NCBI GenBank assembly: GCA_048320885.1
Contig: JBLWFJ010000001.1
Span: forward strand, 5,569,697 to 5,633,696
Length of the DNA stretch: 64,000 bases
Reading direction: 5' to 3'
DNA from: Nannocystaceae bacterium ST9
Lineage (GTDB): Bacteria; Myxococcota_A; Polyangia; Nannocystales; Nannocystaceae
Part shown: positions 1 through 64,000 of the stretch, piece after piece
Layout: every line of letters starts with the position of its first letter
How positions within the stretch are numbered: the stretch's first letter is position 1
The notes under the pieces: generated by a model
Told to the model about the DNA's origin: nothing
The model's database searches: none
The model's input: only the letters and a program-made list of their open reading frames with translations
Program-made: the position numbers and the translations under genes

Positions 1-3000
1 GGTCGCCGCGCGTCGCCGATCGGGCAGGCGGCCAACGCCCGGTCGAGCAAGCTGGTCGCGCGCTCGCGTTGGCCGCTGGCGTGCAGGAGCTCGGCGCAGC
101 GACGGGTCAACGCGACACGATCGGCCTCGTGGGCCGGCGCGCCGACCAGGCCGGGCAGCTCGTCGAGTCGGGGATGATCGAGCAGCGGATCGAGCAGCGG
201 ATCGAGCAGCGGATCGAGCAGCGGGAGCAGCTGCTCGAGCGCGGGCTCGCTGCGGCCGGCCTCGGCCAGCGCGTCGCCGAGCCGGTATTGGAGATCGATC
301 CGGTCGGGCGCGAGCGAGCGCGCGTCGGCGAACGCGTCGGCGGCCAGGCCCGGCTCTCGATCGGCGCGCAGGCGCAGGCCGAGCTCGACGCGGGCGCGCA
401 GGCGGGTCGCGTCGTCGTGGGCGAGCCCGGCCTGTTCGGCGATCTCGTCGAGCACCGTGCTCGACAAGCCACCGATCCGCGCGCCGGCCTGCAAGGCCAA
501 GTCGAGCACCTCGGCCCAGCGCCCGCGCTCGCGCAGCAGGCCGAGCAGGCCCGAGAACGCCTCGCGATCGGCGAGCGCCCGCTCGGTCCGCTCGCGCAGG
601 ATGGCGGCGATCCGCGAGCTCGCGGGCGCCTGGCGGGTGGCGTCGCCGATCCGGCGCTCGAGGGCGGCGAGGCCGGCCGACCAGAGCCGAGCCAGCGCGG
701 ACTCGTGCAGGTCGAGCTCGCGGGCCAGTTCGTCGAGTCGCTCGCAGAGTCGATCGATCAAGGCGCCGAGCTCGGCGTGCTCGTGGGCGAGCCGCTCGAT
801 CAGCGTCGCGTGCAGCGAGGGATCGCCGGGATCGATCCGCGCGGCCGCCAGGGCCAGGCGATCGGCGCGGCTGCGATACGCGAGCCCACCCTCGCGCTCG
901 GCCACGTAGGCCAGGCCGAGCAGCTCGACGATCGGAGCGAGCGCGCCGGCGTCGAGCGCCAGGCTCTCGACCCCGCTCCACCAGGCCGCGACCGCCTTGA
1001 CCGAGTCGTGGGTCAAGGTCGCGCGCAGGGCCGCGATCGCGACGGGCAGTCGCTCGGGCGCGTACTCGCGAGCGACTCGCAGCGCCGAGCGAGCGAGCGC
1101 GCGAGCCAGCTCGGGCTCGCGCGGCTCGTCGATCCGATCGATCAAGCCGAGCAGTCGCTCGGCACACGGTTCGCCGGCCTCGCCGAGCAGGCGCAACATT
1201 CGGCCGACCAGCGCCTGCAAGCGATCGGCCGCGGCTTGCTGATCGAGCGCGAGGATCCGGCGATCGATCTCGGCGAGCTCCTCGTCGACCCGACCGAGCC
1301 CGCGGACCGCCCAGTCGCGCAGCTCGAGCAGCTCGCTGCGCTCGGCCAGCTCGGCGGGCAGGGCCTCGAGCGCGCGCAGGCAGGTGTGCGGATCGTCGAT
1401 CGCTCGCGCGGCCCGGGCGAGCTTCTCGATCATCCGCAGCGGCGGCTCGGCGGGCGGGTTGGCGGACTGCTCGGTCAGCAAGCTGGCGAGCAGCGCGACG
1501 AAGCGACCCTGCTCGCCCGCGCTCGCGCACAGGTCTTCGAGCGCGGCCAGCAGATCGAGCTCGTTGGGGTGACGACGCAGACCGGCGCGCAGCAGTTCGA
1601 AGCCGTCGGCGCGGCGATCGAGGCGGGTCGCGAGCAGCTCGGCCTCGGCCACGTAGGCGCGCGCGGGCAGCCGCTCGTCGAGGGCGAGGCGCAGCTGCTC
1701 GCGGGCCTCGGCCTCGCCCTGCGCCTGGGCGGCGTCTTCGTTCTCGCGCAGCAGCACGCGCTTGCCCTCGCGGGTGACCAGGCGCAGCCACTGCTCGGCG
1801 ACCTCGACGTGCAGACGAGACATCGGCTCGGCCTCGCGGGCGGCCTGGCGAATCGCGACCAGGGCCTCTTCGGGCCGCTCGAGCCGCTCGAAGGCCGAGG
1901 CTCGCTGGCGCAGGAGTTCGGCCCGCTCGATCGCCGCGCCGGCGCTCGGGTGCGCGAGCAGGGTCTCGCTCGCACGCAGCAGCAGCGGGGCGTCGTTGGT
2001 CCGCCGGCCGAGGTCGACCAGCCCGGTCAGCGCGCCCGCGTCGTTCGGATCGATCGCCAGCGCGCGCTCGAGCCAGCGGCGGGCCTGATCGAGCTCGTCG
2101 GCCTCGAGCGCGAAGCGGGCCAGCTCGCGCGCGGGGATCAAGAAGCGCGGATCGTCGGCGGGCAGGCGCTCGGCGAGCTGCCGCCAATGACCGAGCGCGG
2201 CTTCGCGATCACCTTCGGCCAGGCGCAGCTCGGCCAGCTCGAGCCGGGCTTCGAGGCGCTCGGGGGCGAGCCGCAGCAGCTGCTCGAGCAGGGCCGCCCG
2301 CTCGCGGATCGCCGCCACACGATCGTCGGTCTCGGCCGTCGGCTTGCCGAGCAGCGCGAGCAGGCGCTCGAGCTGGGCGACGGTCCGTGCTCGATCGCCG
2401 GCGTGCAGGCCGGCGTGGATGCGGGCGCGCAGCACCTGCTGAAGCCGCGGGCGATCGTCGAGCGCGCGCAGGCTGGCCTCGTAGGCGTCGGCCAGGCGAT
2501 CGTCGTCGGGTCGCAGCGCGTGCGCGCGAGCGTAGAGCTCGGCTCGCTCGCGCTCGTCGCCGGCCAAGCGAGCCGCGCGTTCGAGCCAGGGCAGGCTGTC
2601 TTCGCTGCCGGCCAGGGTCTCAGCGATCTCGCGGGCCAACCCGGCGGCCCGCTGCGACCAGCGGGGATCTTGGCTCGCGCGACCGAGCTCGATCAGCAGC
2701 TTGTGGAGCCGCTCGGCGACGGTCAGCCGCGACTTGAGCTGACGCAGCCGATGGCGGGCGAGATCGAGGAACTCGACCGCCCGCTCGCGCTCGCCGATCT
2801 CCAGGGCGAGCAGGCCACAGCGACGCGCGAGCGAGCCGAGCTGGGCGTGCAGCGATCCTTCGAGCTCGGGCTCGGGCTCGGTCGCCTCGATCTGCGCGAG
2901 CTCGGCCTGCAAGACCTCGAGCAGCGGCGCGAGCTGTTCGAGCGCGGCCGCGGCTCGGCCCGCTCGCTCGAGCGCGCGGCCGTAGCTCAGCTGGATCGTG

Positions 3001-6000
3001 CGATCGTCGGGTCGCAGCGCCCGAGCACGCGCGAGCTGTTCGACCGCGCGGCGCAAGCTGGTGTCGGTCAGCGCTCCGGTGTCGCGCTCGTCGGCCAGCA
3101 CGCGCGCGAGCAAGCTGGTGCCCGCCCGGCCGCGGGCCTCGGCCTCGATGTCGCTGCGCTCGGCCGCCGCCGCGTCGTCGGCGAGCTCGAGCCAGCGCTC
3201 GGGCTCGACCTCGCCGCCGCCGAGCTCGATCAGCTCGACCAGCTCGCTGAACGCCCCGAGCTTGCGCAGGGCCTCGCGCAGGGCGGCGAAGATCGCCGGC
3301 TCGCCGACGTGGCGAGCGGCCAGCTCGCGCAAGAACGCCGGCTGGTCGGCGAGCTCGAGCGTGCCGACCAGGCCGAGCAGGAGTCGGGCCTGGTTGCGCG
3401 CGTCGATCCGGTGGTTGGCGGCCAGGCGATCGAGCCGCTCGAGCGCGAGTCGAAGCTCGCCACCGGGCAGGCGCCGACGCGCGAGCGCGTGCAGGCCCGG
3501 GTGATCGGGGAAGTCGACGCTGGCGCGATCGAGCAGCATCTCGCCGAGCTCGGAGAACCCGGGCAGCTCGGCGATCGCGGCTCGATCGGCGGCCGCGACC
3601 AGCTCGCCGACCCGCTCGAGCGCCCGACGATCGCGGCTGGCCTGCTCGAGCGCCGACGCGGCGAACTGCTGCCACTGGCGACGCAGCGTGGCGACTCGCT
3701 CGCGAGCGCTGCGCTCGTCGGGATCGAGCTCGATCGCGAGCGCCGGATCGCCGACCAGCTCGAGCAGCCCCGCCAACGCGCGCACGCCCAGCGCCAGACG
3801 ATCGGGCGCGTGGCTGTGCAGCAGCTCGAGCGCCGAGTCGAGCAGCCAGACTCGCCGGCGACCGTGCACGTGCAGGCCGGCCGAGCCCGCGAGGTCGATC
3901 AAGCGGGCCGCGCAAGCCTCGATGTCGTGCTCGAGCAGGCGCAGCAGTCGATCGAGCAAGACCGGATCGCCGGCGGCGTCGCTGGCCTCGCCGAGCATGC
4001 GCTCGAGATCGGCGAGCTCGTCCTCGACGCGATCGAGCTTGCGGACCGCCCACACGCGCAGGTCGAGCAGCTCGGGCTCGGCCGCGGCTTGACCCGAGAG
4101 CCGATCGAGCGCGTCGAGGGTCGTGCGGGCGGCCTCGGCCGCGCGGGCCGAGAGCGCCAGCTCGCGCGCCAGCTCGTCGCGCTCGCGCCCGGGCGGCAGC
4201 GCGTCGACGACTCGCCGCTGCGATCGCAGCACGCGATCGCGATGCCGGCCCTGATCGTCGCCGGCCAGGCGCTCGAGTCGAGCGCGAACTCGGCCACGCA
4301 GCTCGCTGGCGCCGAGCGCCTCGCCGGAGGACTGGATCAGCAGGCCCTCGAGCAGCCCGAGCGCCGGATCGAGCTCGCCGAGCTCGATCGAGAGCTCGGC
4401 CTCGCGCAGGGTCTGCTCGCCGCTCAGCTCGGTGCCGAGGGCCAAGCGCAGCTCGGTGCGGGCTGCCAGCTCGCGGCGAGCTCGAAGCGAGGGATCGGCG
4501 TCGGCCAGCTGCGGGTGCGCGAGCAGGTCGAGCCAGCGCTGGGCGAGCTCGCGGTGGCGTTCGCTGCCGGGCTCGGTCGACGCGACCGCCCGCTCGAACG
4601 CCGCGATCGCCTCGAGCGGCTGACCGAGCAGGGCCTGGGCCCGCGCGACGTCGCCTTCGAGCTCGGCGAGCTGGTGGTGATCGAGGCCGGTCGGATGATC
4701 GAGCAGCGCTCGCGCGGCGATCAGCACCTTGCTCGGATCGTCGAGCATGCACGCGAGCGCGTGCCGGCGAGCGAGCGCCTCGGGGTCGTCGGGTCGCAGG
4801 AGCAGCGCCCGCTCGAGCAGGCGATGGGCGTCGAGCAGCTCCGCGGCCTCGTGCCTGCCGGGCGCCGGCTGCAAGCGCTGCTCGGCCAGCCGCTTGGCGA
4901 CTTCGAAGAGCCGGGGATCGTCGTCGCGCAGGCCGGGCTCGGCCAGCGCCCACAGCCGCAGCGCCTCGTGCAGCTCGGCGTGGCGCAGGCGTTGGCCGGC
5001 CAAGGTCATCAGCGCGTCGACGTCGCTCGGATCGAGGCGCAGCAGCTCCTCGTGCAGGGGGATCAACGCGTCGAGCCGATCGTCGAGCTCGCTCTCGTCT
5101 TCGCCGTCGCGCGCGGGCGTCGGCGCACGATCGTGGAGCAGCGCGATCCGGGCTCGCAGCGCGGCGATCCATCCGCTGCGCAGCGGCTCGTCGAGCGTGG
5201 AGGGATCGAGCTCGTCGAGGTCGAGCCCGGTCTGCGCGCGGGCACGACCGCGGAAGCGATCGAGTCGCTCTTGGCCGAGCTGCTCGAGCGCGGGACGATC
5301 GTCGAGCTCGCGCAGGCGAAGCTCGAGCTCGACGAGCAGCGACTCGTCCTCGGGGGCGAGCTCGTGCGCCCGCCCGAGCAGCTCGACCTCGCGTGGACCG
5401 CTCGCGCGCTCGGCCGCCGCGCGCAGCCACATCACCTGGGCCTCGACGTCCTCGAGCTCGGCTGCGCGTGCGCTGGCCAGCTGCACCGCTTCGTCGTCGC
5501 GCTCGAGCGCGACCAGGCTGGCGAAGAGCAGGGCGCTGGTCCGCTCGCGCAGCTCGACCGGCACGCGAGCATGCGCGGCGCTCAACAGCTCGCGGGCCCG
5601 CAGGTGATCGCCGAGCTCGCTGGCCAGCTCGCCGCAGCGCAGCGCCAGCTCGGCGGCTTCGACCCCGGCCTCCGACCAGCGCTGCTCGTCCCAGAGCGGC
5701 AGCAGGCAGGCCAGCGCGTCGCGGGCCAACGAGGGATCGGGCACGAACGCATGGAGGACCGCCTGCGCACGGCCGAGTCGCCAGCGTAGATCGGCGCGGC
5801 GCGGGGCGAGCTCGATCGCCCGGCGGAGCTCGGCGATCGCCCGCTTGGCCAGCTCGGCGTCGACGCTCTGCGGATCGTCGCCGAGCCCGGCGTCGCGCAG
5901 CAGCAGCGATCCGGCCCGAGCGCGCGCACGCACCTCGCTCTCGACGTCGCGATCGTCGGCGGCCGAGCCGGCGATCCGCAACCATGGTTCGACGCCGGCG

Positions 6001-9000
6001 GCCAGCTCGAGCCCGCGCTCGCTGGCCTTGCCGAGCAACCCGAGCAGCTCCGGCCAGCGCCGACGAGCCTGCAGGCGAGCGATCAGCTCGGCGAGCGCCG
6101 GCGGATCGTCGAGCCGGGCCTCGGCCTGCTCGCGCAGCAACCCGAGCGCGGCGGGCTCGTCGACGACCTCGACGACATGCTGCGCGAGCGCTTCGAAGAG
6201 CGCGCCCGTGCTCGCGGCCGGCAGCGAGCGCTCGCGGATCAGCGCGTTCAGCCAGGCCGCCGCGCGGGCGATCGTCGCCGCGTGCGGCTGAGCGTCGTCG
6301 ACGACCAATTGCTCGGCGGCGCAGCGCAGCCACAGCGCTCGGATCAGGCGCGCGTCGGAGGGGTTGGCGATCAGCCGCTCGCGCAGCAGCGCGTCGGTCC
6401 GCTCGCGCAGCTCGGCGTGCTCGAGCTCGCCGGCCAGCGCGAGCAGGCGCTCGAGCGTGGCGATCTCGCCCTCGGCCGCGATGACCTGCTCGAGCGCCGG
6501 CCAGCGGGCGAGCAGTCGCTCGCGTGCGCCGTGGCGAGCGAGCAGGGTCAGAGCGTCGAGCGCGAGCTCGATCGTCGCGATCCCATGCGGACTCAGCAGC
6601 TCGAGTGCGGCGTCGGCCAAGCTGGCCGCGACCTCGCGCTCGGCCTGCTCGGCGAGCGCCAGCAAGCGGCTCGCGCTGGCTCGCCGATCCTCGTCGTGCA
6701 GCGCGAGCAGGCGCGCGACCAGGCCCTCGCGCCGCGCACTCGCGAGCCCGGGCGCGAGCAGGCGGGCCTCGACGCTGGCCTGCTCCTCCTGGACCCGACC
6801 CAGCCGACGGATCGCCCACTCGCGCAGCTCGGCCAGCTCGCCGCGCTCGACTCGCTCGGGCTCGAGTTGGTCGAGTCCGAACGCGACGGTCGCCGGATCT
6901 TCGAGCGCGCGCCCGAGCTCGATCGTCAGCATCGCCGCCGCGTCGCCCTCGCGGGCGCGCGAGCGATCGCCGAGCGCCACTCGCAAGCTGCGGGCCGCCC
7001 GAGTAGCGAGCTCGGTCCACTCGCCGGTCGCTCGCCGACTGGCCAAGAGCTCGCGCAAGGCCGCGATCGCCCGCGGCTCGATCGTCGGAGCGCCGAGCAG
7101 CGCTTCGAGCCGCTCGATCGCCTGACCTGGACGATCGAGCGCGCGCGCCAGCAGATCGATCTCGGCCAGCCGCTCGTCGAGCTCGAGCTCGACGCCCGGG
7201 GTCTCGCGCAGCACGGCCCGCGCTCGCGCCTGCGCGGCGAGATCGTCGAGCGCCAGGCCGACGCGCAGCCACGCTCGGTTGCCGGCCTCGCGCTCGCGCG
7301 AGCGGACCAAGCCGGGGCTCAGTCGCTCGGCTCGCGCGAACGAGTCGAGCGCGGCCCGACCCTGGTTCGGATCGCCCTCGCGTTCGAAGAGCCGGGTCAG
7401 CGCGCGCGCGCGGGCCAGCTCGAGCGTGGCGCGGTGCTCGTCGGACTCGCCGGCGTCGAGCAGCGCGAGCTGGGCCGCGACGGCCTCGGACGCGAGCGTG
7501 GGATCGTCGATGTCCTGGGCGACCTCGGCGAGCAGCGCGAGCGCGTCGCGATGGCTGGGATCCAGTCGCAGCGCTCGCTCGACCAACCCGTGTGCGAGCT
7601 CGGGCTCGCTGGTGTCGAGCGCGTGGCGAGCCAGCGCCAGCGCCGGTCGCAAGAAGCGAGGATCGTCGGCGTCCAGGCGCTCGCCCGCGACCGTCCACAG
7701 CTGGCGTGCTTGCTCGTGATCACCCTGCTCGTCGCGCAGGTTGCCGAGGATCAGCAGCGCGGTCGTGTGCTCGGGCCGCAAGACCAGCAGATCCTCGAGC
7801 AGCTCGGCCAACTCGTCGCGCCGGCGATCGAGGGCCTCGTCCTGCTCGACCACGCCGATCAGTCGCTCGAGCAGCTCGGCGCGCAGGGCCGGATCGGCGC
7901 GTCGCTCGATCTGCCCGCGCAGGTGCAGCTCGAGTCGCTCGATCTCGCCGCGCTCGCGCAGCGCCTGCTCGAGCTCGTCGGCCAGCGCGAGGTCCTCGGG
8001 GCGCAGCTCGACCGCGCGCTCGAGCAGCTCGATCCGCGTGCTCGGCAGCCCGTCGACCGGCTGGTCGAGCTGATCGAGGCGCTCGACCCCGGCCTCGTCG
8101 AGCACCCGAGCCGCGCGCGCGAGCCAGGCCCCGAGCCGCTCGTCGGCGTCGTCGCGACCGAGCAGCCCGCTCGCGTGCTCGAGCGCGATCGCCAGCGCGC
8201 GCGCGTCTTCGGCCAGCTCGCGCAGGGCCACGAAGGTCTGCTCGGCGATCGCCTCGCGCAGCGCCGGATCGACCAGCTCGGGATCGGCCTGGGCCAGCTC
8301 GCGCTCGCAGGTCGCGAGCAAGTCGGCGGCCTGCTCGAGCTCGCCGACCTCGCGCAAGAGTCGAGCGAGGCGCAGGCTCAGCTGGCCGCGCTCGCTCGGC
8401 GTGGCCCGGGCGTCGTCGTCGAGCAGCGCCTGCAGCTGCGGGATCGCGTGCTCGGGCCGAGCGAGTCGCTCGTAGCAGTCGGCCAGGGCCGCGCGCAGCT
8501 CGAGGCGATCGGGGGCGAGCAGCAGCGCGCGCTCGAGCTGCTCGCTGGCCTCGGCCAGCTCGCCGCGGGCCAGCAGCGTCCGACCCAGGCGGGCGCGGGC
8601 GTGCAGCTCGGTCGCTCGCTCGCGCAGCCGGACCGCGGCCTTGGCCAGCCGCGCCAGACCTTCGCGATCCTCGTCGTCGAGCAGCTGCTCGATCTGCGCG
8701 AGGATCTTCTCGGGCCGATCGAGCTCGTCGACCGCCGCCCACAGGTCGGCGAGTCGCTCGTGGATCCGCAGGGCCTGGGCCGCGCGTTCGACCAGCGCCT
8801 CGCCGCGTCGCTGCCCGCGAGCGTGGACGATCAACAAGTCGAGGATCCGCGCGCGGTCGGTCGGCGGAGCCAGCTCGAGCGCGGCCTCGAGCACGTCGAG
8901 CACCCAGGCTCGCTTGCTGGCCCGCTCGCCGAGCGTGCCGCGATCGAGCGACTCGCCCGACGTCGGGATCGCGCCGGCGACCGAGCGCAGGCTCTCCCAG

Positions 9001-11174
9001 GCCTCGTCGATCCGACCGGCGCGCTTGAGCAGGCGGGCGCGCTCGAGCAGCAGCGCGTCGCGATCGTCGAGCTCGGCCTCGCCGAACGCGTCGATCTCGA
9101 GCAGTCGGCCGAGGTAGTCGGCGGCCGCCATCGCGTCGCCGAGCTTGCGCTCGAGCGCGGCGCCTCGGCGAAGCAGATCGACGTCGCCGGGATCCTGATC
9201 GATCGCGATCGCCAGCTCGCGGCGGGCGAGCTCGTGGTGCTCGCGATCGTCGAGCTCGCTGGCCAGCGCGATCAGCCGCTTGCGCAGACCCTGGCGCTCG
9301 CCGGGCGCGGCCTGCTCGAGCCGCATGCGCAGCAGCGTGGTCGCGGTCGCCCGCTCGTCGATCCGCAAGGCCAGATCGATCGCCCGATCGAGCAAAGCGA
9401 GGTCGTCGGGGTCGTCGGCGATCGCCGCGGTCAGCAGCGCGAGCGCGTGGTTGAGGCCGCCGAGCTCGGAGCTCCCGTGCTCGATGAAGCCGCGCGCGAC
9501 CTGGGCGCGAAGATCGGCGCGGCGCCGCGGGTTGCGGGTGTGCTCGAGCGCCTCTTCGAGCGCCTCGAGCACGTGCGGCACGGTGGTCAACGATCGTCGC
9601 TCGCGGGCCAGCTCGGCCACGCGCGCGCGGGCCAGCACGACCAAGGCCTCGGGCAGCAGCGCCGACAGCATGCCATGCAGCGCCCGCGCGGCCGCTTCGT
9701 CGGGATCGCTGCGCTCGGACACGCGGGCGATCGCTCGGCGATCGCGACTGCTGGCCAGCTGCTCGCGCAGGCGCTGCGTCAGCGGACCGATGATCGCCAG
9801 CGCGCTGCGAGCATCGTCGAGTCGATCGATCAGCAAGCTCGCGACCGCGAGCTCGAGTCGGGCCTGCACGCCGGGCGGATGCGGCTGGCGGCAGTCGGCC
9901 GCGAGCAGGCGCGCGAGGTCTTGCGCGCGACCCTCGGCGGCCAGCAAGATCGCCAGCAGCCGTCGCGGCTCGCGGGCGCTCGGCTGGAGATCCAGCCACT
10001 CGCGGACCGCCTGCAGGGCCTCGCCGCGATCGAGGAAGCGAGCCAGGTCGACGCGCCAGCGGACCAGCGCCAGGTGGGCGGCGGGGAACGACTCGAGCGT
10101 GTGCGAGAGCCCAGCCAGCTCGCGCAGCGCGGGCCCCAGCGCCTCGCTCGGGCTCGGCGTCGAGTTCATCAGCCGCAGCAGCTCGCGGGCGCGGTCGAGT
10201 CCGCGGGCGATCGGTTCGTCGAGCAGCCCGGGCTCGCCCGGCAACGAAGCGACGGCAGCGAGCGCGTCCTCGCTGGGCTGTGCCGGCCATGCCGGGTCGG
10301 CGACTTCGTGTTCGCCAGGCTCGAACTCGGTCAGCGGCCCGCGCAGTTCGAAGGTCGCGCCACGCCGACTCAGGGCCAGCTCGGTGACCACGCAACCCTC
10401 GAGGTTCGGCGCCTTCCAGCCGACCGACGCGAACGCGCGGGTCATCGCCAGCCGAGCCGGGTCGATCGTCAGCGTGCCTTCGTCGCCGGCGACCACGGCC
10501 TCGCGCAGCCCGGCGATTCGACCGGCGGCCAGCCGCTTGGCGATCGCTCGCCAGAGTCGGCGGGCCGAGGTGTCGCGACCTTCGCGATCGATCGACGCCG
10601 TGCGAGCGCGGCCCTCGTCGTGCTCGTCGGCGTGCACGAGCGCGGCCGGCAGATCGCCGATCAACCACAGTCGACAAGGGCGCAGCGCGAGCCGGCGCTG
10701 CTCCGGCAGCAGATCGAACGCGACCAGCAGCCAGACCTGCTTGCCGGTCGTGGTCTCGCCGCCGATCATCAAGCATGGCCGCGGCCGCTCGGCCTCGGGC
10801 AGCTCGCGGCGCAGATCGATCTCGACCTCGCGGATCCGCAGGCCGAGCAGCGACTGATCGATCAGCCGTTCGCTCAGCCAGGGCAGCAGCGCGCGGTCTT
10901 CGATCACCAGCGTCGCGCGAACCACTCGGCAGCGACGCTTGCGAAACTTGGTCGCCGTCAGCGGCCCACGCAGCGGCATGCGGACGCCGGGGATCAGCGC
11001 CTCGTACTCGCGCAGCCGCACGCCCGGCGCGAGCGTGCGACGGACCAGGGCCAGCAGCGCTCGCCGCTCGCGAAACAGCAACGAAAACCCGAGCACGTTG
11101 CCGACACCGGGACCTTGTCCCGGAGCGTCGGCCGTGGGCTGCTCATCGTCGTGGTTCGGAGGCTCGACGCTCAC
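1..11174 (-). CDS. Giant (>=3,700 aa) alpha-helical/TPR-like repeat protein, 3' end beyond window start; N-terminal ~270 aa non-repeat domain then thousands of residues of A/L/R/E/D-rich helical repeats
   Basis: The + frame 0 ORFs (69..5789, 6177..11282) use rare codons (CAA, CGA, GTA, GAT, GAA, CAT, CTT, GTT) whose complements are the preferred codons of this genome (TTG, TCG, TAC, ATC, TTC, ATG, AAG, AAC). The in-register minus frame is therefore the real one. That frame has no reported ORF because it never hits a stop before position 1 (edge-truncated ORFs are absent from the track; compare the unlisted HlyD gene at 62995..64000). Hand translation of the minus frame from 11174 downward gives a plausible protein with ideal GC3. 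Start uncertain: GTG at 11172-11174, alternatively GTG near 11292-11294. Confidence 0.6.
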   Translation of the reverse strand, partial: MSVEPPNHDDEQPTADAPGQGPGVGNVLGFSLLFRERRALLALVRRTLAPGVRLREYEALIPGVRMPLRGPLTATKFRKRRCRVVRATLVIEDRALLPWLSERLIDQSLLGLRIREVEIDLRRELPEAERPRPCLMIGGETTTGKQVWLLVAFDLLPEQRRLALRPCRLWLIGDLPAALVHADEHDEGRARTASIDREGRDTSARRLWRAIAKRLAAGRIAGLREAVVAGDEGTLTIDPARLAMTRAFASVGWKAPNLEGCVVTELALSRRGATFELRGPLTEFEPGEHEVADPAWPAQPSEDALAAVASLPGEPGLLDEPIARGLDRARELLRLMNSTPSPSEALGPALRELAGLSHTLESFPAAHLALVRWRVDLARFLDRGEALQAVREWLDLQPSAREPRRLLAILLAAEGRAQDLARLLAADCRQPHPPGVQARLELAVASLLIDRLDDARSALAIIGPLTQRLREQLASSRDRRAIARVSERSDPDEAAARALHGMLSALLPEALVVLARARVAELARERRSLTTVPHVLEALEEALEHTRNPRRRADLRAQVARGFIEHGSSELGGLNHALALLTAAIADDPDDLALLDRAIDLALRIDERATATTLLRMRLEQAAPGERQGLRKRLIALASELDDREHHELARRELAIAIDQDPGDVDLLRRGAALERKLGDAMAAADYLGRLLEIDAFGEAELDDRDALLLERARLLKRAGRIDEAWESLRSVAGAIPTSGESLDRGTLGERASKRAWVLDVLEAALELAPPTDRARILDLLIVHARGQRRGEALVERAAQALRIHERLADLWAAVDELDRPEKILAQIEQLLDDEDREGLARLAKAAVRLRERATELHARARLGRTLLARGELAEASEQLERALLLAPDRLELRAALADCYERLARPEHAIPQLQALLDDDARATPSERGQLSLRLARLLREVGELEQAADLLATCERELAQADPELVDPALREAIAEQTFVALRELAEDARALAIALEHASGLLGRDDADERLGAWLARAARVLDEAGVERLDQLDQPVDGLPSTRIELLERAVELRPEDLALADELEQALRERGEIERLELHLRGQIERRADPALRAELLERLIGVVEQDEALDRRRDELAELLEDLLVLRPEHTTALLILGNLRDEQGDHEQARQLWTVAGERLDADDPRFLRPALALARHALDTSEPELAHGLVERALRLDPSHRDALALLAEVAQDIDDPTLASEAVAAQLALLDAGESDEHRATLELARARALTRLFEREGDPNQGRAALDSFARAERLSPGLVRSREREAGNRAWLRVGLALDDLAAQARARAVLRETPGVELELDERLAEIDLLARALDRPGQAIERLEALLGAPTIEPRAIAALRELLASRRATGEWTELATRAARSLRVALGDRSRAREGDAAAMLTIELGRALEDPATVAFGLDQLEPERVERGELAELREWAIRRLGRVQEEQASVEARLLAPGLASARREGLVARLLALHDEDRRASASRLLALAEQAEREVAASLADAALELLSPHGIATIELALDALTLLARHGARERLLARWPALEQVIAAEGEIATLERLLALAGELEHAELRERTDALLRERLIANPSDARLIRALWLRCAAEQLVVDDAQPHAATIARAAAWLNALIRERSLPAASTGALFEALAQHVVEVVDEPAALGLLREQAEARLDDPPALAELIARLQARRRWPELLGLLGKASERGLELAAGVEPWLRIAGSAADDRDVESEVRARARAGSLLLRDAGLGDDPQSVDAELAKRAIAELRRAIELAPRRADLRWRLGRAQAVLHAFVPDPSLARDALACLLPLWDEQRWSEAGVEAAELALRCGELASELGDHLRARELLSAAHARVPVELRERTSALLFASLVALERDDEAVQLASARAAELEDVEAQVMWLRAAAERASGPREVELLGRAHELAPEDESLLVELELRLRELDDRPALEQLGQERLDRFRGRARAQTGLDLDELDPSTLDEPLRSGWIAALRARIALLHDRAPTPARDGEDESELDDRLDALIPLHEELLRLDPSDVDALMTLAGQRLRHAELHEALRLWALAEPGLRDDDPRLFEVAKRLAEQRLQPAPGRHEAAELLDAHRLLERALLLRPDDPEALARRHALACMLDDPSKVLIAARALLDHPTGLDHHQLAELEGDVARAQALLGQPLEAIAAFERAVASTEPGSERHRELAQRWLDLLAHPQLADADPSLRARRELAARTELRLALGTELSGEQTLREAELSIELGELDPALGLLEGLLIQSSGEALGASELRGRVRARLERLAGDDQGRHRDRVLRSQRRVVDALPPGRERDELARELALSARAAEAARTTLDALDRLSGQAAAEPELLDLRVWAVRKLDRVEDELADLERMLGEASDAAGDPVLLDRLLRLLEHDIEACAARLIDLAGSAGLHVHGRRRVWLLDSALELLHSHAPDRLALGVRALAGLLELVGDPALAIELDPDERSARERVATLRRQWQQFAASALEQASRDRRALERVGELVAAADRAAIAELPGFSELGEMLLDRASVDFPDHPGLHALARRRLPGGELRLALERLDRLAANHRIDARNQARLLLGLVGTLELADQPAFLRELAARHVGEPAIFAALREALRKLGAFSELVELIELGGGEVEPERWLELADDAAAAERSDIEAEARGRAGTSLLARVLADERDTGALTDTSLRRAVEQLARARALRPDDRTIQLSYGRALERAGRAAAALEQLAPLLEVLQAELAQIEATEPEPELEGSLHAQLGSLARRCGLLALEIGERERAVEFLDLARHRLRQLKSRLTVAERLHKLLIELGRASQDPRWSQRAAGLAREIAETLAGSEDSLPWLERAARLAGDERERAELYARAHALRPDDDRLADAYEASLRALDDRPRLQQVLRARIHAGLHAGDRARTVAQLERLLALLGKPTAETDDRVAAIRERAALLEQLLRLAPERLEARLELAELRLAEGDREAALGHWRQLAERLPADDPRFLIPARELARFALEADELDQARRWLERALAIDPNDAGALTGLVDLGRRTNDAPLLLRASETLLAHPSAGAAIERAELLRQRASAFERLERPEEALVAIRQAAREAEPMSRLHVEVAEQWLRLVTREGKRVLLRENEDAAQAQGEAEAREQLRLALDERLPARAYVAEAELLATRLDRRADGFELLRAGLRRHPNELDLLAALEDLCASAGEQGRFVALLASLLTEQSANPPAEPPLRMIEKLARAARAIDDPHTCLRALEALPAELAERSELLELRDWAVRGLGRVDEELAEIDRRILALDQQAAADRLQALVGRMLRLLGEAGEPCAERLLGLIDRIDEPREPELARALARSALRVAREYAPERLPVAIAALRATLTHDSVKAVAAWWSGVESLALDAGALAPIVELLGLAYVAEREGGLAYRSRADRLALAAARIDPGDPSLHATLIERLAHEHAELGALIDRLCERLDELARELDLHESALARLWSAGLAALERRIGDATRQAPASSRIAAILRERTERALADREAFSGLLGLLRERGRWAEVLDLALQAGARIGGLSSTVLDEIAEQAGLAHDDATRLRARVELGLRLRADREPGLAADAFADARSLAPDRIDLQYRLGDALAEAGRSEPALEQLLPLLDPLLDPLLDPLLDHPRLDELPGLVGAPAHEADRVALTRRCAELLHASGQRERATSLLDRALAACPIGDARR
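177..224 (-). repeat. Perfect 4x tandem 12-bp repeat (atcgagcagcgg)4 inside the giant gene; encodes (LLDP)4 in the minus coding frame
   Basis: Read directly in sequence at 177-224; in-frame with the giant minus-strand CDS. Confidence 0.8.
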
Positions 11175-11407
11175 CGGAAATTCGCTGCCCGAGGGTCGCG
11201 CGGGCCGCTGAGTATAGCGACAAAACCGAGCGCCGGGTCGATCCGGGCGGTCGGTCTGGAAGCCCGATCGGGAGCCCCGTGAGACGAGCGGCACGGCGCA
11301 CGTGTACAGGTCGGTTCGCCCCGCCCCGCGCTCTGCGGGATCGAGCGCGATCCGGACGACGCGCGAAACACCGGATCGCCGCCCCGCGTATGCTCGTCGG
11401 GCCACCC

Positions 11408-12523
11408 ATGAGGACACTCGGAAGCCACGCGAAGGGTCTGCGCCTCGAACGGATGAAGGCCTCGCCCTCGTGGGTCGAGGGCAGCTTTCGCAACATCCAC
11501 CCGATGCTGCCCAACCTGCGCAGCGGTGTGATGCCCAGCGTCGGCGAGTTCTTCCGCGGCGGCGGCCGGCGAGTCCCCGACGCGCCGCTGCCCTCGCTCG
11601 ATCCCCGCGAGGCCTGGGCGCGGCCGATCGACACCGGCCTGCGCGCGACTTGGCTGGGCCACTCGACCGTGCTGATCGAGATCGACGGCGCGCGGGTGCT
11701 GACCGATCCGGTCTGGGGCGAGCGCGTCTCACCGCTCGGCTTCGTCGGACCCAAGCGCTTCCAGCCGGTGCCGATCGCGATCTCGGCCCTGCCCGAGCTC
11801 GACGCCGTGATCGTCTCGCACGATCACTACGACCACCTCGACTACCCGACCATCCGCCAACTCGCCGACGCCGAGGTCCCCTTCGTGACCTCGCTGGGCG
11901 TCGGCGCCCACCTCGAGGCTTGGGGCGTCGCCAGCGAGCGAATCTTCGAGCTCGACTGGTGGGAGACCTGGCAGCACCCGCGCAAGGACCTGACCATCAC
12001 CGCCGCGCCCTCGCAGCACTTCTCGGGCCGCACGCCGGGCAAGCGCAACAGCACGCTGTGGTCCTCGTTCGTCACTCGCGGCTCTCGCCACGCCGCGTTC
12101 TTCAGCGGCGACACCGGCCTGACCACGCAGTACGCCGAGATCCGGGCCAAGCTCGGTCCCTTCGACCTGATCATGCTCGAGGTCGGCGCCCACCACCCCG
12201 CCTGGGGCGACATCCACCTCGGCCCCGACAACGCGCTCGCGGCCCTCGATCTGCTCGGCGGCGGCGCGTTCTTGCCGGTCCACTGGGGGACCTTCAGCCT
12301 GGCGATCCACGAGTGGGACCAACCGGTCGAGCGCCTGCTCGAGCTGAGCCCACGGGCGGGCGTGCAGTTGGTGTTGCCGCGGATCGGCGAGGTCGTCGAG
12401 CCGGCGCGGGTCGAGTCGGTCGACATCTGGTGGCGGGCGGGGGGGATCCGCGAGCCTTCGGTTCGGGAGGTCGAGACGCCGAGCGACGCCGACGCGCAGA
12501 CGGTCGAGTGGCCGATCGATTGA
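11408..12523 (+). CDS. MBL-fold metallo-hydrolase (HxHxDH motif 'HDHYDH'; NAPE-PLD/Zn-dependent hydrolase-like)
   Basis: Real portion of ORF 10775..12523; ATG at 11408 (alt ATG 11390); strong GC3 codon bias; metallo-beta-lactamase motifs. Divergent from the giant gene. Confidence 0.85.
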   Translation: MRTLGSHAKGLRLERMKASPSWVEGSFRNIHPMLPNLRSGVMPSVGEFFRGGGRRVPDAPLPSLDPREAWARPIDTGLRATWLGHSTVLIEIDGARVLTDPVWGERVSPLGFVGPKRFQPVPIAISALPELDAVIVSHDHYDHLDYPTIRQLADAEVPFVTSLGVGAHLEAWGVASERIFELDWWETWQHPRKDLTITAAPSQHFSGRTPGKRNSTLWSSFVTRGSRHAAFFSGDTGLTTQYAEIRAKLGPFDLIMLEVGAHHPAWGDIHLGPDNALAALDLLGGGAFLPVHWGTFSLAIHEWDQPVERLLELSPRAGVQLVLPRIGEVVEPARVESVDIWWRAGGIREPSVREVETPSDADAQTVEWPID

Positions 12524-12539
12524 TTCGTCGAGCGTCGAT

Positions 12540-13187
12540 TCACGTGTCCCGAGAGCTCGGTGAAACGAGATCGTCGATATCGAAGTTGGTTCGGACTTCG
12601 ATTTTTGCCTGGTCATAGACGGCCGCGAGGTGCTTCCGCGTATTGTTGCGAACGATGGGCGAGAGATCCAGATCTGCCGTGCAGAACAAACGCAGGTGTT
12701 CCGGCGCCAACTCGGTGGCGCGGACGAGTACGGCGGCGAGAATGGTCTCGTCGAAGGGCTTGAGTCCGGGATCCGGGACTTCCGTACGCAGCGAGATCGA
12801 ACGATTCAGCATCGCCTCGTCGAGAGCGAAGACGTTCATGCCTCTCGAGTTGGCGACCTCGGCAATTCGATCATCCAAATGAGCGAGTTCCATGGCCACG
12901 GTGTTCGAGAATCGGGTCAGGAAATCATTGGCGGCCGCCGACTCACGTGAGTCGATTTGTCCGTGCTCCACTGCCCATTTGCGAAATTGCTGGAGAATTG
13001 CCTGTTCCTTTGGCTGGTATTTTCGTAGGATGACGGACTTCGCCTCGCGCAAGGCGATGCTCGGAACATGCATCGAAATCTCGCCCCTCGCCGCGCGGTC
13101 GAGCAAGGCCAGCGCGGAAGGGGACCGACGGAATGCGGGAGCGCAGACGTCCACGACCCAGTTCGACTCGACGAACACGTGGATCAT
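12540..13187 (-). CDS. Hypothetical 215-aa protein, PIN-like N-terminus (MIHVFVESNWVVD...), low-GC foreign gene
   Basis: ORF 12540..13187; ~58% GC with A/T-ending codons (aaa, gaa, att, ttt, aat), atypical for this genome. Start ATG overlaps the upstream gene's stop (ATGA). Confidence 0.6.
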   Translation of the reverse strand: MIHVFVESNWVVDVCAPAFRRSPSALALLDRAARGEISMHVPSIALREAKSVILRKYQPKEQAILQQFRKWAVEHGQIDSRESAAANDFLTRFSNTVAMELAHLDDRIAEVANSRGMNVFALDEAMLNRSISLRTEVPDPGLKPFDETILAAVLVRATELAPEHLRLFCTADLDLSPIVRNNTRKHLAAVYDQAKIEVRTNFDIDDLVSPSSRDT

Positions 13188-13621
13188 CAGTGCTCCGCGA
13201 CCACTCGTCCATCGGCGACGGCGGGGAGGACATAGCGAGCGACGTCCCAGCGAACTTCTTCATTGAGGTTGTCGGATGAACCCGACGTGAGCGATTCGAG
13301 CCAGCGCTCGACGATCGATTGAAACTCGCGTTCGTCTTCGGGAACATTGGCAATCCCGAGCAGCGTCGCGGTCGGATAGATGCCGGTTTCGCGGATCGAG
13401 TCTTCGCCCTCGTAGGTGTCACGCAACAACCAGGTCAGTTCGGGCGTGAAGATCAGTCCGATGGGGCAGTTGCTGGCCAGCATGTAGGACTTCATCTGCG
13501 CGAGCGCGCCGGCGCGATCGAAACCACGGCGCTTCAGCTCCACCACGAGCCGTCGCTCCGGGAGATCGGGAGCGAACACGGTGAAGTCGGCGGAGGGACC
13601 GGAGCGCGACATGGTGAGCAT
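13187..13621 (-). CDS. Small (144 aa) PD-(D/E)xK nuclease-fold protein (type I restriction enzyme HsdR N-terminal-like; motif PDL...VELK)
   Basis: Real 3' portion of ORF 13187..14566 starting at MLTMSRSG; PD-x(n)-ExK motif 'APDLPERRLVVELK'; lower GC; translationally coupled (ATGA) to the downstream PIN-like gene. Confidence 0.6.
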   Translation of the reverse strand: MLTMSRSGPSADFTVFAPDLPERRLVVELKRRGFDRAGALAQMKSYMLASNCPIGLIFTPELTWLLRDTYEGEDSIRETGIYPTATLLGIANVPEDEREFQSIVERWLESLTSGSSDNLNEEVRWDVARYVLPAVADGRVVAEH

Positions 13622-13677
13622 GCTAGCACGAGCGCGCTGCGTGGTGCTCGCCTGCCAGTGTTCGGCGAACAACGGCT

Positions 13678-14964
13678 TCACGCCGTCGCGACCGGCCGCT
13701 TCTCCGCCCGCATCAACCACCCGATCAACGGCGTCGCCATGAACGTACTGACCAAGGCCATGATCACCAGCATCGTGAACATGTCCCGCGGCACCACGCC
13801 CATGTCGTAGCCGATGTTGATCACGATCAGCTCCATCAGCGCGCGCGTGTTCATGCACACCCCGATCGTCAGCGCGCTGCGGTTGGTCTCGCCGACCGCC
13901 TTGGCGGCCAGGAACGCCCCGCCGAATTTCGACCCGAACGCCACGCAGATCACCAGGGCACACACCGCCAGCCCCCACCAGCCGTCGAGCGTGCCGATGT
14001 CGGTGCGCAGGCCGGTGTAGGCGAAGAACACCGGGAGCAGCAGCATCATCACCAGCGGCGAGACCCGCTCTTTCCACAGCGCGACGAACTTGCGGTCGTC
14101 GTGCAGGGCGATGCCGATCACGAAGCCGCCGATGATCGCGAACACGCCCAGCGAGCTGGTGATCGAGGCCGAGGCGAAGAGCACGATCAGCAGGACCGCG
14201 ATGGTCGGCAGGCCGAGCCCGCCGCGCCGGACGAGCTCGCGGGCGATGTACTTCTTGAGCAGCGGGCGGGCGATGAAGAACACGCCCACCACGTAGGCGC
14301 CGATCAGCCCGATTCGCTCGAGCGCCCACACGAAGGTGAATTGCTCGGCGACGATCAGGCTGACCGAGCCCAGCAGCAGCCAGCCGATCACGTCGTCGAT
14401 CGCCGCCGAGCCGATCACCAGCGCCGCGGTCCGGGTGTGCGAGAGGCCCAATTCCATGAAGATCCGGCCGAGGATCGGGATCGCGGTGATCGACATGGCG
14501 ACGGCGAAGAAGAGCCGAAACCCGAGCAACGAAGGCCGCGGATCGGCGAGCTGCTCGTGAAACCATGGCGCGGTGAAGTAGCCGGCCAAGAAGGGCAACA
14601 GCAGGCCGGCCAGGCTGACCGCGACGACCGAGACCTTGCGCTGGCCGAGCTGCTCGCCGAACTCGAATTCCAGACCGATCTGGAACATCAGCAAGATCAG
14701 CCCGATCTGCGCGATGCCGACGAAGATGGTCGAGGTCGAGGGATGAAAGATCTGGGTCGAGAGCTCGGGGAAGAGCAGGCCGAGCGCCGAGGGTCCGAGC
14801 AGCAAGCCGGCGAGGATCTCGCCCGACACGTCGGTCTGGCCGAGCCGCCGGACGAGCACCGTGACGATCCGTGTGGCCAGCAAGATGACCAGCAATTGGA
14901 TCAACAGGTGGAGGACCAACTCCTCCGTCTTCGAACCGACCGCGGTCGTGACTTCGGCGAGCAT
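13678..14964 (-). CDS. Cation:proton antiporter (CPA2/Kef/NhaP-type monovalent cation:H+ exchanger)
   Basis: ORF 13678..14985; multi-TM protein with typical CPA2 N-terminus (...LLIQLLVILLATRIV...GEILAGLLLGPS); start likely Met at 14964. Confidence 0.85.
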   Translation of the reverse strand: MLAEVTTAVGSKTEELVLHLLIQLLVILLATRIVTVLVRRLGQTDVSGEILAGLLLGPSALGLLFPELSTQIFHPSTSTIFVGIAQIGLILLMFQIGLEFEFGEQLGQRKVSVVAVSLAGLLLPFLAGYFTAPWFHEQLADPRPSLLGFRLFFAVAMSITAIPILGRIFMELGLSHTRTAALVIGSAAIDDVIGWLLLGSVSLIVAEQFTFVWALERIGLIGAYVVGVFFIARPLLKKYIARELVRRGGLGLPTIAVLLIVLFASASITSSLGVFAIIGGFVIGIALHDDRKFVALWKERVSPLVMMLLLPVFFAYTGLRTDIGTLDGWWGLAVCALVICVAFGSKFGGAFLAAKAVGETNRSALTIGVCMNTRALMELIVINIGYDMGVVPRDMFTMLVIMALVSTFMATPLIGWLMRAEKRPVATA

Positions 14965-15025
14965 GCGAGCATCGTCCCTTCGCACTCCTGGCGACGCAAG
15001 GGTTGCGTGCGTGCGAACGAGTGGA

Positions 15026-16222
15026 TCAGAAGTCCGCGACGATCACACCGATGTAGGGCGGCGGCGCCAACAAGCTGCCGCCCACGGCGAAGCGCGGGCC
15101 GCCCGAGAACCCGAACACCGCGTGCAGCACCATCGGCGTCGGGCTGTCCTCCTCGATCACTTCGTAGCCGCCCGGCATCACCGAGAGGATCGTTCCCGCG
15201 ATCCCGACCGCGGTGATCGGCCCGGCTGGATCGACCCACATGCCGTTGAGGCCCGGGGTCGTCAGCGTCTGCCCGATCCAGGTCTCGGTCTCGCTCTCGA
15301 GCCGAGCGATGTGGCCGTTCGCGCGCCCACCGGCCGCGACGATGCCCTCGCTCGGCGTGCCCCACAGGCTGATCAGATCGACCGCGGCCGCGCTCGGATG
15401 AGCGGTCCAGCTCGCTCCGTCCCAGTGCAGCGTCGCGCCGCGATCACCGACGGCCCACACGTCGCTCGCGCTCGTCCCCCAGATCTTGAACAGCCCGTGC
15501 GAGACCACGCCGAGCTCGGGCAGCTCGACCAGCGACCAGCTCTCGCTCGCGCCATCGCGACGCAGCAGCACCGGCACGTCGGAGGTCCCGTCGCCACCGA
15601 CCGCCCACAGCTCGTCCTCGCTCGCGCCCCACAGGCCCCACAAGATCGTGTCGGTCGGGCTGACCTCGCTCGACCAGCCCTCGCCGTCGCGGACCAGGAT
15701 CGCGCCCGCTCGCCCGACCGCCCACACCCGGCCGTCCACGCCGTAGACCCAGTCGAGCATCGGCGTGCCGGGTGGCAGCGACTCGGGGATCCAGTCGATC
15801 CCGTCGAAGCGCAAGGCCGTGCCGGTGTTGGGTTGGATCTGTCCGCCGACCGCATGAACCTGGTCGGGGCTCGAACCCCACACGCTCATCATCGCGCCGC
15901 CGCGCTCGTCGAGCTGCTGAACCACCTGCCAGCCCGGATCGCCTCCGCTGTCGGTGGTCTCCGATTCGTCGCCGGTCTGCGTGCTGGTGTCGGTGTCGCT
16001 CGCCTGACCATCCGAGCTGGTGTCGCTCTCGCCCTGACCCTCGGTACTGGATTCGCCGCTTTCGCTCTCCGATCGATCATCGCTGGACGTCGCGGCGTCG
16101 CTGGTCGGCGCGACCTCGCTCGTCGAATCGCTGGTCTGCGCGTCATCGCTCGTCGCGGACGCGGCATTCGTGCACCCACACGCGAGCAGGGTCGAGAGGA
16201 CGGCTCGAAATTGCGGCGACAC
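15026..16222 (-). CDS. Lipoprotein with Ser/Thr/Asp/Glu-rich acidic linker and beta-propeller-like domain (repeated W-A-V-G motifs; Ycf48/BNR-like)
   Basis: ORF 15026..16312; GTG start at 16222 gives signal peptide MSPQFRAVLSTLLAC (lipobox LLAC); low-complexity linker then repeats 'VWAVGxxGxxLxxDGxxW'. Confidence 0.7.
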   Translation of the reverse strand: MSPQFRAVLSTLLACGCTNAASATSDDAQTSDSTSEVAPTSDAATSSDDRSESESGESSTEGQGESDTSSDGQASDTDTSTQTGDESETTDSGGDPGWQVVQQLDERGGAMMSVWGSSPDQVHAVGGQIQPNTGTALRFDGIDWIPESLPPGTPMLDWVYGVDGRVWAVGRAGAILVRDGEGWSSEVSPTDTILWGLWGASEDELWAVGGDGTSDVPVLLRRDGASESWSLVELPELGVVSHGLFKIWGTSASDVWAVGDRGATLHWDGASWTAHPSAAAVDLISLWGTPSEGIVAAGGRANGHIARLESETETWIGQTLTTPGLNGMWVDPAGPITAVGIAGTILSVMPGGYEVIEEDSPTPMVLHAVFGFSGGPRFAVGGSLLAPPPYIGVIVADF

Positions 16223-16281
16223 GTGCTCGCAGGATAGCGAGCATGCTGGCGAGCGGCGAGCGAAACGTGGATGCTGACGCC

Positions 16282-17175
16282 ATGAAGCTCGGCCTTCCTG
16301 CGTTGGTGCCACTCTTGCCTTGGTTGACTGGTTGCGTCGTGACGATCGGCGACGGCGACGTGGCCAACGACGAAGCCGACACCGGCGAAGGGACCACGAC
16401 CACCAGCGAGGGCGACTCGGACGACGACGTCGGCACGGACTCGAGCGGCGAGACGACCGGCACGAGCACGGAAACGGATACGGGCACGAGCACCGACACT
16501 GGGACCGACACGACCGGCACCGACACGAGCACGGACAGCGGGACCGACACGACGACCGACACCGGCACGGACACGGGCAGCGACACGAGCACGGACACCG
16601 GGACCGAGACCGGCGAGGAGCAGGAGCAGCCGCCCGCGGGCTATTGCGGCATGAGTGCCGGCCCCGTCGATCCCTGGATGACGCTCAATCAATATGGCGC
16701 GCCGATCGTCGACGCCGCGCCCTTTCAGCTCGAGTGTGGCGGGCAGGGCTCGTGGATGTTCCGCTTCGACGTCGACCTCGGCGGCTTCGCGCCCGACGAC
16801 AAGGTCATCCCGATCAACGCGACCATGGACGTCGAGGGCTACAACATCGGGCCCAACGGCCACTTCGCCGCCAACATGTACAATTGGTTCCTCGGCTGCT
16901 GCGACGACCCCGAGGACTATTACAATTATGGCGGCTATTGCTATTACGGGAACACCTTCACGCTCTTTCCCCCGGACGCGATCGCGGACCTCTCGGTGCT
17001 CGATGGTCTGATCGGCACGCTGCACGTCACCATGAGCACGCCGGAAGGCGACGTGGAGCTCACGATCGACACCGAGATCTGGGCGGTCTACGAGCCCGAG
17101 TGGGAGCTCTGCCTCTACGAATACTACGACGGTCTGCCACCGCTCGAGATCGGCCCGCCGATCCCGCTGCCCTGA
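16282..17175 (+). CDS. Lipoprotein with Thr/Asp/Gly-rich linker (TDTGTDT repeats) and Cys-rich C-terminal domain
   Basis: Real portion of ORF 15772..17175 starting MKLGLPALVPLLPWLTGC (lipobox LTGC); divergent from the previous lipoprotein with a 59-bp gap. Confidence 0.65.
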   Translation: MKLGLPALVPLLPWLTGCVVTIGDGDVANDEADTGEGTTTTSEGDSDDDVGTDSSGETTGTSTETDTGTSTDTGTDTTGTDTSTDSGTDTTTDTGTDTGSDTSTDTGTETGEEQEQPPAGYCGMSAGPVDPWMTLNQYGAPIVDAAPFQLECGGQGSWMFRFDVDLGGFAPDDKVIPINATMDVEGYNIGPNGHFAANMYNWFLGCCDDPEDYYNYGGYCYYGNTFTLFPPDAIADLSVLDGLIGTLHVTMSTPEGDVELTIDTEIWAVYEPEWELCLYEYYDGLPPLEIGPPIPLP

Positions 17176-17176
17176 T

Positions 17177-18316
17177 TCAAGGCTCGCGGACCACCCGCGA
17201 GCCGATCGTCAGGCTGACGAGCCCGAGCCCGAGCAGCGCCGCGCAAGGCAGCGCCAGCTCGGCCAGCCCGAAGCCCCGCCAGACCGCGCCCTCGATCGCG
17301 ACCAGCGACCACGCGACCGGGCTCGCGCCGGCGGCCATTTGCAGCCAGCTCGGCATCAAGAAGAGCGGCAGCATCCCGCCGCCGAGCATGGCCAGCAGCA
17401 TCAACACCATCCAGGCCAAGCCGGCGGCCGAGTGGGTGCGTCGACCGAGCGCGGCCAGCAAGGTCATGATCCCGACGAACCCGATCGCCGTGCTCGCGAG
17501 CGCGAGCGCGAGCAGATCCCAGCGCTGCGGGATCACGCCGAACCCGAGCCGGGCGATCGCGACCAGCACCACCTGCATGCCGGCGATCGCGAGCAGACAC
17601 GCGAGCGCCTTGCCGGCGAGGATCTGGATCGGCGAGAGCGGAGCGACCAGCAGGCGCAGCAGCGTGCCGCGGGTTCGCTCGCCGACCAGCGACACGGCGA
17701 AGGTCGCCGCGCAGGCGATCACCGCCCAGACGATGCCCTGCGGAAAGGTGACCGCGAAGGGGCTGGGCGGGCGCGCGCGGGCCAAGCTCGCGCCCAGCTC
17801 GGTCGGCGGCGCGAGGTCGCGGCGGACGATCGTGAGCGGCTGCCAGTCGCGGTGCTCGGCCATGCTCTGCCAGCCCGCGCGCTCGATCACCCCGACCAGC
17901 ATGCTGGCCTCGCTGGTTCGGCGCGGATCGACGGTCAGCTCGATCGTCGGCGGATCGACGCCGGGCCGGGCCGGCGCGGCGCCGTAGCCCGCCGGGATCC
18001 GAACCAGGGCCGGCGCCTCGCCGCGCTGGATCGCTACCAGGCCCGGATCGAGCTCGACCTCGGCCAGCTCGATCCGCGGATCGCCGTCGACCTGCTCGCG
18101 CAAGCCGGCGCTGGCCGAGCTGCGATCCTCGTCGACGATCAGCACCCGCATGCTCGCCGATCGATCTTCGCCGCCGAAGGGACCGAGCGCGCCGAAGAAG
18201 CTGGCCAGGATCAGCGGCCACGCGAAGGTCAGGAAGAGCGCGGCCCGATCCCGCGCCAGCAGGCGCAGATCCTTGATCGCCATCGCCCAGATCGCTCGCA
18301 TGCTCGCCGACTGCAT
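17177..18316 (-). CDS. ABC-2 family transporter permease
   Basis: ORF 17177..18340; six predicted TM helices, typical ABC-2 N-terminus 'MRAIWAMAIKDLRLLARDRAAL'; no adjacent ATPase gene. Confidence 0.75.
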   Translation of the reverse strand: MQSASMRAIWAMAIKDLRLLARDRAALFLTFAWPLILASFFGALGPFGGEDRSASMRVLIVDEDRSSASAGLREQVDGDPRIELAEVELDPGLVAIQRGEAPALVRIPAGYGAAPARPGVDPPTIELTVDPRRTSEASMLVGVIERAGWQSMAEHRDWQPLTIVRRDLAPPTELGASLARARPPSPFAVTFPQGIVWAVIACAATFAVSLVGERTRGTLLRLLVAPLSPIQILAGKALACLLAIAGMQVVLVAIARLGFGVIPQRWDLLALALASTAIGFVGIMTLLAALGRRTHSAAGLAWMVLMLLAMLGGGMLPLFLMPSWLQMAAGASPVAWSLVAIEGAVWRGFGLAELALPCAALLGLGLVSLTIGSRVVREP

Positions 18317-18352
18317 GCCCGGAAGCGGGCGCGAGGGCAAGTCGTCAGCGCC

Positions 18353-18982
18353 TCAGGGCCGGCGATCGAAGCGATAGGCCGTGTGTCGAGCGCAGGCCCG
18401 CTCGGCGAAGCGCTCGGCGAAGCGAACCAGCGAGGGGCAGGGCTCGAGCGGCAGCGTGCCGCGGACCGCGACGTGATCGACCAGGCAAAACAGCGTGGTC
18501 TCGAACAGGCTGAGGTCGCGCGTCGAAGGCAGCGCCGCGAGTGCGGACTCCAAGTGATCGTCGAGCCAACGAAGCGCGCCGACGAAGCCCTCGCGGCCCT
18601 TGGCGAAGTAGAGGTTGTCGGCCGGCAGCTTCGCGACCTGGACGCCGAAGATGATCTGCACCTGCGCGGCCATGCCATGCCAGACCAGCTCCTGAGCGTT
18701 TCGTGACAGGTCGGCGGGCAGCTGTTCGGGCCAGGTGATCCGCAGCCGGCGGTCGGACATGTCCGCGAGCGCCCGGCAGATGTTCTCGGTACCGAACACC
18801 GGCGAGCCCGCGCGGCGCAGCACCGGCAGCTTGAGGGCAGGGTTGTCGGCGTAGACGGCAGGCTCGACGCCGGTCATGTCGTGGATCGGCACCAGCTCGA
18901 TCGGCACGCCGAGCTCGTGCGCGAAGATCCGCGTGACCCGAGTGAAGTGCGAGCTGCTCCGGCCGACGATCTCAACCGTCAT
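18353..18982 (-). CDS. Glutathione S-transferase family protein
   Basis: ORF 18353..18982; GST-like sequence, good codon bias. Confidence 0.8.
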   Translation of the reverse strand: MTVEIVGRSSSHFTRVTRIFAHELGVPIELVPIHDMTGVEPAVYADNPALKLPVLRRAGSPVFGTENICRALADMSDRRLRITWPEQLPADLSRNAQELVWHGMAAQVQIIFGVQVAKLPADNLYFAKGREGFVGALRWLDDHLESALAALPSTRDLSLFETTLFCLVDHVAVRGTLPLEPCPSLVRFAERFAERACARHTAYRFDRRP

Positions 18983-19799
18983 GACGCACCAATCGACGCG
19001 CGAGGAAGGCCAGGATCTCGTCGCGCGCGGCCAGGGTCGGCTCGCCCGCCGCGTCGATCAGGTGGGCCGTGACGACGCTGTGCGGGCAAACGACGATCTG
19101 CGCGAAGAAGGGCGGGGGAGCTGGATTCGCGGCCTGCGAGGGCAGCACGGTCGGCACGAAGCGCTCGCCGAGCGCCTCGGCATAGGCCGCGAAGCGCTGG
19201 GCCGTACAGAATCGATCGCCCTCGAAGCGATAGGCGAGCACCGTCAGATCCTCGCGTTCGAGCCGGGCCTTCACCCTCGCCGCTTCGTCGGGGGCGATCT
19301 GCAGCTCGGCGAGCCGCTCGAAGGGCAGCGAGGGCTGACAGAGCACCGGAGCGAGCACCGCGGGCTCGAGCATCATGCCGAGCGCGAAGTTGCCGGTGAA
19401 GCACATCCCGATCGCGCCCACGCCCGGCCCGCCGCACTCGTGGTGCGCGAGGCTGGCGAGCGCGCGCAACCACGCCGTGATCGGGCTCGACTCGTTGGCC
19501 GCGAACGCCCGAAATTCTGCGCTCACGCAGGCCCGGCGAAGCACGGCCAAGCCCTCTTCGGCGCGCGGGAAGGCGCCGTCGCGGCCGAAGAGCGAGGGCA
19601 TGTACACGCGAAAGCCGGCGTCGCGCACCCAGCGAGCGAAGCGGGCCACGTGCGGGCTGATGCCCGGCATCTCGGCCATCACGACGACCGCCGACCCCCG
19701 GCCGGCGACGTAGACGATCTTGGTCGTGTCCAGCAGCGTGATCGAGCGGCGCTCGAAGTCGTCGAGCGGGTCGTCCAGCGTCGTCTCTTGTTCGGTCAT
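18972..19799 (-). CDS. Dienelactone hydrolase family (alpha/beta hydrolase) protein
   Basis: ORF 18972..19799; DLH-like sequence; overlaps downstream GST by 11 bp (operon). Confidence 0.8.
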   Translation of the reverse strand: MTEQETTLDDPLDDFERRSITLLDTTKIVYVAGRGSAVVVMAEMPGISPHVARFARWVRDAGFRVYMPSLFGRDGAFPRAEEGLAVLRRACVSAEFRAFAANESSPITAWLRALASLAHHECGGPGVGAIGMCFTGNFALGMMLEPAVLAPVLCQPSLPFERLAELQIAPDEAARVKARLEREDLTVLAYRFEGDRFCTAQRFAAYAEALGERFVPTVLPSQAANPAPPPFFAQIVVCPHSVVTAHLIDAAGEPTLAARDEILAFLARRLVRHDG

Positions 19800-19872
19800 G
19801 CGCGTACGATCGCCCAGAGCGGCGAGGATCGGTGAGTGGCAGGAACGACAATGTTCGGTCCATACTTGCCAA

Positions 19873-20853
19873 GTGATCGTTCACCTCGTGTTCGACGGAG
19901 TCGCCGAGGGCCCGCTGGGCGTCGGCTTGGACGTGGTCGGCACGGCCGCGCGCCTGGCTTCGGCGGGGCGCGGGGTCGCCACGCCGAAGCGGCAGGCGGC
20001 CCAGCGTGTCGTGTCGATCGACGGCCAGCCCGTCCGCACCGGCACCGGCCGCAGCTTCGCCGTCGACGGAGCGCTGACGCTGCGTGGCCTCGGCCGCGGC
20101 GACGTGCTGGTCGTGCCGGGGCTCGGGGCGGCGAGCGAGCCCGAGGTCGCCGCCCTGTTGGCGCGGCCCGACGTCGAGCGCGGCATCGAGGCGATCGCTC
20201 GTGCGGCCGCGAAGGGCGTGCTGGTCGCGGCCTCGTGCTCGGCGACCTTCGTGCTCGCCGCGTCGGGCGTGCTCGAGGATCGACAGGCGACGACGACCTG
20301 GTGGCTGAGCCCGACCTTCGCCAAGCAATTTCCGCGAGTCAGCCTGTGCGCCGATCGAATGGTGGTCGAATCGGGCGACGTGCTCACCGCCGGCTCCGCG
20401 TTCGCCCACGCCGACCTGATGCTCGCGATCGTCACGCGCACGCTCGGCCCCTCGCTCGCCCACCTGGTCGCCAAATACCTGGTCTTGGACGAGCGCCCCT
20501 CGCAGGCCCGCTACATGGTGATGGCCCACATTCGCAATTCGGATCCCGCGATTCTCCAGCTCGAGAAATTCATCAATTCCAACCTCGAACGCCAGCTCAC
20601 GATCGAAGACATGGCCCGCGCCACCGCGACCTCGCCCCGCACGCTCGCCCGCAGGGTCGAAGCCGCGCTCGGCACCACGCCTCGGCAATTCGCACGACGC
20701 CTCAAGATCGCCCACGCCCTCCACCTGCTCGAGACCACGCGAGAGCCCGTCGAGACAATCGCCGCGAGCGTCGGCTACGCCGACCCGGCCGCATTCCGTC
20801 GAATCTTCCAGCGCGAGATCGGTGAATCGCCGAACTCACGACGTACCCGCTGA
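19873..20853 (+). CDS. GlxA-family transcriptional regulator (DJ-1/PfpI-like N-terminal domain + AraC-type HTH)
   Basis: Real part of ORF 19720..20853 from GTG 19873 (VIVHLVFDGV...); C-terminal AraC HTH (…RRLKIAHALHLLETTREPVETIAASVGYADPAAFRRIFQREIG); divergent from the DLH-GST operon. Confidence 0.8.
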   Translation: MIVHLVFDGVAEGPLGVGLDVVGTAARLASAGRGVATPKRQAAQRVVSIDGQPVRTGTGRSFAVDGALTLRGLGRGDVLVVPGLGAASEPEVAALLARPDVERGIEAIARAAAKGVLVAASCSATFVLAASGVLEDRQATTTWWLSPTFAKQFPRVSLCADRMVVESGDVLTAGSAFAHADLMLAIVTRTLGPSLAHLVAKYLVLDERPSQARYMVMAHIRNSDPAILQLEKFINSNLERQLTIEDMARATATSPRTLARRVEAALGTTPRQFARRLKIAHALHLLETTREPVETIAASVGYADPAAFRRIFQREIGESPNSRRTR

Positions 20854-20929
20854 TCTCCAATCTTCGCATTTCAGTGAGCCCGTATTTCAGCGAGCCTCGT
20901 GTGAGTGGCGGAGTGAAGGTCGGCGAACG

Positions 20930-20994
20930 CGAAGGCGCGCGGACGGAATCATGGGACCGGGAGGGCGAGCAGAAGCCCCCGAAGGATCGAGACG
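20930..20994 (+). promoter_or_regulatory. Copy 1 of a conserved 65-nt element (gaaggcgcgcggacggaatcatgggaccgggagggcgagcagaagcccccgaaggatcgagacga), ~175 bp upstream of the first FG-GAP lipoprotein gene; conserved 'ggcggagtgaa' 13 nt further upstream; flanked by inverted repeat ggaatcatggg.ccg / cgggcccatgattcc
   Basis: Identical 65-mer found again at 43433..43497; seen directly in the sequence. Confidence 0.5.
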
Positions 20995-21168
20995 AGCCCG
21001 GCAGCGGGCCCATGATTCCGGCCGCATAGCCCGTTGGTCGGTCACGGAGACGTCCGCGAAGGATCCCCCTCGAAGGCACCTTGATCCCAACGCCGAGGTG
21101 AGCCGGCTCATGCACTCAGAGCCATTCGAAGCGAATAGAACAGCGTACGAGCCGTGTGGTGTTCGCCC

Positions 21169-22746
21169 ATGTCCACCAAGCCCGCGCTCTCGCTCGTTCT
21201 GCTGACCGCTTCGCTCCTGGCCTGCCCCGCGCAAGACCCGAGCGACGACGAGGTCGGTGACTCGAGCGGCGATGGCGACCCCGACACCACGGCCGGGGAC
21301 GGTGATGACGCCGACACCATGGATGAGGGCGACGGCGATTCCGACACCACGGGCGACGGCGACGGCGATCCGGTGGTCGACGCCTGCGAGTTCTCGGCGA
21401 GCGCGATCGCGTGGCCGCTCCCGCAGGAGTTCGTCGGCGCCGACGTCTACGAGCAGACCACCAATTATTGGGGTTGCGACGGTGGCGACGAGGAGTATCG
21501 CTATCAATTGGTCGACATCACCGGCGATGGCGCGGTCGACTTCCTGGTCACCGACGCCTGCGACGCGGCCGGGACCGGCACCACCCATTGGGAGGTGTTC
21601 GTCAACACCGGTGATGGTTTCGCGGACAGCTCGATCGATTGGGCGCTACCGCAGGTGCTCGACGGCGGCAGCGAGCCCTACCAGCAACTCGCCGATTACT
21701 GGGGCTGCGACGGCGGCGAGACCTTCCGCTATCAATTGGCCGACATGACCGGCGACGGGGCGGTCGACTTCTTGGTGACCGATGCCTGCGACGCCGGCGG
21801 CGTCGGGGCGACCCGTTGGGACGTGTACGAGAACACCGGGTCGGGCTTCGCCGTCGAGCCAATCTCGTGGCCGCTGCCCCAGTACGTGAATGGCGTCGCC
21901 GAGCCCTACGCGCAGCTCACCGATTATTGGGGCTGCGACAACGGCGAGACCTTCCGCTTTCAGTTGCTCGACATGACCGGCGACGGTGCGGTCGACTTCC
22001 TGGTCACCGATGCCTGCGACGCGACCGGCGTGGGCGCGAGCAATTGGCTGGTCCACGAGAATTCCGGGACCGGCTTCGCCAACGGGACGCTCGAGTGGGG
22101 CCTGCCGCCGGTGTTCCCCGATGACGACGAGATCTACGAGCAGATCGCCAACTACTGGCCCTGCAACGGCGGCGAATATCGCTATCAGTTGCTCGACATC
22201 ACCGGCGACGGGGCGATCGACTTCCTGATCACCGACGCCTGCGACGAGACCGGGGTCGGGACCTCGAAGTGGCAGGTGCTCGAGAACACCGGGACCAGCT
22301 TCGCGCAGCCCTTCGACTGGGCGTTGCCGATGCCGCTCGGCGACGCCGAGATCTACGAGCAGCTCGCCAACGACTGGCCCTGCAACGGCGAGACCTACCG
22401 GTTCCAGACCCTCGATCTGACCGGTGACCACGCCCCCGATCTGGTCGTCACCGATTTCTGCGACGTCGGCGGGTCGGGGACCGATCGCTGGGACGTGTTC
22501 AAGAACGTCGGGACCGGCTTCGCGCCCAACTCGATGACCTGGTCGCTGCCCGGCGTGCTCGACGGCGACGATCTCTACGAGCAGCTCGCCGACTACTGGC
22601 CCTGCAACGACGCCGACGAGACCTATCGCTACTCGGTGTTCGACATCACCGGCGACGGGGCACCCGATCTGACCGCGACCGACCTCTGCGACGCGAACGG
22701 CAACGGGACCACGCAGTGGTCGGTGTTCACCGCCGTCTGCGAGTGA
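21169..22746 (+). CDS. FG-GAP-repeat (integrin-alpha-like beta-propeller) lipoprotein; Asp/Gly-rich linker then 7 tandem ~65-aa repeats 'YWxC(D/N)GGxxxRYQLxDxTGDGAxDFLVTDACDxxGxGxxxWxVxxNTGxGFA'
   Basis: ORF 21154..22746; ATG 21169; signal/lipobox MSTKPALSLVLLTASLLAC; DxTGDGxxD Ca-binding-like FG-GAP motifs, paired Cys per repeat. Confidence 0.8.
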   Translation: MSTKPALSLVLLTASLLACPAQDPSDDEVGDSSGDGDPDTTAGDGDDADTMDEGDGDSDTTGDGDGDPVVDACEFSASAIAWPLPQEFVGADVYEQTTNYWGCDGGDEEYRYQLVDITGDGAVDFLVTDACDAAGTGTTHWEVFVNTGDGFADSSIDWALPQVLDGGSEPYQQLADYWGCDGGETFRYQLADMTGDGAVDFLVTDACDAGGVGATRWDVYENTGSGFAVEPISWPLPQYVNGVAEPYAQLTDYWGCDNGETFRFQLLDMTGDGAVDFLVTDACDATGVGASNWLVHENSGTGFANGTLEWGLPPVFPDDDEIYEQIANYWPCNGGEYRYQLLDITGDGAIDFLITDACDETGVGTSKWQVLENTGTSFAQPFDWALPMPLGDAEIYEQLANDWPCNGETYRFQTLDLTGDHAPDLVVTDFCDVGGSGTDRWDVFKNVGTGFAPNSMTWSLPGVLDGDDLYEQLADYWPCNDADETYRYSVFDITGDGAPDLTATDLCDANGNGTTQWSVFTAVCE

Positions 22747-22839
22747 CCGATGGGCGTGAGCGAAATCTCGACTCGAGCCAATCAAAAACCGTCCGACTCC
22801 GCCCGACGAGGGCGACAAATCCTCGTCCTCCACTGTGAC

Positions 22840-24453
22840 ATGAGCATCAAGTACGAGTTTCCGATCGTCCTGCTGACCGCCTCGCTCCTGGCCTGCCCCG
22901 CGCAAGACCCGAGCGGCGACGACGAAGTGGGCGAGACGGCGGGCGAATCGAGTGGTGGCGACGGGGATGGCGACGGCGATTCCGACACCACGAGCGGCGA
23001 CGGCGACGGCGATCCCGACACCACGAGCGGCGACGGCGACGGCGATTCGACCACGGGCGATGGCGACGGCGACGGCGATCCGGTGGTCGACGCCTGCGAA
23101 TTCTCGGCCAGCGCGATCGCGTGGCCGCTCCCGCAGGAGTTCGTCGGCGCCGACGTCTACGAGCAGACCACCGATTATTGGGGGTGCAACGGTGGCGCGG
23201 AGGAGTATCGCTATCAGTTGCTCGACATCACCGGCGATGGCGCGGTCGACTTCCTGGTCACCGACGCCTGCGATGCGGCCGGGGCTGGCACCACCCATTG
23301 GGAGGTGTTCGTCAACACCGGCGATGGCTTCGCGGACAGCTCGATCGATTGGGCGCTGCCGCAGTTGCTCGGCGGCGGCAGCGAGTTCTACGAGCAGATC
23401 GCCGATTCGTGGGGTTGCAACGACGGCCAGACCTTCCGCTACCAAGTGCTCGACATGACCGGCGACGGGGCGGTCGACTTCCTGCTCACCGATTCCTGCG
23501 ATGCTGCCGGCGTCGGGACGACCCACTGGGAAGTGTACGAGAACACCGGGTCGGGCTTCGCCGTCGATCCGATCGCGTGGCCGCTGCCCCAATACTTGAA
23601 TGGTGGCAGCGAGTTCTACGAGCAGATCTCCGACTCTTGGGGGTGCAACGGCAGCGAGACCTTCCGCTATCAATTGCTCGACATGACCGGCGACGGGGCG
23701 GTCGACTTCCTGCTCACCGACGCCTGCGACGCGACCGGCGTGGGCGCGAGCAATTGGCTGGTCCACGAGAACACCGGGACCGGCTTCGCCAATGGGCCGC
23801 TCGAGTGGGGCCTGCCGCAGGTGTTCCCCGGCGACAACGAGATCTACGAGCAGATCGCCGATTACTGGACCTGCGAGGGCGGCGAGTATCGCTATCAATT
23901 GCTCGACATCACCGGCGACGGCGCGATCGACTTCCTGACCACCGACGCCTGCGACGAGACCGGGGTCGGGGCCTCGAAGTGGCTGGTCTACGAGAACACC
24001 GGGACCGGCTTCGCGCAGCCCTTCGACTGGGCGTTGCCGATGCCGCTCGGCGACGCCGAGATCTACGAGCAACTGGCCGACTACTGGCCCTGCAACGGCG
24101 AGACCTACCGGTTCCAGACCCTCGATCTGACCGGCGATCACGCCCCCGATCTGGTCGTCACCGACTTCTGCGACGTCGGCGGCTCGGGGACCGAGCGCTG
24201 GGACGTGTTCAAGAACGTCGGGACCGGCTTCGCGCCCAACTCGATCACCTGGTCGCTGCCCGGCGTGCTCGACGGCACCGACCTCTACGAGCAGCTCACC
24301 GACTACTGGGGCTGCAACAACGACGAGACCTTCCGCTACTCGGTGTTCGACATCACCGGCGACGGCGCGCCCGATCTGACCGCGACCGATCTCTGCGACG
24401 CGAACGGCAACGGGACCACGCAATGGTCGGTGTTCGCGGCCGTCTGCGAGTGA
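22840..24453 (+). CDS. FG-GAP-repeat lipoprotein, near-identical tandem paralog of 21169..22746 (longer GDGD linker)
   Basis: ORF 22750..24453; ATG 22840 (MSIKYEFPIVLLTASLLAC); >90% aa identity to the upstream paralog over the repeat region. Confidence 0.8.
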   Translation: MSIKYEFPIVLLTASLLACPAQDPSGDDEVGETAGESSGGDGDGDGDSDTTSGDGDGDPDTTSGDGDGDSTTGDGDGDGDPVVDACEFSASAIAWPLPQEFVGADVYEQTTDYWGCNGGAEEYRYQLLDITGDGAVDFLVTDACDAAGAGTTHWEVFVNTGDGFADSSIDWALPQLLGGGSEFYEQIADSWGCNDGQTFRYQVLDMTGDGAVDFLLTDSCDAAGVGTTHWEVYENTGSGFAVDPIAWPLPQYLNGGSEFYEQISDSWGCNGSETFRYQLLDMTGDGAVDFLLTDACDATGVGASNWLVHENTGTGFANGPLEWGLPQVFPGDNEIYEQIADYWTCEGGEYRYQLLDITGDGAIDFLTTDACDETGVGASKWLVYENTGTGFAQPFDWALPMPLGDAEIYEQLADYWPCNGETYRFQTLDLTGDHAPDLVVTDFCDVGGSGTERWDVFKNVGTGFAPNSITWSLPGVLDGTDLYEQLTDYWGCNNDETFRYSVFDITGDGAPDLTATDLCDANGNGTTQWSVFAAVCE

Positions 24454-24466
24454 GCGAATCGCTCGA

Positions 24467-25324
24467 TCACTCGTCGCGCAGGGTTCGGCCGGTCAACTCG
24501 AGGAACACCTGCTCGAGCGTGGGCTGCTCGACCCGAAACCGGATCGGCGAGCGGCCCCGCTCGCCGACCAGCGCCTGCAGCTGCGCGTAGGGATCCTCGC
24601 CGCGCCGCTCGATCGCCGGCTCGCCCTCGAATTCGACGATCAGCCGCGGCGGCCCGGCGTGCCGGGCGATCAACCCCGCGACCGTGTCGACCGCGAGCAG
24701 CCGGCCGCGATCGAGGATCCCGACTCGATCGCAGAGCCGCGCGGCCTCGTCCATGTAGTGCGTGGTGTACAGGATCGTCCGGCCGCGCTCGCGCAGCGCG
24801 GCGACGTTGTCGAGCAGCAGGTTGCGCGACTGCGGATCGACGCCGACCGTCGGCTCGTCGAGCAAGAGCAGCGCGGGCTCGTGGACCAGCGCGGCGGCGA
24901 GGTTGAGCCGGCGGGCCATGCCGCCCGAGAAGTGCTTGGGCCGCTGCTCGCCGCGCTCGCCGAGCCCGACGAACTCGAGCGCCTCGCGGACCCGGGTCGC
25001 GCGGGTGGCCGGGTCGAGCCCCTGCATGGCCGCGAAGAAGTCGAGGTTCTCGCGCGCGCTGAGGTTGTCGTAGATCGCGAGCGACTGCGGAGCCAGGCCG
25101 ATCTGCCGACGGACCTCCGGGCGGGTCGGCGAACCGAGCCCCGCGATCGACACGCGACCGGCGTCGGGTTCGAGCAGACCGACCGCGAGCCCGACCAGCG
25201 TCGACTTGCCCGCGCCATTGGGGCCGAGCAGACCGAACACCTCGCCGGGCTCGAGCCGCAGCGTGAGGTCGGCGAGCGCGACGGTGCCGGCGTAGGTCTT
25301 GCGCAGTCCGTCGAGCTCGAGCAC
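24467..25324 (-). CDS. ABC transporter ATP-binding protein (Walker A GPNGAGKST, signature FSGGM, Walker B LLLDEP)
   Basis: ORF 24467..25324; convergent with the FG-GAP genes; no permease adjacent. Confidence 0.85.
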   Translation of the reverse strand: MLELDGLRKTYAGTVALADLTLRLEPGEVFGLLGPNGAGKSTLVGLAVGLLEPDAGRVSIAGLGSPTRPEVRRQIGLAPQSLAIYDNLSARENLDFFAAMQGLDPATRATRVREALEFVGLGERGEQRPKHFSGGMARRLNLAAALVHEPALLLLDEPTVGVDPQSRNLLLDNVAALRERGRTILYTTHYMDEAARLCDRVGILDRGRLLAVDTVAGLIARHAGPPRLIVEFEGEPAIERRGEDPYAQLQALVGERGRSPIRFRVEQPTLEQVFLELTGRTLRDE

Positions 25325-25415
25325 GCGGCGCGACTATACGATCCCGAGTCGGCTCGCGGGTCCGCTCGCGGTCCGCGTCGCTCGCGGTCGGCGAGATCTG
25401 GCATGGTTCCGGCGC

Positions 25416-27581
25416 ATGTCCGTCTCGCTTCGCCGGGTCTGTCTCCCGCTCGCGCTCGTTGCCTGTCACCCGCCGCCCAGCACCGGCGAGCAGCCCGAAC
25501 CGGGCGGATCGATCGATCCCGGCAAGCTCGACGACGAGCCGAAGCCCAAGCCGCCGACCACCGGCGTCGCGGGTCTGCTCGCGTCGATCGATCCGCAGGC
25601 CGATCCCTGCGTCGACTTTCATCGCTACGCGTGCGGGGGCTGGCTCGACGCGACCGAGCGCCCGGCCGATCAGCCCTTCTATGGTCGCTCGTTCGATCAG
25701 GTCAGCGACGCCAACGAGCAGGTCTTGCACGAGCTGCTCGACGAGCTCGCCGCGCAGGCGCTCCAGCCGATCGAGGGCCAGCGAGATCCGATCGTCGCCC
25801 AGCTCGGGGGCTACTACGCGGCCTGCATGGATCTCGACGCGCGCGACCAGGCCGGGCTCGCTCCGCTCGCGCCGACCCTGGCGGGGATCGAGGGCATCGC
25901 CGATCGCGAGCAATTCATGACCGTGCTCGGCGAGCTGCATCGGACGATCTGGGGCCGGGTCGGCTGGCTCGGCAGCCCGGCCGCGCCGCCTTTCTTCATC
26001 GCGCTGGTCGAGTCCGACTACATGCAGGCGCCCGACAAGAACATGCTCACGCTCTCGCAGGCCGGGCTCGGGCTGCCGAGTCGCGCGATGTACCTGCCGC
26101 CCGAAGGCCCCGAGGGCGAGGCCGGTCGCGCGCTGCTCGAAAGGTATCGCCGGCACGTCGCGGCGGTGTTCGAGGCGGCGGGTGTTCCGGCCGAGCAGGC
26201 GGCCGCCGACGCGGCGGTGGTGCTGGCGATCGAGACCGAGCTGGCCGCGGCCTCGCTGACCCCGGTCGAGCTGCGCGACGACGAGGCCAACTATCACAAG
26301 CTCGGGTTCAAGGGGCTCGGCAAGCTCGGCAAGCGCGTGGCGTGGAAGGCCTACTTCGCGGCCGCCGAGCTGCCGCAGACCCGCCGGCTGGTCGTTCGAA
26401 CCCCGAAGTTCTTCACCGCCGCGGCCGCGCTGATCGACGCGCGCGAGCTCGCCGAGCTGCGGACCTACCTGAAGTGGTCGGTGCTGCACGCCGCGGCGCC
26501 GCACCTCGATCGCCGCTTCATCACGCTCGACTTCCAGCTCACTCAGCTGGTCACCGGCGTCGAGCAGGCCCCGCCGCAGTGGAAGGTCTGCGCCAACGAG
26601 GCCATGTGGGCGCTGCCCGATCGGATCGGCCCGCGCTACGTCGAGCGGGCGTTCCCGGGCGAGAGCAAGGCGATCGCCGACGACATGATCGATCGCATCA
26701 ATGCAGCGATGAACGCCGGCTTCCCGAGCCTCGCGTGGATGGACGACGCGACCCGCGAGAAGGCGGCCGAGAAGATCGCCAAGATGGATCGCAAGATCGG
26801 CTACCCCGATCGATGGCGCGACTACGCCGACGTGGCGATCGATCCCGGCCGACACTTCGCCAACGTGTTGGCCGAGAAGCAGGCCAACGCCGCGCGCGAG
26901 GCCGGCAAGATCGATCAGCCGATCGATCGCAGCGAATGGTTGATGCCGGCCCCGCTGGTCAACGCCTACAACAACCCGGCGACCAACGAGATCGCGTTTC
27001 CGGCCGGGATCCTTCAGCCGCCCTTCTTCGCCGCCGACCAGCCGATGGTCATGAACTTCGGCGGGATCGGGGCGATCGCCGGGCACGAGCTCACCCACGG
27101 ATTCGACGACGAGGGCCGCAAGCGCGACGCCAGCGGCAAGCTGACCCAGTGGTGGTCGGAGCCGGTCGCGGCCGCGTTCGAGCAGCGGGTCGCCTGCGTC
27201 GAGCAGCAGTACTCGCGCTACGAGGCGCTGCCCGGCAAGTTCGTCGACGGCGAGCTGACGGCCGGAGAGAACATCGCCGACATCGGCGGCGTGAAGGAGG
27301 CCTACTTCGCCTACCAGACCTGGGTGGCCGAGGCGCCGGAGCGCGGCGAGCCGGTCGCCGAGGGCCTGACCAACGATCAGGTGTTCTTCGTCGCCTGGGC
27401 GCAGAACTGGTGCGCGCACGCGACCGAGGCCCACACGCTGCGCCAGCTCGAGATGGATCCGCACTCGCCGGCCAAGTTCCGCGCGATCGGTCCGCTCGCC
27501 AATTTGCCCGCGTTCGCCGAGGCGTTCGCGTGCGCCGAGGGAACCCCCATGAACCCCGTCGATCGCTGCGAGGTCTGGTGA
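25416..27581 (+). CDS. M13 family zinc metallopeptidase (neprilysin/PepO-like; HELTH zinc motif), lipoprotein
   Basis: Real part of ORF 25299..27581 from ATG 25416 (MSVSLRRVCLPLALVAC); 'HELTHGFD' and 'ENIADIGG' motifs. Confidence 0.85.
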   Translation: MSVSLRRVCLPLALVACHPPPSTGEQPEPGGSIDPGKLDDEPKPKPPTTGVAGLLASIDPQADPCVDFHRYACGGWLDATERPADQPFYGRSFDQVSDANEQVLHELLDELAAQALQPIEGQRDPIVAQLGGYYAACMDLDARDQAGLAPLAPTLAGIEGIADREQFMTVLGELHRTIWGRVGWLGSPAAPPFFIALVESDYMQAPDKNMLTLSQAGLGLPSRAMYLPPEGPEGEAGRALLERYRRHVAAVFEAAGVPAEQAAADAAVVLAIETELAAASLTPVELRDDEANYHKLGFKGLGKLGKRVAWKAYFAAAELPQTRRLVVRTPKFFTAAAALIDARELAELRTYLKWSVLHAAAPHLDRRFITLDFQLTQLVTGVEQAPPQWKVCANEAMWALPDRIGPRYVERAFPGESKAIADDMIDRINAAMNAGFPSLAWMDDATREKAAEKIAKMDRKIGYPDRWRDYADVAIDPGRHFANVLAEKQANAAREAGKIDQPIDRSEWLMPAPLVNAYNNPATNEIAFPAGILQPPFFAADQPMVMNFGGIGAIAGHELTHGFDDEGRKRDASGKLTQWWSEPVAAAFEQRVACVEQQYSRYEALPGKFVDGELTAGENIADIGGVKEAYFAYQTWVAEAPERGEPVAEGLTNDQVFFVAWAQNWCAHATEAHTLRQLEMDPHSPAKFRAIGPLANLPAFAEAFACAEGTPMNPVDRCEVW

Positions 27582-27583
27582 TC

Positions 27584-28744
27584 ATGTCCAGCGAGTTTCG
27601 TCGTCGCCACCCTGGTTGGAAGCCCGAGCACGAGGAGTTGCGCCGCGGCGTGCGGGCCTTCGTCGATCGCGAGATCGCGCCCTTCGTCGACGCCTGGGAC
27701 GAAGCCGGCGAGTTCCCGCGCGAGCTCTATCGCAAGGCCGCCGAGGTCGGCCTGCTCGGGTTCGGCTTCCCCGAGGAGTACGGCGGCACGCCCTGCGACG
27801 CGTTCACGCGCATGATGATCAGCGAGGAGCTGACGCGGCCCGGCTCGGGCGGGCTCGCGGCCGGCTTGATGAGCCACGGGATCGGCCTGCCGCCGGTGGT
27901 CTCGCTCGGCTCGGCCGAGCTCAAGGCCCGCGTGGTCCCGGGCGTGATCGCGGGCGAGACGATCAGCGCGTTGGCGATCACCGAGCCCTCGGGTGGCTCC
28001 GACGTCGCCGCGCTCAGGACCACCGCCCGCCGCGAGGGCGACCACTACGTCGTGAAGGGCAGCAAGACCTTCATCACCTCGGGCATGCGCGCCGACTGGA
28101 TCACCACCGCGGTGCGGACCGGCGGCGAAGGCATGGCCGGCATCTCGCTGCTGTTGATCCCCGGCGACGCGCCCGGGCTCGCGCGGACCGACCTGAAGAA
28201 GATGGGCTGGTGGTGCTCGGACACCGCCACGCTCTACTTCGACGAGTGTCGGGTCCCGGTCGCCAACCTGCTCGGGCTCGAGAACCAGGGCTTCTTGGGC
28301 ATCATGCAGAACTTCAATGGCGAGCGCATGGCTCTGGCCGCGCTCGCGCTCGGGTTCTCGCGGGTCTGCTACGCCGAGGCGCTGGCCTGGGCCACGCAGC
28401 GACAGACCTTCGGCAAGCCCTTGGTTCGCCATCAGGTCGTTCGCCACAAGCTGGTCGACATGGCCACGGCCATCCGCGCGCTCGAGTGCACGCTCGACGA
28501 TCTCGCCTGGCGGATCGATCAGCGCGAGCAGCCGATCGCCGAGGTCTGCATGCTCAAGAACCAAGCCACCCAGTGCGTCGAGCTCTGCGCCAAGGAGGGC
28601 GTGCAGATCCTCGGCGGGGCCGGGTTCACGCGCGGGACCAAGGTCGAGCGGATCTATCGCGAGACCAAGGTGCTGAGCATCGGCGGTGGGGCCGAAGAGA
28701 TCATGAAGGAGCTCGCCGCTCGCCAGCTCGGGATGCTGCGATGA
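27584..28744 (+). CDS. Acyl-CoA dehydrogenase family protein
   Basis: C-terminal real portion of artefactual ORF 24659..28744, from ATG 27584 (MSSEFRRRHPGWKPEHEEL); ACAD family sequence; 2 bp after the peptidase stop. Confidence 0.85.
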   Translation: MSSEFRRRHPGWKPEHEELRRGVRAFVDREIAPFVDAWDEAGEFPRELYRKAAEVGLLGFGFPEEYGGTPCDAFTRMMISEELTRPGSGGLAAGLMSHGIGLPPVVSLGSAELKARVVPGVIAGETISALAITEPSGGSDVAALRTTARREGDHYVVKGSKTFITSGMRADWITTAVRTGGEGMAGISLLLIPGDAPGLARTDLKKMGWWCSDTATLYFDECRVPVANLLGLENQGFLGIMQNFNGERMALAALALGFSRVCYAEALAWATQRQTFGKPLVRHQVVRHKLVDMATAIRALECTLDDLAWRIDQREQPIAEVCMLKNQATQCVELCAKEGVQILGGAGFTRGTKVERIYRETKVLSIGGGAEEIMKELAARQLGMLR

Positions 28745-29769
28745 TCTACCCGAAGAAGCGGGCCGCGATCGTCGGGGCCGGGATCGCCGGCCTGAGCTGC
28801 GCCAAGCCCTTGATCGACGCCGGCTGGTCGGTGACGCTGATCGACAAGGGTCGAAGGCCCGGCGGGCGCAGCTCGACCCGCAGGACCACGCTGACCGACG
28901 GCACCCAGACCAGCTTCGATCACGGCGCGCAGTACTTCACCGTGCGCGACCCCGGGTTCGCCGGGTTGGTCGAGCGCTGGCGCGGGCTCGGCAAGCTCGC
29001 CGTCTGGCGGCCTCGCCTGCGTACGATCGCCGGCCCGGGCTTTCGCGTGGCCGCGGGTGGCGAGCCGGTCGAAGACGACGTCGAGCGACTCGTCGCCGTG
29101 CCGGGCATGAGCGCGCTGCCGGAGCTGGTCTTGGCCGAGCTCGGCAGCGAGCGACTCGAGCTGCGGCTCGACACGCGGATCACCCGAGTTCGGCGCGAAA
29201 AATTCGAGTGGGAGATCGAGGACGATCAGGGCCGCCGCCATGGCGGCTTCGATCGCGTGATCCTGAACATGCCCGCGGCCCAAGCCGCGCCGCTGCTCGC
29301 CGGTCACGCGCCCGACCTCGAAGCGCGCGCGCTCGCGTGTCGCATGGACCCCTGCTGGGCCGTCATGGTTCGGCCCCGGCGACCGCTCGAGCTCGACTTC
29401 GACGCCGCGTTCGTGAGCGACTCGCCGCTGGCCTGGATCGCCGACAACGGCAGCAAGCCCGGCCGCCCGAGCGGCCAGAGCTGGGTGCTGCACGCCGACG
29501 CGGCCTGGTCGGAGGCCCAGCTCGAGCGCGATGGCGGCTGGATCGGCCGCGAGCTGCTGGCCGTGTTCTCGGGGCTGATCGGGCGCTCGATCGAGATCGA
29601 CGCGCTCGACGTGCATCGCTGGCGCTACGCCAAGCCCGAGCCGCTCGCCGAGGCTTGCCTGCTCTCGGAGCTCGGGATCGGGGCCTGCGGGGATTGGTGC
29701 GGCGGGCCGCGGATCGAGGGCGCGTTCGTGTCCGGGCGGGCGTTGGCGCTGGCGCTGCTGGACGGGTAG
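28741..29769 (+). CDS. NAD(P)/FAD-dependent oxidoreductase (renalase/amine-oxidase-like; GAGIAGLS dinucleotide motif)
   Basis: Real part of ORF 27616..29769 from ATG 28741, overlapping the ACAD stop (ATGA). Confidence 0.8.
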   Translation: MIYPKKRAAIVGAGIAGLSCAKPLIDAGWSVTLIDKGRRPGGRSSTRRTTLTDGTQTSFDHGAQYFTVRDPGFAGLVERWRGLGKLAVWRPRLRTIAGPGFRVAAGGEPVEDDVERLVAVPGMSALPELVLAELGSERLELRLDTRITRVRREKFEWEIEDDQGRRHGGFDRVILNMPAAQAAPLLAGHAPDLEARALACRMDPCWAVMVRPRRPLELDFDAAFVSDSPLAWIADNGSKPGRPSGQSWVLHADAAWSEAQLERDGGWIGRELLAVFSGLIGRSIEIDALDVHRWRYAKPEPLAEACLLSELGIGACGDWCGGPRIEGAFVSGRALALALLDG

Positions 29770-29911
29770 TCCCGAAGGGGGCCGCAGAGTGATCCGCGAC
29801 TCGTGCCATCATCGCGGCGTGCAAGCGGCGGCCTGGCTGGCCGAGGCGGATCCACGTCTGAGCTGACCAGGCGAGCATGCCCCCACGAGGGCCGAGATGA
29901 GCCCTGCGCCA

Positions 29912-31207
29912 TCATCCCCACCCGCCCACATCCGCTCGAAACCCCTCGGCCAGCATCATCCAACCGATCACTTCGTGAAGATCGAGCCGACTGCCGTCCC
30001 ACGTCATCGACTGCTCGCCCGAGGGCTCGGCCGTGTCGAGCCAAGCGGCGACGGCCTCGGGATCGATGCAATGGTTCGGTGCAGGCGCGATGGTCAGACC
30101 GTGGGCATTGATGAATTCGAGCTTGCCCGCCCGAACCTCGACGTGCAATTTGCCCTCGTGGACCAAGCCGTGGTGGCCAGGGCAGAGCAGCACGAGGTTC
30201 GAGATCGAGGTCTCGCCGCCTTCTGCCCACGCGTCGACGTGATGGGCCTGCAAATGCCGCGAGCGCCCGCACCCCGGTACGCGACAGCCACCGTCGCGCA
30301 GCGTCAGCGCCCGCCCGATCGCAGCCGGGATGGTTCGACGCGAACGGCCGACGTCGAGGATCTCGCCCGACTCGCCGACGCTCACGTCGACCCGCGTGGC
30401 GTCGCAGGCCAGCATTCGCGCGACATGGAGCGGCAATGGCGTGCCATCGCGCAGGAATCCACCGATCCCCTCGGAGCCGTGGGCGAGCTGTTCGGGCGTG
30501 GTCATCATGATCAGCTCGCAACCGGTGCCACGCGTGGTCGGCTTGCGCTCGAGGTAGCCACGCGCGACCGCGACCAGCGCGTCGGCTTGATCGGAGCCGT
30601 AATCCCCCGCGGGAGATTGTGGGTCGTTGGCGGCGCGGGCAGGCGTCGAATCTCCCGCGGGAGATTGCGCCATGTCCATCGCCGCTCGAACAACGAGCGC
30701 CTCCTCGGGCCCGACCTGGGCGACGATTCGAACCATGCCATCCGGGGTCTCGGTGAAGCGGGCGAATCGGCGCGGCGCTTCGCCGCCCTGCTCGGAATTC
30801 GCGTGAGCTCGGACTCGCCGCAATCCAGCGACGATCTTGTCGAGTTGGCTGGCGGTCGCGGCCTTGGCCACGTCGATCAGGGTTTGTTGGGTGGCCGGCG
30901 TAGCGGCGCGGGTGAGCGCACGAACCTTCGAGTAGGTCAGCTCACCGGCCGCGAATGCTCGATCGATCAAAGCCAGCTCACCGAGCGCCCGGGCGATACG
31001 GACATGCTCGCTGGCCGTCTTGTTGCTGGTGCCCGTCCACCAGGCCAGCCACGCGACCATCGAGACGCAGCCCGTGTCCGCCCAACCATTGCGGGCGTCG
31101 AATTCACGGATTCGACCGAGCCATGCGTGCTTGACTGCATCGACGTTGCGGGCGAGTTCGGCGATCTGCCGGGCGAGGTGTTCGATGGATTCCAAACAAT
31201 CGGCCAT
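29912..31207 (-). CDS. DUF222 domain + HNH endonuclease (13E12-repeat-type 'HNH endonuclease signature motif' protein), mobile-element-like
   Basis: ORF 29912..31210; HNH motif (…CRVPGCGRSRHLQAHHVDAWAEGGETSISNLVLLCPGHHGLVH…); internal direct repeat QSPAGDxx; lower local GC. Confidence 0.8.
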   Translation of the reverse strand: MADCLESIEHLARQIAELARNVDAVKHAWLGRIREFDARNGWADTGCVSMVAWLAWWTGTSNKTASEHVRIARALGELALIDRAFAAGELTYSKVRALTRAATPATQQTLIDVAKAATASQLDKIVAGLRRVRAHANSEQGGEAPRRFARFTETPDGMVRIVAQVGPEEALVVRAAMDMAQSPAGDSTPARAANDPQSPAGDYGSDQADALVAVARGYLERKPTTRGTGCELIMMTTPEQLAHGSEGIGGFLRDGTPLPLHVARMLACDATRVDVSVGESGEILDVGRSRRTIPAAIGRALTLRDGGCRVPGCGRSRHLQAHHVDAWAEGGETSISNLVLLCPGHHGLVHEGKLHVEVRAGKLEFINAHGLTIAPAPNHCIDPEAVAAWLDTAEPSGEQSMTWDGSRLDLHEVIGWMMLAEGFRADVGGWG

Positions 31208-31352
31208 CACGTGAATATGATATCATTGAAGCGCGCGAATGTCAAGTCGAGTCCACGATGGGCGGGTGGCCCATCGCGCTCACGCGACCGCACGGACCAC
31301 GATAGCGCGTTCGGAATGAGCAGAGGGCTGAGCTGCGAGAGCCCGGAGCTGA

Positions 31353-31493
31353 ATGATGCGACGTGTGTATGCTGCATTCGCCACCGGCGAGCTCGGCTAT
31401 TCCAAGGTTCGCGCAATCACGCGAGCGGCGACGCCCGAGACCGAGCAGGATTTCCTCGATGTTGCGACGCGGATCTCGTCAATGGCCAGATGA
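31353..31493 (+). pseudogene. Inverted partial copy (46 codons) of a DUF222-family gene N-terminal region (MMRRVYAAFATGELGYSKVRAITRAATPETEQDFLDVATRISSMAR)
   Basis: ~70% nt identity to reverse complement of 30860..30960 inside the full DUF222-HNH gene (FAAGELTYSKVRALTRAATPATQQTLIDVA); short, no domain completeness. Confidence 0.5.
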
Positions 31494-31705
31494 TTCATGA
31501 TTCGACGTGCGTGGTTCCGGGGTGTCATGCCGATGGCGTCGACCTGTCCGTGCGGGTCCCTCTGCTCGACGATGCGGGCTTGACCGATCAAATTCGAAAC
31601 GGCGGGACCTCGGCCGATGGCGTCATGCCTGCGTTCTCGGAGAATTTGATCAGCGACGAGGACCTGGTCGACCTCATCGCTTTTCTTCGCCAGATGTATC
31701 CCTGA
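31490..31705 (+). pseudogene. C-terminal fragment of a class I c-type cytochrome (…TCVVPGCHADG…GVMPAFSENLISDEDLVDLIAFLRQMYP), no signal peptide, likely remnant
   Basis: 3' end of artefactual ORF 29897..31705; cytochrome c-like C-terminal helix (MPAF…LSDEDLVDLIAFLR), non-canonical CX4CH; low-GC codons. Confidence 0.4.
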
Positions 31706-31790
31706 CCCGGCCGTGTCAGGGCCGCAGGACTGCGATCCGCGCGAACTCGCCGCGACTGAAAGCCGGCGGCCGCTCGTGGGTTCGGACGGC

Positions 31791-32324
31791 ATGGCGCGCG
31801 TGCTCGGGCTCCTCGTCGCATCGTCGTTGACCTACACCTTTCCGCTGCCCGAGAACGCGGCGGTCGTCGAGCCTGCGCCGTCGGTGGGTGCCGAGCAACT
31901 CTACACGGTCGACCCTCCCCCGGAACGACCTCCCCCGGCTGGGGTCTGGTCCGACGCCGAGAGTGAATCCTCGTCCGGAACGGCCGACGCGACCTGGACC
32001 GACGATGCCCGGCTCAGCCGCGTGCGGGTGCGGGCGAGCAAGCAGGTCAACGCTCGCCTGGTGCGTCGCTCGATCACTCGCCAGTCATTGAAGTTCGAGG
32101 CTTGCCACCAACAAGAGGGGGGCCGGCGCGGGAAGGCGAAGCTCGAGTTGCGACTGCACTTCGACGCGCAGGGCGAGCTGGTCTCGATCGAACTCCTCGC
32201 CGGCACGCTCGGCAACGCCCGCGTCAACCGGTGCGTCGCAGCGGTGCTGTTTGGCCTCGATTGGCAGGGGCTGCCCAGCCAGCGAAGCGTGGTCGACCTC
32301 GACCTCGCCCTGCGCATGCGCTGA
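31791..32324 (+). CDS. Secreted hypothetical protein with AgmX/TonB-C-terminal-like domain
   Basis: Real part of ORF 31713..32324 from ATG 31791 (MARVLGLLVASSLTYTFPLPE signal); C-terminal region resembles myxobacterial AgmX/PglI C-terminal domain. Confidence 0.55.
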   Translation: MARVLGLLVASSLTYTFPLPENAAVVEPAPSVGAEQLYTVDPPPERPPPAGVWSDAESESSSGTADATWTDDARLSRVRVRASKQVNARLVRRSITRQSLKFEACHQQEGGRRGKAKLELRLHFDAQGELVSIELLAGTLGNARVNRCVAAVLFGLDWQGLPSQRSVVDLDLALRMR

Positions 32325-32358
32325 TTCCTCGATCGGAGTACGCTCGCGTGGCCTCGCC

Positions 32359-34713
32359 ATGCCACGCGCTTCGATCTCCAATCCGATCACGGTGACCTGT
32401 CTGCTCGCGCTGGGCTGCACCGAGTCGCGCACGACCACCCGCCCCGACGACGACGCGAAGGGCGAGCTCGCCGGGCTGCCGAGCTTCGCTCGACCCGAGC
32501 CGGTCCCGCTCGCCGCCGATCAGGCGCTGCTCGTCGCGCAGATCCAGATCGAGCGGCCTCGCGAGTGGCGCTTCGAGCCGGGTGGTCGGCGGGTGGCGGC
32601 GCGGCTCGGACCGGAGTGCGGGGTCTGGCAGCTCGGCAGCGGCGACTTCCTCGGTCGAGTCGGGCCGGAGGTCGCGGGCGATCCTTGCGGGACCTGGCCG
32701 CAGAACGTGCCCTTGGTGCTGCCCGAAGACGCCGGCAACTTCACGCTCGCGCACGCCGACGGGCGCCAGCTGATGGTCGCGGGCGAGCGCTTCGAACTCG
32801 GCGGAAGCAAGCCGCTGCAGAATCGTCTGCGCGAGGGTCGACGCTATCGGGCCGCGGTGTTCAGCCCCGACGGCGCACGCCTGGCGCTCTTCGTGGCCGG
32901 CGAGCGCTCGCCCTTGACGGTCGAGATCTGGGATCTCGGGACTCGTCGACTCGCGCACGAGCTGATGGTCGAGCCCGAGGTCAACGATACGCTCACCCAC
33001 TTCTGGCTGCACTGGACCGAGCACTCGTTGATCGCCGTGGCCAGGACCAAGCCCGAGCCTTGCGACGGCGATCCAGCCACGCCCGCGCCCTACTGCGACA
33101 ACTGGTACGTCGGGCGCGGCGAGAGTCACATCGTCGAGGTCTGGCGCCACGCCGATCGAACGCCCGAACTCGTCGAGCCGATCGACGACTACTACGGGAC
33201 TCCGCGGATCGAGACGCTCTACCTCGAGCCCGATCAGCGCTGGCTGTTCGGATTGACCGAGCGGATCGAGGGTCGCAGCGGCACCGCGTTCTCGTTCTTC
33301 GAGATCCCGCTGCAGGCCGAGCCCGACGACGAGACCGCGCGGACGGGCCTGACCTGGTGGACGAATGGGCTCGATGGCCGCGGGACGCCGCCGCCGGTCA
33401 GGAGCCAGGGCTGGAGCGACGCGGTCGGCTCGAGCTTCTGGGAGGTCGAGGAGTACGGCACCGAGTACGGCGACTGGTTGAGCGCGCGCTGGACGATGCT
33501 CTCGCTGACCCCGGTGCCCGAGCGAGGCGTCGAGGTGCAATGGAGCGACGGGTCGGTGCTCGACGAGGACGTCGGCGAGCACGCCTGGCGGATCGAGTTG
33601 GCCGCGCGCACGACCTTGTTGGCCGACGTCGACAAGTGCCCGCCCAAGTGGTTGATCGACGAGGCCAGCGAGGCCGGCGAGGTGCTGCCCTGCACGAGCG
33701 ATCGGGTGGTGCCCGAGAGCTGCGAGCTGATCGACGCGAGCTGGGCGGGCGATCGAGTGCTGGTCGCCTGCGACCAGCGTTGGCTGTTGGCGAGCCTGCT
33801 GGGCGAGGCGAGCGCGGGCGATGGGCCGAGCGCGGACGCGGGCGGGATCGATCTCGCGGGCGCGCTCGAGCTGGCGCGCGGGACCGGGTCGCCGCGCCAG
33901 GTCGTCTGGGGGCCGCGCGGGATGGCGCTGTGGACCTTCGGCGAGGGCCTGCGACTCTTCGCGGGCGAGCGACTGGTCACGACCGACACCACGGTCAGCG
34001 ATCTGCATCGCGCCACGCTCGACGAGGAGCTCGACCTCGCGTTGGTTCGCACGCCCGAGGGCCTGCGAGTGGTCGACGTCGCGAGCGGCGAGCTCGGCCC
34101 GGTGTTGGCCTGGACCGAGCGGGTCGAGCACGCCGCGTTCTCGCCGGATCGTCGTCGGGTGGCGATCGCGGGCGCGAGCGAGCTCGCGGTGTTCGATCGC
34201 GGCGCGAGCTCGCCGAGCTTTCGCTCGCGCACGGGCAAGCTGGCCGGCGTGGCGTTCCGGCAAGACGGCGAGGTGCTCTGGGTCGGCGGCGCGCGGGCCT
34301 TGCCCGAGGTCCCGCTCGATCCCACGAGCGGCGAGTTGGTCGAGTCGGCGCTGCTCGATCGCGTGGCCTTCGATCGGATCGCGGCGGCCGATCTCGATCC
34401 GAGCTGGCGCTGGGCGATCGAGGAGGACGGGACGGTCCTGCGCACGATCGACGGCCAGGGCTTGCTGGTCTCGTGGGACGGCGAGTCGGCGATGAGCGAG
34501 AGCGGTTGGTTGCAGGGCTCGCCCGAGCGCTTCGATCAGCGCTTGCGGATCGGTCCGAGTCCGCTCGCGCCGGTGTATCGACTGGAGACGGTCGCGGATC
34601 AGCTCGCCCGACCCCAGCTGATGCGCGAGTTTTTTTCGGGCCAGGCGTTGCCCCGACCGAGCGTGCGGGCACCTTCGCCCACGAGCGAGCCGGCGGGCGA
34701 GCCGAAGCCCTGA
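32359..34713 (+). CDS. Lipoprotein with WD40/PD40 (TolB-like) beta-propeller repeats (FSPDGxRLA motifs), 784 aa
   Basis: ORF 32251..34713 from ATG 32359 (MPRASISNPITVTCLLALGC); the 1582-aa minus ORF over this region is a mirror artefact. Confidence 0.75.
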   Translation: MPRASISNPITVTCLLALGCTESRTTTRPDDDAKGELAGLPSFARPEPVPLAADQALLVAQIQIERPREWRFEPGGRRVAARLGPECGVWQLGSGDFLGRVGPEVAGDPCGTWPQNVPLVLPEDAGNFTLAHADGRQLMVAGERFELGGSKPLQNRLREGRRYRAAVFSPDGARLALFVAGERSPLTVEIWDLGTRRLAHELMVEPEVNDTLTHFWLHWTEHSLIAVARTKPEPCDGDPATPAPYCDNWYVGRGESHIVEVWRHADRTPELVEPIDDYYGTPRIETLYLEPDQRWLFGLTERIEGRSGTAFSFFEIPLQAEPDDETARTGLTWWTNGLDGRGTPPPVRSQGWSDAVGSSFWEVEEYGTEYGDWLSARWTMLSLTPVPERGVEVQWSDGSVLDEDVGEHAWRIELAARTTLLADVDKCPPKWLIDEASEAGEVLPCTSDRVVPESCELIDASWAGDRVLVACDQRWLLASLLGEASAGDGPSADAGGIDLAGALELARGTGSPRQVVWGPRGMALWTFGEGLRLFAGERLVTTDTTVSDLHRATLDEELDLALVRTPEGLRVVDVASGELGPVLAWTERVEHAAFSPDRRRVAIAGASELAVFDRGASSPSFRSRTGKLAGVAFRQDGEVLWVGGARALPEVPLDPTSGELVESALLDRVAFDRIAAADLDPSWRWAIEEDGTVLRTIDGQGLLVSWDGESAMSESGWLQGSPERFDQRLRIGPSPLAPVYRLETVADQLARPQLMREFFSGQALPRPSVRAPSPTSEPAGEPKP

Positions 34714-34758
34714 GCACGCGCTGCGCCAAACCCACCGCGTTCGAGTACCCTGCGGTGC

Positions 34759-36948
34759 ATGTCGGGCCTCGTCCGAACTACCTCGCTCTCGCTCGTCTGC
34801 CTGTTCGCCGCCGCATGCCACCGCGACGGCGCGCCGATCCCCGAGACCCCCGACGGTAGCAAGCCGATCGCCGAGGTCGAAGGCGGCGGGGCCGAGCTCT
34901 CGATCGTCGCGGTGCCGCAGGTGTCGGCCGGCGATCCCTACAACTGGCTCTTCGAACCGGGCGGTCGTCGAATCGCGTCGGCCGAGCTCGGCGAATGCAC
35001 GATCTGGGACGTCGAGAGCGGTCGAACGCTGCGCAGCCTCCCGCTCGATCCGGTCCCGCAGCCCTGCGCCGAGTGGCTGCCGCCGCTCGGAGTCTACGAG
35101 TTCGTCCGCAACGCGGGCTCGGCCGACGGCAAGCTCGACATCGCGGGCACGGACATCGTCGACGCCGAGTCGGGCAACACCCTGCGCAGCCTCGCGTGTC
35201 GGACCTGTGCCGACGCCGACATGTACACGTGGTCGGCGAGCGGTCACCAGCTCGCGTTCTTCTGGATCGAGTCGCGGCGGCTGGAGATCTGGGACGCCGA
35301 CTCGGGCAAGAAGCTGCGCTCGGAGACCCTGCCGGGCTCGGCCGAGATCGAAGATTCGATGCTGACCTGGCCGGCCGTGGGCCCGCTCCTGCTGACGGTC
35401 TCGCTCGGCGATCCGGTCGATTGCGACGAGGACATGGGCCTCGATTGCGACTACGACGAAGAGGGCAACCCGCTGCCGCATCAGGCGAGCGAGCGGCGTG
35501 GCTGGCTGGCGGCCGGCAAAGACTTGGTCGAGCTCGAGCTCGGCATCAATCAGGGCACGGTCGACGAGCTCTCGCTCGATCCCGAGGGCCGCTGGTTGTT
35601 CTGGACCTACTCGTGGGAAGAGCGGCGCGACGGGACCAGCACGATCGTCGAGTTCATCGGGCTCGACGATCGGCCGAGCGGGATGAGCGGCGAACACACC
35701 GAGAGCTACGGCGAGTACGAGGGGTCGATGACCCGCGAGGGCCAGTGGCGGATCGACGGCGCGACCCACTGGGCGGTCACGATCATCGCCGATGGCTACG
35801 AGGGTGGGCTCGAAGCCATCGGTTGGGAGACCACGCTGACTCAGCCGGCGCTCGGCCGGCGCTGGGGCGAGGTCGCCGACGATCCCGGTTGGGAGGCCGA
35901 GGTGGAGGTCGAGCTGTTCGGGTTCGTCGACGGGGCGCTCCGCTTCGGAGGCCAGCTCTGCGAGCGCGAGTCGTGCAAGCCCTTGGGCCCCGAGCTCCCG
36001 CCCGACTGTTTGATGCTCGACATCGGGTCGAACCACGGCAGCGAGCTGCTCGACTGCGGTGGTCGTGTTCACCTGCGCAGTCGGGCAGGGCTGAGCTTGC
36101 TGCCGCTCGACGCCGGCTCGGCGTTCTGGTGGTGGTCGCGCGGCGGCGCGCTGGTCATCGAAGACGGGGCGACCTTCATGGTCCTCGACGCGGCGAGCGG
36201 CAAGGTCGGTCTGCAGCGCAGCGACATCGGCGAGGTCTACGACGGCAAGCTCGGGCCCGAGCTCGATCGTCTGGTGCTGGTCGGCGAGCAGGGCGTCGAG
36301 GTCCTCGATCTGACCAAGCTCGCCGTGATCTGGAAGCAGCCCGACGACGCGCTCGAGTTCGCGTTTTCGCCGACCGGCGATCGTCTGGCCCTGCTCGACG
36401 CCGAGGGGATTCGGGTGATCGAGCTGGCCAGCGGCAAGCAGACCGCCGCCTGGGAGGCGCCGGTCGAGCAGCTCGCGTTTCGCCAGGACGGCGCGGTGAT
36501 CTACGTCGGCGGAGACTACCCCGTGGCCGGCTTCGACGTTGCGAGCGGCGAGCCGGTCAACGATCCGCTCTTGTTCGCGAAGATCCTCGAGGCGGTCGAT
36601 CAGGGCGGCGAGATCGATCCGAGCTGGCGCTGGATCATGCACGACGAGTTCGGCGAGCTGCTGCGCACCGTCGACGGCCGGACGATCGAGTGGTTGGACG
36701 AGGGCGCGTGGCTGCCCGACTCCGGCCAGTACGGCGGCAAGGGTCCGGGTCTCGAGCTGGCCTTCCGGGTCGGCGACGATGCTTGGGGCGTGCCCGAGTT
36801 CGACGCCCAGCAGCTCGCCAAGTGGTTGCAGATCGGCGATCTCGAGCAGGTGTTCCTGTCCGGGCAGGCGATCGCCAAGCCGAAGATCACGGCCGGCGAG
36901 CTGCAGGGCCTGCGCGCGAAGGTGCAAGGCAAGGGCAAGACGCCGTGA
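34759..36948 (+). CDS. Paralogous WD40/PD40-like beta-propeller lipoprotein (729 aa)
   Basis: ORF 34759..36948 (MSGLVRTTSLSLVCLFAAAC); shares C-terminal region with upstream paralog (…IDPSWRW…LRT(I/V)DG…). Confidence 0.75.
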   Translation: MSGLVRTTSLSLVCLFAAACHRDGAPIPETPDGSKPIAEVEGGGAELSIVAVPQVSAGDPYNWLFEPGGRRIASAELGECTIWDVESGRTLRSLPLDPVPQPCAEWLPPLGVYEFVRNAGSADGKLDIAGTDIVDAESGNTLRSLACRTCADADMYTWSASGHQLAFFWIESRRLEIWDADSGKKLRSETLPGSAEIEDSMLTWPAVGPLLLTVSLGDPVDCDEDMGLDCDYDEEGNPLPHQASERRGWLAAGKDLVELELGINQGTVDELSLDPEGRWLFWTYSWEERRDGTSTIVEFIGLDDRPSGMSGEHTESYGEYEGSMTREGQWRIDGATHWAVTIIADGYEGGLEAIGWETTLTQPALGRRWGEVADDPGWEAEVEVELFGFVDGALRFGGQLCERESCKPLGPELPPDCLMLDIGSNHGSELLDCGGRVHLRSRAGLSLLPLDAGSAFWWWSRGGALVIEDGATFMVLDAASGKVGLQRSDIGEVYDGKLGPELDRLVLVGEQGVEVLDLTKLAVIWKQPDDALEFAFSPTGDRLALLDAEGIRVIELASGKQTAAWEAPVEQLAFRQDGAVIYVGGDYPVAGFDVASGEPVNDPLLFAKILEAVDQGGEIDPSWRWIMHDEFGELLRTVDGRTIEWLDEGAWLPDSGQYGGKGPGLELAFRVGDDAWGVPEFDAQQLAKWLQIGDLEQVFLSGQAIAKPKITAGELQGLRAKVQGKGKTP

Positions 36949-38102
36949 AATCGGCGAGCTGGTTGCTCGCATCGCTCGGCGTGCTCGGTGCGGCGCTGAT
37001 GTTCGCCGACGCAGGCTCGGCCACCAGCCCCGCCCGCGCGCCGATGTCCGCGATCGAGTCTGCGAGCAAGTCCGCGACCAAGTCGATCCTGGTCATGCCG
37101 GGCCCTGGCAAGGGCCCGCGCGCCGCCGATCGCCTCGATCGCAACGACGACTGCGTGGCCTGTCACGCCGACGTGGCCAGCGAGTGGTCGCACTCGCTGC
37201 ATCGCCAGTCGTTCGACGATCCGATGGTCCAGGTCGCGCTCGATCGAGAGCACGCGCCCGGGTTCTGCCGATCCTGTCACGCGCCCGAGGCCGACCCTCG
37301 CCACGAGCCCTCGAAGCGGGCGGCCGCGGCCGGGGTCGCGTGCGTCACCTGTCACCTGACCGGTTCGAGCGACGAGGTGCTCGCGTCGCCCAAGTCCGGC
37401 GTCGACGATCGGCTCGTCCCGCACGCGCTGCGCCGCGAGGCCGCGTTCGCGAGCGCCGACGCGTGCGGGGGCTGCCACGAATTCTGGTTCCCCAGCGACG
37501 GCCGAGTCGGGCACGAGCTCAAGATGCAGCGGACGCTCGCCGAGCACGAGCGCTCGGCCTTCGCCGACGAGAGCTGTCAGGACTGCCACATGGTGCCGAT
37601 GCGCTCGGGCGGCCGGGTCCATCGCGGACATCGCTTCACCGTCGCGGGTGAACCGGCCACGCTGCGCGCCGCGGTGACGATCGACGCGTCGCGACCCGAG
37701 CCCGGCCGCGTGGTGCTCTCGCTCTCGCCACGCCTGGTCGGCCACGCGTTCCCGACCGGCGATCTCTTTCGCCGGATCGCCGTCGAGGTCCACGCCGCGG
37801 GCGAGGGCCCGGCCTGGTCCGATCAACGCCTGCTCGCCCGCCACTTCGCCGGTCAGCGAGTCGGCGCGGGCCAGGTCATCAAGATCGAGCGCGACGACGA
37901 TCGGATCGGGATCGGCAGCGGCCCGCGCGTGGTCGAGTTCGAGCTGCCGGCCGAGCTGCACGATCGAGCGATCCGCTGGTCGCTGCATCACGAGCAGGTC
38001 TTGGAAGCTTCGATCGGCGCCGAGCATCGGGCCGAGGTCTGGGATCGCACCGAGTTCGCGAGCGGGACGCTGAGCCCCGCTCAGCCGGCCGGCAGTCGAT
38101 GA
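36945..38102 (+). CDS. Pentaheme c-type cytochrome (5x CxxCH: CVACH, CRSCH, CVTCH, CGGCH, CQDCH) with signal peptide
   Basis: C-terminal real portion of ORF 34995..38102 from GTG 36945 overlapping upstream stop (GTGA); signal VKSASWLLASLGVLGAALMFADA. Confidence 0.8.
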   Translation: MKSASWLLASLGVLGAALMFADAGSATSPARAPMSAIESASKSATKSILVMPGPGKGPRAADRLDRNDDCVACHADVASEWSHSLHRQSFDDPMVQVALDREHAPGFCRSCHAPEADPRHEPSKRAAAAGVACVTCHLTGSSDEVLASPKSGVDDRLVPHALRREAAFASADACGGCHEFWFPSDGRVGHELKMQRTLAEHERSAFADESCQDCHMVPMRSGGRVHRGHRFTVAGEPATLRAAVTIDASRPEPGRVVLSLSPRLVGHAFPTGDLFRRIAVEVHAAGEGPAWSDQRLLARHFAGQRVGAGQVIKIERDDDRIGIGSGPRVVEFELPAELHDRAIRWSLHHEQVLEASIGAEHRAEVWDRTEFASGTLSPAQPAGSR

Positions 38103-39763
38103 ATCCGTAGCCGGCCCGGCTCGAGCACGTGCGGCCCGGCGACGCTGCCGACCACCGACCAGCGCGCGTCCGGGGCTTCGAATGCGGCGATCGGCTCGCC
38201 GGTGCAGGCGATCCACAGGTGGTGGGCGCCCTCGTCGTCGCGGCGCAGGACCACGCCGATCCCCGCGCCACCGACGATCGAATACTCGCCATCGAGCGGC
38301 GTGCGCTCGATCGTGCCGCGTGGATCGACCGAGATCAGCGTCGCGCCGAACATCAGGTGGGCCCAGCCCGCCCGATCGACGAACACCTCGTCGTCGATCG
38401 CTCCTTCGACCCGGGCGATCGGCTTGCCGGTCTCGGGCTCGATCAGCTCGAGCAGACGGTCGCCGCAGATCAGCACGCAGGTCGGTCCGAGCGCGATCAT
38501 CTGCAGGTTCAGCGGCCCGACCAGCCGCCGCCAGGTCTGCCGACCCGCGAGATCGAGCCCGAACGCGTAGCCACCTTCGGCCGCGACGATCCGCTCGCCG
38601 ACCCGCACGTGCGCGTGGCAGCCCAGGTCGAAGCGCCGCTCGAGTCGATCGCCCACGCGCCGCCAGCCCTCGAGTCGCGCGCCGGCCAGCGGCACCGCGA
38701 GCAGGCGCTCGTCGTCGATCGGATCGCAGCTGCGCGCGCCGACGATCGCTCGGCTGTGCGCGGCGACCTGCCAGCGATCGTCGAACAGGCTCAGCCCGAT
38801 CAGCTCGCCCGCGTCGTCGACCACGTTCGAGAACAGCCAGCCGCCGGCCATCGCTCGCGGGGCGCAGGGGTAGGGCGAGCGCGGCTCGATCTGCATGGGC
38901 AGCGAGGCCGCGAACTCGAGCCGCTCGTCGCGGAGCTCGACCCGGCGCGGGCCTTCGGGTGTCGGCTCGGGGTCGGGGATCAACAGGCAGTGACCGCGAT
39001 CGAGCGCGAGGCCGAGCAGGCGGGCGCCGGGGCTCAGCGGCAGCGCGAGCATGGTCTCGGGCCGCAGCATCAACAAGCTGGGCGTCGGCCCCTCGATGAA
39101 GAAGAGCAGGCTCTCGGGCTGACTCGCCAGCAGGCGCGGCGGACCAGCGAGTGGGATCTCGACCCCGCCGGGCTCGCTGAAGCGAAGCAGGCTCGCCGGT
39201 TCGCGCAGCGGCGCGATCAGGGCGCCCGGCAATTCGAAGAGCTCGTCGCAGCTCGACATGTCGCGCTGGAGATCGATCATGAACTCGAGCTGCGGCACGA
39301 CGACGCTGCGCTGGGTGGCCGCGAGCTCGTCGATCAGCAGGGCGAGCGCGTCGGTCCAGGTCGAGTCGAGCCGCGCTTGGCCATGCAGCGCGGCGATCCG
39401 CTCGCGATCGTCGTGGCCCGGCGTCAGGGTCCGCAGCAGCCCGACGCGAGCGCTGGCCAGCTCCCAGAGCGGCCCGTGCGGGAGCCCGTGCCCGACCAGC
39501 AACGCGACGACCGAAGCGGGCTCGTGCCCGAGCAGCGCTCGCTCGGCCTCGGCGCTCGGCAGTCGCCACTCGTTCTGATACGAGAAGCGGCTGGTGTCGC
39601 AGACCACCCAAAACCACGCCCCGCAGGCTCGACAGCGCATCCAAAACGAGTCTTCGTAGCCGCCGATCAGCTCGAGCGTCGGCGCCCACAGCAGGTCGCC
39701 GCGGCTGTCGAAGCCGGCGCGGAGCGGATGCGGCGTGGGGCAGGGGCGGGCGGAGCCGGCCAT
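38081..39763 (-). CDS. Hypothetical protein (560 aa) with Cys-rich zinc-ribbon-like N-terminus (MRCRACGAWFWVVCD)
   Basis: ORF 38081..39763; good GC3 codon usage on minus strand; 20 bp downstream of the ASST-like gene (operon); 3' end overlaps cytochrome gene convergently. Confidence 0.7.
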   Translation of the reverse strand: MAGSARPCPTPHPLRAGFDSRGDLLWAPTLELIGGYEDSFWMRCRACGAWFWVVCDTSRFSYQNEWRLPSAEAERALLGHEPASVVALLVGHGLPHGPLWELASARVGLLRTLTPGHDDRERIAALHGQARLDSTWTDALALLIDELAATQRSVVVPQLEFMIDLQRDMSSCDELFELPGALIAPLREPASLLRFSEPGGVEIPLAGPPRLLASQPESLLFFIEGPTPSLLMLRPETMLALPLSPGARLLGLALDRGHCLLIPDPEPTPEGPRRVELRDERLEFAASLPMQIEPRSPYPCAPRAMAGGWLFSNVVDDAGELIGLSLFDDRWQVAAHSRAIVGARSCDPIDDERLLAVPLAGARLEGWRRVGDRLERRFDLGCHAHVRVGERIVAAEGGYAFGLDLAGRQTWRRLVGPLNLQMIALGPTCVLICGDRLLELIEPETGKPIARVEGAIDDEVFVDRAGWAHLMFGATLISVDPRGTIERTPLDGEYSIVGGAGIGVVLRRDDEGAHHLWIACTGEPIAAFEAPDARWSVVGSVAGPHVLEPGRLRIHRLPAG

Positions 39764-39783
39764 CGCGGCCAGGGTACTTTGAT

Positions 39784-41313
39784 TCAGCCTTCACCTGGCA
39801 GCCGCGTCGTCGGGATCGCGCGATAGATGAACTTGCCCTGCTGGGTGGTCAGCGACCAGACCTCCATCGGGCTCGCGTCGAGATCGAGCTCGCGCAGGCG
39901 CGAGAAATTCTTGCCGACCTCGTAGCTCGCGGGATCGGGCTGCAAGGTCGAGTCGAGGACCAGCAGGTTGTCCGTGGGCATTGGCTCGACGTCACCCGCG
40001 ACGCTCGACACGAAGGGCTCGGCATCGTCTTGCCAGACCTGCGCGGCCGTCATCGCGTCGAGGTCGAGCGCGTAGCGGACCACTCGCGCGTGCGCGTCGG
40101 CCAGCGGCACGCCGGATTGCAGGTCGTTGTCATAGATCAGCAGGTCGCCCTCGGGGAGCAGTCGCGGCGAGTGCTGATGGTGAAACCACGCTCCGCGGGT
40201 CAACGCGAAGTCGCCCTCGTCGCCGAGCCGCCAGACGATCTCGCCGCTCGCGTGTTCGATCGCGATCACCCAGTCTTGGTGGCGCATCGAGAGCACGATC
40301 CGATCGTCGGGCGTCTGCAGCATGCCGTTGCCGTGGGTCCAGTCGTAGCCGTAGTTGCCGGTCTCGGGATCGAGGTAGCCCAAACCCTCGCCGAAATCGG
40401 CCTTGCGCCGCTGAGGATCGAGGTGCTCGAAGGCGTCCCAAGTCCAGACCACCTCGCCGCTCGGATCGAATTCGACCAGCAGATCGCCGGCGACCAGCAT
40501 GCTGCCCTCGTCGGGATAGTCGACCTCGAGGAAGCTGTTGCCGAGCGTCAGGAAATTGCCGTTGGCCAGCTCGATCACCTCGTGGTGGAAGGCAGCCAAG
40601 CCCTGATCGGCGGCCGCGAATTGCAGCAGCGGCTGCGCGAGCTCGTCGAGCACGATGATCGTGCCGTCGCGCAGACCGAGCACGGTGCCGTCGTCGCGCA
40701 GCGCGATCCCGGCCCAGATCGCCGTGGCCCCGAGCGCCGCTGGTGGGCCGCCGACGTACCAGCGAGTCACCCCCGCGCCGTCGATCACGAAGATGCCGGT
40801 CGGCGAGAAGAGCGGGGTGTAGGCGTAGTCGAACATGCGATAGCTCGGATCGATCGCGTCGGGCGTCGTGACCTCGAGCGCGAAGTTCGGGCGGAAGCCG
40901 GACAGCGGCGGCAGGGTCGACACGGTCAGCGGGTGCGAATCGCCGCCGACGATCGCCAATGTCATCGGATGCTCGGTCTCGGGTGCGAGCCCACGCACGC
41001 GGAAGCGGTGCGTGCGGCCCTCGTCGCTGATCGTCGGTGCGCCGACGTGGATGCCCGGATCGGTGTCGTGGCTCAGCGTCGATTCGCCCGGAGAGTCGAG
41101 CGTGACTTCGACATCGACGACCATCGGCTGCGTCCGGTAGGTGATCAGCTCGGGATCGCCGAGCAGGCGCGGCGGGCCCTCGCTCGTGTCGCTCGCAGTC
41201 TCGCTGGCGTTGCCATCCTCGCTCGCCTCGTTGCTCGCGGCTCCCGCGGGCTGGTCGACGCAAGCGAGCACGAGTAGGGCCGCGGCGGGCGAGATCGAAG
41301 GGAATCGGTGCAT
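39784..41313 (-). CDS. Arylsulfotransferase (ASST)-like beta-propeller family lipoprotein
   Basis: Real part of ORF 39784..41808 from ATG 41313 (MHRFPSISPAAALLVLAC lipobox; acidic S/E linker); ASST-like motifs (WDAFEHLDP, HGNGMLQT, HHEVIELANGNFL). Confidence 0.7.
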   Translation of the reverse strand: MHRFPSISPAAALLVLACVDQPAGAASNEASEDGNASETASDTSEGPPRLLGDPELITYRTQPMVVDVEVTLDSPGESTLSHDTDPGIHVGAPTISDEGRTHRFRVRGLAPETEHPMTLAIVGGDSHPLTVSTLPPLSGFRPNFALEVTTPDAIDPSYRMFDYAYTPLFSPTGIFVIDGAGVTRWYVGGPPAALGATAIWAGIALRDDGTVLGLRDGTIIVLDELAQPLLQFAAADQGLAAFHHEVIELANGNFLTLGNSFLEVDYPDEGSMLVAGDLLVEFDPSGEVVWTWDAFEHLDPQRRKADFGEGLGYLDPETGNYGYDWTHGNGMLQTPDDRIVLSMRHQDWVIAIEHASGEIVWRLGDEGDFALTRGAWFHHQHSPRLLPEGDLLIYDNDLQSGVPLADAHARVVRYALDLDAMTAAQVWQDDAEPFVSSVAGDVEPMPTDNLLVLDSTLQPDPASYEVGKNFSRLRELDLDASPMEVWSLTTQQGKFIYRAIPTTRLPGEG

Positions 41314-41408
41314 GAGGGCTCCGACTCTCGTTGGCCACGTGCCGGTGGATCCGTCGGATTTTCGGCGCTCGATTGCTCGCGCTCGCTCGCCGGGCAATCC
41401 TGGCGCCG

Positions 41409-42227
41409 ATGGCCGCGCGCGCGTGGTTTCGAGAGCCGCTGATCCACTTCGCGATCCTCGGCGTGATCTTGTTCGGCCTGCATCGCTTGCTCGCACCACC
41501 GCCGAGCTCGACGATCGTCGTCTCGGCCGACACGGTCGAACGCCTGCGCGCCCAGCAGGCCCGCCGACTCGGCCGCGAGCCCGATCCCGCCGAGCTCGAC
41601 GCCGCGATCCAGGCTTGGGCCGACGGCGAGCTGCTCTACCGCGAAGCGATCGCGCTGGGCCTCGACCGCGGCGATCCGATCGTCCGGCGCCGACTCGTCC
41701 AGAAGATGCAGTTCCTGTTCGAAGAGAGCGAGGCCCCGCCCGAGCCGAGCGACGCCGAGCTCGAGGCCTGGATCGCCGAGCACCGCGATCGCTTCGAGCA
41801 CGCCCCACGGGTCGGCTTCACCCACGTGTTCGTGGCCAGCTCCTCGCGGGTCGTGCCCGAGGCCCGCCTGCGCGAGCTCGAGCTCGACCTGCGCGAGGGC
41901 GCCGACCCGGCCACGCTCGGCGAGGCCTTCGTGCTCGGCCAAGTCATGACCGCCAAGTCGGCCGCCGATCTCGATCGGCAATTCGGCAACGAGTTCGGGA
42001 CCGAGCTCATGAAGTTGTCCGACGAAGGCTGGCATCGCCTGCGCTCGATCTACGGCTGGCACCTCGTCCACGTCGACGAGCGCCTGCCTGGTCGCCTGGC
42101 CAGCGTCGACGAAGTCCGCAGCCAGGCCCGCGAGGGCCTGATGCAGCAGGTCCGCGAAGCCCAGCGCGATCGAGCGCTCGCCGATCTGCGCGGCCGCTAC
42201 GAGATCGTCGTCGAGGAGGGCACGTGA
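41409..42227 (+). CDS. Membrane-anchored peptidyl-prolyl isomerase-like (parvulin/SurA-N-like) protein
   Basis: ORF 41331..42227 from ATG 41409 (MAARAWFREPLIHFAILGVILFG TM anchor); family assignment tentative. Confidence 0.55.
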   Translation: MAARAWFREPLIHFAILGVILFGLHRLLAPPPSSTIVVSADTVERLRAQQARRLGREPDPAELDAAIQAWADGELLYREAIALGLDRGDPIVRRRLVQKMQFLFEESEAPPEPSDAELEAWIAEHRDRFEHAPRVGFTHVFVASSSRVVPEARLRELELDLREGADPATLGEAFVLGQVMTAKSAADLDRQFGNEFGTELMKLSDEGWHRLRSIYGWHLVHVDERLPGRLASVDEVRSQAREGLMQQVREAQRDRALADLRGRYEIVVEEGT

Positions 42228-43216
42228 TCTCCCGCGTCCGCGCCCTCGTGCTCGCGCTGGTCGTGGTCTTGCTCGCCACGCCCGCGCTCGCCCACGACTT
42301 TCGCCCGGCGCTGCTGCAGCTGCGCGAGGTCGGGGCCGGGCAGTTCGAGCTGCGCCTGATCAGCCCGAGCAGCAGCAGCAACGGCCCGATCGCCGAGGGC
42401 GAGCTGCGGCCGCTCGTGCCCGACCACTGCGCGCTGACCTGGCGCAGCTCGATCAGCGCCAAGCTCGACTGTGGCGAGCGCGGCCTGGTCGGTCCGCTCG
42501 GCCTCGAGGGCCTCGACGCTCACCCGGTCGACGTCGTCGTCGAGATCCATTGGGCCGACGGCAGCGACCTCTCGGCCGTGCTCGCCCCCGCCGACCCGCC
42601 CCTGTTGATCGGCGGCGTCGACTCGCGCTCGTCCGCCCGGCGCTTCGTCGACTACCTGGTCCTCGGCATCGAGCACATCCTGCTCGGCCTCGATCATCTG
42701 CTCTTCGTGCTCGGCCTGGTCCTGCTCGTCCGCGATCGCAAGACCCTGGTGTGGACGGTCACCGCGTTCACGCTGGCCCACAGCCTCACGCTGGCCGCCA
42801 GCACGCTGGGCCTGTTGACGCTGGCGAGCCCGCCGGTCGAAGCCGGCATCGCCCTGTCGATCCTGCTGCTCGCCCGCGAGCTCATGCTGCCCGAGCCCGA
42901 GCGCGACACACTGACTTGGCGAGCGCCCTGGCTGGTCGCGTTCGGCTTCGGCCTGCTGCACGGCTTCGGCTTCGCGGGAGCCCTCGCGGAGGTCGGCTTG
43001 CCCAGCCAGCACGTACCGCTGGCGCTGCTGGGCTTCAACGTCGGCGTCGAGCTCGGCCAACTCGCGGTCGTCGTGGCCCTGCTGCTGGTCCTCGCGGTCG
43101 GGCAAAAGTACGCGCGAGAACGCGCCACGTGGACGCGGACGGTGGTCTGCTACGCGATGGGGTCGTTGGCGGTGGCCTGGTTGATCGATCGAGTGTCCGC
43201 GTTCGGGTCGACTTGA
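42224..43216 (+). CDS. HupE/UreJ family membrane protein with N-terminal periplasmic domain
   Basis: Real part of ORF 41141..43216 from GTG 42224 overlapping upstream stop (GTGA); HupE/UreJ-like TM core (…LGIEHILLGLDHLLFVLGL…HGFGFAGAL…). Confidence 0.75.
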   Translation: MISRVRALVLALVVVLLATPALAHDFRPALLQLREVGAGQFELRLISPSSSSNGPIAEGELRPLVPDHCALTWRSSISAKLDCGERGLVGPLGLEGLDAHPVDVVVEIHWADGSDLSAVLAPADPPLLIGGVDSRSSARRFVDYLVLGIEHILLGLDHLLFVLGLVLLVRDRKTLVWTVTAFTLAHSLTLAASTLGLLTLASPPVEAGIALSILLLARELMLPEPERDTLTWRAPWLVAFGFGLLHGFGFAGALAEVGLPSQHVPLALLGFNVGVELGQLAVVVALLLVLAVGQKYARERATWTRTVVCYAMGSLAVAWLIDRVSAFGST

Positions 43217-43432
43217 ACGGTCGCTGAAAATTCCACCCGCTCACCTCGCCGGCTCTCACTTCCTCGGTGAGCCTGGACGAGCTCGAGTCATGGGGTCCCT
43301 AGCCCAGTCGTCCGAGTCGCTGGGTCGGTCCTTCTGCTCCATGGGACCGACCCAGCGATGACCTCGGCCATCGATCCCCACGATCAGATCCCCGCGTTCC
43401 CTAGGGGCGGCGGAGTGAACCCTGGCCAATTC

Positions 43433-43497
43433 GAAGGCGCGCGGACGGAATCATGGGACCGGGAGGGCGAGCAGAAGCCCCCGAAGGATCGAGACGA
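43433..43497 (+). promoter_or_regulatory. Copy 2 of the conserved 65-nt element, 44 bp upstream of the VWA/MYXO-CTERM gene start; 'ggcggagtgaa' at 43408-43418
   Basis: Exact match to 20930..20994. Confidence 0.5.
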
Positions 43498-43540
43498 CAC
43501 GAGAATCGAAACATTCGCAACCAACAATCCGAGGATCCAG

Positions 43541-45895
43541 ATGAAGCGCCTGCTGAATTCGAAATGGCAACGACTCGGCCTGCAAGTCGCCCTCCTGTCC
43601 GGCATCGCGATCGCCTTCGTGGTCGGCACCCACGAGCCCCCCAGTCGAGCCGAGGGCGGCGTCGATTGCCCCTCGGAGACCGATTGCACGTTCAAGAAAC
43701 CCAACATCATGTTGATCATGGACTATTCGACGTCCATGAACACGCTCTGGGACGTCCCGAACAACCTGACCCGCTGGCAGGTCGTCGTCTCGTCGATCAA
43801 GACCGTCACGCAAGACGGCAGCTTCCTCAGTCAAAATACCCACTTGGCGTTGATGCGCTTCGGCCACGATCCCGCGCCCGCCGTCGCCGGGACCACGATC
43901 CCCAATGACTCGTCGGGGATCGTCGACGGCCAGAAGCTCGATCTGCCCTGGTACGACGCCCAAAACACGCCCTGGTTCGAATGCAACGGCGCCGCGATCG
44001 GTGCGGCCCTCGACGCCGCCGGCGATCCGATCGATGGCAGCCTGGTCGGGATCGGGACTTGGACCAAGGGCGCGATGGACTACGCCAAGGTCCTGATCGA
44101 TCAATCGGTCGCCGATCATCCTCAGGACGCCGGCGAACGCACCTATCTCAACGTGGTCGTGACCGACGGCGCGTGGACGGGCGTCGACGGGACGACCACG
44201 CTGGCGCCGGCCAATCAGAATCCCGCGATCACGGCTGCCGCGCTGTTCGACGACGATCAGGTCCGCACCTACGTGGTCGCGGTCGCGGGTGATCCCAACG
44301 CCGAGATGGCCGCCGATTCGCTGGCGACGGCCGGCGGCACCGGGCCGACCGCGATCGACGGGGACACGCCCGCGTTGCTCGAGCAGGCGCTCGGCGCCCT
44401 CGTCCAGGACATCATCGAGAGCGTCGTCGCGCCCGAGTGCGTCGGTGGGCTGCCGCGGGTCATGGTGCTGCTCGACGCGTCTTCGTCGATGCTCAACGTC
44501 GCCGGCGGCACGCAGGCGGGCGGGCCCGGCCAGACCGGCTGGGACAAGGCCCGCGACGCGCTGGCCGGCGAGGTCGACTCGCTCTTCGACCTCGAGCTGG
44601 TCAATTTGCCGGGCCAGGCGGTCGAGGATGTCGTGCACCTCGGGCTCGCGGTGTTCGGCCACAACGCGCCCGCGCCCGGCGAGCAGAAGATCCTCGTCGA
44701 CTATGGGCCCTGCATGAAGGACAACTTCGCGTGGGCGCTGCACCCCGGCAGCTCGGCCGCGTGCACGCCCGTCGACGCCGACGTCTGTGCCGAAGACGCC
44801 GAATGTGGGCCCGGCAACGTCTGTCGATTCGGGACCTGTCGGGTCGCCTGCGACGGCGGCATGGACTGCGGCGGCGAAGAGGTCTGCGCTTACGGGGGAT
44901 GTGCCTGCGACGAGGATTCCGATTGCGGCGCGGGCCTGTGCATCACCGGCGAATGTCACGACAATTGCTCGGTCGATCCCTGGGGCGGCCCGCCGATCGT
45001 CTGGGACTTCCAGGATGGCACCCAGAATCCGCCCGGCTTCGACGTCGCGACCGACAGTCACATGCCGCAGTGCGCGGGCAACAACATGTTCTGCTCGGGC
45101 TCCGGCACCTATACCCACCTGGGCCTCCAGCTGATCAAGACCAACAAGGCGGATTACCTCGCCGCCGCCCAATTGCCCAACGCACCCTATCCGGCCAACG
45201 ATCAGACCCAGTTCATCAACATCCTGATCACCGACGGGCAATACACCGGCTATTCGACCAACGCGCAGGTCCAGGCCGAGCTCGAGCAGATGTTCGCCGA
45301 CGGGATCACCACCTACGTGATCGGCTTCGGCGATGGCGTCGACACCCCGGCCGCGATCGCCCAGCTCGGCAACATGGCCGACTGGGGCTCGGGCGCCACG
45401 CTCGATTACTACGACGCCAACAATCAAGCCGCGCTCGAGACCGCGCTGGCCGACATCATCGCGTCGATCAGCTTCGATCCCTGCTGTGCGTTCAACGACT
45501 GCTCCGAGAACCCCGAGCCGACCACCTTCGAACCGGATCCGGTGCCCAGCGACGACACCGAGACGACCGAGAGCACCACGATCGAAGAGACGACCACCGC
45601 GACCACGGTCGGCGACACGGCCGAGGAGTCGACGACCGACGATCCGACCACGGCCGAGGAGTCGACCACCGACGAGCCGACCACCACCAGCGGCGAAGCC
45701 GAGAGCTCGTCGAGCGAGGGCAACGACGAGGTCGAGTCCGACTCCAGCGGGGCGGGCAGCGATGGCAGCGACCTCCCGGCCGACGACGAGGGTGGCGACT
45801 GCAACTGCGCGAGCGCGCCGAACGAGCGAGGTCTCGCGGGCTCGCTGCTGCTGCTCGGTCTGGCCGGGCTGATCCGCCGTCGCCGACCTCGCTGA
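43541..45895 (+). CDS. Double von Willebrand factor A (VWA, MIDAS DxSxS) domain protein with Cys-rich EGF-like module, acidic T/E/S-rich stalk and C-terminal MYXO-CTERM sorting motif (GGDCNCA…LLLLGLAGLIRRRRPR)
   Basis: Real part of ORF 43358..45895 from ATG 43541 (MKRLLNSKWQRLGLQVALLSGIAIAFVVG); 'IMLIMDYSTSM' and 'VMVLLDASSSM' MIDAS motifs. Confidence 0.8.
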   Translation: MKRLLNSKWQRLGLQVALLSGIAIAFVVGTHEPPSRAEGGVDCPSETDCTFKKPNIMLIMDYSTSMNTLWDVPNNLTRWQVVVSSIKTVTQDGSFLSQNTHLALMRFGHDPAPAVAGTTIPNDSSGIVDGQKLDLPWYDAQNTPWFECNGAAIGAALDAAGDPIDGSLVGIGTWTKGAMDYAKVLIDQSVADHPQDAGERTYLNVVVTDGAWTGVDGTTTLAPANQNPAITAAALFDDDQVRTYVVAVAGDPNAEMAADSLATAGGTGPTAIDGDTPALLEQALGALVQDIIESVVAPECVGGLPRVMVLLDASSSMLNVAGGTQAGGPGQTGWDKARDALAGEVDSLFDLELVNLPGQAVEDVVHLGLAVFGHNAPAPGEQKILVDYGPCMKDNFAWALHPGSSAACTPVDADVCAEDAECGPGNVCRFGTCRVACDGGMDCGGEEVCAYGGCACDEDSDCGAGLCITGECHDNCSVDPWGGPPIVWDFQDGTQNPPGFDVATDSHMPQCAGNNMFCSGSGTYTHLGLQLIKTNKADYLAAAQLPNAPYPANDQTQFINILITDGQYTGYSTNAQVQAELEQMFADGITTYVIGFGDGVDTPAAIAQLGNMADWGSGATLDYYDANNQAALETALADIIASISFDPCCAFNDCSENPEPTTFEPDPVPSDDTETTESTTIEETTTATTVGDTAEESTTDDPTTAEESTTDEPTTTSGEAESSSSEGNDEVESDSSGAGSDGSDLPADDEGGDCNCASAPNERGLAGSLLLLGLAGLIRRRRPR

Positions 45896-45926
45896 TCCCG
45901 AGGGCCGTCCATGGCAAGCTCGGGCG

Positions 45927-47825
45927 ATGCCTCGCTCGCCCGCGCTGCTCGGCGCCTCGCTGCTCGCCTCGCTCGCCTGCTCGGCCGAGCCGACCAGCAA
46001 GACCTTCACCGACGAGCGCGAGCCCTGCAGCGACCACAACCCGCAGCGCAACCTCTACTTCGGCGACCTGCACGTCCACACCGCGTACTCGTTCGACGCC
46101 TACATCAACGAGGTCCGCGTCGATCCGGCCGAGGCCTACGAGTTCGCGCGCGGTCGAGCGGTCGAGCTGCCGGACGGCGCGGGCGGGCTGCAGACCCGCA
46201 CGATCGATCGCCCGCTCGACTTCGCCGCGGTCACCGATCACGGCGAGTACCTCGGCGAGGTCGCGGCCTGCGTCGATCCGGACTCGCCGGCCTGGTCGAG
46301 CGATCTGTGCGTCGGGCTGCGCGAGGGCGACCAGGCCGTGCTCGTGCAGTGGGGCCTGGGCTTGGGCTCGAGCAGCCCGATCCGCCCGGCCGGCGTGTGT
46401 GATTCGGCGGATTGCCCGAATTACCTCGACGGCGCGTGGACGCGGGTCCAGCAGGCGGCCGAGGCCGCCTACGATCGCTCGGCCGCCTGCGAGTTCACCA
46501 GCTTCGTGGCCTACGAGTGGTCGGGCGCGACCATGCTCTCGAACCTCCACCGCAACGTGATTTTTCGAACCGCCGCGGTGCCCGATCTGCCGATCACGCA
46601 TTTCGAAGAGCCCAGCTTCTGGAACCTCTGGGACGCGCTGGATCGCGAGTGCATCGCCGGCCTGGCCAATTGCGACGTGCTGGCGATCCCGCACAATACC
46701 AATTGGTCGAACGGCAACATGTTCGTCGCCGAGTACCCCGAGGGCCGCAGCGAGGCCGAGTGGGCCACCTTGCGGGCCGAGCTCGAGCCGCTGATCGAGC
46801 TCTACCAGCACAAGGGCGACAGCGAGTGCATGAACGGGCTCTCGGGGGTGATCGGCGAACCCGACGAGGCCTGCGAGTTCGAGAAGCTGCGGACCGGTGA
46901 ATTCGACGATTGTGGCGAGGGCACCGGCATGCAGGGCATGGTCAACGGCGGCTGCGTCTCGCGGCTCGACTTCTATCGCGGGATCCTCGGCGAGGGTCTG
47001 CGCGAGGCCGAGCGGCTCGGGATCAACCCCTACAAGCTCGGCGCGATGGCCAGCACCGACACCCACAATGGCACGCCCGGCGCGGTCGAAGAATTCGCGT
47101 TCGTCGGCCACTTCGGCAACACCGAGGGCGGCCCGCGCGAGCGATTGACCGGCGAAGTCCCGGGCGGGCCGAACAATTCCCCGGGCGGCTTGATCGCGGT
47201 GTGGGCCGAGGAGAACAGCCGCAATTCGATATTCGAAGCGATGAAGCGGCGCGAGACCTACGGGACCTCGGGCCCGCGCATGGCCCTGCGCCTGTTCGCG
47301 GGCTGGGACTTTCCCGGCGACCTGTGCTCGGACGCCGCGTTGGTCGAGCAGGGCTACGCGCGGGGCGTGCCGATGGGCGGCGACCTTCCGGCCCGACCGA
47401 GCGACGCCGGTGCCCCGCGCTTCGTGGTCTCGGCATTCAAGGATCCCGGCACGGCCGAGCATCCGGGCCGCGGACTCGAGCGGGCGCAGATCATCAAGGG
47501 CTGGCTCGACGCCGAGGGCGAGCTGCACGTCGAGGTCTACGACGTCGCGGGCGAGCCGGGCATGGGCGGGGTCGATCCGGCGACCTGTGAAGAGACGGGG
47601 AGCGGGGCGGCGTCGCTGTGCAGCGTGTGGGAGGATCCGGGGTTCGATCCGGGCGTGCGGGCTTGGTATTATCTGCGGGTCTTGGAGCTGCCGACGTGTC
47701 GGTGGAGCGCGCGGGATTGCAATTCGTTGGCGGCGGCGGGGGAGGAGTTGCCGGAGTCTTGTGGGGAGAAGCCGGGGGCGATTCAGGAGCGCGGGTGGAG
47801 TTCGCCGATTTGGTATAGCCCGTAG
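45927..47825 (+). CDS. DUF3604 family lipoprotein (PHP-like metal-dependent phosphoesterase motif YFGDLHVHT)
   Basis: ORF 45927..47825; signal/lipobox MPRSPALLGASLLASLAC. Confidence 0.75.
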   Translation: MPRSPALLGASLLASLACSAEPTSKTFTDEREPCSDHNPQRNLYFGDLHVHTAYSFDAYINEVRVDPAEAYEFARGRAVELPDGAGGLQTRTIDRPLDFAAVTDHGEYLGEVAACVDPDSPAWSSDLCVGLREGDQAVLVQWGLGLGSSSPIRPAGVCDSADCPNYLDGAWTRVQQAAEAAYDRSAACEFTSFVAYEWSGATMLSNLHRNVIFRTAAVPDLPITHFEEPSFWNLWDALDRECIAGLANCDVLAIPHNTNWSNGNMFVAEYPEGRSEAEWATLRAELEPLIELYQHKGDSECMNGLSGVIGEPDEACEFEKLRTGEFDDCGEGTGMQGMVNGGCVSRLDFYRGILGEGLREAERLGINPYKLGAMASTDTHNGTPGAVEEFAFVGHFGNTEGGPRERLTGEVPGGPNNSPGGLIAVWAEENSRNSIFEAMKRRETYGTSGPRMALRLFAGWDFPGDLCSDAALVEQGYARGVPMGGDLPARPSDAGAPRFVVSAFKDPGTAEHPGRGLERAQIIKGWLDAEGELHVEVYDVAGEPGMGGVDPATCEETGSGAASLCSVWEDPGFDPGVRAWYYLRVLELPTCRWSARDCNSLAAAGEELPESCGEKPGAIQERGWSSPIWYSP

Positions 47826-47891
47826 CGCGGACGAGACCGGCCGCGAAGCCGCGTACCCGAAGCGCGAACGCCCTCGCACACCACATCTGGG

Positions 47892-47920
47892 TTGACAGCC
47901 CGGCCCCTCCACAATATGTT
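47892..47920 (+). promoter_or_regulatory. Sigma70-like promoter TTGACA-N17-TATGTT for the nrd operon
   Basis: Exact -35 hexamer TTGACA (47892-47897), 17-bp spacer, -10 TATGTT (47915-47920); predicted TSS coincides with the riboswitch 5' end. Confidence 0.5.
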
Positions 47921-47923
47921 GTG
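47910..47923 (+). promoter_or_regulatory. NrdR-box-like palindrome CACAATATGTTGTG overlapping the -10 element
   Basis: Matches the NrdR box consensus (acaCwAtATaTwGtgt) with 2 mismatches to a perfect palindrome; single copy found. Confidence 0.45.
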
Positions 47924-47924
47924 C

Positions 47925-48112
47925 CTGCGCTGGTGCACGGCCCGAGTGTCGTGTCCAAGAGGGAATCCGGTGAGAGTCCGGAGCTGCCCCGCAGCGGTGA
48001 GCGAGAACGAAATCCACGCGACGCACTGGCTTTGGCTGGGAAGCGGTGGAGATTAGGTTCGAATCACGCGAGAGCGTGGTTCGGGGGCTCGTGAGTCCGA
48101 AGACCTGCCAGC
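47925..48112 (+). ncRNA. Cobalamin (AdoCbl) riboswitch in the 5' leader of nrdA
   Basis: Strong match to RF00174 core: ctGGTGC…AGAGGGAAtCCGGTGaGAgTCCGGaGCTGCCCCcGCAgCgGTgAGCG … GCACTGG (B12-box-like) … GGGAAGcGG … GAGTCCGAAGACCTGCC (3' pseudoknot/closing region). Lies between the promoter and the nrdA start (48340). Confidence 0.65.
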
Positions 48113-48339
48113 GCCCGATCACGAGAGACAGCAGTGATCGGTCGACCTCGAGCCTCGCGGGAGGCGGTGGGGGAGCCGAGCGAGGTCGACGTGAAGGTCG
48201 GTCTCGTGGTCGTGGTCGCGTTGGCCCGATTCGGCGTCTCGCCCGTCTCGCATGTGGCCGAGGTCTCGCGCGCACCGGAGACCGAATGCAGACACACGCA
48301 CGCCCTCATTCCACGTCCCTCGAATCGCCCGCGTCCCGC

Positions 48340-50670
48340 ATGCGTGTGGTCAAGCGCGACGGCAGCAGCGAATTCGTCGATCTCGACAAGATCGTTCGCG
48401 CGGTCGACCGCTGCTGCGTCGGATTGCCCGAGGTCGATCCGCTGCGGATTGCGACCAAGACCATCAGCGGGCTCTACGATGGCGCGAGCACCCGCGAGCT
48501 CGACGAATTGTCGATCCAGACGGCGGCGGCGCTGATCGTCGAGCAGCCGGCGCATTCGCGGCTGGCGGCCCGGCTGTTGGCGGCGTACATCGACGACGAG
48601 GTCCGTGCGCAGGGGATCTCTTGCTTCTCGGCAGCGGTCTCGAATCTGCGCGAATTGGGGCTGGCCAACCAGCGGCTGGCGGAGTTCGTCGAGGCGCACG
48701 CCGAGTCGCTCGACGCGGCGATCGATCCCGGGCGCGACGGTGAGTTCGAGTATTTCGGGGTTCGCACGCTCTACGATCGCTACCTGCTGCGCCACCCGAC
48801 CCGCCGCGAGGTGGTCGAGACGCCACAATACTTCTTCTTGCGGATCGCCTGCGCGCTGGCCGGGGACTTGCCCGAGGCGCTCGCGCTGCATCGATCGTTC
48901 AGCTCGCTCGAGTATCTGCCGAGCTCGCCGACGCTGTTCAACGCGGGCACCCGCCACGAGCAATTGTCGAGCTGCTTCTTGCTCGATTCTCCCGACGACC
49001 ACCTCGAGACCATCTACCAGCGCTACACCGACGTCGCATTGCTCTCGAAATTCGCCGGCGGGATCGGACTGGCCTATCATCGGGTGCGCTCGCGCGGATC
49101 GCTGATCGAGAGCACCAATGGAGTGTCGAGCGGGATCGTGCCTTGGCTCAAGACGCTCGACGCCTCGGTCGCGGCGGTCAACCAGGGTGGCAAGCGCAAG
49201 GGGGCCTGCTGCGTGTACCTCGAGCCCTGGCACGCGGACATCGAGGCGTTCCTCGAATTGCGCGACAACACCGGCGACGAGGCGTCGCGGACCCACAACC
49301 TCAACATCGCCAATTGGATCCCCGATCTCTTCATGCGCCGGGTCGAGGCCGGCGAGGCGTGGAGCCTCTTCGATCCCAAGCGGGTGCCGGAGCTCCCCGA
49401 TCTGTGGGGCGAGGCGTTCGATGCGGCCTATGTCGCGGCCGAGCAGGCCGGCTTGGCCAGCAAGTCGCTGCCCGCCCGCGAGCTCTACGCCCGAATGATG
49501 CGGACGCTCGCGCAGACCGGCAACGGCTGGATGACCTTCAAGGACAAGTCGAATCGGGCCTGCAACCAGACCGCGTTGCCGGGCCGCACGGTCCACCTCT
49601 CGAACCTCTGCACCGAGATCCTCGAGGTCACCTCGGCCGACGAGACCGCGGTCTGCAACCTCGGGTCGATCAACCTGGCCCGCCACGTCGGCGTCGACGA
49701 GCAGGGCCGGCCCGCGTTCGACTTCGCCAAGCTGGCCGACACGGTCGCGATGGCGGTCGTGCAGCTCGATCGGGTGATCGATCGCAACTACTACCCGATC
49801 GCGAGCGCGGCGGCTTCGAACCAGCGCTGGCGGCCGATCGGGCTGGGCGTGATGGGGCTGCAAGACGTGTTCTTCCAGCTCCGGCTGGCCTTCGATTCGC
49901 CTGCGGCCCGCGTGCTCTCGCGGCGGATCGCGGCGGCGGTCTACTTCCACGCGCTGGCGAGCTCGGCGAGCCTGGCCGAGCGGCATGGCGCCCACCCGAG
50001 CTTCGCGGACACCCGCGCGGCGCGAGGCGAGCTGCAATTCGACGCGTGGGGTGTGACGCCCGATGACCAGCATGATCAGCATGACTGGGCGGCGCTGCGC
50101 CGGCGGATCCGCGCGACCGGGCTGCGCAACTCCTTGTTGGTGGCGATCGCCCCGACCGCGACGATCGCCGCGATCGCGGGCTGCTACGAGTGCATCGAGC
50201 CCCAGCTGTCCAACCTGTTTCGCCGCGAGACGCTCTCGGGCGACTTCATGCAGATCAACCGCTACCTGGTCGAGGATCTCGCGCGGCTCGGGCTGTGGTC
50301 GGAGCCGACTCGCTCGCGGCTGAAGCTGGCCGAGGGCTCGATCCAGGGCTTCGCCGAGCTGCCGGCCGAGCTGCGCGAGCTCTATCGCACGGCCTGGGAG
50401 GTGCCGATGCGCTCGCTGATCGACATGGCGGCCGAGCGCGGGGCCTACGTCGATCAGAGCCAGTCGCTCAACCTCTTCGTCGCCGATCCCAACATCGGGC
50501 AGCTCTCGAGCATGTACCTGCACGCGTGGAAGCGCGGGCTCAAGACCACCTACTACCTGCGCTCGCGGCCGGCCACGCGGATCGCCAAGGCGACGGTCGT
50601 GAGCACGCGGCCGGCCAGCGCGGTCACGTGCTCGCTCGAGAACCCCGAGACCTGCGAGGCCTGCCAATGA
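48340..50670 (+). CDS. nrdA: Ribonucleoside-diphosphate reductase class I alpha subunit (ATP-cone + catalytic domain; C-terminal CxxC…C tail)
   Basis: ORF 48046..50670; start ATG 48340 (MRVVKRDGSSEFVDLDKI = ATP-cone start, alt ATG 48286); NrdA-like catalytic sequence. Confidence 0.9.
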   Translation: MRVVKRDGSSEFVDLDKIVRAVDRCCVGLPEVDPLRIATKTISGLYDGASTRELDELSIQTAAALIVEQPAHSRLAARLLAAYIDDEVRAQGISCFSAAVSNLRELGLANQRLAEFVEAHAESLDAAIDPGRDGEFEYFGVRTLYDRYLLRHPTRREVVETPQYFFLRIACALAGDLPEALALHRSFSSLEYLPSSPTLFNAGTRHEQLSSCFLLDSPDDHLETIYQRYTDVALLSKFAGGIGLAYHRVRSRGSLIESTNGVSSGIVPWLKTLDASVAAVNQGGKRKGACCVYLEPWHADIEAFLELRDNTGDEASRTHNLNIANWIPDLFMRRVEAGEAWSLFDPKRVPELPDLWGEAFDAAYVAAEQAGLASKSLPARELYARMMRTLAQTGNGWMTFKDKSNRACNQTALPGRTVHLSNLCTEILEVTSADETAVCNLGSINLARHVGVDEQGRPAFDFAKLADTVAMAVVQLDRVIDRNYYPIASAAASNQRWRPIGLGVMGLQDVFFQLRLAFDSPAARVLSRRIAAAVYFHALASSASLAERHGAHPSFADTRAARGELQFDAWGVTPDDQHDQHDWAALRRRIRATGLRNSLLVAIAPTATIAAIAGCYECIEPQLSNLFRRETLSGDFMQINRYLVEDLARLGLWSEPTRSRLKLAEGSIQGFAELPAELRELYRTAWEVPMRSLIDMAAERGAYVDQSQSLNLFVADPNIGQLSSMYLHAWKRGLKTTYYLRSRPATRIAKATVVSTRPASAVTCSLENPETCEACQ

Positions 50671-51689
50671 GCGCCGTCGTTCGGCCCGCCCGCCTGCTCG
50701 ACCCGGGGCTCTGCCTGACCCTGCGGCCGATGGCCTACCCGCGCTTCTTCGAGATGTATCGCGCGGCGATCAAGAACACCTGGACGGTCGAGGAGGTCGA
50801 CTTCTCCAGCGACCTCGGCGATCTGCACGGCAAGCTCGGCGCGGCCGAGCGGCACATGATCCAGCGGCTGGTCGCGTTCTTCGCGACCGGCGACTCGATC
50901 GTCGCCAACAACCTGGTCCTCAACCTCTATCGCCACCTCAACGCGCCCGAGGCTCGCATGTACCTCTCGCGCCAGCTCTACGAGGAGGCGCTGCACGTGC
51001 AGTTCTATCTGACGCTGCTCGACACCTACGTGGCCGACCCCCGCGAGCGTCACCAGGCGTTCGCGGCGATCGAGCACATCCCCTCGATCCGTCGCAAGGC
51101 CGGGTTCTGCATGCGCTGGCTCGACTCGATCCACGGGCTCGATCGGCTCGACACTCGCGCGCAGCGGCGTCGCTTTCTGCTCAACCTGATCGGGTTCGCG
51201 GCCTGCGTCGAGGGGCTCTTCTTCTTCGGCGCGTTCGCCTACGTGTACTTCCTGCGCTCGCGCAACCTGCTGCATGGCTTGGCGGCCGGGACCAACTGGG
51301 TGTTTCGCGACGAGAGCGCTCACATGGCGTTCGCGTTCGCGGTGATCGAGACGATCCGGGCCGAGGAGCCCGAGCTCTTCGACGCCGAGCTCGAGCGCGA
51401 GGTGGTCGCGATGATCGACGACGCGATCGCCTGCGAGACCCAGTTCGCCGAGGACCTGCTCGCGGGCGGGGTGCTCGGCCTGAGCGTCCGCGACCTGCGG
51501 GGCTACCTCGAGTTCTGCGCCGATCAGCGGCTGGCCACGCTCGCGATGCGGCCGCGCTATCGGACCCGCAACCCGCTGGCGTTCATGGACTTGCAGGACG
51601 TCCAGGAGGTCACCAACTTCTTCGAGCGGCGGGTGTCGGCCTACCAGGTCGGGATCGGCGGCGAGGTGGTGTTCGATGCCGCGTTCTGA
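50667..51689 (+). CDS. nrdB: Ribonucleoside-diphosphate reductase class I beta subunit (diiron/tyrosyl radical)
   Basis: Real part of ORF 50190..51689 from ATG 50667 overlapping nrdA stop (ATGA). Confidence 0.9.
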   Translation: MSAVVRPARLLDPGLCLTLRPMAYPRFFEMYRAAIKNTWTVEEVDFSSDLGDLHGKLGAAERHMIQRLVAFFATGDSIVANNLVLNLYRHLNAPEARMYLSRQLYEEALHVQFYLTLLDTYVADPRERHQAFAAIEHIPSIRRKAGFCMRWLDSIHGLDRLDTRAQRRRFLLNLIGFAACVEGLFFFGAFAYVYFLRSRNLLHGLAAGTNWVFRDESAHMAFAFAVIETIRAEEPELFDAELEREVVAMIDDAIACETQFAEDLLAGGVLGLSVRDLRGYLEFCADQRLATLAMRPRYRTRNPLAFMDLQDVQEVTNFFERRVSAYQVGIGGEVVFDAAF

Positions 51690-52116
51690 GGCCCCGCGCT
51701 CGGAGGCCGAGCGGTCCGAAGCCGAGCGGATCGCCGCGGGCGAGATCGTCGAGCTGCGCCTGCTCGACATGGTGTTCCCCGAGCAGACCAACCACTACGG
51801 CACGCTCTTCGGCGGGCAGGCGTTGGCGTTGATGGACAAGGCCGCGTTCATGCTCGCGTCTCGCTACGCCCGCGCGACCGTGGTCACGGCCAGCAGCGAG
51901 AAGGTCGACTTCCACGTGCCGGTCCGCCAGGGCCAGCTCGTCGAGCTGGTCGCACGGATCGTGGCGACTGGGCGGACGTCGATCACGATCGAGGTCGATC
52001 TCCACGCCGAGGATCTGCTCACCGGCGATCGCATGCTCGGCACGCGCGGTCGCTTCGTGTTGGTCGCCCTCGACGCGCACGGGCGCCCGCGCGAGGTGCC
52101 TGCGCTGCCGAGCTGA
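51676..52116 (+). CDS. Acyl-CoA thioesterase (hotdog fold, YciA-like)
   Basis: ORF 51676..52116; hotdog thioesterase sequence (…TNHYGTLFGGQALALMDKAAF…); overlaps nrdB 3' end by 14 bp. Confidence 0.75.
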   Translation: MPRSEAPRSEAERSEAERIAAGEIVELRLLDMVFPEQTNHYGTLFGGQALALMDKAAFMLASRYARATVVTASSEKVDFHVPVRQGQLVELVARIVATGRTSITIEVDLHAEDLLTGDRMLGTRGRFVLVALDAHGRPREVPALPS

Positions 52117-52126
52117 CGACCAAGCC

Positions 52127-52166
52127 AACAAAAAAACCGAGAGCCCGCGCGGGGCGGGCTCTCGGT
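52127..52166. terminator. Rho-independent terminator hairpin (ccgagagcccgc-gcgg-ggcgggctctcgg) flanked by A7 on the + strand (= U7 tract for a minus-strand transcript); probably bidirectional
   Basis: Perfect 12-bp GC-rich stem with tetraloop at 52137-52165, A-tract 52130-52136; sits between nrd operon end (52116) and a small minus-strand ORF end (52196). Confidence 0.6.
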
Positions 52167-52195
52167 GGTGGTCTGGGTCGGTGTGGCGTGCTGCC

Positions 52196-52354
52196 TCACG
52201 CGGCGAAGCGGCGAACTCGACGAGTCGGGACGTTCAACAGCTTCTCGGGGCGCTCGCGGTCTTCGAGGATCCGGCGCGTCTCCGCGAGGGCGGGGACGAG
52301 GGCGACGGACACGAGAGCGAGGGTGGCAGCGATCGTGATGAGCATGACGTGCAT
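52196..52354 (-). CDS. Possible small (52 aa) membrane protein MHVMLITIAATLALVSVALVPALAETRRILEDRERPEKLLNVPTRRVRRFAA
   Basis: 3' part of ORF 52196..52567; good GC3 codon usage, one TM helix, followed by the canonical terminator on its strand; short, so tentative. Confidence 0.3.
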   Translation of the reverse strand: MHVMLITIAATLALVSVALVPALAETRRILEDRERPEKLLNVPTRRVRRFAA

Positions 52355-52460
52355 GGCTACCGGCGCGGACGCTCGGGCATTTCCGGGATTGCAGTCGACG
52401 AAGCGTGAGTTTGACCCGATCGCTGGCGAGCGGCGGAATGCCGCGCTATCGATCGCCGCG

Positions 52461-52706
52461 ATGCCGGACTTGCCGATGGCCCTCACGGGCGTGCCCACCG
52501 AAGAACTGAAACAGCTCCTGCGTCGCGTGCATCGCAACGAGATCGCGATTCCGATCACGCCCGCCAACCTCGCGTTCGTCGGGCTTCAGCATCGCGCAGG
52601 CGAGATCATGCAGTCGCTGCGCGGGCTCGACGAGCCGGGCGCGCGCGCGGTGTTGGTCGCCGTGCTCGCCGAGCGCAGGCAGGCCGAGGCCGACGCCCGC
52701 GGGTGA
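52461..52706 (+). CDS. Hypothetical small protein (81 aa)
   Basis: 3' part of ORF 52188..52706 from ATG 52461 (MPDLPMALTGVPTEELKQLLRR…); good codon usage; 8 bp upstream of the Smr gene. Confidence 0.45.
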   Translation: MPDLPMALTGVPTEELKQLLRRVHRNEIAIPITPANLAFVGLQHRAGEIMQSLRGLDEPGARAVLVAVLAERRQAEADARG

Positions 52707-52713
52707 GCTCGGC

Positions 52714-53499
52714 ATGCGCGAGGCGATCGGCGAGCGAGCGCGGGCCGGGCTCGACGAGCTGGTCGCTCGCTGCGGCGCGGCGCTCGAGCTGCGCGAGCGC
52801 GAGCCGGGGTTCGAGGTGGTGGTCGTCGGTGGCACGCCGGTGCGCCTGACGATCGGCGAGCGGACGATCGAGGTCGAGTTCGCCGGCTGGGTCGAGTCGC
52901 TCGCGCTCGACGACGACGAAGAGGAGAAGGACGAAGCGATCGCGCTGGCGCTCGACTTCGTGGCCGCGGCGGTGTTCGGCGAGCTGCGAGTCACGCTGGG
53001 CGAGCGTGGCCGCGAGGTCGTGCAGCGCAAGCTCGAGGTCCGCGTCGACGAGTGCTGGCGCCTGCATGGCACCCGCGGTCGGCGAGGTCTGGCCGGGCTG
53101 CTCGGTCGCGTCGACACCCGAGTGATCGGCAATCGCGTCGCGCGGCCGAGCTCGCTGCGCGAGCCGAGCCCGACCGGTCGGCCACGGGCGCCCTGGGCCG
53201 GCGCGGGCGGGTTCGCGTGGGTGCCCGCCGGGGCGGACGCCAAGCCGCTGGTGATCGACGGCGAGCTCGACCTCCACGACTTTCCCCCGCGCGAGGTCGG
53301 GGCGCTGGTCCGCGAGTACATCGAGCAGTGTCGGGCGCGAGGCATTCGCGATCTGCGGATCGTCCACGGCAAGGGGATCGGCGCGCTGCGTCGGACCGTG
53401 CACGCGCTGCTGGCCGAGCACCCCGACGTCGAGCGCTGGCGGCTCGGTGGGCTGGGCGAGGGCGGCTGGGGGGCGACGATCGTTCGCCTGCGCGCGTGA
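52714..53499 (+). CDS. Smr domain-containing protein (C-terminal Smr: LDLHDF…IVHGKGIGALRRTVHALL)
   Basis: ORF 52714..53499. Confidence 0.75.
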   Translation: MREAIGERARAGLDELVARCGAALELREREPGFEVVVVGGTPVRLTIGERTIEVEFAGWVESLALDDDEEEKDEAIALALDFVAAAVFGELRVTLGERGREVVQRKLEVRVDECWRLHGTRGRRGLAGLLGRVDTRVIGNRVARPSSLREPSPTGRPRAPWAGAGGFAWVPAGADAKPLVIDGELDLHDFPPREVGALVREYIEQCRARGIRDLRIVHGKGIGALRRTVHALLAEHPDVERWRLGGLGEGGWGATIVRLRA

Positions 53500-53512
53500 G
53501 CGACTCGCCGCG

Positions 53513-54325
53513 CTACTTGCCGAGCAGGCGATGCTGGGCCCACGCGACCGCGCGCGGCGGGATGCTCGGGTAGGCGCGCTTGAGCAGGTCGGTGAGCACC
53601 GCCTCGCGGGTGATGATCACCCGCGACTTGCGATACTTGATGCCCTGGACGATCTGCCGGGCGGCCTGCTCGGGCGGCATCGCGAAGCGCTCGAACCACT
53701 TCACGGTCTTGGCCTGCTTGCCGGTGTCGAGGAAGCGGCCGCTGCGGACGATGTTGGTCGCGATCCCGCCGGGGTGGACGCTGATCACGTCGACGTCGTG
53801 GTGGACGAGCTCGGCGGCGAGCGACTCGGAGAAGCCGCGCACGGCGAACTTGGTCGCGCAGTACGAGCTCTGGGTCGGCAGGCCGATCAGCCCGAACATG
53901 CTCGACAGGTTGACGATCGTCGCGCCGCCGGCTCGCTGGAGGTGGGGCAGGAAGAACTTGCAGCCGTAGACCACGCCCCAGAAGTTGATCCCGACGATCC
54001 ACTCGAAGTCTTCGAGCGTCTGGTCGGCGAGCGGGGCGGTGACCGAGACGCCGGCGTTGTTGATCAGCACGTGGACGTCGCCGTGCTCGGCCACGACCTC
54101 GTCGGCGAACGCCTGCATGCGGGCCTTGTCGGCGACGTCGACGATGTGGGTGGTGACCGTGCGGTGCAGCTCGCGGATCTGCGCGGCGGTCTCGGCCATG
54201 CCGACCTCGTCGACGTCGGCGAGCGCGAGATCGCAGCCCTCGCGGGCGAGCAGGATGGCGGTCGCGCGACCGATGCCGCTGGCGGATCCGGTGACGACGG
54301 CGACGCGGTCGGCGAGCTTGCGCAT
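53513..54325 (-). CDS. SDR family oxidoreductase (TGSASGIGRA NAD(P)-binding motif; YxxxK)
   Basis: ORF 53513..54325. Confidence 0.85.
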   Translation of the reverse strand: MRKLADRVAVVTGSASGIGRATAILLAREGCDLALADVDEVGMAETAAQIRELHRTVTTHIVDVADKARMQAFADEVVAEHGDVHVLINNAGVSVTAPLADQTLEDFEWIVGINFWGVVYGCKFFLPHLQRAGGATIVNLSSMFGLIGLPTQSSYCATKFAVRGFSESLAAELVHHDVDVISVHPGGIATNIVRSGRFLDTGKQAKTVKWFERFAMPPEQAARQIVQGIKYRKSRVIITREAVLTDLLKRAYPSIPPRAVAWAQHRLLGK

Positions 54326-54356
54326 GCCGATTGCTACGCCGCCGCGCCGGTCAGGG

Positions 54357-55139
54357 TCAAGTCGGGCGCCAGCGCTCGAGCTCGGCTCGGGCTCGCTCGA
54401 CCAAGACCTGGACGTCGGCGCGCAGCGACTCGGCGAGCTCGGCGGTCTTGCCGGTCGGCGCTCGGCTCTCGCCGACGACCATCACCACCGGCGTGCGCGG
54501 TCGGGCGGCGACGTGCTTGGCGTGCTCGACGAAGCTGTCCTCGACGTACTCGTAGCCGGGCGGGTAGGCGAGCCCGACCGGCAGCAGCTCGACCTCGAGG
54601 CGCCGGCAGGCCACGAACGCGCCGGCGTTGAAGGGCCGGACCTCGTCGCCGCTGAAGGTGGTGCCCTCGGGGAACACGGTGATCGTTCGGCCGCGCTCGA
54701 GCTGATCGCGGATCGATCGGATCGCCTGCGCGCCGCTGTGCGAGGACTCGCGATCGACGAAGATCGTCTGGGCCTTCTGGGCGGCCAGGCCGAGCAGCGG
54801 CCAGGCCTCCATGTCGCCGCGGGCCAGCACCGAGCCGCCGAATTGCGTGAGCAGGATCGGGATGTCGAGCGCCGAGCGATGGTTGGCGACGACCATGCGA
54901 GCGCCGCGAGCCGGCGCCGGCAGGCCGGGCACGATCCGCAGATCGACGCCGAGCATGCGCTGCAGCCCGCCCGTCCAGGTCCGCATGTATCGCTCGAAGA
55001 TCGGCTCTTGCCCGCGGCCGCCCGCGAGCTTGCGATCGATCGCCTTGTGCGACTCGACGGCGGCCAGCATCGCCGCGGTCCAGCCGATCGTCGCGACCCC
55101 GCGGGTCGCCTGCAACACTCGGTCTTTCAGCTCGCTCAC
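54357..55139 (-). CDS. 1-acyl-sn-glycerol-3-phosphate acyltransferase family (PlsC-like; NHRSALD and FPEGTT motifs)
   Basis: Real part of ORF 54357..55505 from GTG 55139 (VSELKDRVLQ…). Confidence 0.8.
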   Translation of the reverse strand: MSELKDRVLQATRGVATIGWTAAMLAAVESHKAIDRKLAGGRGQEPIFERYMRTWTGGLQRMLGVDLRIVPGLPAPARGARMVVANHRSALDIPILLTQFGGSVLARGDMEAWPLLGLAAQKAQTIFVDRESSHSGAQAIRSIRDQLERGRTITVFPEGTTFSGDEVRPFNAGAFVACRRLEVELLPVGLAYPPGYEYVEDSFVEHAKHVAARPRTPVVMVVGESRAPTGKTAELAESLRADVQVLVERARAELERWRPT

Positions 55140-55570
55140 TCGACCTCCCGGACCTCGACGTCCTCGACGTCGAGGTAGATCGCGATCTCGTCGGCGCGGA
55201 TGCACAGCTCGAGCGCGTCGGTGCAGAACGCCGCGTGGCCGGCCGCGAACACCTCGGCTCGGACTTCGGCGGCGCGGGCCCGGGCGACGTGGAGCACGTC
55301 GAGGTCGGGCCACGCGAAGGGATAGCCGAGCAGCAGGGCGGCGCCGATCGACTTGGCTTCGGCCTCGGCCCGCGCGGCGTCGAGCCAGAAGATCGGGGCC
55401 GGGTCGCCGCTCGGGGCTCGCCGCTCCCACCAGCGTCGACCCTGGTCGAGCGAGGCGGGCAGCCACACCCGCGCGAGCGCCAGCGTGCGGTGGCCGGTGA
55501 ACCACTCGGGGTGGTCCTTCAGGGCGACCAGGTCACCCTCGAACGCGCGCGAGAATCGTTCGTCGCTCAC
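55136..55570 (-). CDS. Hypothetical protein (144 aa)
   Basis: ORF 55136..55570; overlaps plsC-like start by 4 bp (coupled). Confidence 0.55.
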   Translation of the reverse strand: MSDERFSRAFEGDLVALKDHPEWFTGHRTLALARVWLPASLDQGRRWWERRAPSGDPAPIFWLDAARAEAEAKSIGAALLLGYPFAWPDLDVLHVARARAAEVRAEVFAAGHAAFCTDALELCIRADEIAIYLDVEDVEVREVE

Positions 55571-55577
55571 TCGGCCC

Positions 55578-56687
55578 TCACTTCGAGTACTGGACCGCGA
55601 CGATGATGCCGACGATCACCAGCACGACCGCGATCACGGCCAAGGTGATCTTGATCGCGCTCCAGGGCCGCTCGCCGCTGATCTCGCCGTTCTGCGCGTT
55701 GACGATCACCCGAAACACGCGATCGTGATAGCGAAAGCTCGACAGCCAGATCGGCAGCAGGAACAGCTTGAAGGTGACCTTGTCGTACTCGGTCGTCTTC
55801 CACGAGATCCGCTGCTCGTCGCCGCCGATGTCGCTGCGGATCTCTTGGTCGATCCGCGGCTCGTTCTTCTGCTTGGCGAGCGCGAAGCCGTCGCGCAGAT
55901 CGACGACCGCCCGCTCGGCCATGAACCCGCTGAGGAACGCCGGCTCGAACTGGCGCAGCTCGGCCAGGTTCCAGGGCTCGAGCCCGTCGATCAGCGGAGC
56001 CGGCAGCGACTTGGACGCGCAGACCAGCGTGTCGTCGAAGTGCACGTGCACGGTGCCCGAGGCGGAGTGCCAGCGAGTCTTGCGAACCTGGCGAGTCTGC
56101 CGCTTGCCCTCGGAGTCGGTGTAGTGCTCGGTCTCGTAGTAGTACTCGCCCCGCTCGCCGCGGTAGCGAGTCTCGGTCGCCGAGTCGTAGGTGTAGTAGG
56201 GCAGGTAGACGCCGTCGAGCTTGGCTCGCTGGGCTCGCTCGGCCAGATCGTTGGGCGCGAACCAACGGCTGGCCATCCACGCCTTGAACTTCTCGCCCGC
56301 GACGCGTCCGTCGATCTTGAAGGGCATCAGGCTGTCGGGGACGATCGTGTCGCGATCCTGCTCGACCGGGGCGACCAGCGGCGAGTCGCAAAACGGGCAG
56401 GCCGAGGCGTGGCCGGCCAGCAGCGTGACCGCGCCGCAGCCCTTGCACTGGATCTCGTGACCGCCCGCGCTCAGCGAGCTGGCCGGCTTCATCACCAGCT
56501 CGCGCAGCGCCTGATCGAACGAGCGCTCGGCGACCGGCGCGGCGGGCCCGGCGATGGCCTGCTGCGCGCCACAGTAGGGGCAGGTCAAGGCCGTGGTGCC
56601 GGGCGCGAAGTGGAGCTTGGCACCACAGGATTGACAGGGAAACTCGGCCTGGCTGGTGCCCGGGTCCATCGCGCGATCAGGGTACAC
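55578..56687 (-). CDS. Double zinc-ribbon domain protein with C-terminal transmembrane anchor (CQSCGAKL…CPYCGA; CKGCGAV…CPFCDS)
   Basis: ORF 55578..56687 (alt start Met at 56669). Confidence 0.65.
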   Translation of the reverse strand: MYPDRAMDPGTSQAEFPCQSCGAKLHFAPGTTALTCPYCGAQQAIAGPAAPVAERSFDQALRELVMKPASSLSAGGHEIQCKGCGAVTLLAGHASACPFCDSPLVAPVEQDRDTIVPDSLMPFKIDGRVAGEKFKAWMASRWFAPNDLAERAQRAKLDGVYLPYYTYDSATETRYRGERGEYYYETEHYTDSEGKRQTRQVRKTRWHSASGTVHVHFDDTLVCASKSLPAPLIDGLEPWNLAELRQFEPAFLSGFMAERAVVDLRDGFALAKQKNEPRIDQEIRSDIGGDEQRISWKTTEYDKVTFKLFLLPIWLSSFRYHDRVFRVIVNAQNGEISGERPWSAIKITLAVIAVVLVIVGIIVAVQYSK

Positions 56688-56719
56688 GAATTGCCGCCTG
56701 GACTGTGTTACACGGGGGC

Positions 56720-57631
56720 ATGGACGACCTCGCGTACTTCCCTTCGGGGACCGAGACCTTCGTCGGCTGCCTGTTTTCGGGGCTGCGCGTGCGCTGGTAC
56801 GAGCGCGGGCCGATCGCCGCTCCGACCGTGCTGTGTCTGCATGGGTTCCCCGAGCTCGCGGTCAGCTGGCGCGAGCAGATGCTCGCGCTGAGCGACAGCT
56901 ACCGAGTGGTCGCGCCCGACATGCGTGGCTACGGCGGGACCGAGGCGCCCACGCGGATCCGCGACTACGATCTCGACCTGCTGGTCCGCGACGTGGTCGA
57001 GCTGATCGACGCGCTCGGCGTCGACAAGGTCCACCTCGTCGGCCACGACTGGGGGGCCGCGGTCGCCTGGGAGGTCGCGCAGCGGCACGGTGATCGCCTG
57101 CACACGCTCTCGGTGCTCAACTGCCCGCCCATGCAGGTGATGCTGCGTGGGCTGCTGCGGCCCGAGCAGCTCCGGCGCAGCTGGTACTTCGCGTTCTTCC
57201 AGCTGCCCTTCTTGCCCGAGCGCATGCTGACCCGCGATCCCGAGGGCGTGGTTCGGCGAGTGTTTCGCGGCAGCGCCCGCAACGTCGAGCCCTTCACCAG
57301 CGAGCACATGGAGCCCTACGTCCGGCAGATCCGCGAGCGCGGGCTGCCGGGCATCAACTACTACCGCGCGGGCCTGCTGCATCGCCCGCGTCGGCTGAAG
57401 CGGATCCACGTGCCGACCCGCTTGATCTGGGGCCTGCGCGACGCGGCGCTCGGGCCTTGGTTCGCGGACCCGCAGCTCTACCTGCCCTTCGTCGAGCACT
57501 TCGATCGCGTGCTGATCGAAGAGGCCGGGCACTGGGTTCAGCAGGAGGCGGCCGACGAGGTCAACCGAGCGCTGCGCGACCACTTCGAACGCGTCGACGT
57601 GCCCGTGCGGGCGGAGGCCGAGAGCGCATGA
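56720..57631 (+). CDS. Alpha/beta hydrolase (epoxide hydrolase-like; HGFPE, GHDWG nucleophile motif)
   Basis: ORF 56705..57631; ATG 56720 (alt GTG 56705). Confidence 0.8.
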   Translation: MDDLAYFPSGTETFVGCLFSGLRVRWYERGPIAAPTVLCLHGFPELAVSWREQMLALSDSYRVVAPDMRGYGGTEAPTRIRDYDLDLLVRDVVELIDALGVDKVHLVGHDWGAAVAWEVAQRHGDRLHTLSVLNCPPMQVMLRGLLRPEQLRRSWYFAFFQLPFLPERMLTRDPEGVVRRVFRGSARNVEPFTSEHMEPYVRQIRERGLPGINYYRAGLLHRPRRLKRIHVPTRLIWGLRDAALGPWFADPQLYLPFVEHFDRVLIEEAGHWVQQEAADEVNRALRDHFERVDVPVRAEAESA

Positions 57632-58377
57632 TCGTCGTCGGCGCGGGACGGATCGGAACGGCGCTGCATCGGCTCGACCCCGACGCGATCGCGCTGATCG
57701 ATCGCACGCATGGTTGGGAGCGACTCGCCGGTGAGCCGGGCGAGCCGATCCTGATCACCGTGCGCAACGATGATCTCGACGTCGTGCTCGCGCGCGTGCC
57801 CGCGGCGCGCCGCGGCGATCTGGTGTTCGTGCAAAACGGCATGCTGCGGCCCTGGCTGGCCGAGCAGGGCCTGGCGGGGGCGACCCGCGGGCTGCTCTTC
57901 CTGGCGGTGGTCAAGCGCGGCGACTCCATCACGCCCGGTGGGGTCAGTCCCTTTTGTGGTCCGCACGCGGCCGCGATCGTCGAGACACTGACCCGCTTCG
58001 ACGTGCCGGCCGAGGTCGTCGGGCCCGCCCGCTTCGTGGCGATCGAGCTCGAGAAGCTGATCTGGAACTGCGCGTTCGGGCTCTGCTGCGAGGTGTTCGA
58101 CTTTCGGGTCGGTGAGGTCGTCGAGCGGCGGGCCGACGAGCTGCGCGGGCTGGTCCGCGAGCTGCTCGCGGTCGGCGAGCGGGTGTTCGACGTGACGCTC
58201 GAGCTCGATCCGCTCTTCGAGCGGCTCTGCGACTACAGCCGATCGATCGCGGACTACCGCGGCGCGGTCAAGGAGTGGCGCTGGCGAAACGGGGCGTTCG
58301 TGGTCGCGGCCAGGCAGCAGGGGATCGCCACGCCGATCCACGATCGAATGCTGCGGGCGACCGGACACCTGGCATGA
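57628..58377 (+). CDS. NAD(P)-binding ketopantoate-reductase-like (ApbA/PanE N-terminal-like) protein
   Basis: Real part of ORF 57457..58377 from ATG 57628 (MIVVGAGRIGTAL), ATGA overlap with upstream stop. Confidence 0.6.
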   Translation: MIVVGAGRIGTALHRLDPDAIALIDRTHGWERLAGEPGEPILITVRNDDLDVVLARVPAARRGDLVFVQNGMLRPWLAEQGLAGATRGLLFLAVVKRGDSITPGGVSPFCGPHAAAIVETLTRFDVPAEVVGPARFVAIELEKLIWNCAFGLCCEVFDFRVGEVVERRADELRGLVRELLAVGERVFDVTLELDPLFERLCDYSRSIADYRGAVKEWRWRNGAFVVAARQQGIATPIHDRMLRATGHLA

Positions 58378-59012
58378 CATGCATGACCGGCCTGCTGCTC
58401 GCCTACTCGCTCGCGCTGATCGTCAACCTGCTCGGCCACGCCCGGCACGAGCGAGCGCTGACGGTGGTCGGCAAGCTCGGCGGGTCGACGATCTTCTTGA
58501 TCATCGCGCTGCGCGGCGGAGTGCTCGCGCACGAGTGGGGTCGCTGGATGTTCGTCGGGCTCTGCTGCGGATGGATCGGTGACGCGTGCCTGCTCGGCAA
58601 GCATCGCCGCTCGTTCGTCGCCGGGCTCGCGGCGTTCTTGCTCGGTCACCTCGCCTACGCGACCGCGTTCGTCGTGCATGGGATCGAGCTCGCCTTCGCG
58701 GCGCTGGCCCTGGCCTTGCTGGTGATCCCGGGCGTGCTGGTCACTCGCTGGCTGGTTCCGCACGTGCCCGAGCGGCTGCGCGTCCCGGTTCGAATCTACT
58801 TGGCCACGATCAGCATGATGGTCGCGCTCGCGTGTGCGGCCTGGCAGGCGGGCGCGCCCGCGTCGGTGTTCGTCGGCGCGCTGGCGTTCTATGCCTCGGA
58901 TCTCTCGGTCGCGCGCGAGCGCTTCGTGACCAAGCAGCTCGCCAACCGACTCTGGGGACTGCCTGCCTACTATCTCGGGCAGCTCCTGCTGGCGATCGGG
59001 GCTCGAGCGTGA
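58374..59012 (+). CDS. YhhN/lysoplasmalogenase family membrane protein
   Basis: Real part of ORF 58275..59012 from ATG 58374 (ATGA overlap). Confidence 0.7.
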   Translation: MTCMTGLLLAYSLALIVNLLGHARHERALTVVGKLGGSTIFLIIALRGGVLAHEWGRWMFVGLCCGWIGDACLLGKHRRSFVAGLAAFLLGHLAYATAFVVHGIELAFAALALALLVIPGVLVTRWLVPHVPERLRVPVRIYLATISMMVALACAAWQAGAPASVFVGALAFYASDLSVARERFVTKQLANRLWGLPAYYLGQLLLAIGARA

Positions 59013-59203
59013 TCCGACACCCGCCCGGCGCGCCGGGCTCCGCGACGTGAGCCCGGTCAACGCAGCAGCGTAGAAGCGCCCGAGTCGGCGGCGAGCCATG
59101 TGCGATCTGCTGCTGTACAGGCGCGTCGTGTTGCTCGGCGGCGGGAAAACTCGCAACCTCGACAGCCCGCCAGCTGGCGGCCGAGACGACCTTGCCCAAT
59201 CGG

Positions 59204-60838
59204 ATGGACTCGCCCCCCGCCGCACTCTGGACGACCGAGGCCCTCGACGCAGACCGCGTTTGGGAGGGTCGAACGGCGATCTTCGAGAGCGTCCGCGATC
59301 ACTGGCTCGCACGCAGCTCGGGGCCCTCGGGCGAGCCCGAGCTGGTCTTGCCCGACGACGATCGGCACCGCAACGGCGGGCTGCGCTGGGCCGCCGGGGC
59401 GCTCGACGGCGTGATGGGTCACCACGCGCCGGCCGAGGACGAGCGGCTGCGGGCCAAGCAGATCGTCAAGGCGCTGCGCGATCTGATGAGCGAGGCGACG
59501 CCCGAGAACCTCGCCCACCTGACTCGCCTGCTGATCCGCGCGCCGGTGCTCGGCGTGCTCGACGAGGTGTTGGCCGAGCTGGTCGCGTCGGGCGATCTCG
59601 ATCCCGATCGCTTCCACGAGCTCGCGATGTTGCTGGTCTCGCGCGCGCCCGACCGCGAGATCGTCAAGCTCGGGATCAGCATGCTCGGCGTGCTGGTCGG
59701 GGCCGACGAGCGCGAGACCCTGCTGACCATCGGCGCGCACGAGGAGTTCACGCTCTACGCCGCGGTCGCGCTGGCCAGCACGCTCGACGAGCCCGATCAC
59801 GCGCTGTGGACCCTGGCCAAGCGCGTGCGCGGCTGGGGTCGGATCCACGCGGTCGAGCGGCTGTCCGAGACCCAAGAGCCCGAGATCAAGGCCTGGCTGC
59901 TGCGCGAGGGGTTCGGCAACGACGTGATGGACGAGTACCTCGCCCACACCTGCGCGGTCGCGGGCGACCTCGCGGGCGCGCTCGAGGCCGACATCGTCGA
60001 CGAGGCCCTGCTCGACGGCGCGGCCGGGATCCTCGGCGCGCTGCTCAACGGCGGGCCGGCCGAGGACATCGAGGACTATGAGCAGGCCCCGCGCGCGGCC
60101 GAGGCCTACCTGCGCCACCTGGTTCGCCGGCCCGAGCATCGCTCGCTCGATCTGCGTCACCTGCTGGTCGCCGAGCAGCTGCGCGAGTTCATCGGCCCGG
60201 CCCGCGACGAGCTCGAGGACGACGACACCCTGCGCGAGCTCGGCTGGGACCTCGAGCGTCGCGCTCGCGTGCTCGAGATGTGCGAGCGCGTGGCCCAGCG
60301 ACCCGAGTGGCCGGCCCAGGTCCGCGAGGGCCTCGAGGCGCCCGACCTCGGGCGCTTCCACCAGGCCGACGCCGCCGCGCAGATGCTCGGCATCGACGCC
60401 TGGGAGCACCACCTGCGTCGGATCGAACAGAGCCCGCGCAACTCGCCTTCGTGGTTTCGCCTGGTTCAGACCGAGGACGACGAGCGCTTCGAGCACGTGC
60501 TCGCGCTGGCCGAGCGGCTGCTGCCGCTCGACGAGGTCGCGACCGGGGCCGCCGAAGAGACCGGGCTCGGGCCCGAGTTCGACGTCCACGACACGCTGCT
60601 CGTGCTCGTGCACGGCCTGGTCGACAAGCCGGGCGTCGGTCAGCGATTGATCGACGTCGCGCTGCGCAGCCCGGTGATCCGGGTTCGTCGCGGCGCGCTG
60701 CGGGTGCTGGCGGCGTGGGGCGACAAGGCCAGCGAGGCCGACCGCGCGCTGTTGGTCGCGGCCCTGGCGGTCGAGCCCGACGAAGAGCTGGCCTCGGACA
60801 TGCGCAAGGTCTTGGCCGGCCAGCGACTCACGGAGTGA
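59204..60838 (+). CDS. Hypothetical alpha-helical protein (544 aa)
   Basis: ORF 59192..60838 from ATG 59204; excellent GC3 codon bias; the 1284-aa minus ORF 59057..62911 is its mirror artefact. Confidence 0.7.
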   Translation: MDSPPAALWTTEALDADRVWEGRTAIFESVRDHWLARSSGPSGEPELVLPDDDRHRNGGLRWAAGALDGVMGHHAPAEDERLRAKQIVKALRDLMSEATPENLAHLTRLLIRAPVLGVLDEVLAELVASGDLDPDRFHELAMLLVSRAPDREIVKLGISMLGVLVGADERETLLTIGAHEEFTLYAAVALASTLDEPDHALWTLAKRVRGWGRIHAVERLSETQEPEIKAWLLREGFGNDVMDEYLAHTCAVAGDLAGALEADIVDEALLDGAAGILGALLNGGPAEDIEDYEQAPRAAEAYLRHLVRRPEHRSLDLRHLLVAEQLREFIGPARDELEDDDTLRELGWDLERRARVLEMCERVAQRPEWPAQVREGLEAPDLGRFHQADAAAQMLGIDAWEHHLRRIEQSPRNSPSWFRLVQTEDDERFEHVLALAERLLPLDEVATGAAEETGLGPEFDVHDTLLVLVHGLVDKPGVGQRLIDVALRSPVIRVRRGALRVLAAWGDKASEADRALLVAALAVEPDEELASDMRKVLAGQRLTE

Positions 60839-60841
60839 CGC

Positions 60842-62998
60842 GTGCGACATCGACAGCTGCCGAACTGCCTGGTCCTCGCATTGCTCGGCTGCCCGGTACT
60901 CGGCGGCTGTCCGGCGCGCGGCACCGATACCCCCGAAGCCGCGCTGCCCGAGCCGCCGATCGCCAAGATCGTCCCGCACCTGCTCGCGCTGCATGGTGAC
61001 GAGCGCGTCGACGACTATTACTGGCTGCGCGAGCGCGAGGACCCCGAGGTCGTCGCCTACCTCGAGGCCGAGAACGCCTACACCGCGGCGATGACTGCCC
61101 ACACGGCGCCGCTGCGGGCCGAGCTCGAGCGCGAGATGGCCGGGCGGATCGAGCAGGACGACTCGTCGCTGCCTTACCGCGAGCGCGACTTCCTCTACTA
61201 CGCGCGCTGGCAGCAGGGCGGCGACTACCCGATCCTCGCGCGTCGGCCTCTCGACGCCGAGGGGGGCGAAGCCGGCGAGCAGGTGCTGCTCGACATCGAC
61301 GCGCTCGCCCAGGGTCACGACTACTTCGAGACCGGCGGCGTCGACCTCAGCGAGAACCAGCAGTTGCTCGCCTACGCGAGCGACACGCTCGGCCGGCGGA
61401 TCTACACGATCGAGTTCGTCGATCTGCGCAGCGGCGAGCGGCTGGCCGATCGGATCCCCGAGGTGTCGGGCGAGCTGGTCTGGGCCAACGACGACCGCAC
61501 GCTCTACTACGTCCGCCAAGATCCGGTCACGCTGCGCGACCACCAGGTGCTCCGCCACACGCTCGGCGAGGACCCGGCCGACGACGAGCTGGTCTACGCC
61601 GAGCCCGACGAGACCTTCGACCTCGATCTGTGGAAGACCAAGTCGCGTCGCTTCGTGATCGTCGAGTCGTCGCAGACGCTCGCGACCGAGGTTCGGCTGC
61701 TCGACGCGAGCGATCCGAACGCGACGGCGCGGGTGTTTCAGCCGCGCGAGCGCGGGCTCGAGTACGACGTCGATCACCTCGGCGATCGCTTCTACGTGCG
61801 GACCAACCTCGACGCGGTCAACTTTCGCCTGATGCAGACGCCGCTCGACGCGACCGGCAAGGCCAACTGGCGCGAGGTCGTCGGCCATGATCCTGCCGCG
61901 CTCTTCGAGGGCTTCGAAGTGTTCGCCGGCCACCTGGTGCTCCGCCAGCGGCGGGCCGGGTTGATCGAGCTCGACGTGCGCCCGCTCGACGGCAGCGAGC
62001 CGCACACGATCGACTTCGGCGAGCCGGCCTACGTCGCGTGGATCTCCGACAACCCCGAGCTCGACTCGACCACCCTGCGCTTCGGCTACGCGTCGTTGAC
62101 CACGCCCGACTCGATCTTCGACTACGACCTGGCGACCCGGCAAAAGACCCTGCGCAAGCAGACCAAGGTGCTCGGGGGCTTCGACGCCGACGCCTACGTG
62201 ACCGAGCGGCTGAGCGCGCCGGCGCCCGACGGCGCGATGGTGCCGATCTCGCTGGTCCGCCGACGCGACACGCCGGTCGACGGCACGGCGCCGCTGCTGC
62301 TCGACGGCTACGGGGCCTACGGCAGCAGCATCGACGCCGAGTTCGACGGCGAGCTGATCAGCCTGCTCGATCGCGGCTTCGTCTACGCGATCGCCCACGT
62401 GCGCGGCGGCGAGGAGCTCGGTCGGGCCTGGTACGAGGGCGGCAAGCTGCTGAACAAGCGCAACACCTTCGCCGACTTCATCGCCTGCGCCGAGCACCTG
62501 ATCGCCGAGCGCCACGCCGATCCCGAGCGAGTGTTCGCGACCGGCGGCAGCGCGGGCGGCCTGCTGATCGGCGCGGTCGTCAACATCCGCCCCGATCTGT
62601 TCGCCGGGGCGATCGCGGCGGTGCCTTTCGTCGACGTGGTCACGACCATGCTCGACGAGTCGATCCCGCTCACGACCTTCGAGTGGGACGAGTGGGGCAA
62701 CCCCAGCGACCCGAACTACTACGAGTACATGCTCTCGTACTCGCCCTACGACAACGTCGCGGCCCGCGACTATCCGGCCCTGCTGGTCACCGCCGGGTTC
62801 CACGACTCGCAGGTCCAGTATTGGGAGCCGGCCAAGTGGGTGGCCAAGCTGCGCGCGAACAAGACCGACGACAATCCGCTGCTGCTGCGGACGGACATGA
62901 GCGCGGGCCATGGCGGGCAGGCGGGCCGGCTCGAGAGCCTCGAGCAGACCGCGTTCGAATACGCGTTCCTGCTCGATCTCGCGGGTCGCTCGCGATGA
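60842..62998 (+). CDS. ptrB: S9 family serine peptidase, oligopeptidase B/prolyl oligopeptidase-like (GGSAGG nucleophile), lipoprotein-type signal
   Basis: ORF 60842..62998; GTG start 60842; S9 catalytic region (…FATGGSAGGLLIGAV… HVRGGEELG…). Confidence 0.85.
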   Translation: MRHRQLPNCLVLALLGCPVLGGCPARGTDTPEAALPEPPIAKIVPHLLALHGDERVDDYYWLREREDPEVVAYLEAENAYTAAMTAHTAPLRAELEREMAGRIEQDDSSLPYRERDFLYYARWQQGGDYPILARRPLDAEGGEAGEQVLLDIDALAQGHDYFETGGVDLSENQQLLAYASDTLGRRIYTIEFVDLRSGERLADRIPEVSGELVWANDDRTLYYVRQDPVTLRDHQVLRHTLGEDPADDELVYAEPDETFDLDLWKTKSRRFVIVESSQTLATEVRLLDASDPNATARVFQPRERGLEYDVDHLGDRFYVRTNLDAVNFRLMQTPLDATGKANWREVVGHDPAALFEGFEVFAGHLVLRQRRAGLIELDVRPLDGSEPHTIDFGEPAYVAWISDNPELDSTTLRFGYASLTTPDSIFDYDLATRQKTLRKQTKVLGGFDADAYVTERLSAPAPDGAMVPISLVRRRDTPVDGTAPLLLDGYGAYGSSIDAEFDGELISLLDRGFVYAIAHVRGGEELGRAWYEGGKLLNKRNTFADFIACAEHLIAERHADPERVFATGGSAGGLLIGAVVNIRPDLFAGAIAAVPFVDVVTTMLDESIPLTTFEWDEWGNPSDPNYYEYMLSYSPYDNVAARDYPALLVTAGFHDSQVQYWEPAKWVAKLRANKTDDNPLLLRTDMSAGHGGQAGRLESLEQTAFEYAFLLDLAGRSR

Positions 62999-64000
62999 CC
63001 ACGCGCTCGCGCTGGCGGCTCGCGGTGGTGGTCGTCGCGCTGCTGGGCGTGGTCGCGCTCGCGCTGTGGTTGCTGCTGCGAGGCCCGCGGGTCGAGGTCG
63101 TTCGACCCACCCGGGGCGGCGTGACCGAGACGGTCGTGTCGAGCGGGCGCGTGCTCCCGCCGGCCGAGATCAACCTCGGCGCGCTGGTCAACAGCACCGT
63201 GCGCGAGGTCCATGTCGGCGAGGGCGACCCAGTGCAGGTCGGCGAGCTGCTCGTGCAGCTCGAGGACGCCGAGCTGGTCGCGGCGCTGAGCCAGGCCGAG
63301 GCGACGCTCGAGCAGGCCAAGGCCGGGCGCTTCGAGTTGACCAAGCTCAGCGAGCCGGCCGCCCGCGCCAACCTCCGCGAGGCCGAGGCCACGCTCGCCG
63401 ACGCCAAGCGCAACCTCGCGCGGACCAAGCAGCTCTACGAGAGCTCGTTCGGGACCCGAGCGGACTACGAAGACGCCCAGACCGCCCACTCGCTCGCCAA
63501 GGCCCAGCAGCAAGCCGCGCGGCTGCAGCTCGCGGCGACCGGCGAGGGCGGGAGCCAAGCGCTGCTGAGCTCGGCCGGGATCGCGGTGGCCACGGCCCAG
63601 GTCGAGCGGGCCAAGGCTCAGCTTTCGCGCACGCGGATCGAGAGCCCGGTCGATGGGATCGTGCTCGACCGCTACCTCGAGCCCGGCGACTCGGTGGTCG
63701 CCGGCAGCAAGATGCTGCTGATCTCGCGGACCGGTCTGACCCGCCTGGTCATCGAGCCCGACGAGCGCAACCTCGCTCGGCTCGCGCTCGGCCAGCAGGC
63801 GTTCGCCAGCGCCGAGGCGTTCCCGAGCGAGCGCTTCGCCGCCGAGGTCCAGTACATCGCGCCGAGCGTCGATCCTCAGCGCGGCACGATCGAGGTCCAC
63901 CTCGCCGTCCCCGATCCGCCCGACTACCTGCGGCCGCACATGACCATCTCGGTCGAGGTGATCGTCGGCGTGCACGAGGACACGCTGCTGGTCCCTCGCA
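62995..64000 (+). CDS. HlyD-family efflux transporter periplasmic adaptor subunit (partial, 3' end beyond window)
   Basis: Not in ORF track (no stop within window); ATG 62995 overlaps ptrB stop (ATGA); MTTRSRWRLAVVVVALLGVVALALWLLLRGP TM anchor then biotinyl/lipoyl-like and coiled-coil (…VGELLVQLEDAELVAALSQAEATLEQAKAG…). Confidence 0.8.
   Translation, partial: MTTRSRWRLAVVVVALLGVVALALWLLLRGPRVEVVRPTRGGVTETVVSSGRVLPPAEINLGALVNSTVREVHVGEGDPVQVGELLVQLEDAELVAALSQAEATLEQAKAGRFELTKLSEPAARANLREAEATLADAKRNLARTKQLYESSFGTRADYEDAQTAHSLAKAQQQAARLQLAATGEGGSQALLSSAGIAVATAQVERAKAQLSRTRIESPVDGIVLDRYLEPGDSVVAGSKMLLISRTGLTRLVIEPDERNLARLALGQQAFASAEAFPSERFAAEVQYIAPSVDPQRGTIEVHLAVPDPPDYLRPHMTISVEVIVGVHEDTLLVPR

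What the first reader, a model, noticed from the sequence alone, without database searches (positions are those of the whole stretch)
32359..38102. Operon of two paralogous beta-propeller lipoproteins translationally coupled to a pentaheme c-type cytochrome
Two large WD40/PD40-like lipoproteins (784 and 729 aa) share a C-terminal module. They are followed by a secreted pentaheme cytochrome whose GTG start overlaps the preceding stop. Multiheme cytochromes associated with outer-membrane/periplasmic propeller lipoproteins hint at an extracytoplasmic electron-transfer or redox-sensing complex that does not match a named system (not Mtr/Pcc/Omc architecture).
Basis: partly seen in the sequence, partly recalled or inferred. 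Interest (0 to 1): 0.55.

Follow-up and report, generated by a model that had tools for sequence, protein, structure and literature searches.

The report
Propeller lipoproteins coupled to pentahaem cytochrome
A myxobacterium encodes two membrane-anchored beta-propeller proteins next to a secreted five-haem cytochrome, and this lipoprotein-plus-cytochrome pairing recurs across a whole class of myxobacteria with no function yet assigned.

Summary
Three co-directional genes encode LipoA (32359-34713, 784 aa), LipoB (34759-36948, 729 aa) and a secreted cytochrome with five CXXCH motifs (36945-38102). The cytochrome's GTG start overlaps the LipoB stop by 4 nt. The cytochrome is 100% identical to a hypothetical protein of Nannocystaceae bacterium ST9.

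The cytochrome family has 305 loci in species genomes. The best 80 are all Polyangia or myxobacterial MAGs. In 52 of those 80, a lipoprotein gene lies within about 2 kb, usually directly adjacent. The lipoprotein family changes with the cytochrome clade. The LipoB-cytochrome pair is conserved; the trio appears in only two other contigs, in a different order.

Best reading: a lipoprotein-docked periplasmic redox module, substrate unknown. It is a new variant of a known kind.

The parts
32359..34713 (+). LipoA: 784-aa predicted lipoprotein (Cys20 at 32416-32418). Divergent WD40-type propeller and distant full-length paralog of LipoB.
   Evidence: ORF and N-terminus. BLASTP to LipoB E 2e-25. Iterated A1 profile E 1.9e-122. 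Orthologs at 44-53% identity in L001 and L006.
34759..36948 (+). LipoB: 729-aa predicted lipoprotein (Cys20 at 34816-34818). Nearly all-beta WD40-type propeller protein with a small C-terminal alpha/beta region. Conserved partner of the cytochrome.
36945..36948 (+). GTGA overlap: the cytochrome start codon overlaps the LipoB stop codon, a translational-coupling signature.
   Evidence: The L001 ortholog pair overlaps by 4 nt in its deposited gene calls. My GC3-based gene caller gives -4 gaps for orthologous and analogous pairs in L006, L007, L016, L020, L027, L039, L052, L054, L061, L062 and L066.
36945..38102 (+). Secreted pentahaem c-type cytochrome, 385 aa, of the c552 (LPC)/MccSep superfamily. 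Signal peptide residues 1 to about 23, haem domain about 60-240, Ig-like domain about 244-376.
37152..37166 (+). Haem motif 1, C70-V-A-C73-H74
   Evidence: invariant in 82 of 82 sequences.
37266..37280 (+). Haem motif 2, C108-R-S-C111-H112. Second CXXCH in order, as is the active-site haem 2 motif of MccSep (proximal H122).
37341..37355 (+). Haem motif 3, C133-V-T-C136-H137
37464..37478 (+). Haem motif 4, C174-G-G-C177-H178
37575..37589 (+). Haem motif 5, C211-Q-D-C214-H215
37524..37529 (+). Invariant Met194-Gln195 of the MQxTxxE motif. It aligns within one residue of the haem-2-ligating Cys239 of MccSep and of a Cys in the LCQT stretch of c552. Candidate distal ligand or pocket residue of haem 2.
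   Evidence: Alignments. Invariant in 82 of 82. Role is inferred.
37740..37763 (+). Loop G266-H-A-F-P-T-G-D273 of the Ig-like domain. It aligns without gaps to GHSIPDG-U325 of MccSep and HAMPTG-A of c552. Asp273 occupies the position of the catalytic selenocysteine.
   Evidence: H267, P270, T271, G272, D273 and R276 are invariant in 82 of 82.

Best explanation
The locus encodes a periplasmic redox module. Its core is a soluble pentahaem cytochrome of the c552 (LPC)/MccSep type, made in fixed proportion with a membrane-anchored WD40-propeller lipoprotein (LipoB) and probably docked onto it. A second, anciently diverged paralog (LipoA) is an optional extra subunit or alternative dock.

The proposed mechanism has three steps:
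1. The lipoprotein holds the cytochrome at a membrane surface. It may also contribute a binding platform for a substrate or partner.
2. Four bis-His haems relay electrons.
3. The fifth haem (haem 2) is the reactive or gating centre. Its pocket is lined by invariant Met194, Gln195, Glu200, Asp273 and Arg276.

That pocket sits where MccSep has its His/Cys haem and selenocysteine. Here Met/Gln and Asp occupy those positions instead, so the chemistry is not MccSep's Se/S polysulfide reduction. The substrate and the electron donor or acceptor are unknown.

Shown: gene structure, homologies, predicted folds, residue conservation, conserved adjacency.
Inferred: physical complex, haem ligation, catalytic role, membrane location.
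For: Gene structure:
- The 4-nt start/stop overlap is in the sequence.
- No promoter-like site lies between the three genes, and terminator-like sites are no more frequent than in shuffles.

Conserved pairing:
- In every sampled member of the window's cytochrome clade with enough flanking sequence (L001, L003, L006, L007, L009-L014), an A1 gene that is LipoB-like (or nearer LipoB than LipoA) sits immediately upstream.
- Going the other way, 3 of 4 distant A1 lipoproteins have the cytochrome next door at gaps of 7, 7 and -4 nt. One of them is from assembly GCA_000170895.1.
- Of the 80 best loci from species genomes, 12 have an A1 gene beside the cytochrome on the same strand. Another 40 have an A2-type lipoprotein gene within about 2 kb, usually directly adjacent and on the same strand. 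Seven of the remaining 28 are cut by a contig end.
- Partner family follows the cytochrome tree, as expected for co-evolving subunits.
- No other gene is conserved nearby.

Cytochrome:
- Profile E 1.5e-17 to 5ze8 and 6.8e-11 to MccSep.
- There are exactly four invariant non-motif His (86, 160, 229, 267) for five haems.
- M194, Q195, T197, E200, D273 and R276 are invariant in 82 of 82 sequences.
- No Cys is conserved outside the CXXCH motifs.
- In MccSep, haems 1, 3, 4 and 5 are bis-His and haem 2 is catalytic, with Sec325 reaching in from the Ig-like domain (preprint 10.1101/2025.11.18.688581).

Lipoprotein:
- Cys20 is invariant.
- The fold is a WD40-type propeller, a common protein-docking platform (established knowledge).
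Against: - No direct evidence of a complex; no multimer prediction was available.
- The partner lipoprotein families A1 and A2 show no detectable homology (hhalign probability 8%). The partner may therefore not play one uniform role.
- About a quarter of loci with adequate flanks have neither A1 nor A2. Some carry a ~340-aa lipoprotein instead.
- LipoB has no invariant His and no obvious metal or cofactor motif. It gives no hint of a substrate.
- T. tepidum c552, the closest solved relative, has no known function.
- Met194 as haem ligand rests on alignments that place the Cys of MccSep or c552 at position 193 or 195, not 194.
- The AF2 models contain no haems.
Confidence: 0.5

Rival explanations
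1. The cytochrome is only an electron shuttle with no catalysis. The lipoprotein is the functional component, for example a substrate-binding or surface-exposed protein that receives or donates electrons through the cytochrome.
For: Multihaem chains commonly act as wires (established knowledge). c552 of T. tepidum has no demonstrated enzymatic activity. The partner varies by clade while the cytochrome stays constant, which fits a generic electron module serving different lipoproteins.
Against: Neither A1 nor A2 shows a redox cofactor motif. A1 has no invariant His, and its conserved Cys look like disulfide pairs. A2 has no Pfam or PDB sequence hit. The strictly invariant polar pocket (Q195, E200, D273, R276) at the site that is catalytic in MccSep is more than a wire would need.
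Confidence: 0.2
2. The genes are co-transcribed neighbours with no physical or mechanistic link. Envelope proteins happen to be placed together, and the adjacency persists through shared ancestry.
For: Close relatives share wider synteny: the convergent 560-aa gene at 38081-39763, a rotamase gene and HupE. Some of the adjacency therefore reflects relatedness. One distant A1 member (P0200) has no cytochrome within 5 kb.
Against: Adjacency persists where all other synteny is lost (E. salina, Pseudenhygromyxa, GCA_000170895.1). It survives a swap in gene order, with the cytochrome upstream or downstream. It often keeps a 4-nt overlap, and it recurs with an unrelated lipoprotein family in other clades. 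No other neighbour is conserved.
Confidence: 0.12
3. An outer-membrane extracellular electron-transfer conduit analogous to Mtr/Pcc/Ext, exporting electrons to external acceptors.
For: A marginal Pfam hit to MtrC/MtrF domains II/IV (32.1 bits, cut-off 30). Other c552-like pentahaem proteins sit in porin-containing clusters: ExtKL in G. sulfurreducens (the porin in the ext cluster is from my own knowledge) and PtdA-PtdB. The lipoproteins lack Lys at +2, so they may go to the outer membrane (inference from Myxococcus sorting rules, recalled from memory).
Against: No beta-barrel or porin gene is adjacent or conserved near the pair in 80 loci. There are only five haems. The cytochrome is predicted to be soluble and is a homolog of soluble periplasmic proteins.
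Confidence: 0.08
4. A periplasmic redox or ligand sensor: haem 2 binds a small molecule and the propeller relays the signal.
For: A haem with a replaceable Met ligand could bind gases (inference). WD40 domains mediate protein-protein signalling (established knowledge).
Against: No transmembrane signalling protein is conserved next to the pair. Ser/Thr kinase genes occur in 18 of 66 loci, roughly what I would expect by chance given how many such kinases myxobacterial genomes carry (my own knowledge, not computed). Five haems is excessive for a sensor.
Confidence: 0.05

Closest known systems
Low-potential pentahaem cytochrome c552 (LPC) of Thermochromatium tepidum, PDB 5ZE8
   Different: c552 has a Cys in the LCQT stretch where this family has invariant M-Q, and Ala where this family has invariant Asp273. 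c552 is from a purple sulfur gammaproteobacterium. Its function is described as unknown. No lipoprotein partner is known for it; its gene context was not examined here.
MccSep / ExtKL, the multihaem cytochrome c selenoprotein of Geobacter sulfurreducens (PDB 9WT8), a polysulfide reductase
   Same: Five CXXCH plus a C-terminal Ig-like domain. The conserved GH-x-x-P-x-G loop reaches the haem-2 pocket. Four bis-His haems plus one special haem 2.
   Different: The NCBIfam ExtKL model scores 29.4 bits against a cut-off of 250. Sec325 is replaced by invariant Asp. The haem-ligating Cys239 is absent, and no Cys is conserved outside CXXCH. MccSep is a homotetramer in an anaerobe. Here the gene is coupled to a lipoprotein gene in Polyangia, which are classically aerobic (my own knowledge).
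PtdA of the ptdABCDEFG cluster (marine Alphaproteobacteria and others; bioRxiv 10.1101/2023.11.21.568154)
   Same: [quoted passage not shown]
   Different: The PtdA neighbour is a porin, followed by tetra- and decahaem proteins and cytoplasmic redox proteins. Here the only conserved neighbour is a lipoprotein. No sequence comparison with PtdA was possible.
Mtr/Pcc porin-cytochrome conduits
   Same: An extracytoplasmic multihaem cytochrome encoded with an envelope lipoprotein. Marginal Pfam hit to MtrC/MtrF domains II/IV.
Enzymes that combine a beta-propeller with c-type haem subunits (cytochrome cd1 nitrite reductase, hydrazine synthase, quinohaemoprotein amine dehydrogenase)
   Same: In general terms, a propeller paired with c-type haems in the periplasm (from established knowledge; not tested here).

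Membership tests
c552 (LPC)/MccSep superfamily of pentahaem cytochromes with a C-terminal Ig-like domain | Five CXXCH motifs in one N-terminal domain | tested here: met
   Residues 70-74, 108-112, 133-137, 174-178 and 211-215. Invariant in 82 of 82.
c552 (LPC)/MccSep superfamily of pentahaem cytochromes with a C-terminal Ig-like domain | C-terminal Ig-like beta-sandwich domain | tested here: met
c552 (LPC)/MccSep superfamily of pentahaem cytochromes with a C-terminal Ig-like domain | Whole-chain structural and sequence similarity to a solved member | tested here: met
c552 (LPC)/MccSep superfamily of pentahaem cytochromes with a C-terminal Ig-like domain | Conserved G-H-x-x-P-x-G loop of the Ig-like domain | tested here: met
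   GHAFPTGD aligns without gaps to GHSIPDGU (MccSep) and HAMPTGA (c552).
MccSep/ExtKL proper (polysulfide-reducing selenoenzyme) | NCBIfam NF040886 score at or above the cut-off of 250 bits | tested here: not met
   29.4 bits.
MccSep/ExtKL proper (polysulfide-reducing selenoenzyme) | Sec or Cys at the position of U325 | tested here: not met
   Asp273, invariant in 82 of 82.
MccSep/ExtKL proper (polysulfide-reducing selenoenzyme) | Haem-2 distal Cys ligand (C239) | tested here: not met
   No Cys is conserved outside the ten CXXCH cysteines. The region reads L-K-M-Q.
WD40-type beta-propeller proteins | Pfam WD40 or propeller model above its gathering score | tested here: not met
   Only THOC3 beta-propeller at 13.7 bits (cut-off 305) for LipoA; nothing for LipoB.
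WD40-type beta-propeller proteins | Profile-level homology to bona fide WD40 repeat proteins | tested here: met
   A1 profile vs PDB sequences: PkwA WD40 at 5.4e-16, plus WDR5, PWP2 and others, on profile regions about 60-190 and about 465-610. Thousands of multi-repeat hits in the 1.84-billion-protein library. Three were checked by Pfam and are WD40 proteins.
WD40-type beta-propeller proteins | Predicted propeller fold | tested here: met
PD40 (TolB-like) repeat proteins | Pfam PD40 repeats | tested here: not met
   No PD40 hit at E <= 0.1.
Bacterial lipoproteins | Signal peptide ending in a lipobox with an invariant Cys | tested here: met
   Cys20 in both proteins, invariant across A1. Based on pattern reading only; no SignalP/LipoP-type predictor was available.
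Mtr/Pcc/Omc porin-cytochrome conduits | Adjacent outer-membrane beta-barrel (porin) gene | tested here: not met
   None among the neighbours in the window. None conserved in 80 loci.
Mtr/Pcc/Omc porin-cytochrome conduits | Deca- or octahaem, or lipidated outer-surface cytochrome | tested here: not met
   Five haems and no lipobox Cys in the cytochrome. The MtrC/MtrF domain hit is marginal, 32.1 against 30 bits.

The most novel reading that the evidence does not exclude
Polyangia possess a previously undescribed family of two-subunit periplasmic haem enzymes. The catalytic subunit is a c552-like pentahaem cytochrome. Its haem-2 pocket has swapped the Cys/Sec sulfur-selenium chemistry of MccSep for an invariant Met/Gln/Glu/Asp/Arg set. 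It is docked to clade-specific lipoproteins (WD40 propeller, the A2 family, or a ~340-aa family) that set substrate or location. That would give these classically aerobic predators and cellulose degraders a new extracytoplasmic redox reaction.
Probability: 0.25. Interest if true: 0.65.

Novelty: new variant of a known kind. Interest (0 to 1): 0.45.

Why it matters
The c552/MccSep superfamily has only one member with a known reaction: MccSep, a polysulfide reductase described in a 2025 preprint. The founding structure, T. tepidum c552, still has no assigned function.

This locus points to a large, uniform branch of the superfamily: 305 loci in species genomes, with the best 80 all from Polyangia or myxobacterial MAGs. 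The branch has a different invariant pocket and a conserved lipoprotein partner.

That offers two things. First, a tractable comparison for how the haem-2 pocket sets the chemistry. Second, a concrete hypothesis for what multihaem cytochromes do in organisms not known for anaerobic respiration. It also gives a function-linked context to a WD40 lipoprotein family that databases list only as 'hypothetical' or 'WD40 repeat domain-containing protein'.

If the pair proves to be a plain electron carrier with a tether, the finding is of modest, mainly annotational value.

Tried and rejected
- Pfam and NCBIfam on LipoA and LipoB gave nothing usable.
- I tested whether the Polyangiales partner lipoprotein (A2) is a diverged A1. 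hmmsearch gave no hit. hhalign gave probability 8%, matching the signal peptide only. A2 has no Pfam or PDB sequence hit. Homology was rejected at sequence level.
- The convergent downstream 560-aa gene (38081-39763) is unrelated to LipoB. It is syntenic only in close relatives.
- The afdb50 fold library was not available.
- The Chen et al. 2019 c552 paper is not held in the library. Statements about it come and from memory.
- A literature search for multihaem cytochromes in Polyangia or Nannocystaceae found nothing relevant.
- I looked for further conserved neighbours such as a quinol dehydrogenase, porin or haem lyase. None turned up. The only recurrent cluster is Ser/Thr kinases, which I judge to be at about background frequency from my own knowledge of myxobacterial genomes.
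- My first GC3-based gene caller failed on lower-GC contigs. I replaced it with six-frame HMM searches.
Full report
**Source and gene structure**

The window is about 70% G+C. The cytochrome and LipoB are 100% identical to hypothetical proteins ACNOYE_23405 and ACNOYE_23400 of 'Nannocystaceae bacterium ST9'. The organism is therefore a myxobacterium of the class Polyangia.

Three co-directional ORFs fill 32359-38102.
- LipoA runs from ATG 32359 to 34713 (784 aa).
- LipoB runs from ATG 34759 to 36948 (729 aa).
- The cytochrome runs from GTG 36945 to 38102 (385 aa).

The cytochrome's GTG lies inside ...CCGTGA, a 4-nt overlap with the LipoB stop. LipoA and LipoB are 45 nt apart.

A consensus scan found no promoter-like site between the genes. 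It found one terminator-like site inside the unit (35236-35255, within LipoB). The region as a whole had 2 such sites against 2.4 expected from shuffles.

Both large proteins begin with a short basic and hydrophobic leader ending in Cys20. That Cys is invariant in the family. The cytochrome has a Sec-type leader without Cys.

Its five CXXCH motifs are the only cluster of such motifs in the window.

**The two large proteins**

BLASTP aligns LipoA and LipoB colinearly over nearly their full length (23% identity, E 2e-25). Similarity is strongest in the last ~200 residues. They are full-length paralogs, not two proteins sharing a module.

The duplication is old. LipoA is 44-53% identical to its orthologs in two other contigs, but only about 25% identical to any LipoB-type protein.

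Pfam and NCBIfam give nothing significant. Three other lines establish the fold.
- An AF2 model of LipoB, built from 22 family sequences, is confident (pLDDT 86.8, pTM 0.78). It is almost entirely beta, with roughly eleven four-strand groups followed by a small alpha/beta C-terminal region.
- The family profile hits solved WD40 proteins by sequence (PkwA at 5.4e-16, WDR5, PWP2) in two regions, about 60-190 and about 465-610.

Against 1.84 billion representative proteins, the profile gives about 55 full-length single-stretch relatives among the top 150, followed by long multi-repeat proteins. Three of those were checked by Pfam and are canonical WD40 proteins.

'WD40-like propeller lipoprotein' is therefore right, although the repeats are too divergent for Pfam. 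The family has many invariant Trp, Asp and Arg residues and paired Cys. It has no invariant His and no cofactor motif.

**The cytochrome**

The cytochrome has more than 700 detected relatives and 305 loci in one-genome-per-species bacterial genomes. The best 80 come from named Polyangia (Nannocystaceae, Enhygromyxa, Nannocystis, Polyangium, Sorangium, Chondromyces, Minicystis, Byssovorax, Paraliomyxa) or from myxobacterial and deltaproteobacterial MAGs.

The family profile matches two solved proteins by sequence. One is pentahaem cytochrome c552 of Thermochromatium tepidum (5ZE8, E 1.5e-17). The other is the multihaem selenoprotein MccSep (9WT8, E 6.8e-11).

MccSep was recently shown to be a polysulfide reductase. 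Its haems 1, 3, 4 and 5 are bis-His. Haem 2 is His/Cys239-ligated, and Sec325 reaches the pocket from the Ig-like domain (preprint 10.1101/2025.11.18.688581).

In the family studied here, 82 of 82 sequences keep the following:
- the five CXXCH motifs;
- exactly four other His (86, 160, 229, 267);
- M194, Q195, T197, E200, D273 and R276.

No Cys outside the haem motifs is conserved. The loop GHAFPTG-D273 aligns without gaps to GHSIPDG-U325 of MccSep, so an invariant Asp replaces the selenocysteine. c552 has Ala at that position.

The Cys ligand of MccSep, and a Cys of c552, align within one residue of the invariant M194-Q195. I infer four bis-His relay haems plus a special haem 2. Its pocket is conserved but chemically different from MccSep's.

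The protein fails every MccSep-specific test. The NCBIfam score is 29 against a cut-off of 250, there is no Sec or Cys at the 325 position, and there is no Cys ligand. It is a superfamily member, not an MccSep.

**Does the gene set recur?**

I tested this in both directions.

Starting from the cytochrome:
- In the closest relative, a metagenome contig (L001, cytochrome 75% identical), a LipoB ortholog (58% identity) sits just upstream with the same 4-nt overlap.
- Enhygromyxa salina also has a LipoB ortholog just upstream. Pseudenhygromyxa has a more distant A1 lipoprotein (27% identical) there.
- Using my own six-frame HMM searches with iterated profiles on the 80 genome loci, 12 have an A1 (LipoA/B family) gene beside the cytochrome on the same strand.
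- Another 40 have a gene of a second lipoprotein family, A2 (530-610 aa; Polyangium, Sorangium, Minicystis, Chondromyces). It lies within about 2 kb of the cytochrome, usually directly adjacent on the same strand.
- The remaining 28 have neither. Seven of these are cut by a contig end.
- Several Nannocystis loci instead carry a ~340-aa lipoprotein next to the cytochrome.

The partner may lie upstream or downstream, and many pairs overlap by 4 nt. On a neighbour-joining tree of the cytochromes, the partner family follows the clade. The window's clade has A1 throughout, wherever flanking sequence is available.

A1 and A2 are not detectably homologous. A2 has no Pfam or PDB sequence hit. No other neighbouring gene family is conserved. 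Only Ser/Thr kinases recur, at about the frequency I would expect by chance from my own knowledge of myxobacterial genomes.

Starting from the lipoprotein, 3 of 4 distant A1 members have the cytochrome immediately adjacent. One of them is from assembly GCA_000170895.1. One has no cytochrome within 5 kb.

The trio is less conserved than the pair. LipoA orthologs occur only in L001 (two copies) and L006. There they follow the cytochrome, whereas in the window LipoA precedes LipoB.

**Surroundings**

Relative to L001, the window is rearranged upstream.
- Only the C-terminal ~137 residues of an 833-aa VIT-VWA protein remain (31854-32321).
- Next to that remnant are a DUF222/HNH endonuclease gene on the other strand and a small cytochrome-c-like ORF, in a stretch of lower G+C.

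Downstream the gene order is as follows.
- A convergent 560-aa gene of unknown function overlaps the cytochrome's 3' end by 22 nt. It is syntenic only in close relatives.
- Then comes an arylsulfotransferase gene that is absent from L001.
- After that come a PpiC-type rotamase and HupE.

None of these is conserved with the pair beyond close relatives.

**Mechanism**

The best-supported reading is a two-component periplasmic redox module. A c552-type pentahaem cytochrome is made in fixed proportion with a clade-specific lipoprotein, and is probably docked to it. In this organism the partner is a WD40 propeller, with a second paralog as an extra or alternative subunit.

The propeller most plausibly acts as tether and binding platform. 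The cytochrome relays electrons through four bis-His haems to or from a special haem 2.

The gene structure, the homologies and the conservation are shown. The complex, the ligation and the catalysis are inferred. Substrate and redox partners are unknown, and no quinol dehydrogenase or porin is linked to the pair.

Four rivals remain.
- A plain electron shuttle serving the lipoprotein is the most credible.
- Neighbours without a mechanistic link is the second.
- A porin-less Mtr-like conduit is disfavoured.
- A redox sensor is also disfavoured.

**Novelty and verdict**

No paper in the library describes this family or the pairing. Databases label the proteins 'hypothetical', 'multiheme c-type cytochrome' or 'WD40 repeat domain-containing protein'.

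Another c552-like protein, PtdA, has been noted next to a porin in marine bacteria, also with unknown function.

I rate this a new variant of a known kind. Interest is moderate.

Noticed in passing
window 31397-31705 (+): A ~100-aa ORF hits Pfam Cytochrome_CBB3 (32 bits, cut-off 27). Its haem-binding motif reads C-V-V-P-G-C-H (CX4CH) rather than CXXCH. It lies in a stretch of lower G+C and weak coding signal, so it may be a decayed or acquired monohaem cytochrome c gene.
   Followed up: partly
window 29912-31210 (-), promoter-like site 31245-31217: A DUF222/HNH endonuclease gene with an 11-of-12 sigma-70-type promoter match. My GC3-based caller did not call it, which suggests atypical codon usage. 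It sits exactly where the neighbouring VIT-VWA gene is truncated relative to the closest relative contig, so it may mark an insertion or rearrangement.
   Followed up: partly
window 31713-32324 (+): This ORF matches only residues 697-833 (the AgmX/PglI-type C-terminal domain) of an 833-aa VIT-VWA protein that precedes the cluster in L001. The rest of that gene is absent from the window. It is either a truncated remnant or a stand-alone domain protein.
   Followed up: yes
window 38081-39763 (-): A convergent 560-aa gene with no Pfam or NCBIfam hit. Its 3' end overlaps the cytochrome's 3' end by 22 nt. Its N-terminus carries a CxxC...C pattern. It is conserved at this position in L001 (58% identity), and a 545-aa gene sits at the same position in L006.
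   Followed up: partly
window 39784-41367 (-): An arylsulfotransferase (ASST, Pfam E 2e-52) gene lies between the 560-aa gene and the rotamase/HupE pair. It is absent from the otherwise syntenic L001 contig.
   Followed up: no
window 3-11096 (-): A single ORF of about 3698 aa running off the window's edge. Its only Pfam hits are scattered TPR repeats.
   Followed up: no
L004 2620-8004 (Polyangium sp. y55x31); similar layout in L016, L020, L027, L039: In L004, the A2 lipoprotein-cytochrome pair is preceded by a Gly-rich lipoprotein with a MopE-type Cu-binding motif and by a divergent multicopper oxidase gene. An RPE65-type oxygenase gene follows on the other strand. The other four Polyangium loci show the same gene sizes and order, but their flanking genes were not scanned against Pfam. 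This may hint at a copper or oxidative context in that genus.
   Followed up: partly
L001 11110-15569: The closest relative contig carries two tandem, overlapping LipoA-type genes (724 and 762 aa, 45% identical to each other) directly after the cytochrome. That makes four coupled genes there, against three in the window.
   Followed up: yes
L034 2584-4443 (-) and L044 2701-3885 (-): Two A2-type loci also carry an A1-related ORF on the opposite strand, 1.5-2 kb upstream of the cytochrome. The two lipoprotein families can therefore coexist near one cytochrome gene.
   Followed up: no

Follow-up and report, generated by a model that had tools for sequence, protein, structure and literature searches.

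Dual control of class I ribonucleotide reductase (RNR) by NrdR and a B12 riboswitch has already been described in Streptomyces and in P. acnes (Cutibacterium). NrdR boxes were reportedly found at nrdAB of S. coelicolor by Grinberg et al. in 2006. At this operon, NrdR binding to a pair of boxes has been measured (PMC13584703), and a coenzyme-B12 riboswitch is attributed to it by the papers that cite Borovok 2006 (PMC12528414, PMC13584703). In P. acnes, an nrd-box lies over the nrdAB promoter and a cobalamin riboswitch occupies the 5' UTR, and nrdJ shares a transcript with nrdR at another site of that genome (PMC3848588). An earlier note on the DNA analyzed here had invoked such an actinomycete precedent, and both operons do combine NrdR box(es) with a B12 riboswitch (PMC13584703, PMC3848588). 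More generally, nrdAB is a known target class of cobalamin riboswitches (PMC3848588, PMC12528414). According to a mutational study, a functional NrdR site consists of two 16-bp boxes spaced 15-16 bp apart over the polymerase site, with C4, A6, A8, T9, T11 and G13 as the highly conserved key positions (PMC13584703). On the riboswitch side, a kissing loop between L5 and L13 is known from btuB, env8 and metE; in the btuB model, the P13 hairpin stabilized by this contact promotes a separate hairpin at the ribosome binding site (PMC10327014).

We analyzed a class I nrdAB operon within a 64-kb stretch of DNA (the window; GC content 70%) by reading its control region directly and by scanning the whole window against Rfam (Table 1). 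Our main reading, to which we assign a probability of roughly 0.85, is that this control region stacks two independent inputs, NrdR at initiation and a cobalamin riboswitch in the leader. The arrangement resembles S. coelicolor nrdAB(S), where, as far as the cited accounts of that system go, a two-box NrdR operator on the promoter is likewise combined with a cobalamin riboswitch in a long 5' leader, and a B12-independent RNR is repressed when coenzyme B12 is available. In contrast to nrdABS of S. coelicolor, nrdB is not followed by an nrdS-type regulator but by a gene for a 4HBT-family thioesterase. The nrdS gene is particular to Streptomyces, and the regulatory logic works without it. The boxes of the window are nearer to the consensus than those of S. 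coelicolor, where box 2 has T13/G14 (PMC13584703), the sequence of the expression platform is unrelated to that of S. coelicolor, and the NrdA protein is nearest to Myxococcota. The P. acnes operon shares the placement of both elements, but a single nrd-box has been reported there, compared to two boxes in the window (PMC3848588).

Table 1. Features of the nrdAB locus, in positions of the 64-kb window.
Feature	Position	Strand	Sequence and remarks
DUF3604 gene	45927-47825		precedes the leader
NrdR box 1 (distal)	47878-47893		ACACCACATCTGGGTT; 6/6 key positions; 3' end overlaps the -35 hexamer
-35 hexamer	47892-47897	+	TTGACA; promoter scan
NrdR box 2 (proximal)	47909-47924		CCACAATATGTTGTGC; 6/6 key positions; contains the -10 hexamer
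Cobalamin riboswitch aptamer (RF00174, clan CL00101)	47914-48126	+	109.5 bits
-10 hexamer	47915-47920	+	TATGTT; promoter scan
Predicted transcription start	47927	+	first base of P1, 7 nt after the -10 hexamer
P1	47927-47933 paired with 48108-48114	+	
Junction core element	47959-47973	+	AGAGGGAAUCCGGUG; aligned to the RF00174 consensus with high posterior probability
P5/L5	47983-47995	+	GCUGCCCCGCAGC; loop CCCCG(C), putative kissing-loop donor; near-invariant in relatives
B12-box element	48093-48109	+	GAGUCCGAAGACCUGCC; conserved 3' core of RF00174, high posterior probability
Hairpin A	48115-48141	+	CCGAUCAC / GUGAUCGG; first platform element, same place in relatives
Stem B	48142-48150 / 48181-48189	+	encloses P13
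P13 hairpin	48152-48165	+	GCCUC-GCGG-GAGGC; conserved; ~40 nt after P1
Candidate anti-SD/switching segment	48195-48205	+	AGGUCGGUCUC; can pair with the stem B 5' strand or the SD region
Second copy of the candidate anti-SD segment	48259-48267	+	CGAGGUCUC
Shine-Dalgarno (SD) for nrdA	48277-48281	+	GGAGA; 4-5 nt before ATG 48286
nrdA, class I RNR alpha subunit	48286-50670	+	794 aa from the probable start ATG 48286; PF03477, PF00317, PF02867
nrdB, class I RNR beta subunit, ferritin-like	50667-51689	+	PF00268, 255.9 bits
4HBT-family thioesterase ORF	51676-52116	+	PF03061, 72.3 bits; 14-nt overlap with the nrdB 3' end

The nrdA product combines an ATP-cone with the lgN and lgC domains (all-alpha and barrel). 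It scored 698 bits against TIGR02506, the NrdE_NrdA equivalog (cutoff 341), compared to 336 bits against the class II model TIGR02504 NrdJ_Z, which is under that model's cutoff of 400. Scores against TIGR04170 and TIGR04171, the exception models for class Ib, were far under cutoff, so that neither gave a match. Together with the neighboring nrdB, recognized by PF00268, the TIGR02506 score bears out the class I assignment made in the earlier note. The stop codon of nrdA is overlapped by the ATG of nrdB (ATGA), and the co-oriented thioesterase gene is probably the third gene of the operon. The nearest NrdA relatives belong to the Myxococcota (Kofleriaceae, Haliangiales, Polyangiaceae and Archangium; 72-76% identity), 76% being the highest identity reached among genomes as well as metagenomes. 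Within the 64-kb window, tblastn with the window's NrdA as query revealed no paralogue that would represent a second RNR, no nrdR was found by tblastn with an approximate E. coli NrdR query or by a Pfam survey, and no genes for B12 transport or synthesis were present among the ~30 ORFs covered by the Pfam survey.

The gap between the DUF3604 gene and nrdA is real, but its length of 514 bp in the earlier note had been counted to the methionine at 48340. This residue opens the conserved ATP-cone (MRVVKRDG) but lacks an SD sequence. The same holds for the equivalent methionine in all 28 relatives examined, each of which has an in-frame ATG or GTG preceded by GGAG, AGGAG or AAGGAG 7-50 codons upstream of the conserved methionine. 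We therefore consider it very probable, judging from these start-site patterns, that nrdA starts at ATG 48286, 54 nt upstream of ATG 48340. With this start, the intergenic region is 460 bp and the platform following the aptamer shrinks to ~160-170 nt, replacing the ~230 nt claimed before. Correcting the start of nrdA in this clade affects annotation.

The promoter scan upstream of nrdA returned a single promoter-like site, a near-consensus sigma70-like promoter with a 17-nt spacer and 10/12 matches, versus 0.0 sites expected in shuffled sequences. This is the TTGACA-N17-TATGTT promoter that had been named in the earlier note. A GTTGACA motif is kept at -35, overlapping the 3' end of box 1, in three relatives (L003, L019 and L018). 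The NrdR-type palindrome that had been noticed on the -10 hexamer is likewise real, with 2 mismatches to the 16-bp NrdR consensus ACACWANATNTWGTGT and no other match in the window at up to 3 mismatches. It is, however, only half of a two-box operator, the distal box having been overlooked. The linker between the boxes measures 15 bp (47894-47908), within the required 15-16 bp. We scored pairs of boxes for the 12 key positions (C4, A6, A8, T9, T11 and G13 in each box) at 15-16-bp spacing on both strands of the window, and this pair carried all 12 key bases, the runner-up reaching 10/12. Box 1 is also present at the same offset in relatives. Judged by sequence, the palindrome pair is a complete two-box NrdR operator covering the sigma70 promoter. 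Since the boxes cover both the -35 and the -10 hexamer, the NrdR repressor in its dATP/ATP-loaded form should block RNA polymerase when dNTPs are plentiful.

In the whole 64 kb, no Rfam family other than RF00174 exceeded its threshold. The match (E = 1.6e-26) surpasses the gathering score, 31.5, by 78 bits and extends over model positions 1-189 of 189; rescanning 47700-48500 at a relaxed threshold revealed no further RNA families in the leader. Thus, the cobalamin riboswitch proposed earlier was recovered at 109.5 bits, far over the gathering score, and the 3' element quoted for it, GAGTCCGAAGACCTGCC, coincides with the B12 box. The conserved core of the family, consisting of the B12 box and of junction sequences (GGGAA...GGUG...CCGG), is present. 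The aptamer lies in the 5' leader on the sense (+) strand, between the promoter and nrdA, and its L5 loop is close to the reported consensus UCCCG (PMC10327014). At the level of sequence, the element is a genuine full-length cobalamin riboswitch. Its large peripheral extension suggests an aptamer of the AdoCbl type. The outer pairs of the RF00174 model are non-canonical here, and well-paired P1 bases start at 47927. Box 2 ends ~3 nt before the first of these bases, and the spacing between box 2 and the aptamer is kept in relatives. We therefore place the most likely transcription start near 47927, where P1 begins.

To place the locus among its relatives, we used the NrdA protein as query to collect 80 genome loci and 80 metagenome loci (160 in total). 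Of 17 loci scanned with Rfam, 10 carry the aptamer ahead of nrdA, among them Myxococcota, a Bryobacteraceae MAG, a Dokdonella MAG, Actinophytocola and Micromonospora. An nhmmer profile built from the Rfam-found aptamers detected one in this position in about half of all 160 loci, so that the arrangement is common among many soil bacteria, spanning Myxococcota, Lysobacterales, Acidobacteriota and Actinomycetota. Two actinomycete loci (L032 and L033) have the same geometry of box pair and aptamer as the window. The circuit of operator plus aptamer thus appears to be broadly distributed over at least four phyla and not to be an actinomycete peculiarity. What is new here is a well-parsed example of the myxobacterial type, its spread over at least 4 phyla, and the corrected nrdA start.

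The expression platform begins with hairpin A, in which both sides vary at all 8 pairs but only 58% of cells pair in a MAFFT alignment. It is followed by stem B and the enclosed P13 hairpin, whose loop, L13 (GCGGG; 48157-48161), is complementary to L5 (CCCGC; 47988-47992) over 5 Watson-Crick pairs. L5 is invariant in the relatives, so the L5/L13 contact is supported by conservation and complementarity only, covariation being impossible. In an alignment of 15 sequences, 84% of cells pair in P13, which combines an invariant loop with covariation at the closing pair; the overall covariation score was 0.259, compared to 0.188 in shuffles (4 of 500 shuffles reached 0.259). In an alignment-free search, 72 of 86 aptamer instances were followed by a hairpin able to form at least 4 Watson-Crick pairs with L5. 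Stem B also shows covariation, and for the hairpin flanks that make up this stem, complementarity within loci exceeded that between loci, an effect of modest size that none of 1000 permutations matched. The alignable part of the platform is a ~30-nt patch around P13, and the remainder is lineage-specific. In two relatives with short leaders (L002 and L004), the 3' arm of P13 is the SD sequence itself, a textbook arrangement. These features indicate that the platform opens with a P13 hairpin predicted to form an L5-L13 kissing loop. Fold stability of the leader showed no excess over shuffles (z = -1.3 and -0.9). We also considered a uORF translated from the SD-like 3' arm of P13 (GGGAGG) and rejected it: the nearest start in the window is a GUG 2 nt off, and L081 and L003 lack any suitably spaced start.

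We analyzed the possible read-out by folding. When 48094-48310 was folded without constraint, an extended hairpin formed in which P13 was dissolved and the SD had a probability of being unpaired of 0.39. With P13 enforced and the 3' strand of the aptamer blocked, this value fell to 0.05, and the fold consisted of hairpin A, stem B/P13 and a helix of GGUCGGUCUC with the SD region. A three-way test, in which a single intermediate segment has to be complementary to the stem B/P13 5' strand as well as to the SD region, gave 8 bp in the window versus a shuffled mean of 4.1 (P ~0.01), the pairings being GGUCGACCU with AGGUCGGUC at 48195-203 and UCGGUCUC at 48198-205 with GAGACCGA. Three-way complementarity was also significant in L081 (7 bp, P ~0.01) and L006 (P ~0.03); it was missing in 6 of 13 curated relatives. 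When P13 was enforced and the aptamer 3' strand blocked in 40 relatives, the SD became less accessible in 8 and more accessible in 4, with no change in 28 (p = 0.086), a comparison in which the automatic picker mis-assigned some starts, including that of the window. These outcomes in relatives speak against SD occlusion as a general rule.

These folds suggest the following mechanism. With cobalamin bound, L5 would kiss L13 and lock the domain of stem B and P13. This would free the segment containing GGUCUC (at 48195-48205 and/or 48259-48267), which could then pair with the SD region GGAGACC (48277-48283) and block translation from ATG 48286 in a manner similar to E. coli btuB. The untranslated mRNA may in addition be terminated or degraded. 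On the basis of this modeling, btuB would be the best mechanistic analogue of the platform: it too has a full-size aptamer, an L5-L13 kissing loop of ~5 bp and a P13 that is separate from the downstream SD-sequestering hairpin (PMC10327014). In contrast to the window, btuB is a B12 importer gene without an NrdR operator, and its platform is shorter than that of the window, where ~110 nt lie between P13 and the SD. The metE riboswitch of Priestia megaterium is similar in that it represses a B12-independent isozyme and in that P13, stabilized by the kissing loop, chooses between alternative helices downstream (PMC10327014); it uses an intrinsic terminator, however, whereas the leader of the window has no terminator-like site.

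The two-input reading has to be weighed against the possibility that one of its elements does not function. In a genome of 70% GC, the NrdR-like palindromes might be AT-rich sequence that accompanies a promoter without forming a functional operator. A single box is indeed weak evidence, as at least one match at up to 3 mismatches occurred somewhere in 22 of 100 shuffled windows, and box 1 departs from the complete 16-bp consensus at 4 positions; the failure of the approximate tblastn query to find nrdR in the 64-kb window points the same way. This explanation leaves unaccounted for, however, that both boxes have all six binding-relevant positions at 15-bp spacing (by the criteria of PMC13584703) and that no other 12/12 pair exists on either strand of the 64 kb. 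Moreover, of 83 relatives with the riboswitch, 51, from several phyla, have a pair with at least 11/12 key bases at an unchanged distance from the aptamer, versus a background of 12 in 1720 positions (0.7%), and the boxes are conserved among relatives while the linker is not, as expected of NrdR sites. We thus regard a non-functional box pair as very improbable. The aptamer, in turn, could be a decayed or non-regulating relic, which is what was concluded for P. aeruginosa nrdAB. That operon is comparable in being class Ia, with a long leader and NrdR control, and the element predicted in its 5' UTR by Riboswitch-Scanner gave no B12 response (PMC12528414). But the P. aeruginosa element is weak, whereas the aptamer of the window is canonical, full length and high-scoring at 109.5 bits; neither L5 nor the B12 box nor the L13 partner shows any damage, and the arrangement is conserved across phyla. 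A relic is therefore, in our estimation, extremely improbable.

As to how the riboswitch is read out, occlusion of the SD as in btuB is the most likely mechanism in this lineage, at about even odds from the modeling. As a possible but somewhat doubtful alternative, the riboswitch may act mainly on transcription, with bound cobalamin, by way of the kissing loop and P13, leading to a premature stop in the leader or in early nrdA. No intrinsic terminator or U-tract was found in the leader, the sole terminator-like site being inside the 3' end of the DUF3604 gene, and such a stop would therefore be Rho-dependent; the C-rich, G-poor stretch 48286-48339 could serve as a rut-like site when the RNA is no longer translated or no longer held in an antiterminating fold. 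In P. acnes, RNA-seq showed premature termination, most nrdAB transcripts stopping before the first gene (PMC3848588). For Streptomyces, Borovok 2006 names B12 control of nrdABS transcription in its title (cited in PMC12528414). Both cases point to attenuation of transcription, either in place of translational control or on top of it. The first 54 nt of the revised nrdA (48286-48339) contain 48% C and 19% G, and over 113 loci, the region encoding the N-terminal extension shows a C-skew (+0.17 versus +0.02, p = 3e-11) that is more pronounced in riboswitch-bearing loci (+0.21 versus +0.10). The inconsistent results of SD-occlusion modeling among relatives also favor a Rho-dependent stop. On the other hand, the lack of a U-tract terminator speaks against a transcriptional read-out, and the C-rich tract is coding, so that its composition could reflect a disordered N-terminus rich in Pro, Thr, Ser and Ala or selection for an unstructured initiation region. 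The predicted alternative pairing specific to the SD in the window likewise argues for occlusion. Note that SD occlusion and Rho-dependent attenuation are compatible and not mutually exclusive. A combined proposal goes further, namely that nrdAB riboswitches with long platforms, that of the window included, do not act by simple SD occlusion but are translation-coupled, Rho-dependent attenuators and that the thioesterase linked to nrdB is an unrecognized member of the B12 regulon. Here, the SD-like 3' arm of P13 would no longer be a true SD; the true SD and ATG would lie 110-200 nt downstream, followed by an nrdA N-terminal extension that is variable and consistently C-rich and G-poor. Cobalamin would block initiation, and the naked C-rich early coding RNA would recruit Rho. 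The thioesterase gene would be co-transcribed in the window, and in L114 it has an aptamer of its own. We consider this proposal, taken as a whole, unlikely.

The net logic of the two-input circuit would be to turn off an O2-dependent, B12-independent RNR whenever the class II RNR cofactor AdoCbl is available. We infer the OFF direction, the type of ligand and the presence of nrdJ and nrdR in the genome. The circuit thus predicts a class II RNR and NrdR in the organism, to which AdoCbl should also be accessible; these expectations can help in reconstructing the metabolism of an uncultured or poorly represented myxobacterial lineage.

Several features of the neighboring genes were observed in passing. 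Among 129 loci, 11 from three phyla have a 4HBT homologue after nrdB, L114 being the one in which it has its own cobalamin aptamer. In four loci (L018, L061, L067 and L157), nrdAB is adjoined by metE, the gene for B12-independent methionine synthase, with an aptamer of its own. A giant ORF is also present in the window; it spans at least 3998 aa, and its only matches were weak ones to TPR.

Four copies of the hexamer GUCUCG are present in the platform, the leader stretch between the cobalamin aptamer and nrdA. Each copy could, by complementarity, pair with the Shine-Dalgarno (SD) region CGGAGAC, so that the copies may be redundant anti-SD elements. The NrdA proteins of this clade carry a short, variable N-terminal extension ahead of the ATP-cone, with a median length of 30 codons (18 codons in the window). 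Across 113 related loci, the coding sequence of the extension is markedly C-rich and G-poor, with a C-over-G skew of +0.17 versus +0.02 in the conserved gene, and the skew is larger where the locus bears a riboswitch. In the window it reaches +0.44. The C-rich extension could be a rut-like element (a possible Rho-loading site) or an unstructured initiation region, or simply a Pro/Thr/Ser-rich tail. A ...PQTTM motif is common to Myxococcota and is absent from the window.

At the other end of the operon, a 4HBT-family thioesterase gene overlaps nrdB and is probably part of the same transcript, which would place it under the same B12/NrdR control. Among 129 loci, 11 have a homologue (53-81% identity) after nrdB; these belong to Myxococcota, Lysobacterales and Acidobacteriota (L003 and L019, tabulated below, and L006, L009, L010, L013, L092, L097, L110, L114 and L125). 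At L114 the 4HBT gene has a separate cobalamin aptamer of its own. Just 3' of the window 4HBT gene lies a GC-rich hairpin, a perfect palindrome of 13 bp accompanied by a minus-strand T-run. This hairpin resembles a terminator serving a convergent minus-strand ORF, and may be the end point of the nrdAB-4HBT transcript as well.

Features of the window and of related nrdA loci (L-numbers)
Feature	Locus	Position	Strand
Giant ORF, at least 3998 codons, continuing past the left end	window	3-11996	-
Platform segment with GUCUCG (about 48201, 48236, 48245, 48263)	window	48201-48268	
NrdA extension	window	48286-48339	
4HBT gene, 14-nt overlap with nrdB 3' end	window	51676-52116	+
Hairpin	window	52136-52166	
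Convergent ORF	window	52196-52585	-
4HBT homologue	L003	7774-8148	
4HBT homologue	L019	7331-7690	
Aptamer of 4HBT gene	L114	5972-6130	
metE region with second aptamer	L018	937-3564	
metE region with second aptamer	L061	7436-8922	
metE region with second aptamer	L067	7507-10080	
metE region with second aptamer	L157	5906-7326	

Several relatives have a second cobalamin aptamer adjoining the nrdAB operon, upstream of metE, the cobalamin-independent methionine synthase (PF08267/PF01717). Thus, two classic B12-independent isozymes are clustered, each with its own riboswitch. High-scoring aptamers and NrdR box pairs are also found 5' of nrdAB in Lysobacterales (Gammaproteobacteria), namely in Arenimonas, Pseudoxanthomonas and Dyella (L008, L010, L015, L020, L024, L025) and in Dokdonella (L006, L027). 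In contrast, the predicted cobalamin element of P. aeruginosa nrdAB was reported to be non-functional (PMC12528414).

When the giant ORF at the left edge was compared with Pfam in four pieces of ~1000 residues, no enzymatic domain was detected, and the TPR-type matches were all weak and sub-threshold. Its GC3 of 0.87 suggests that it is probably a genuine gene.
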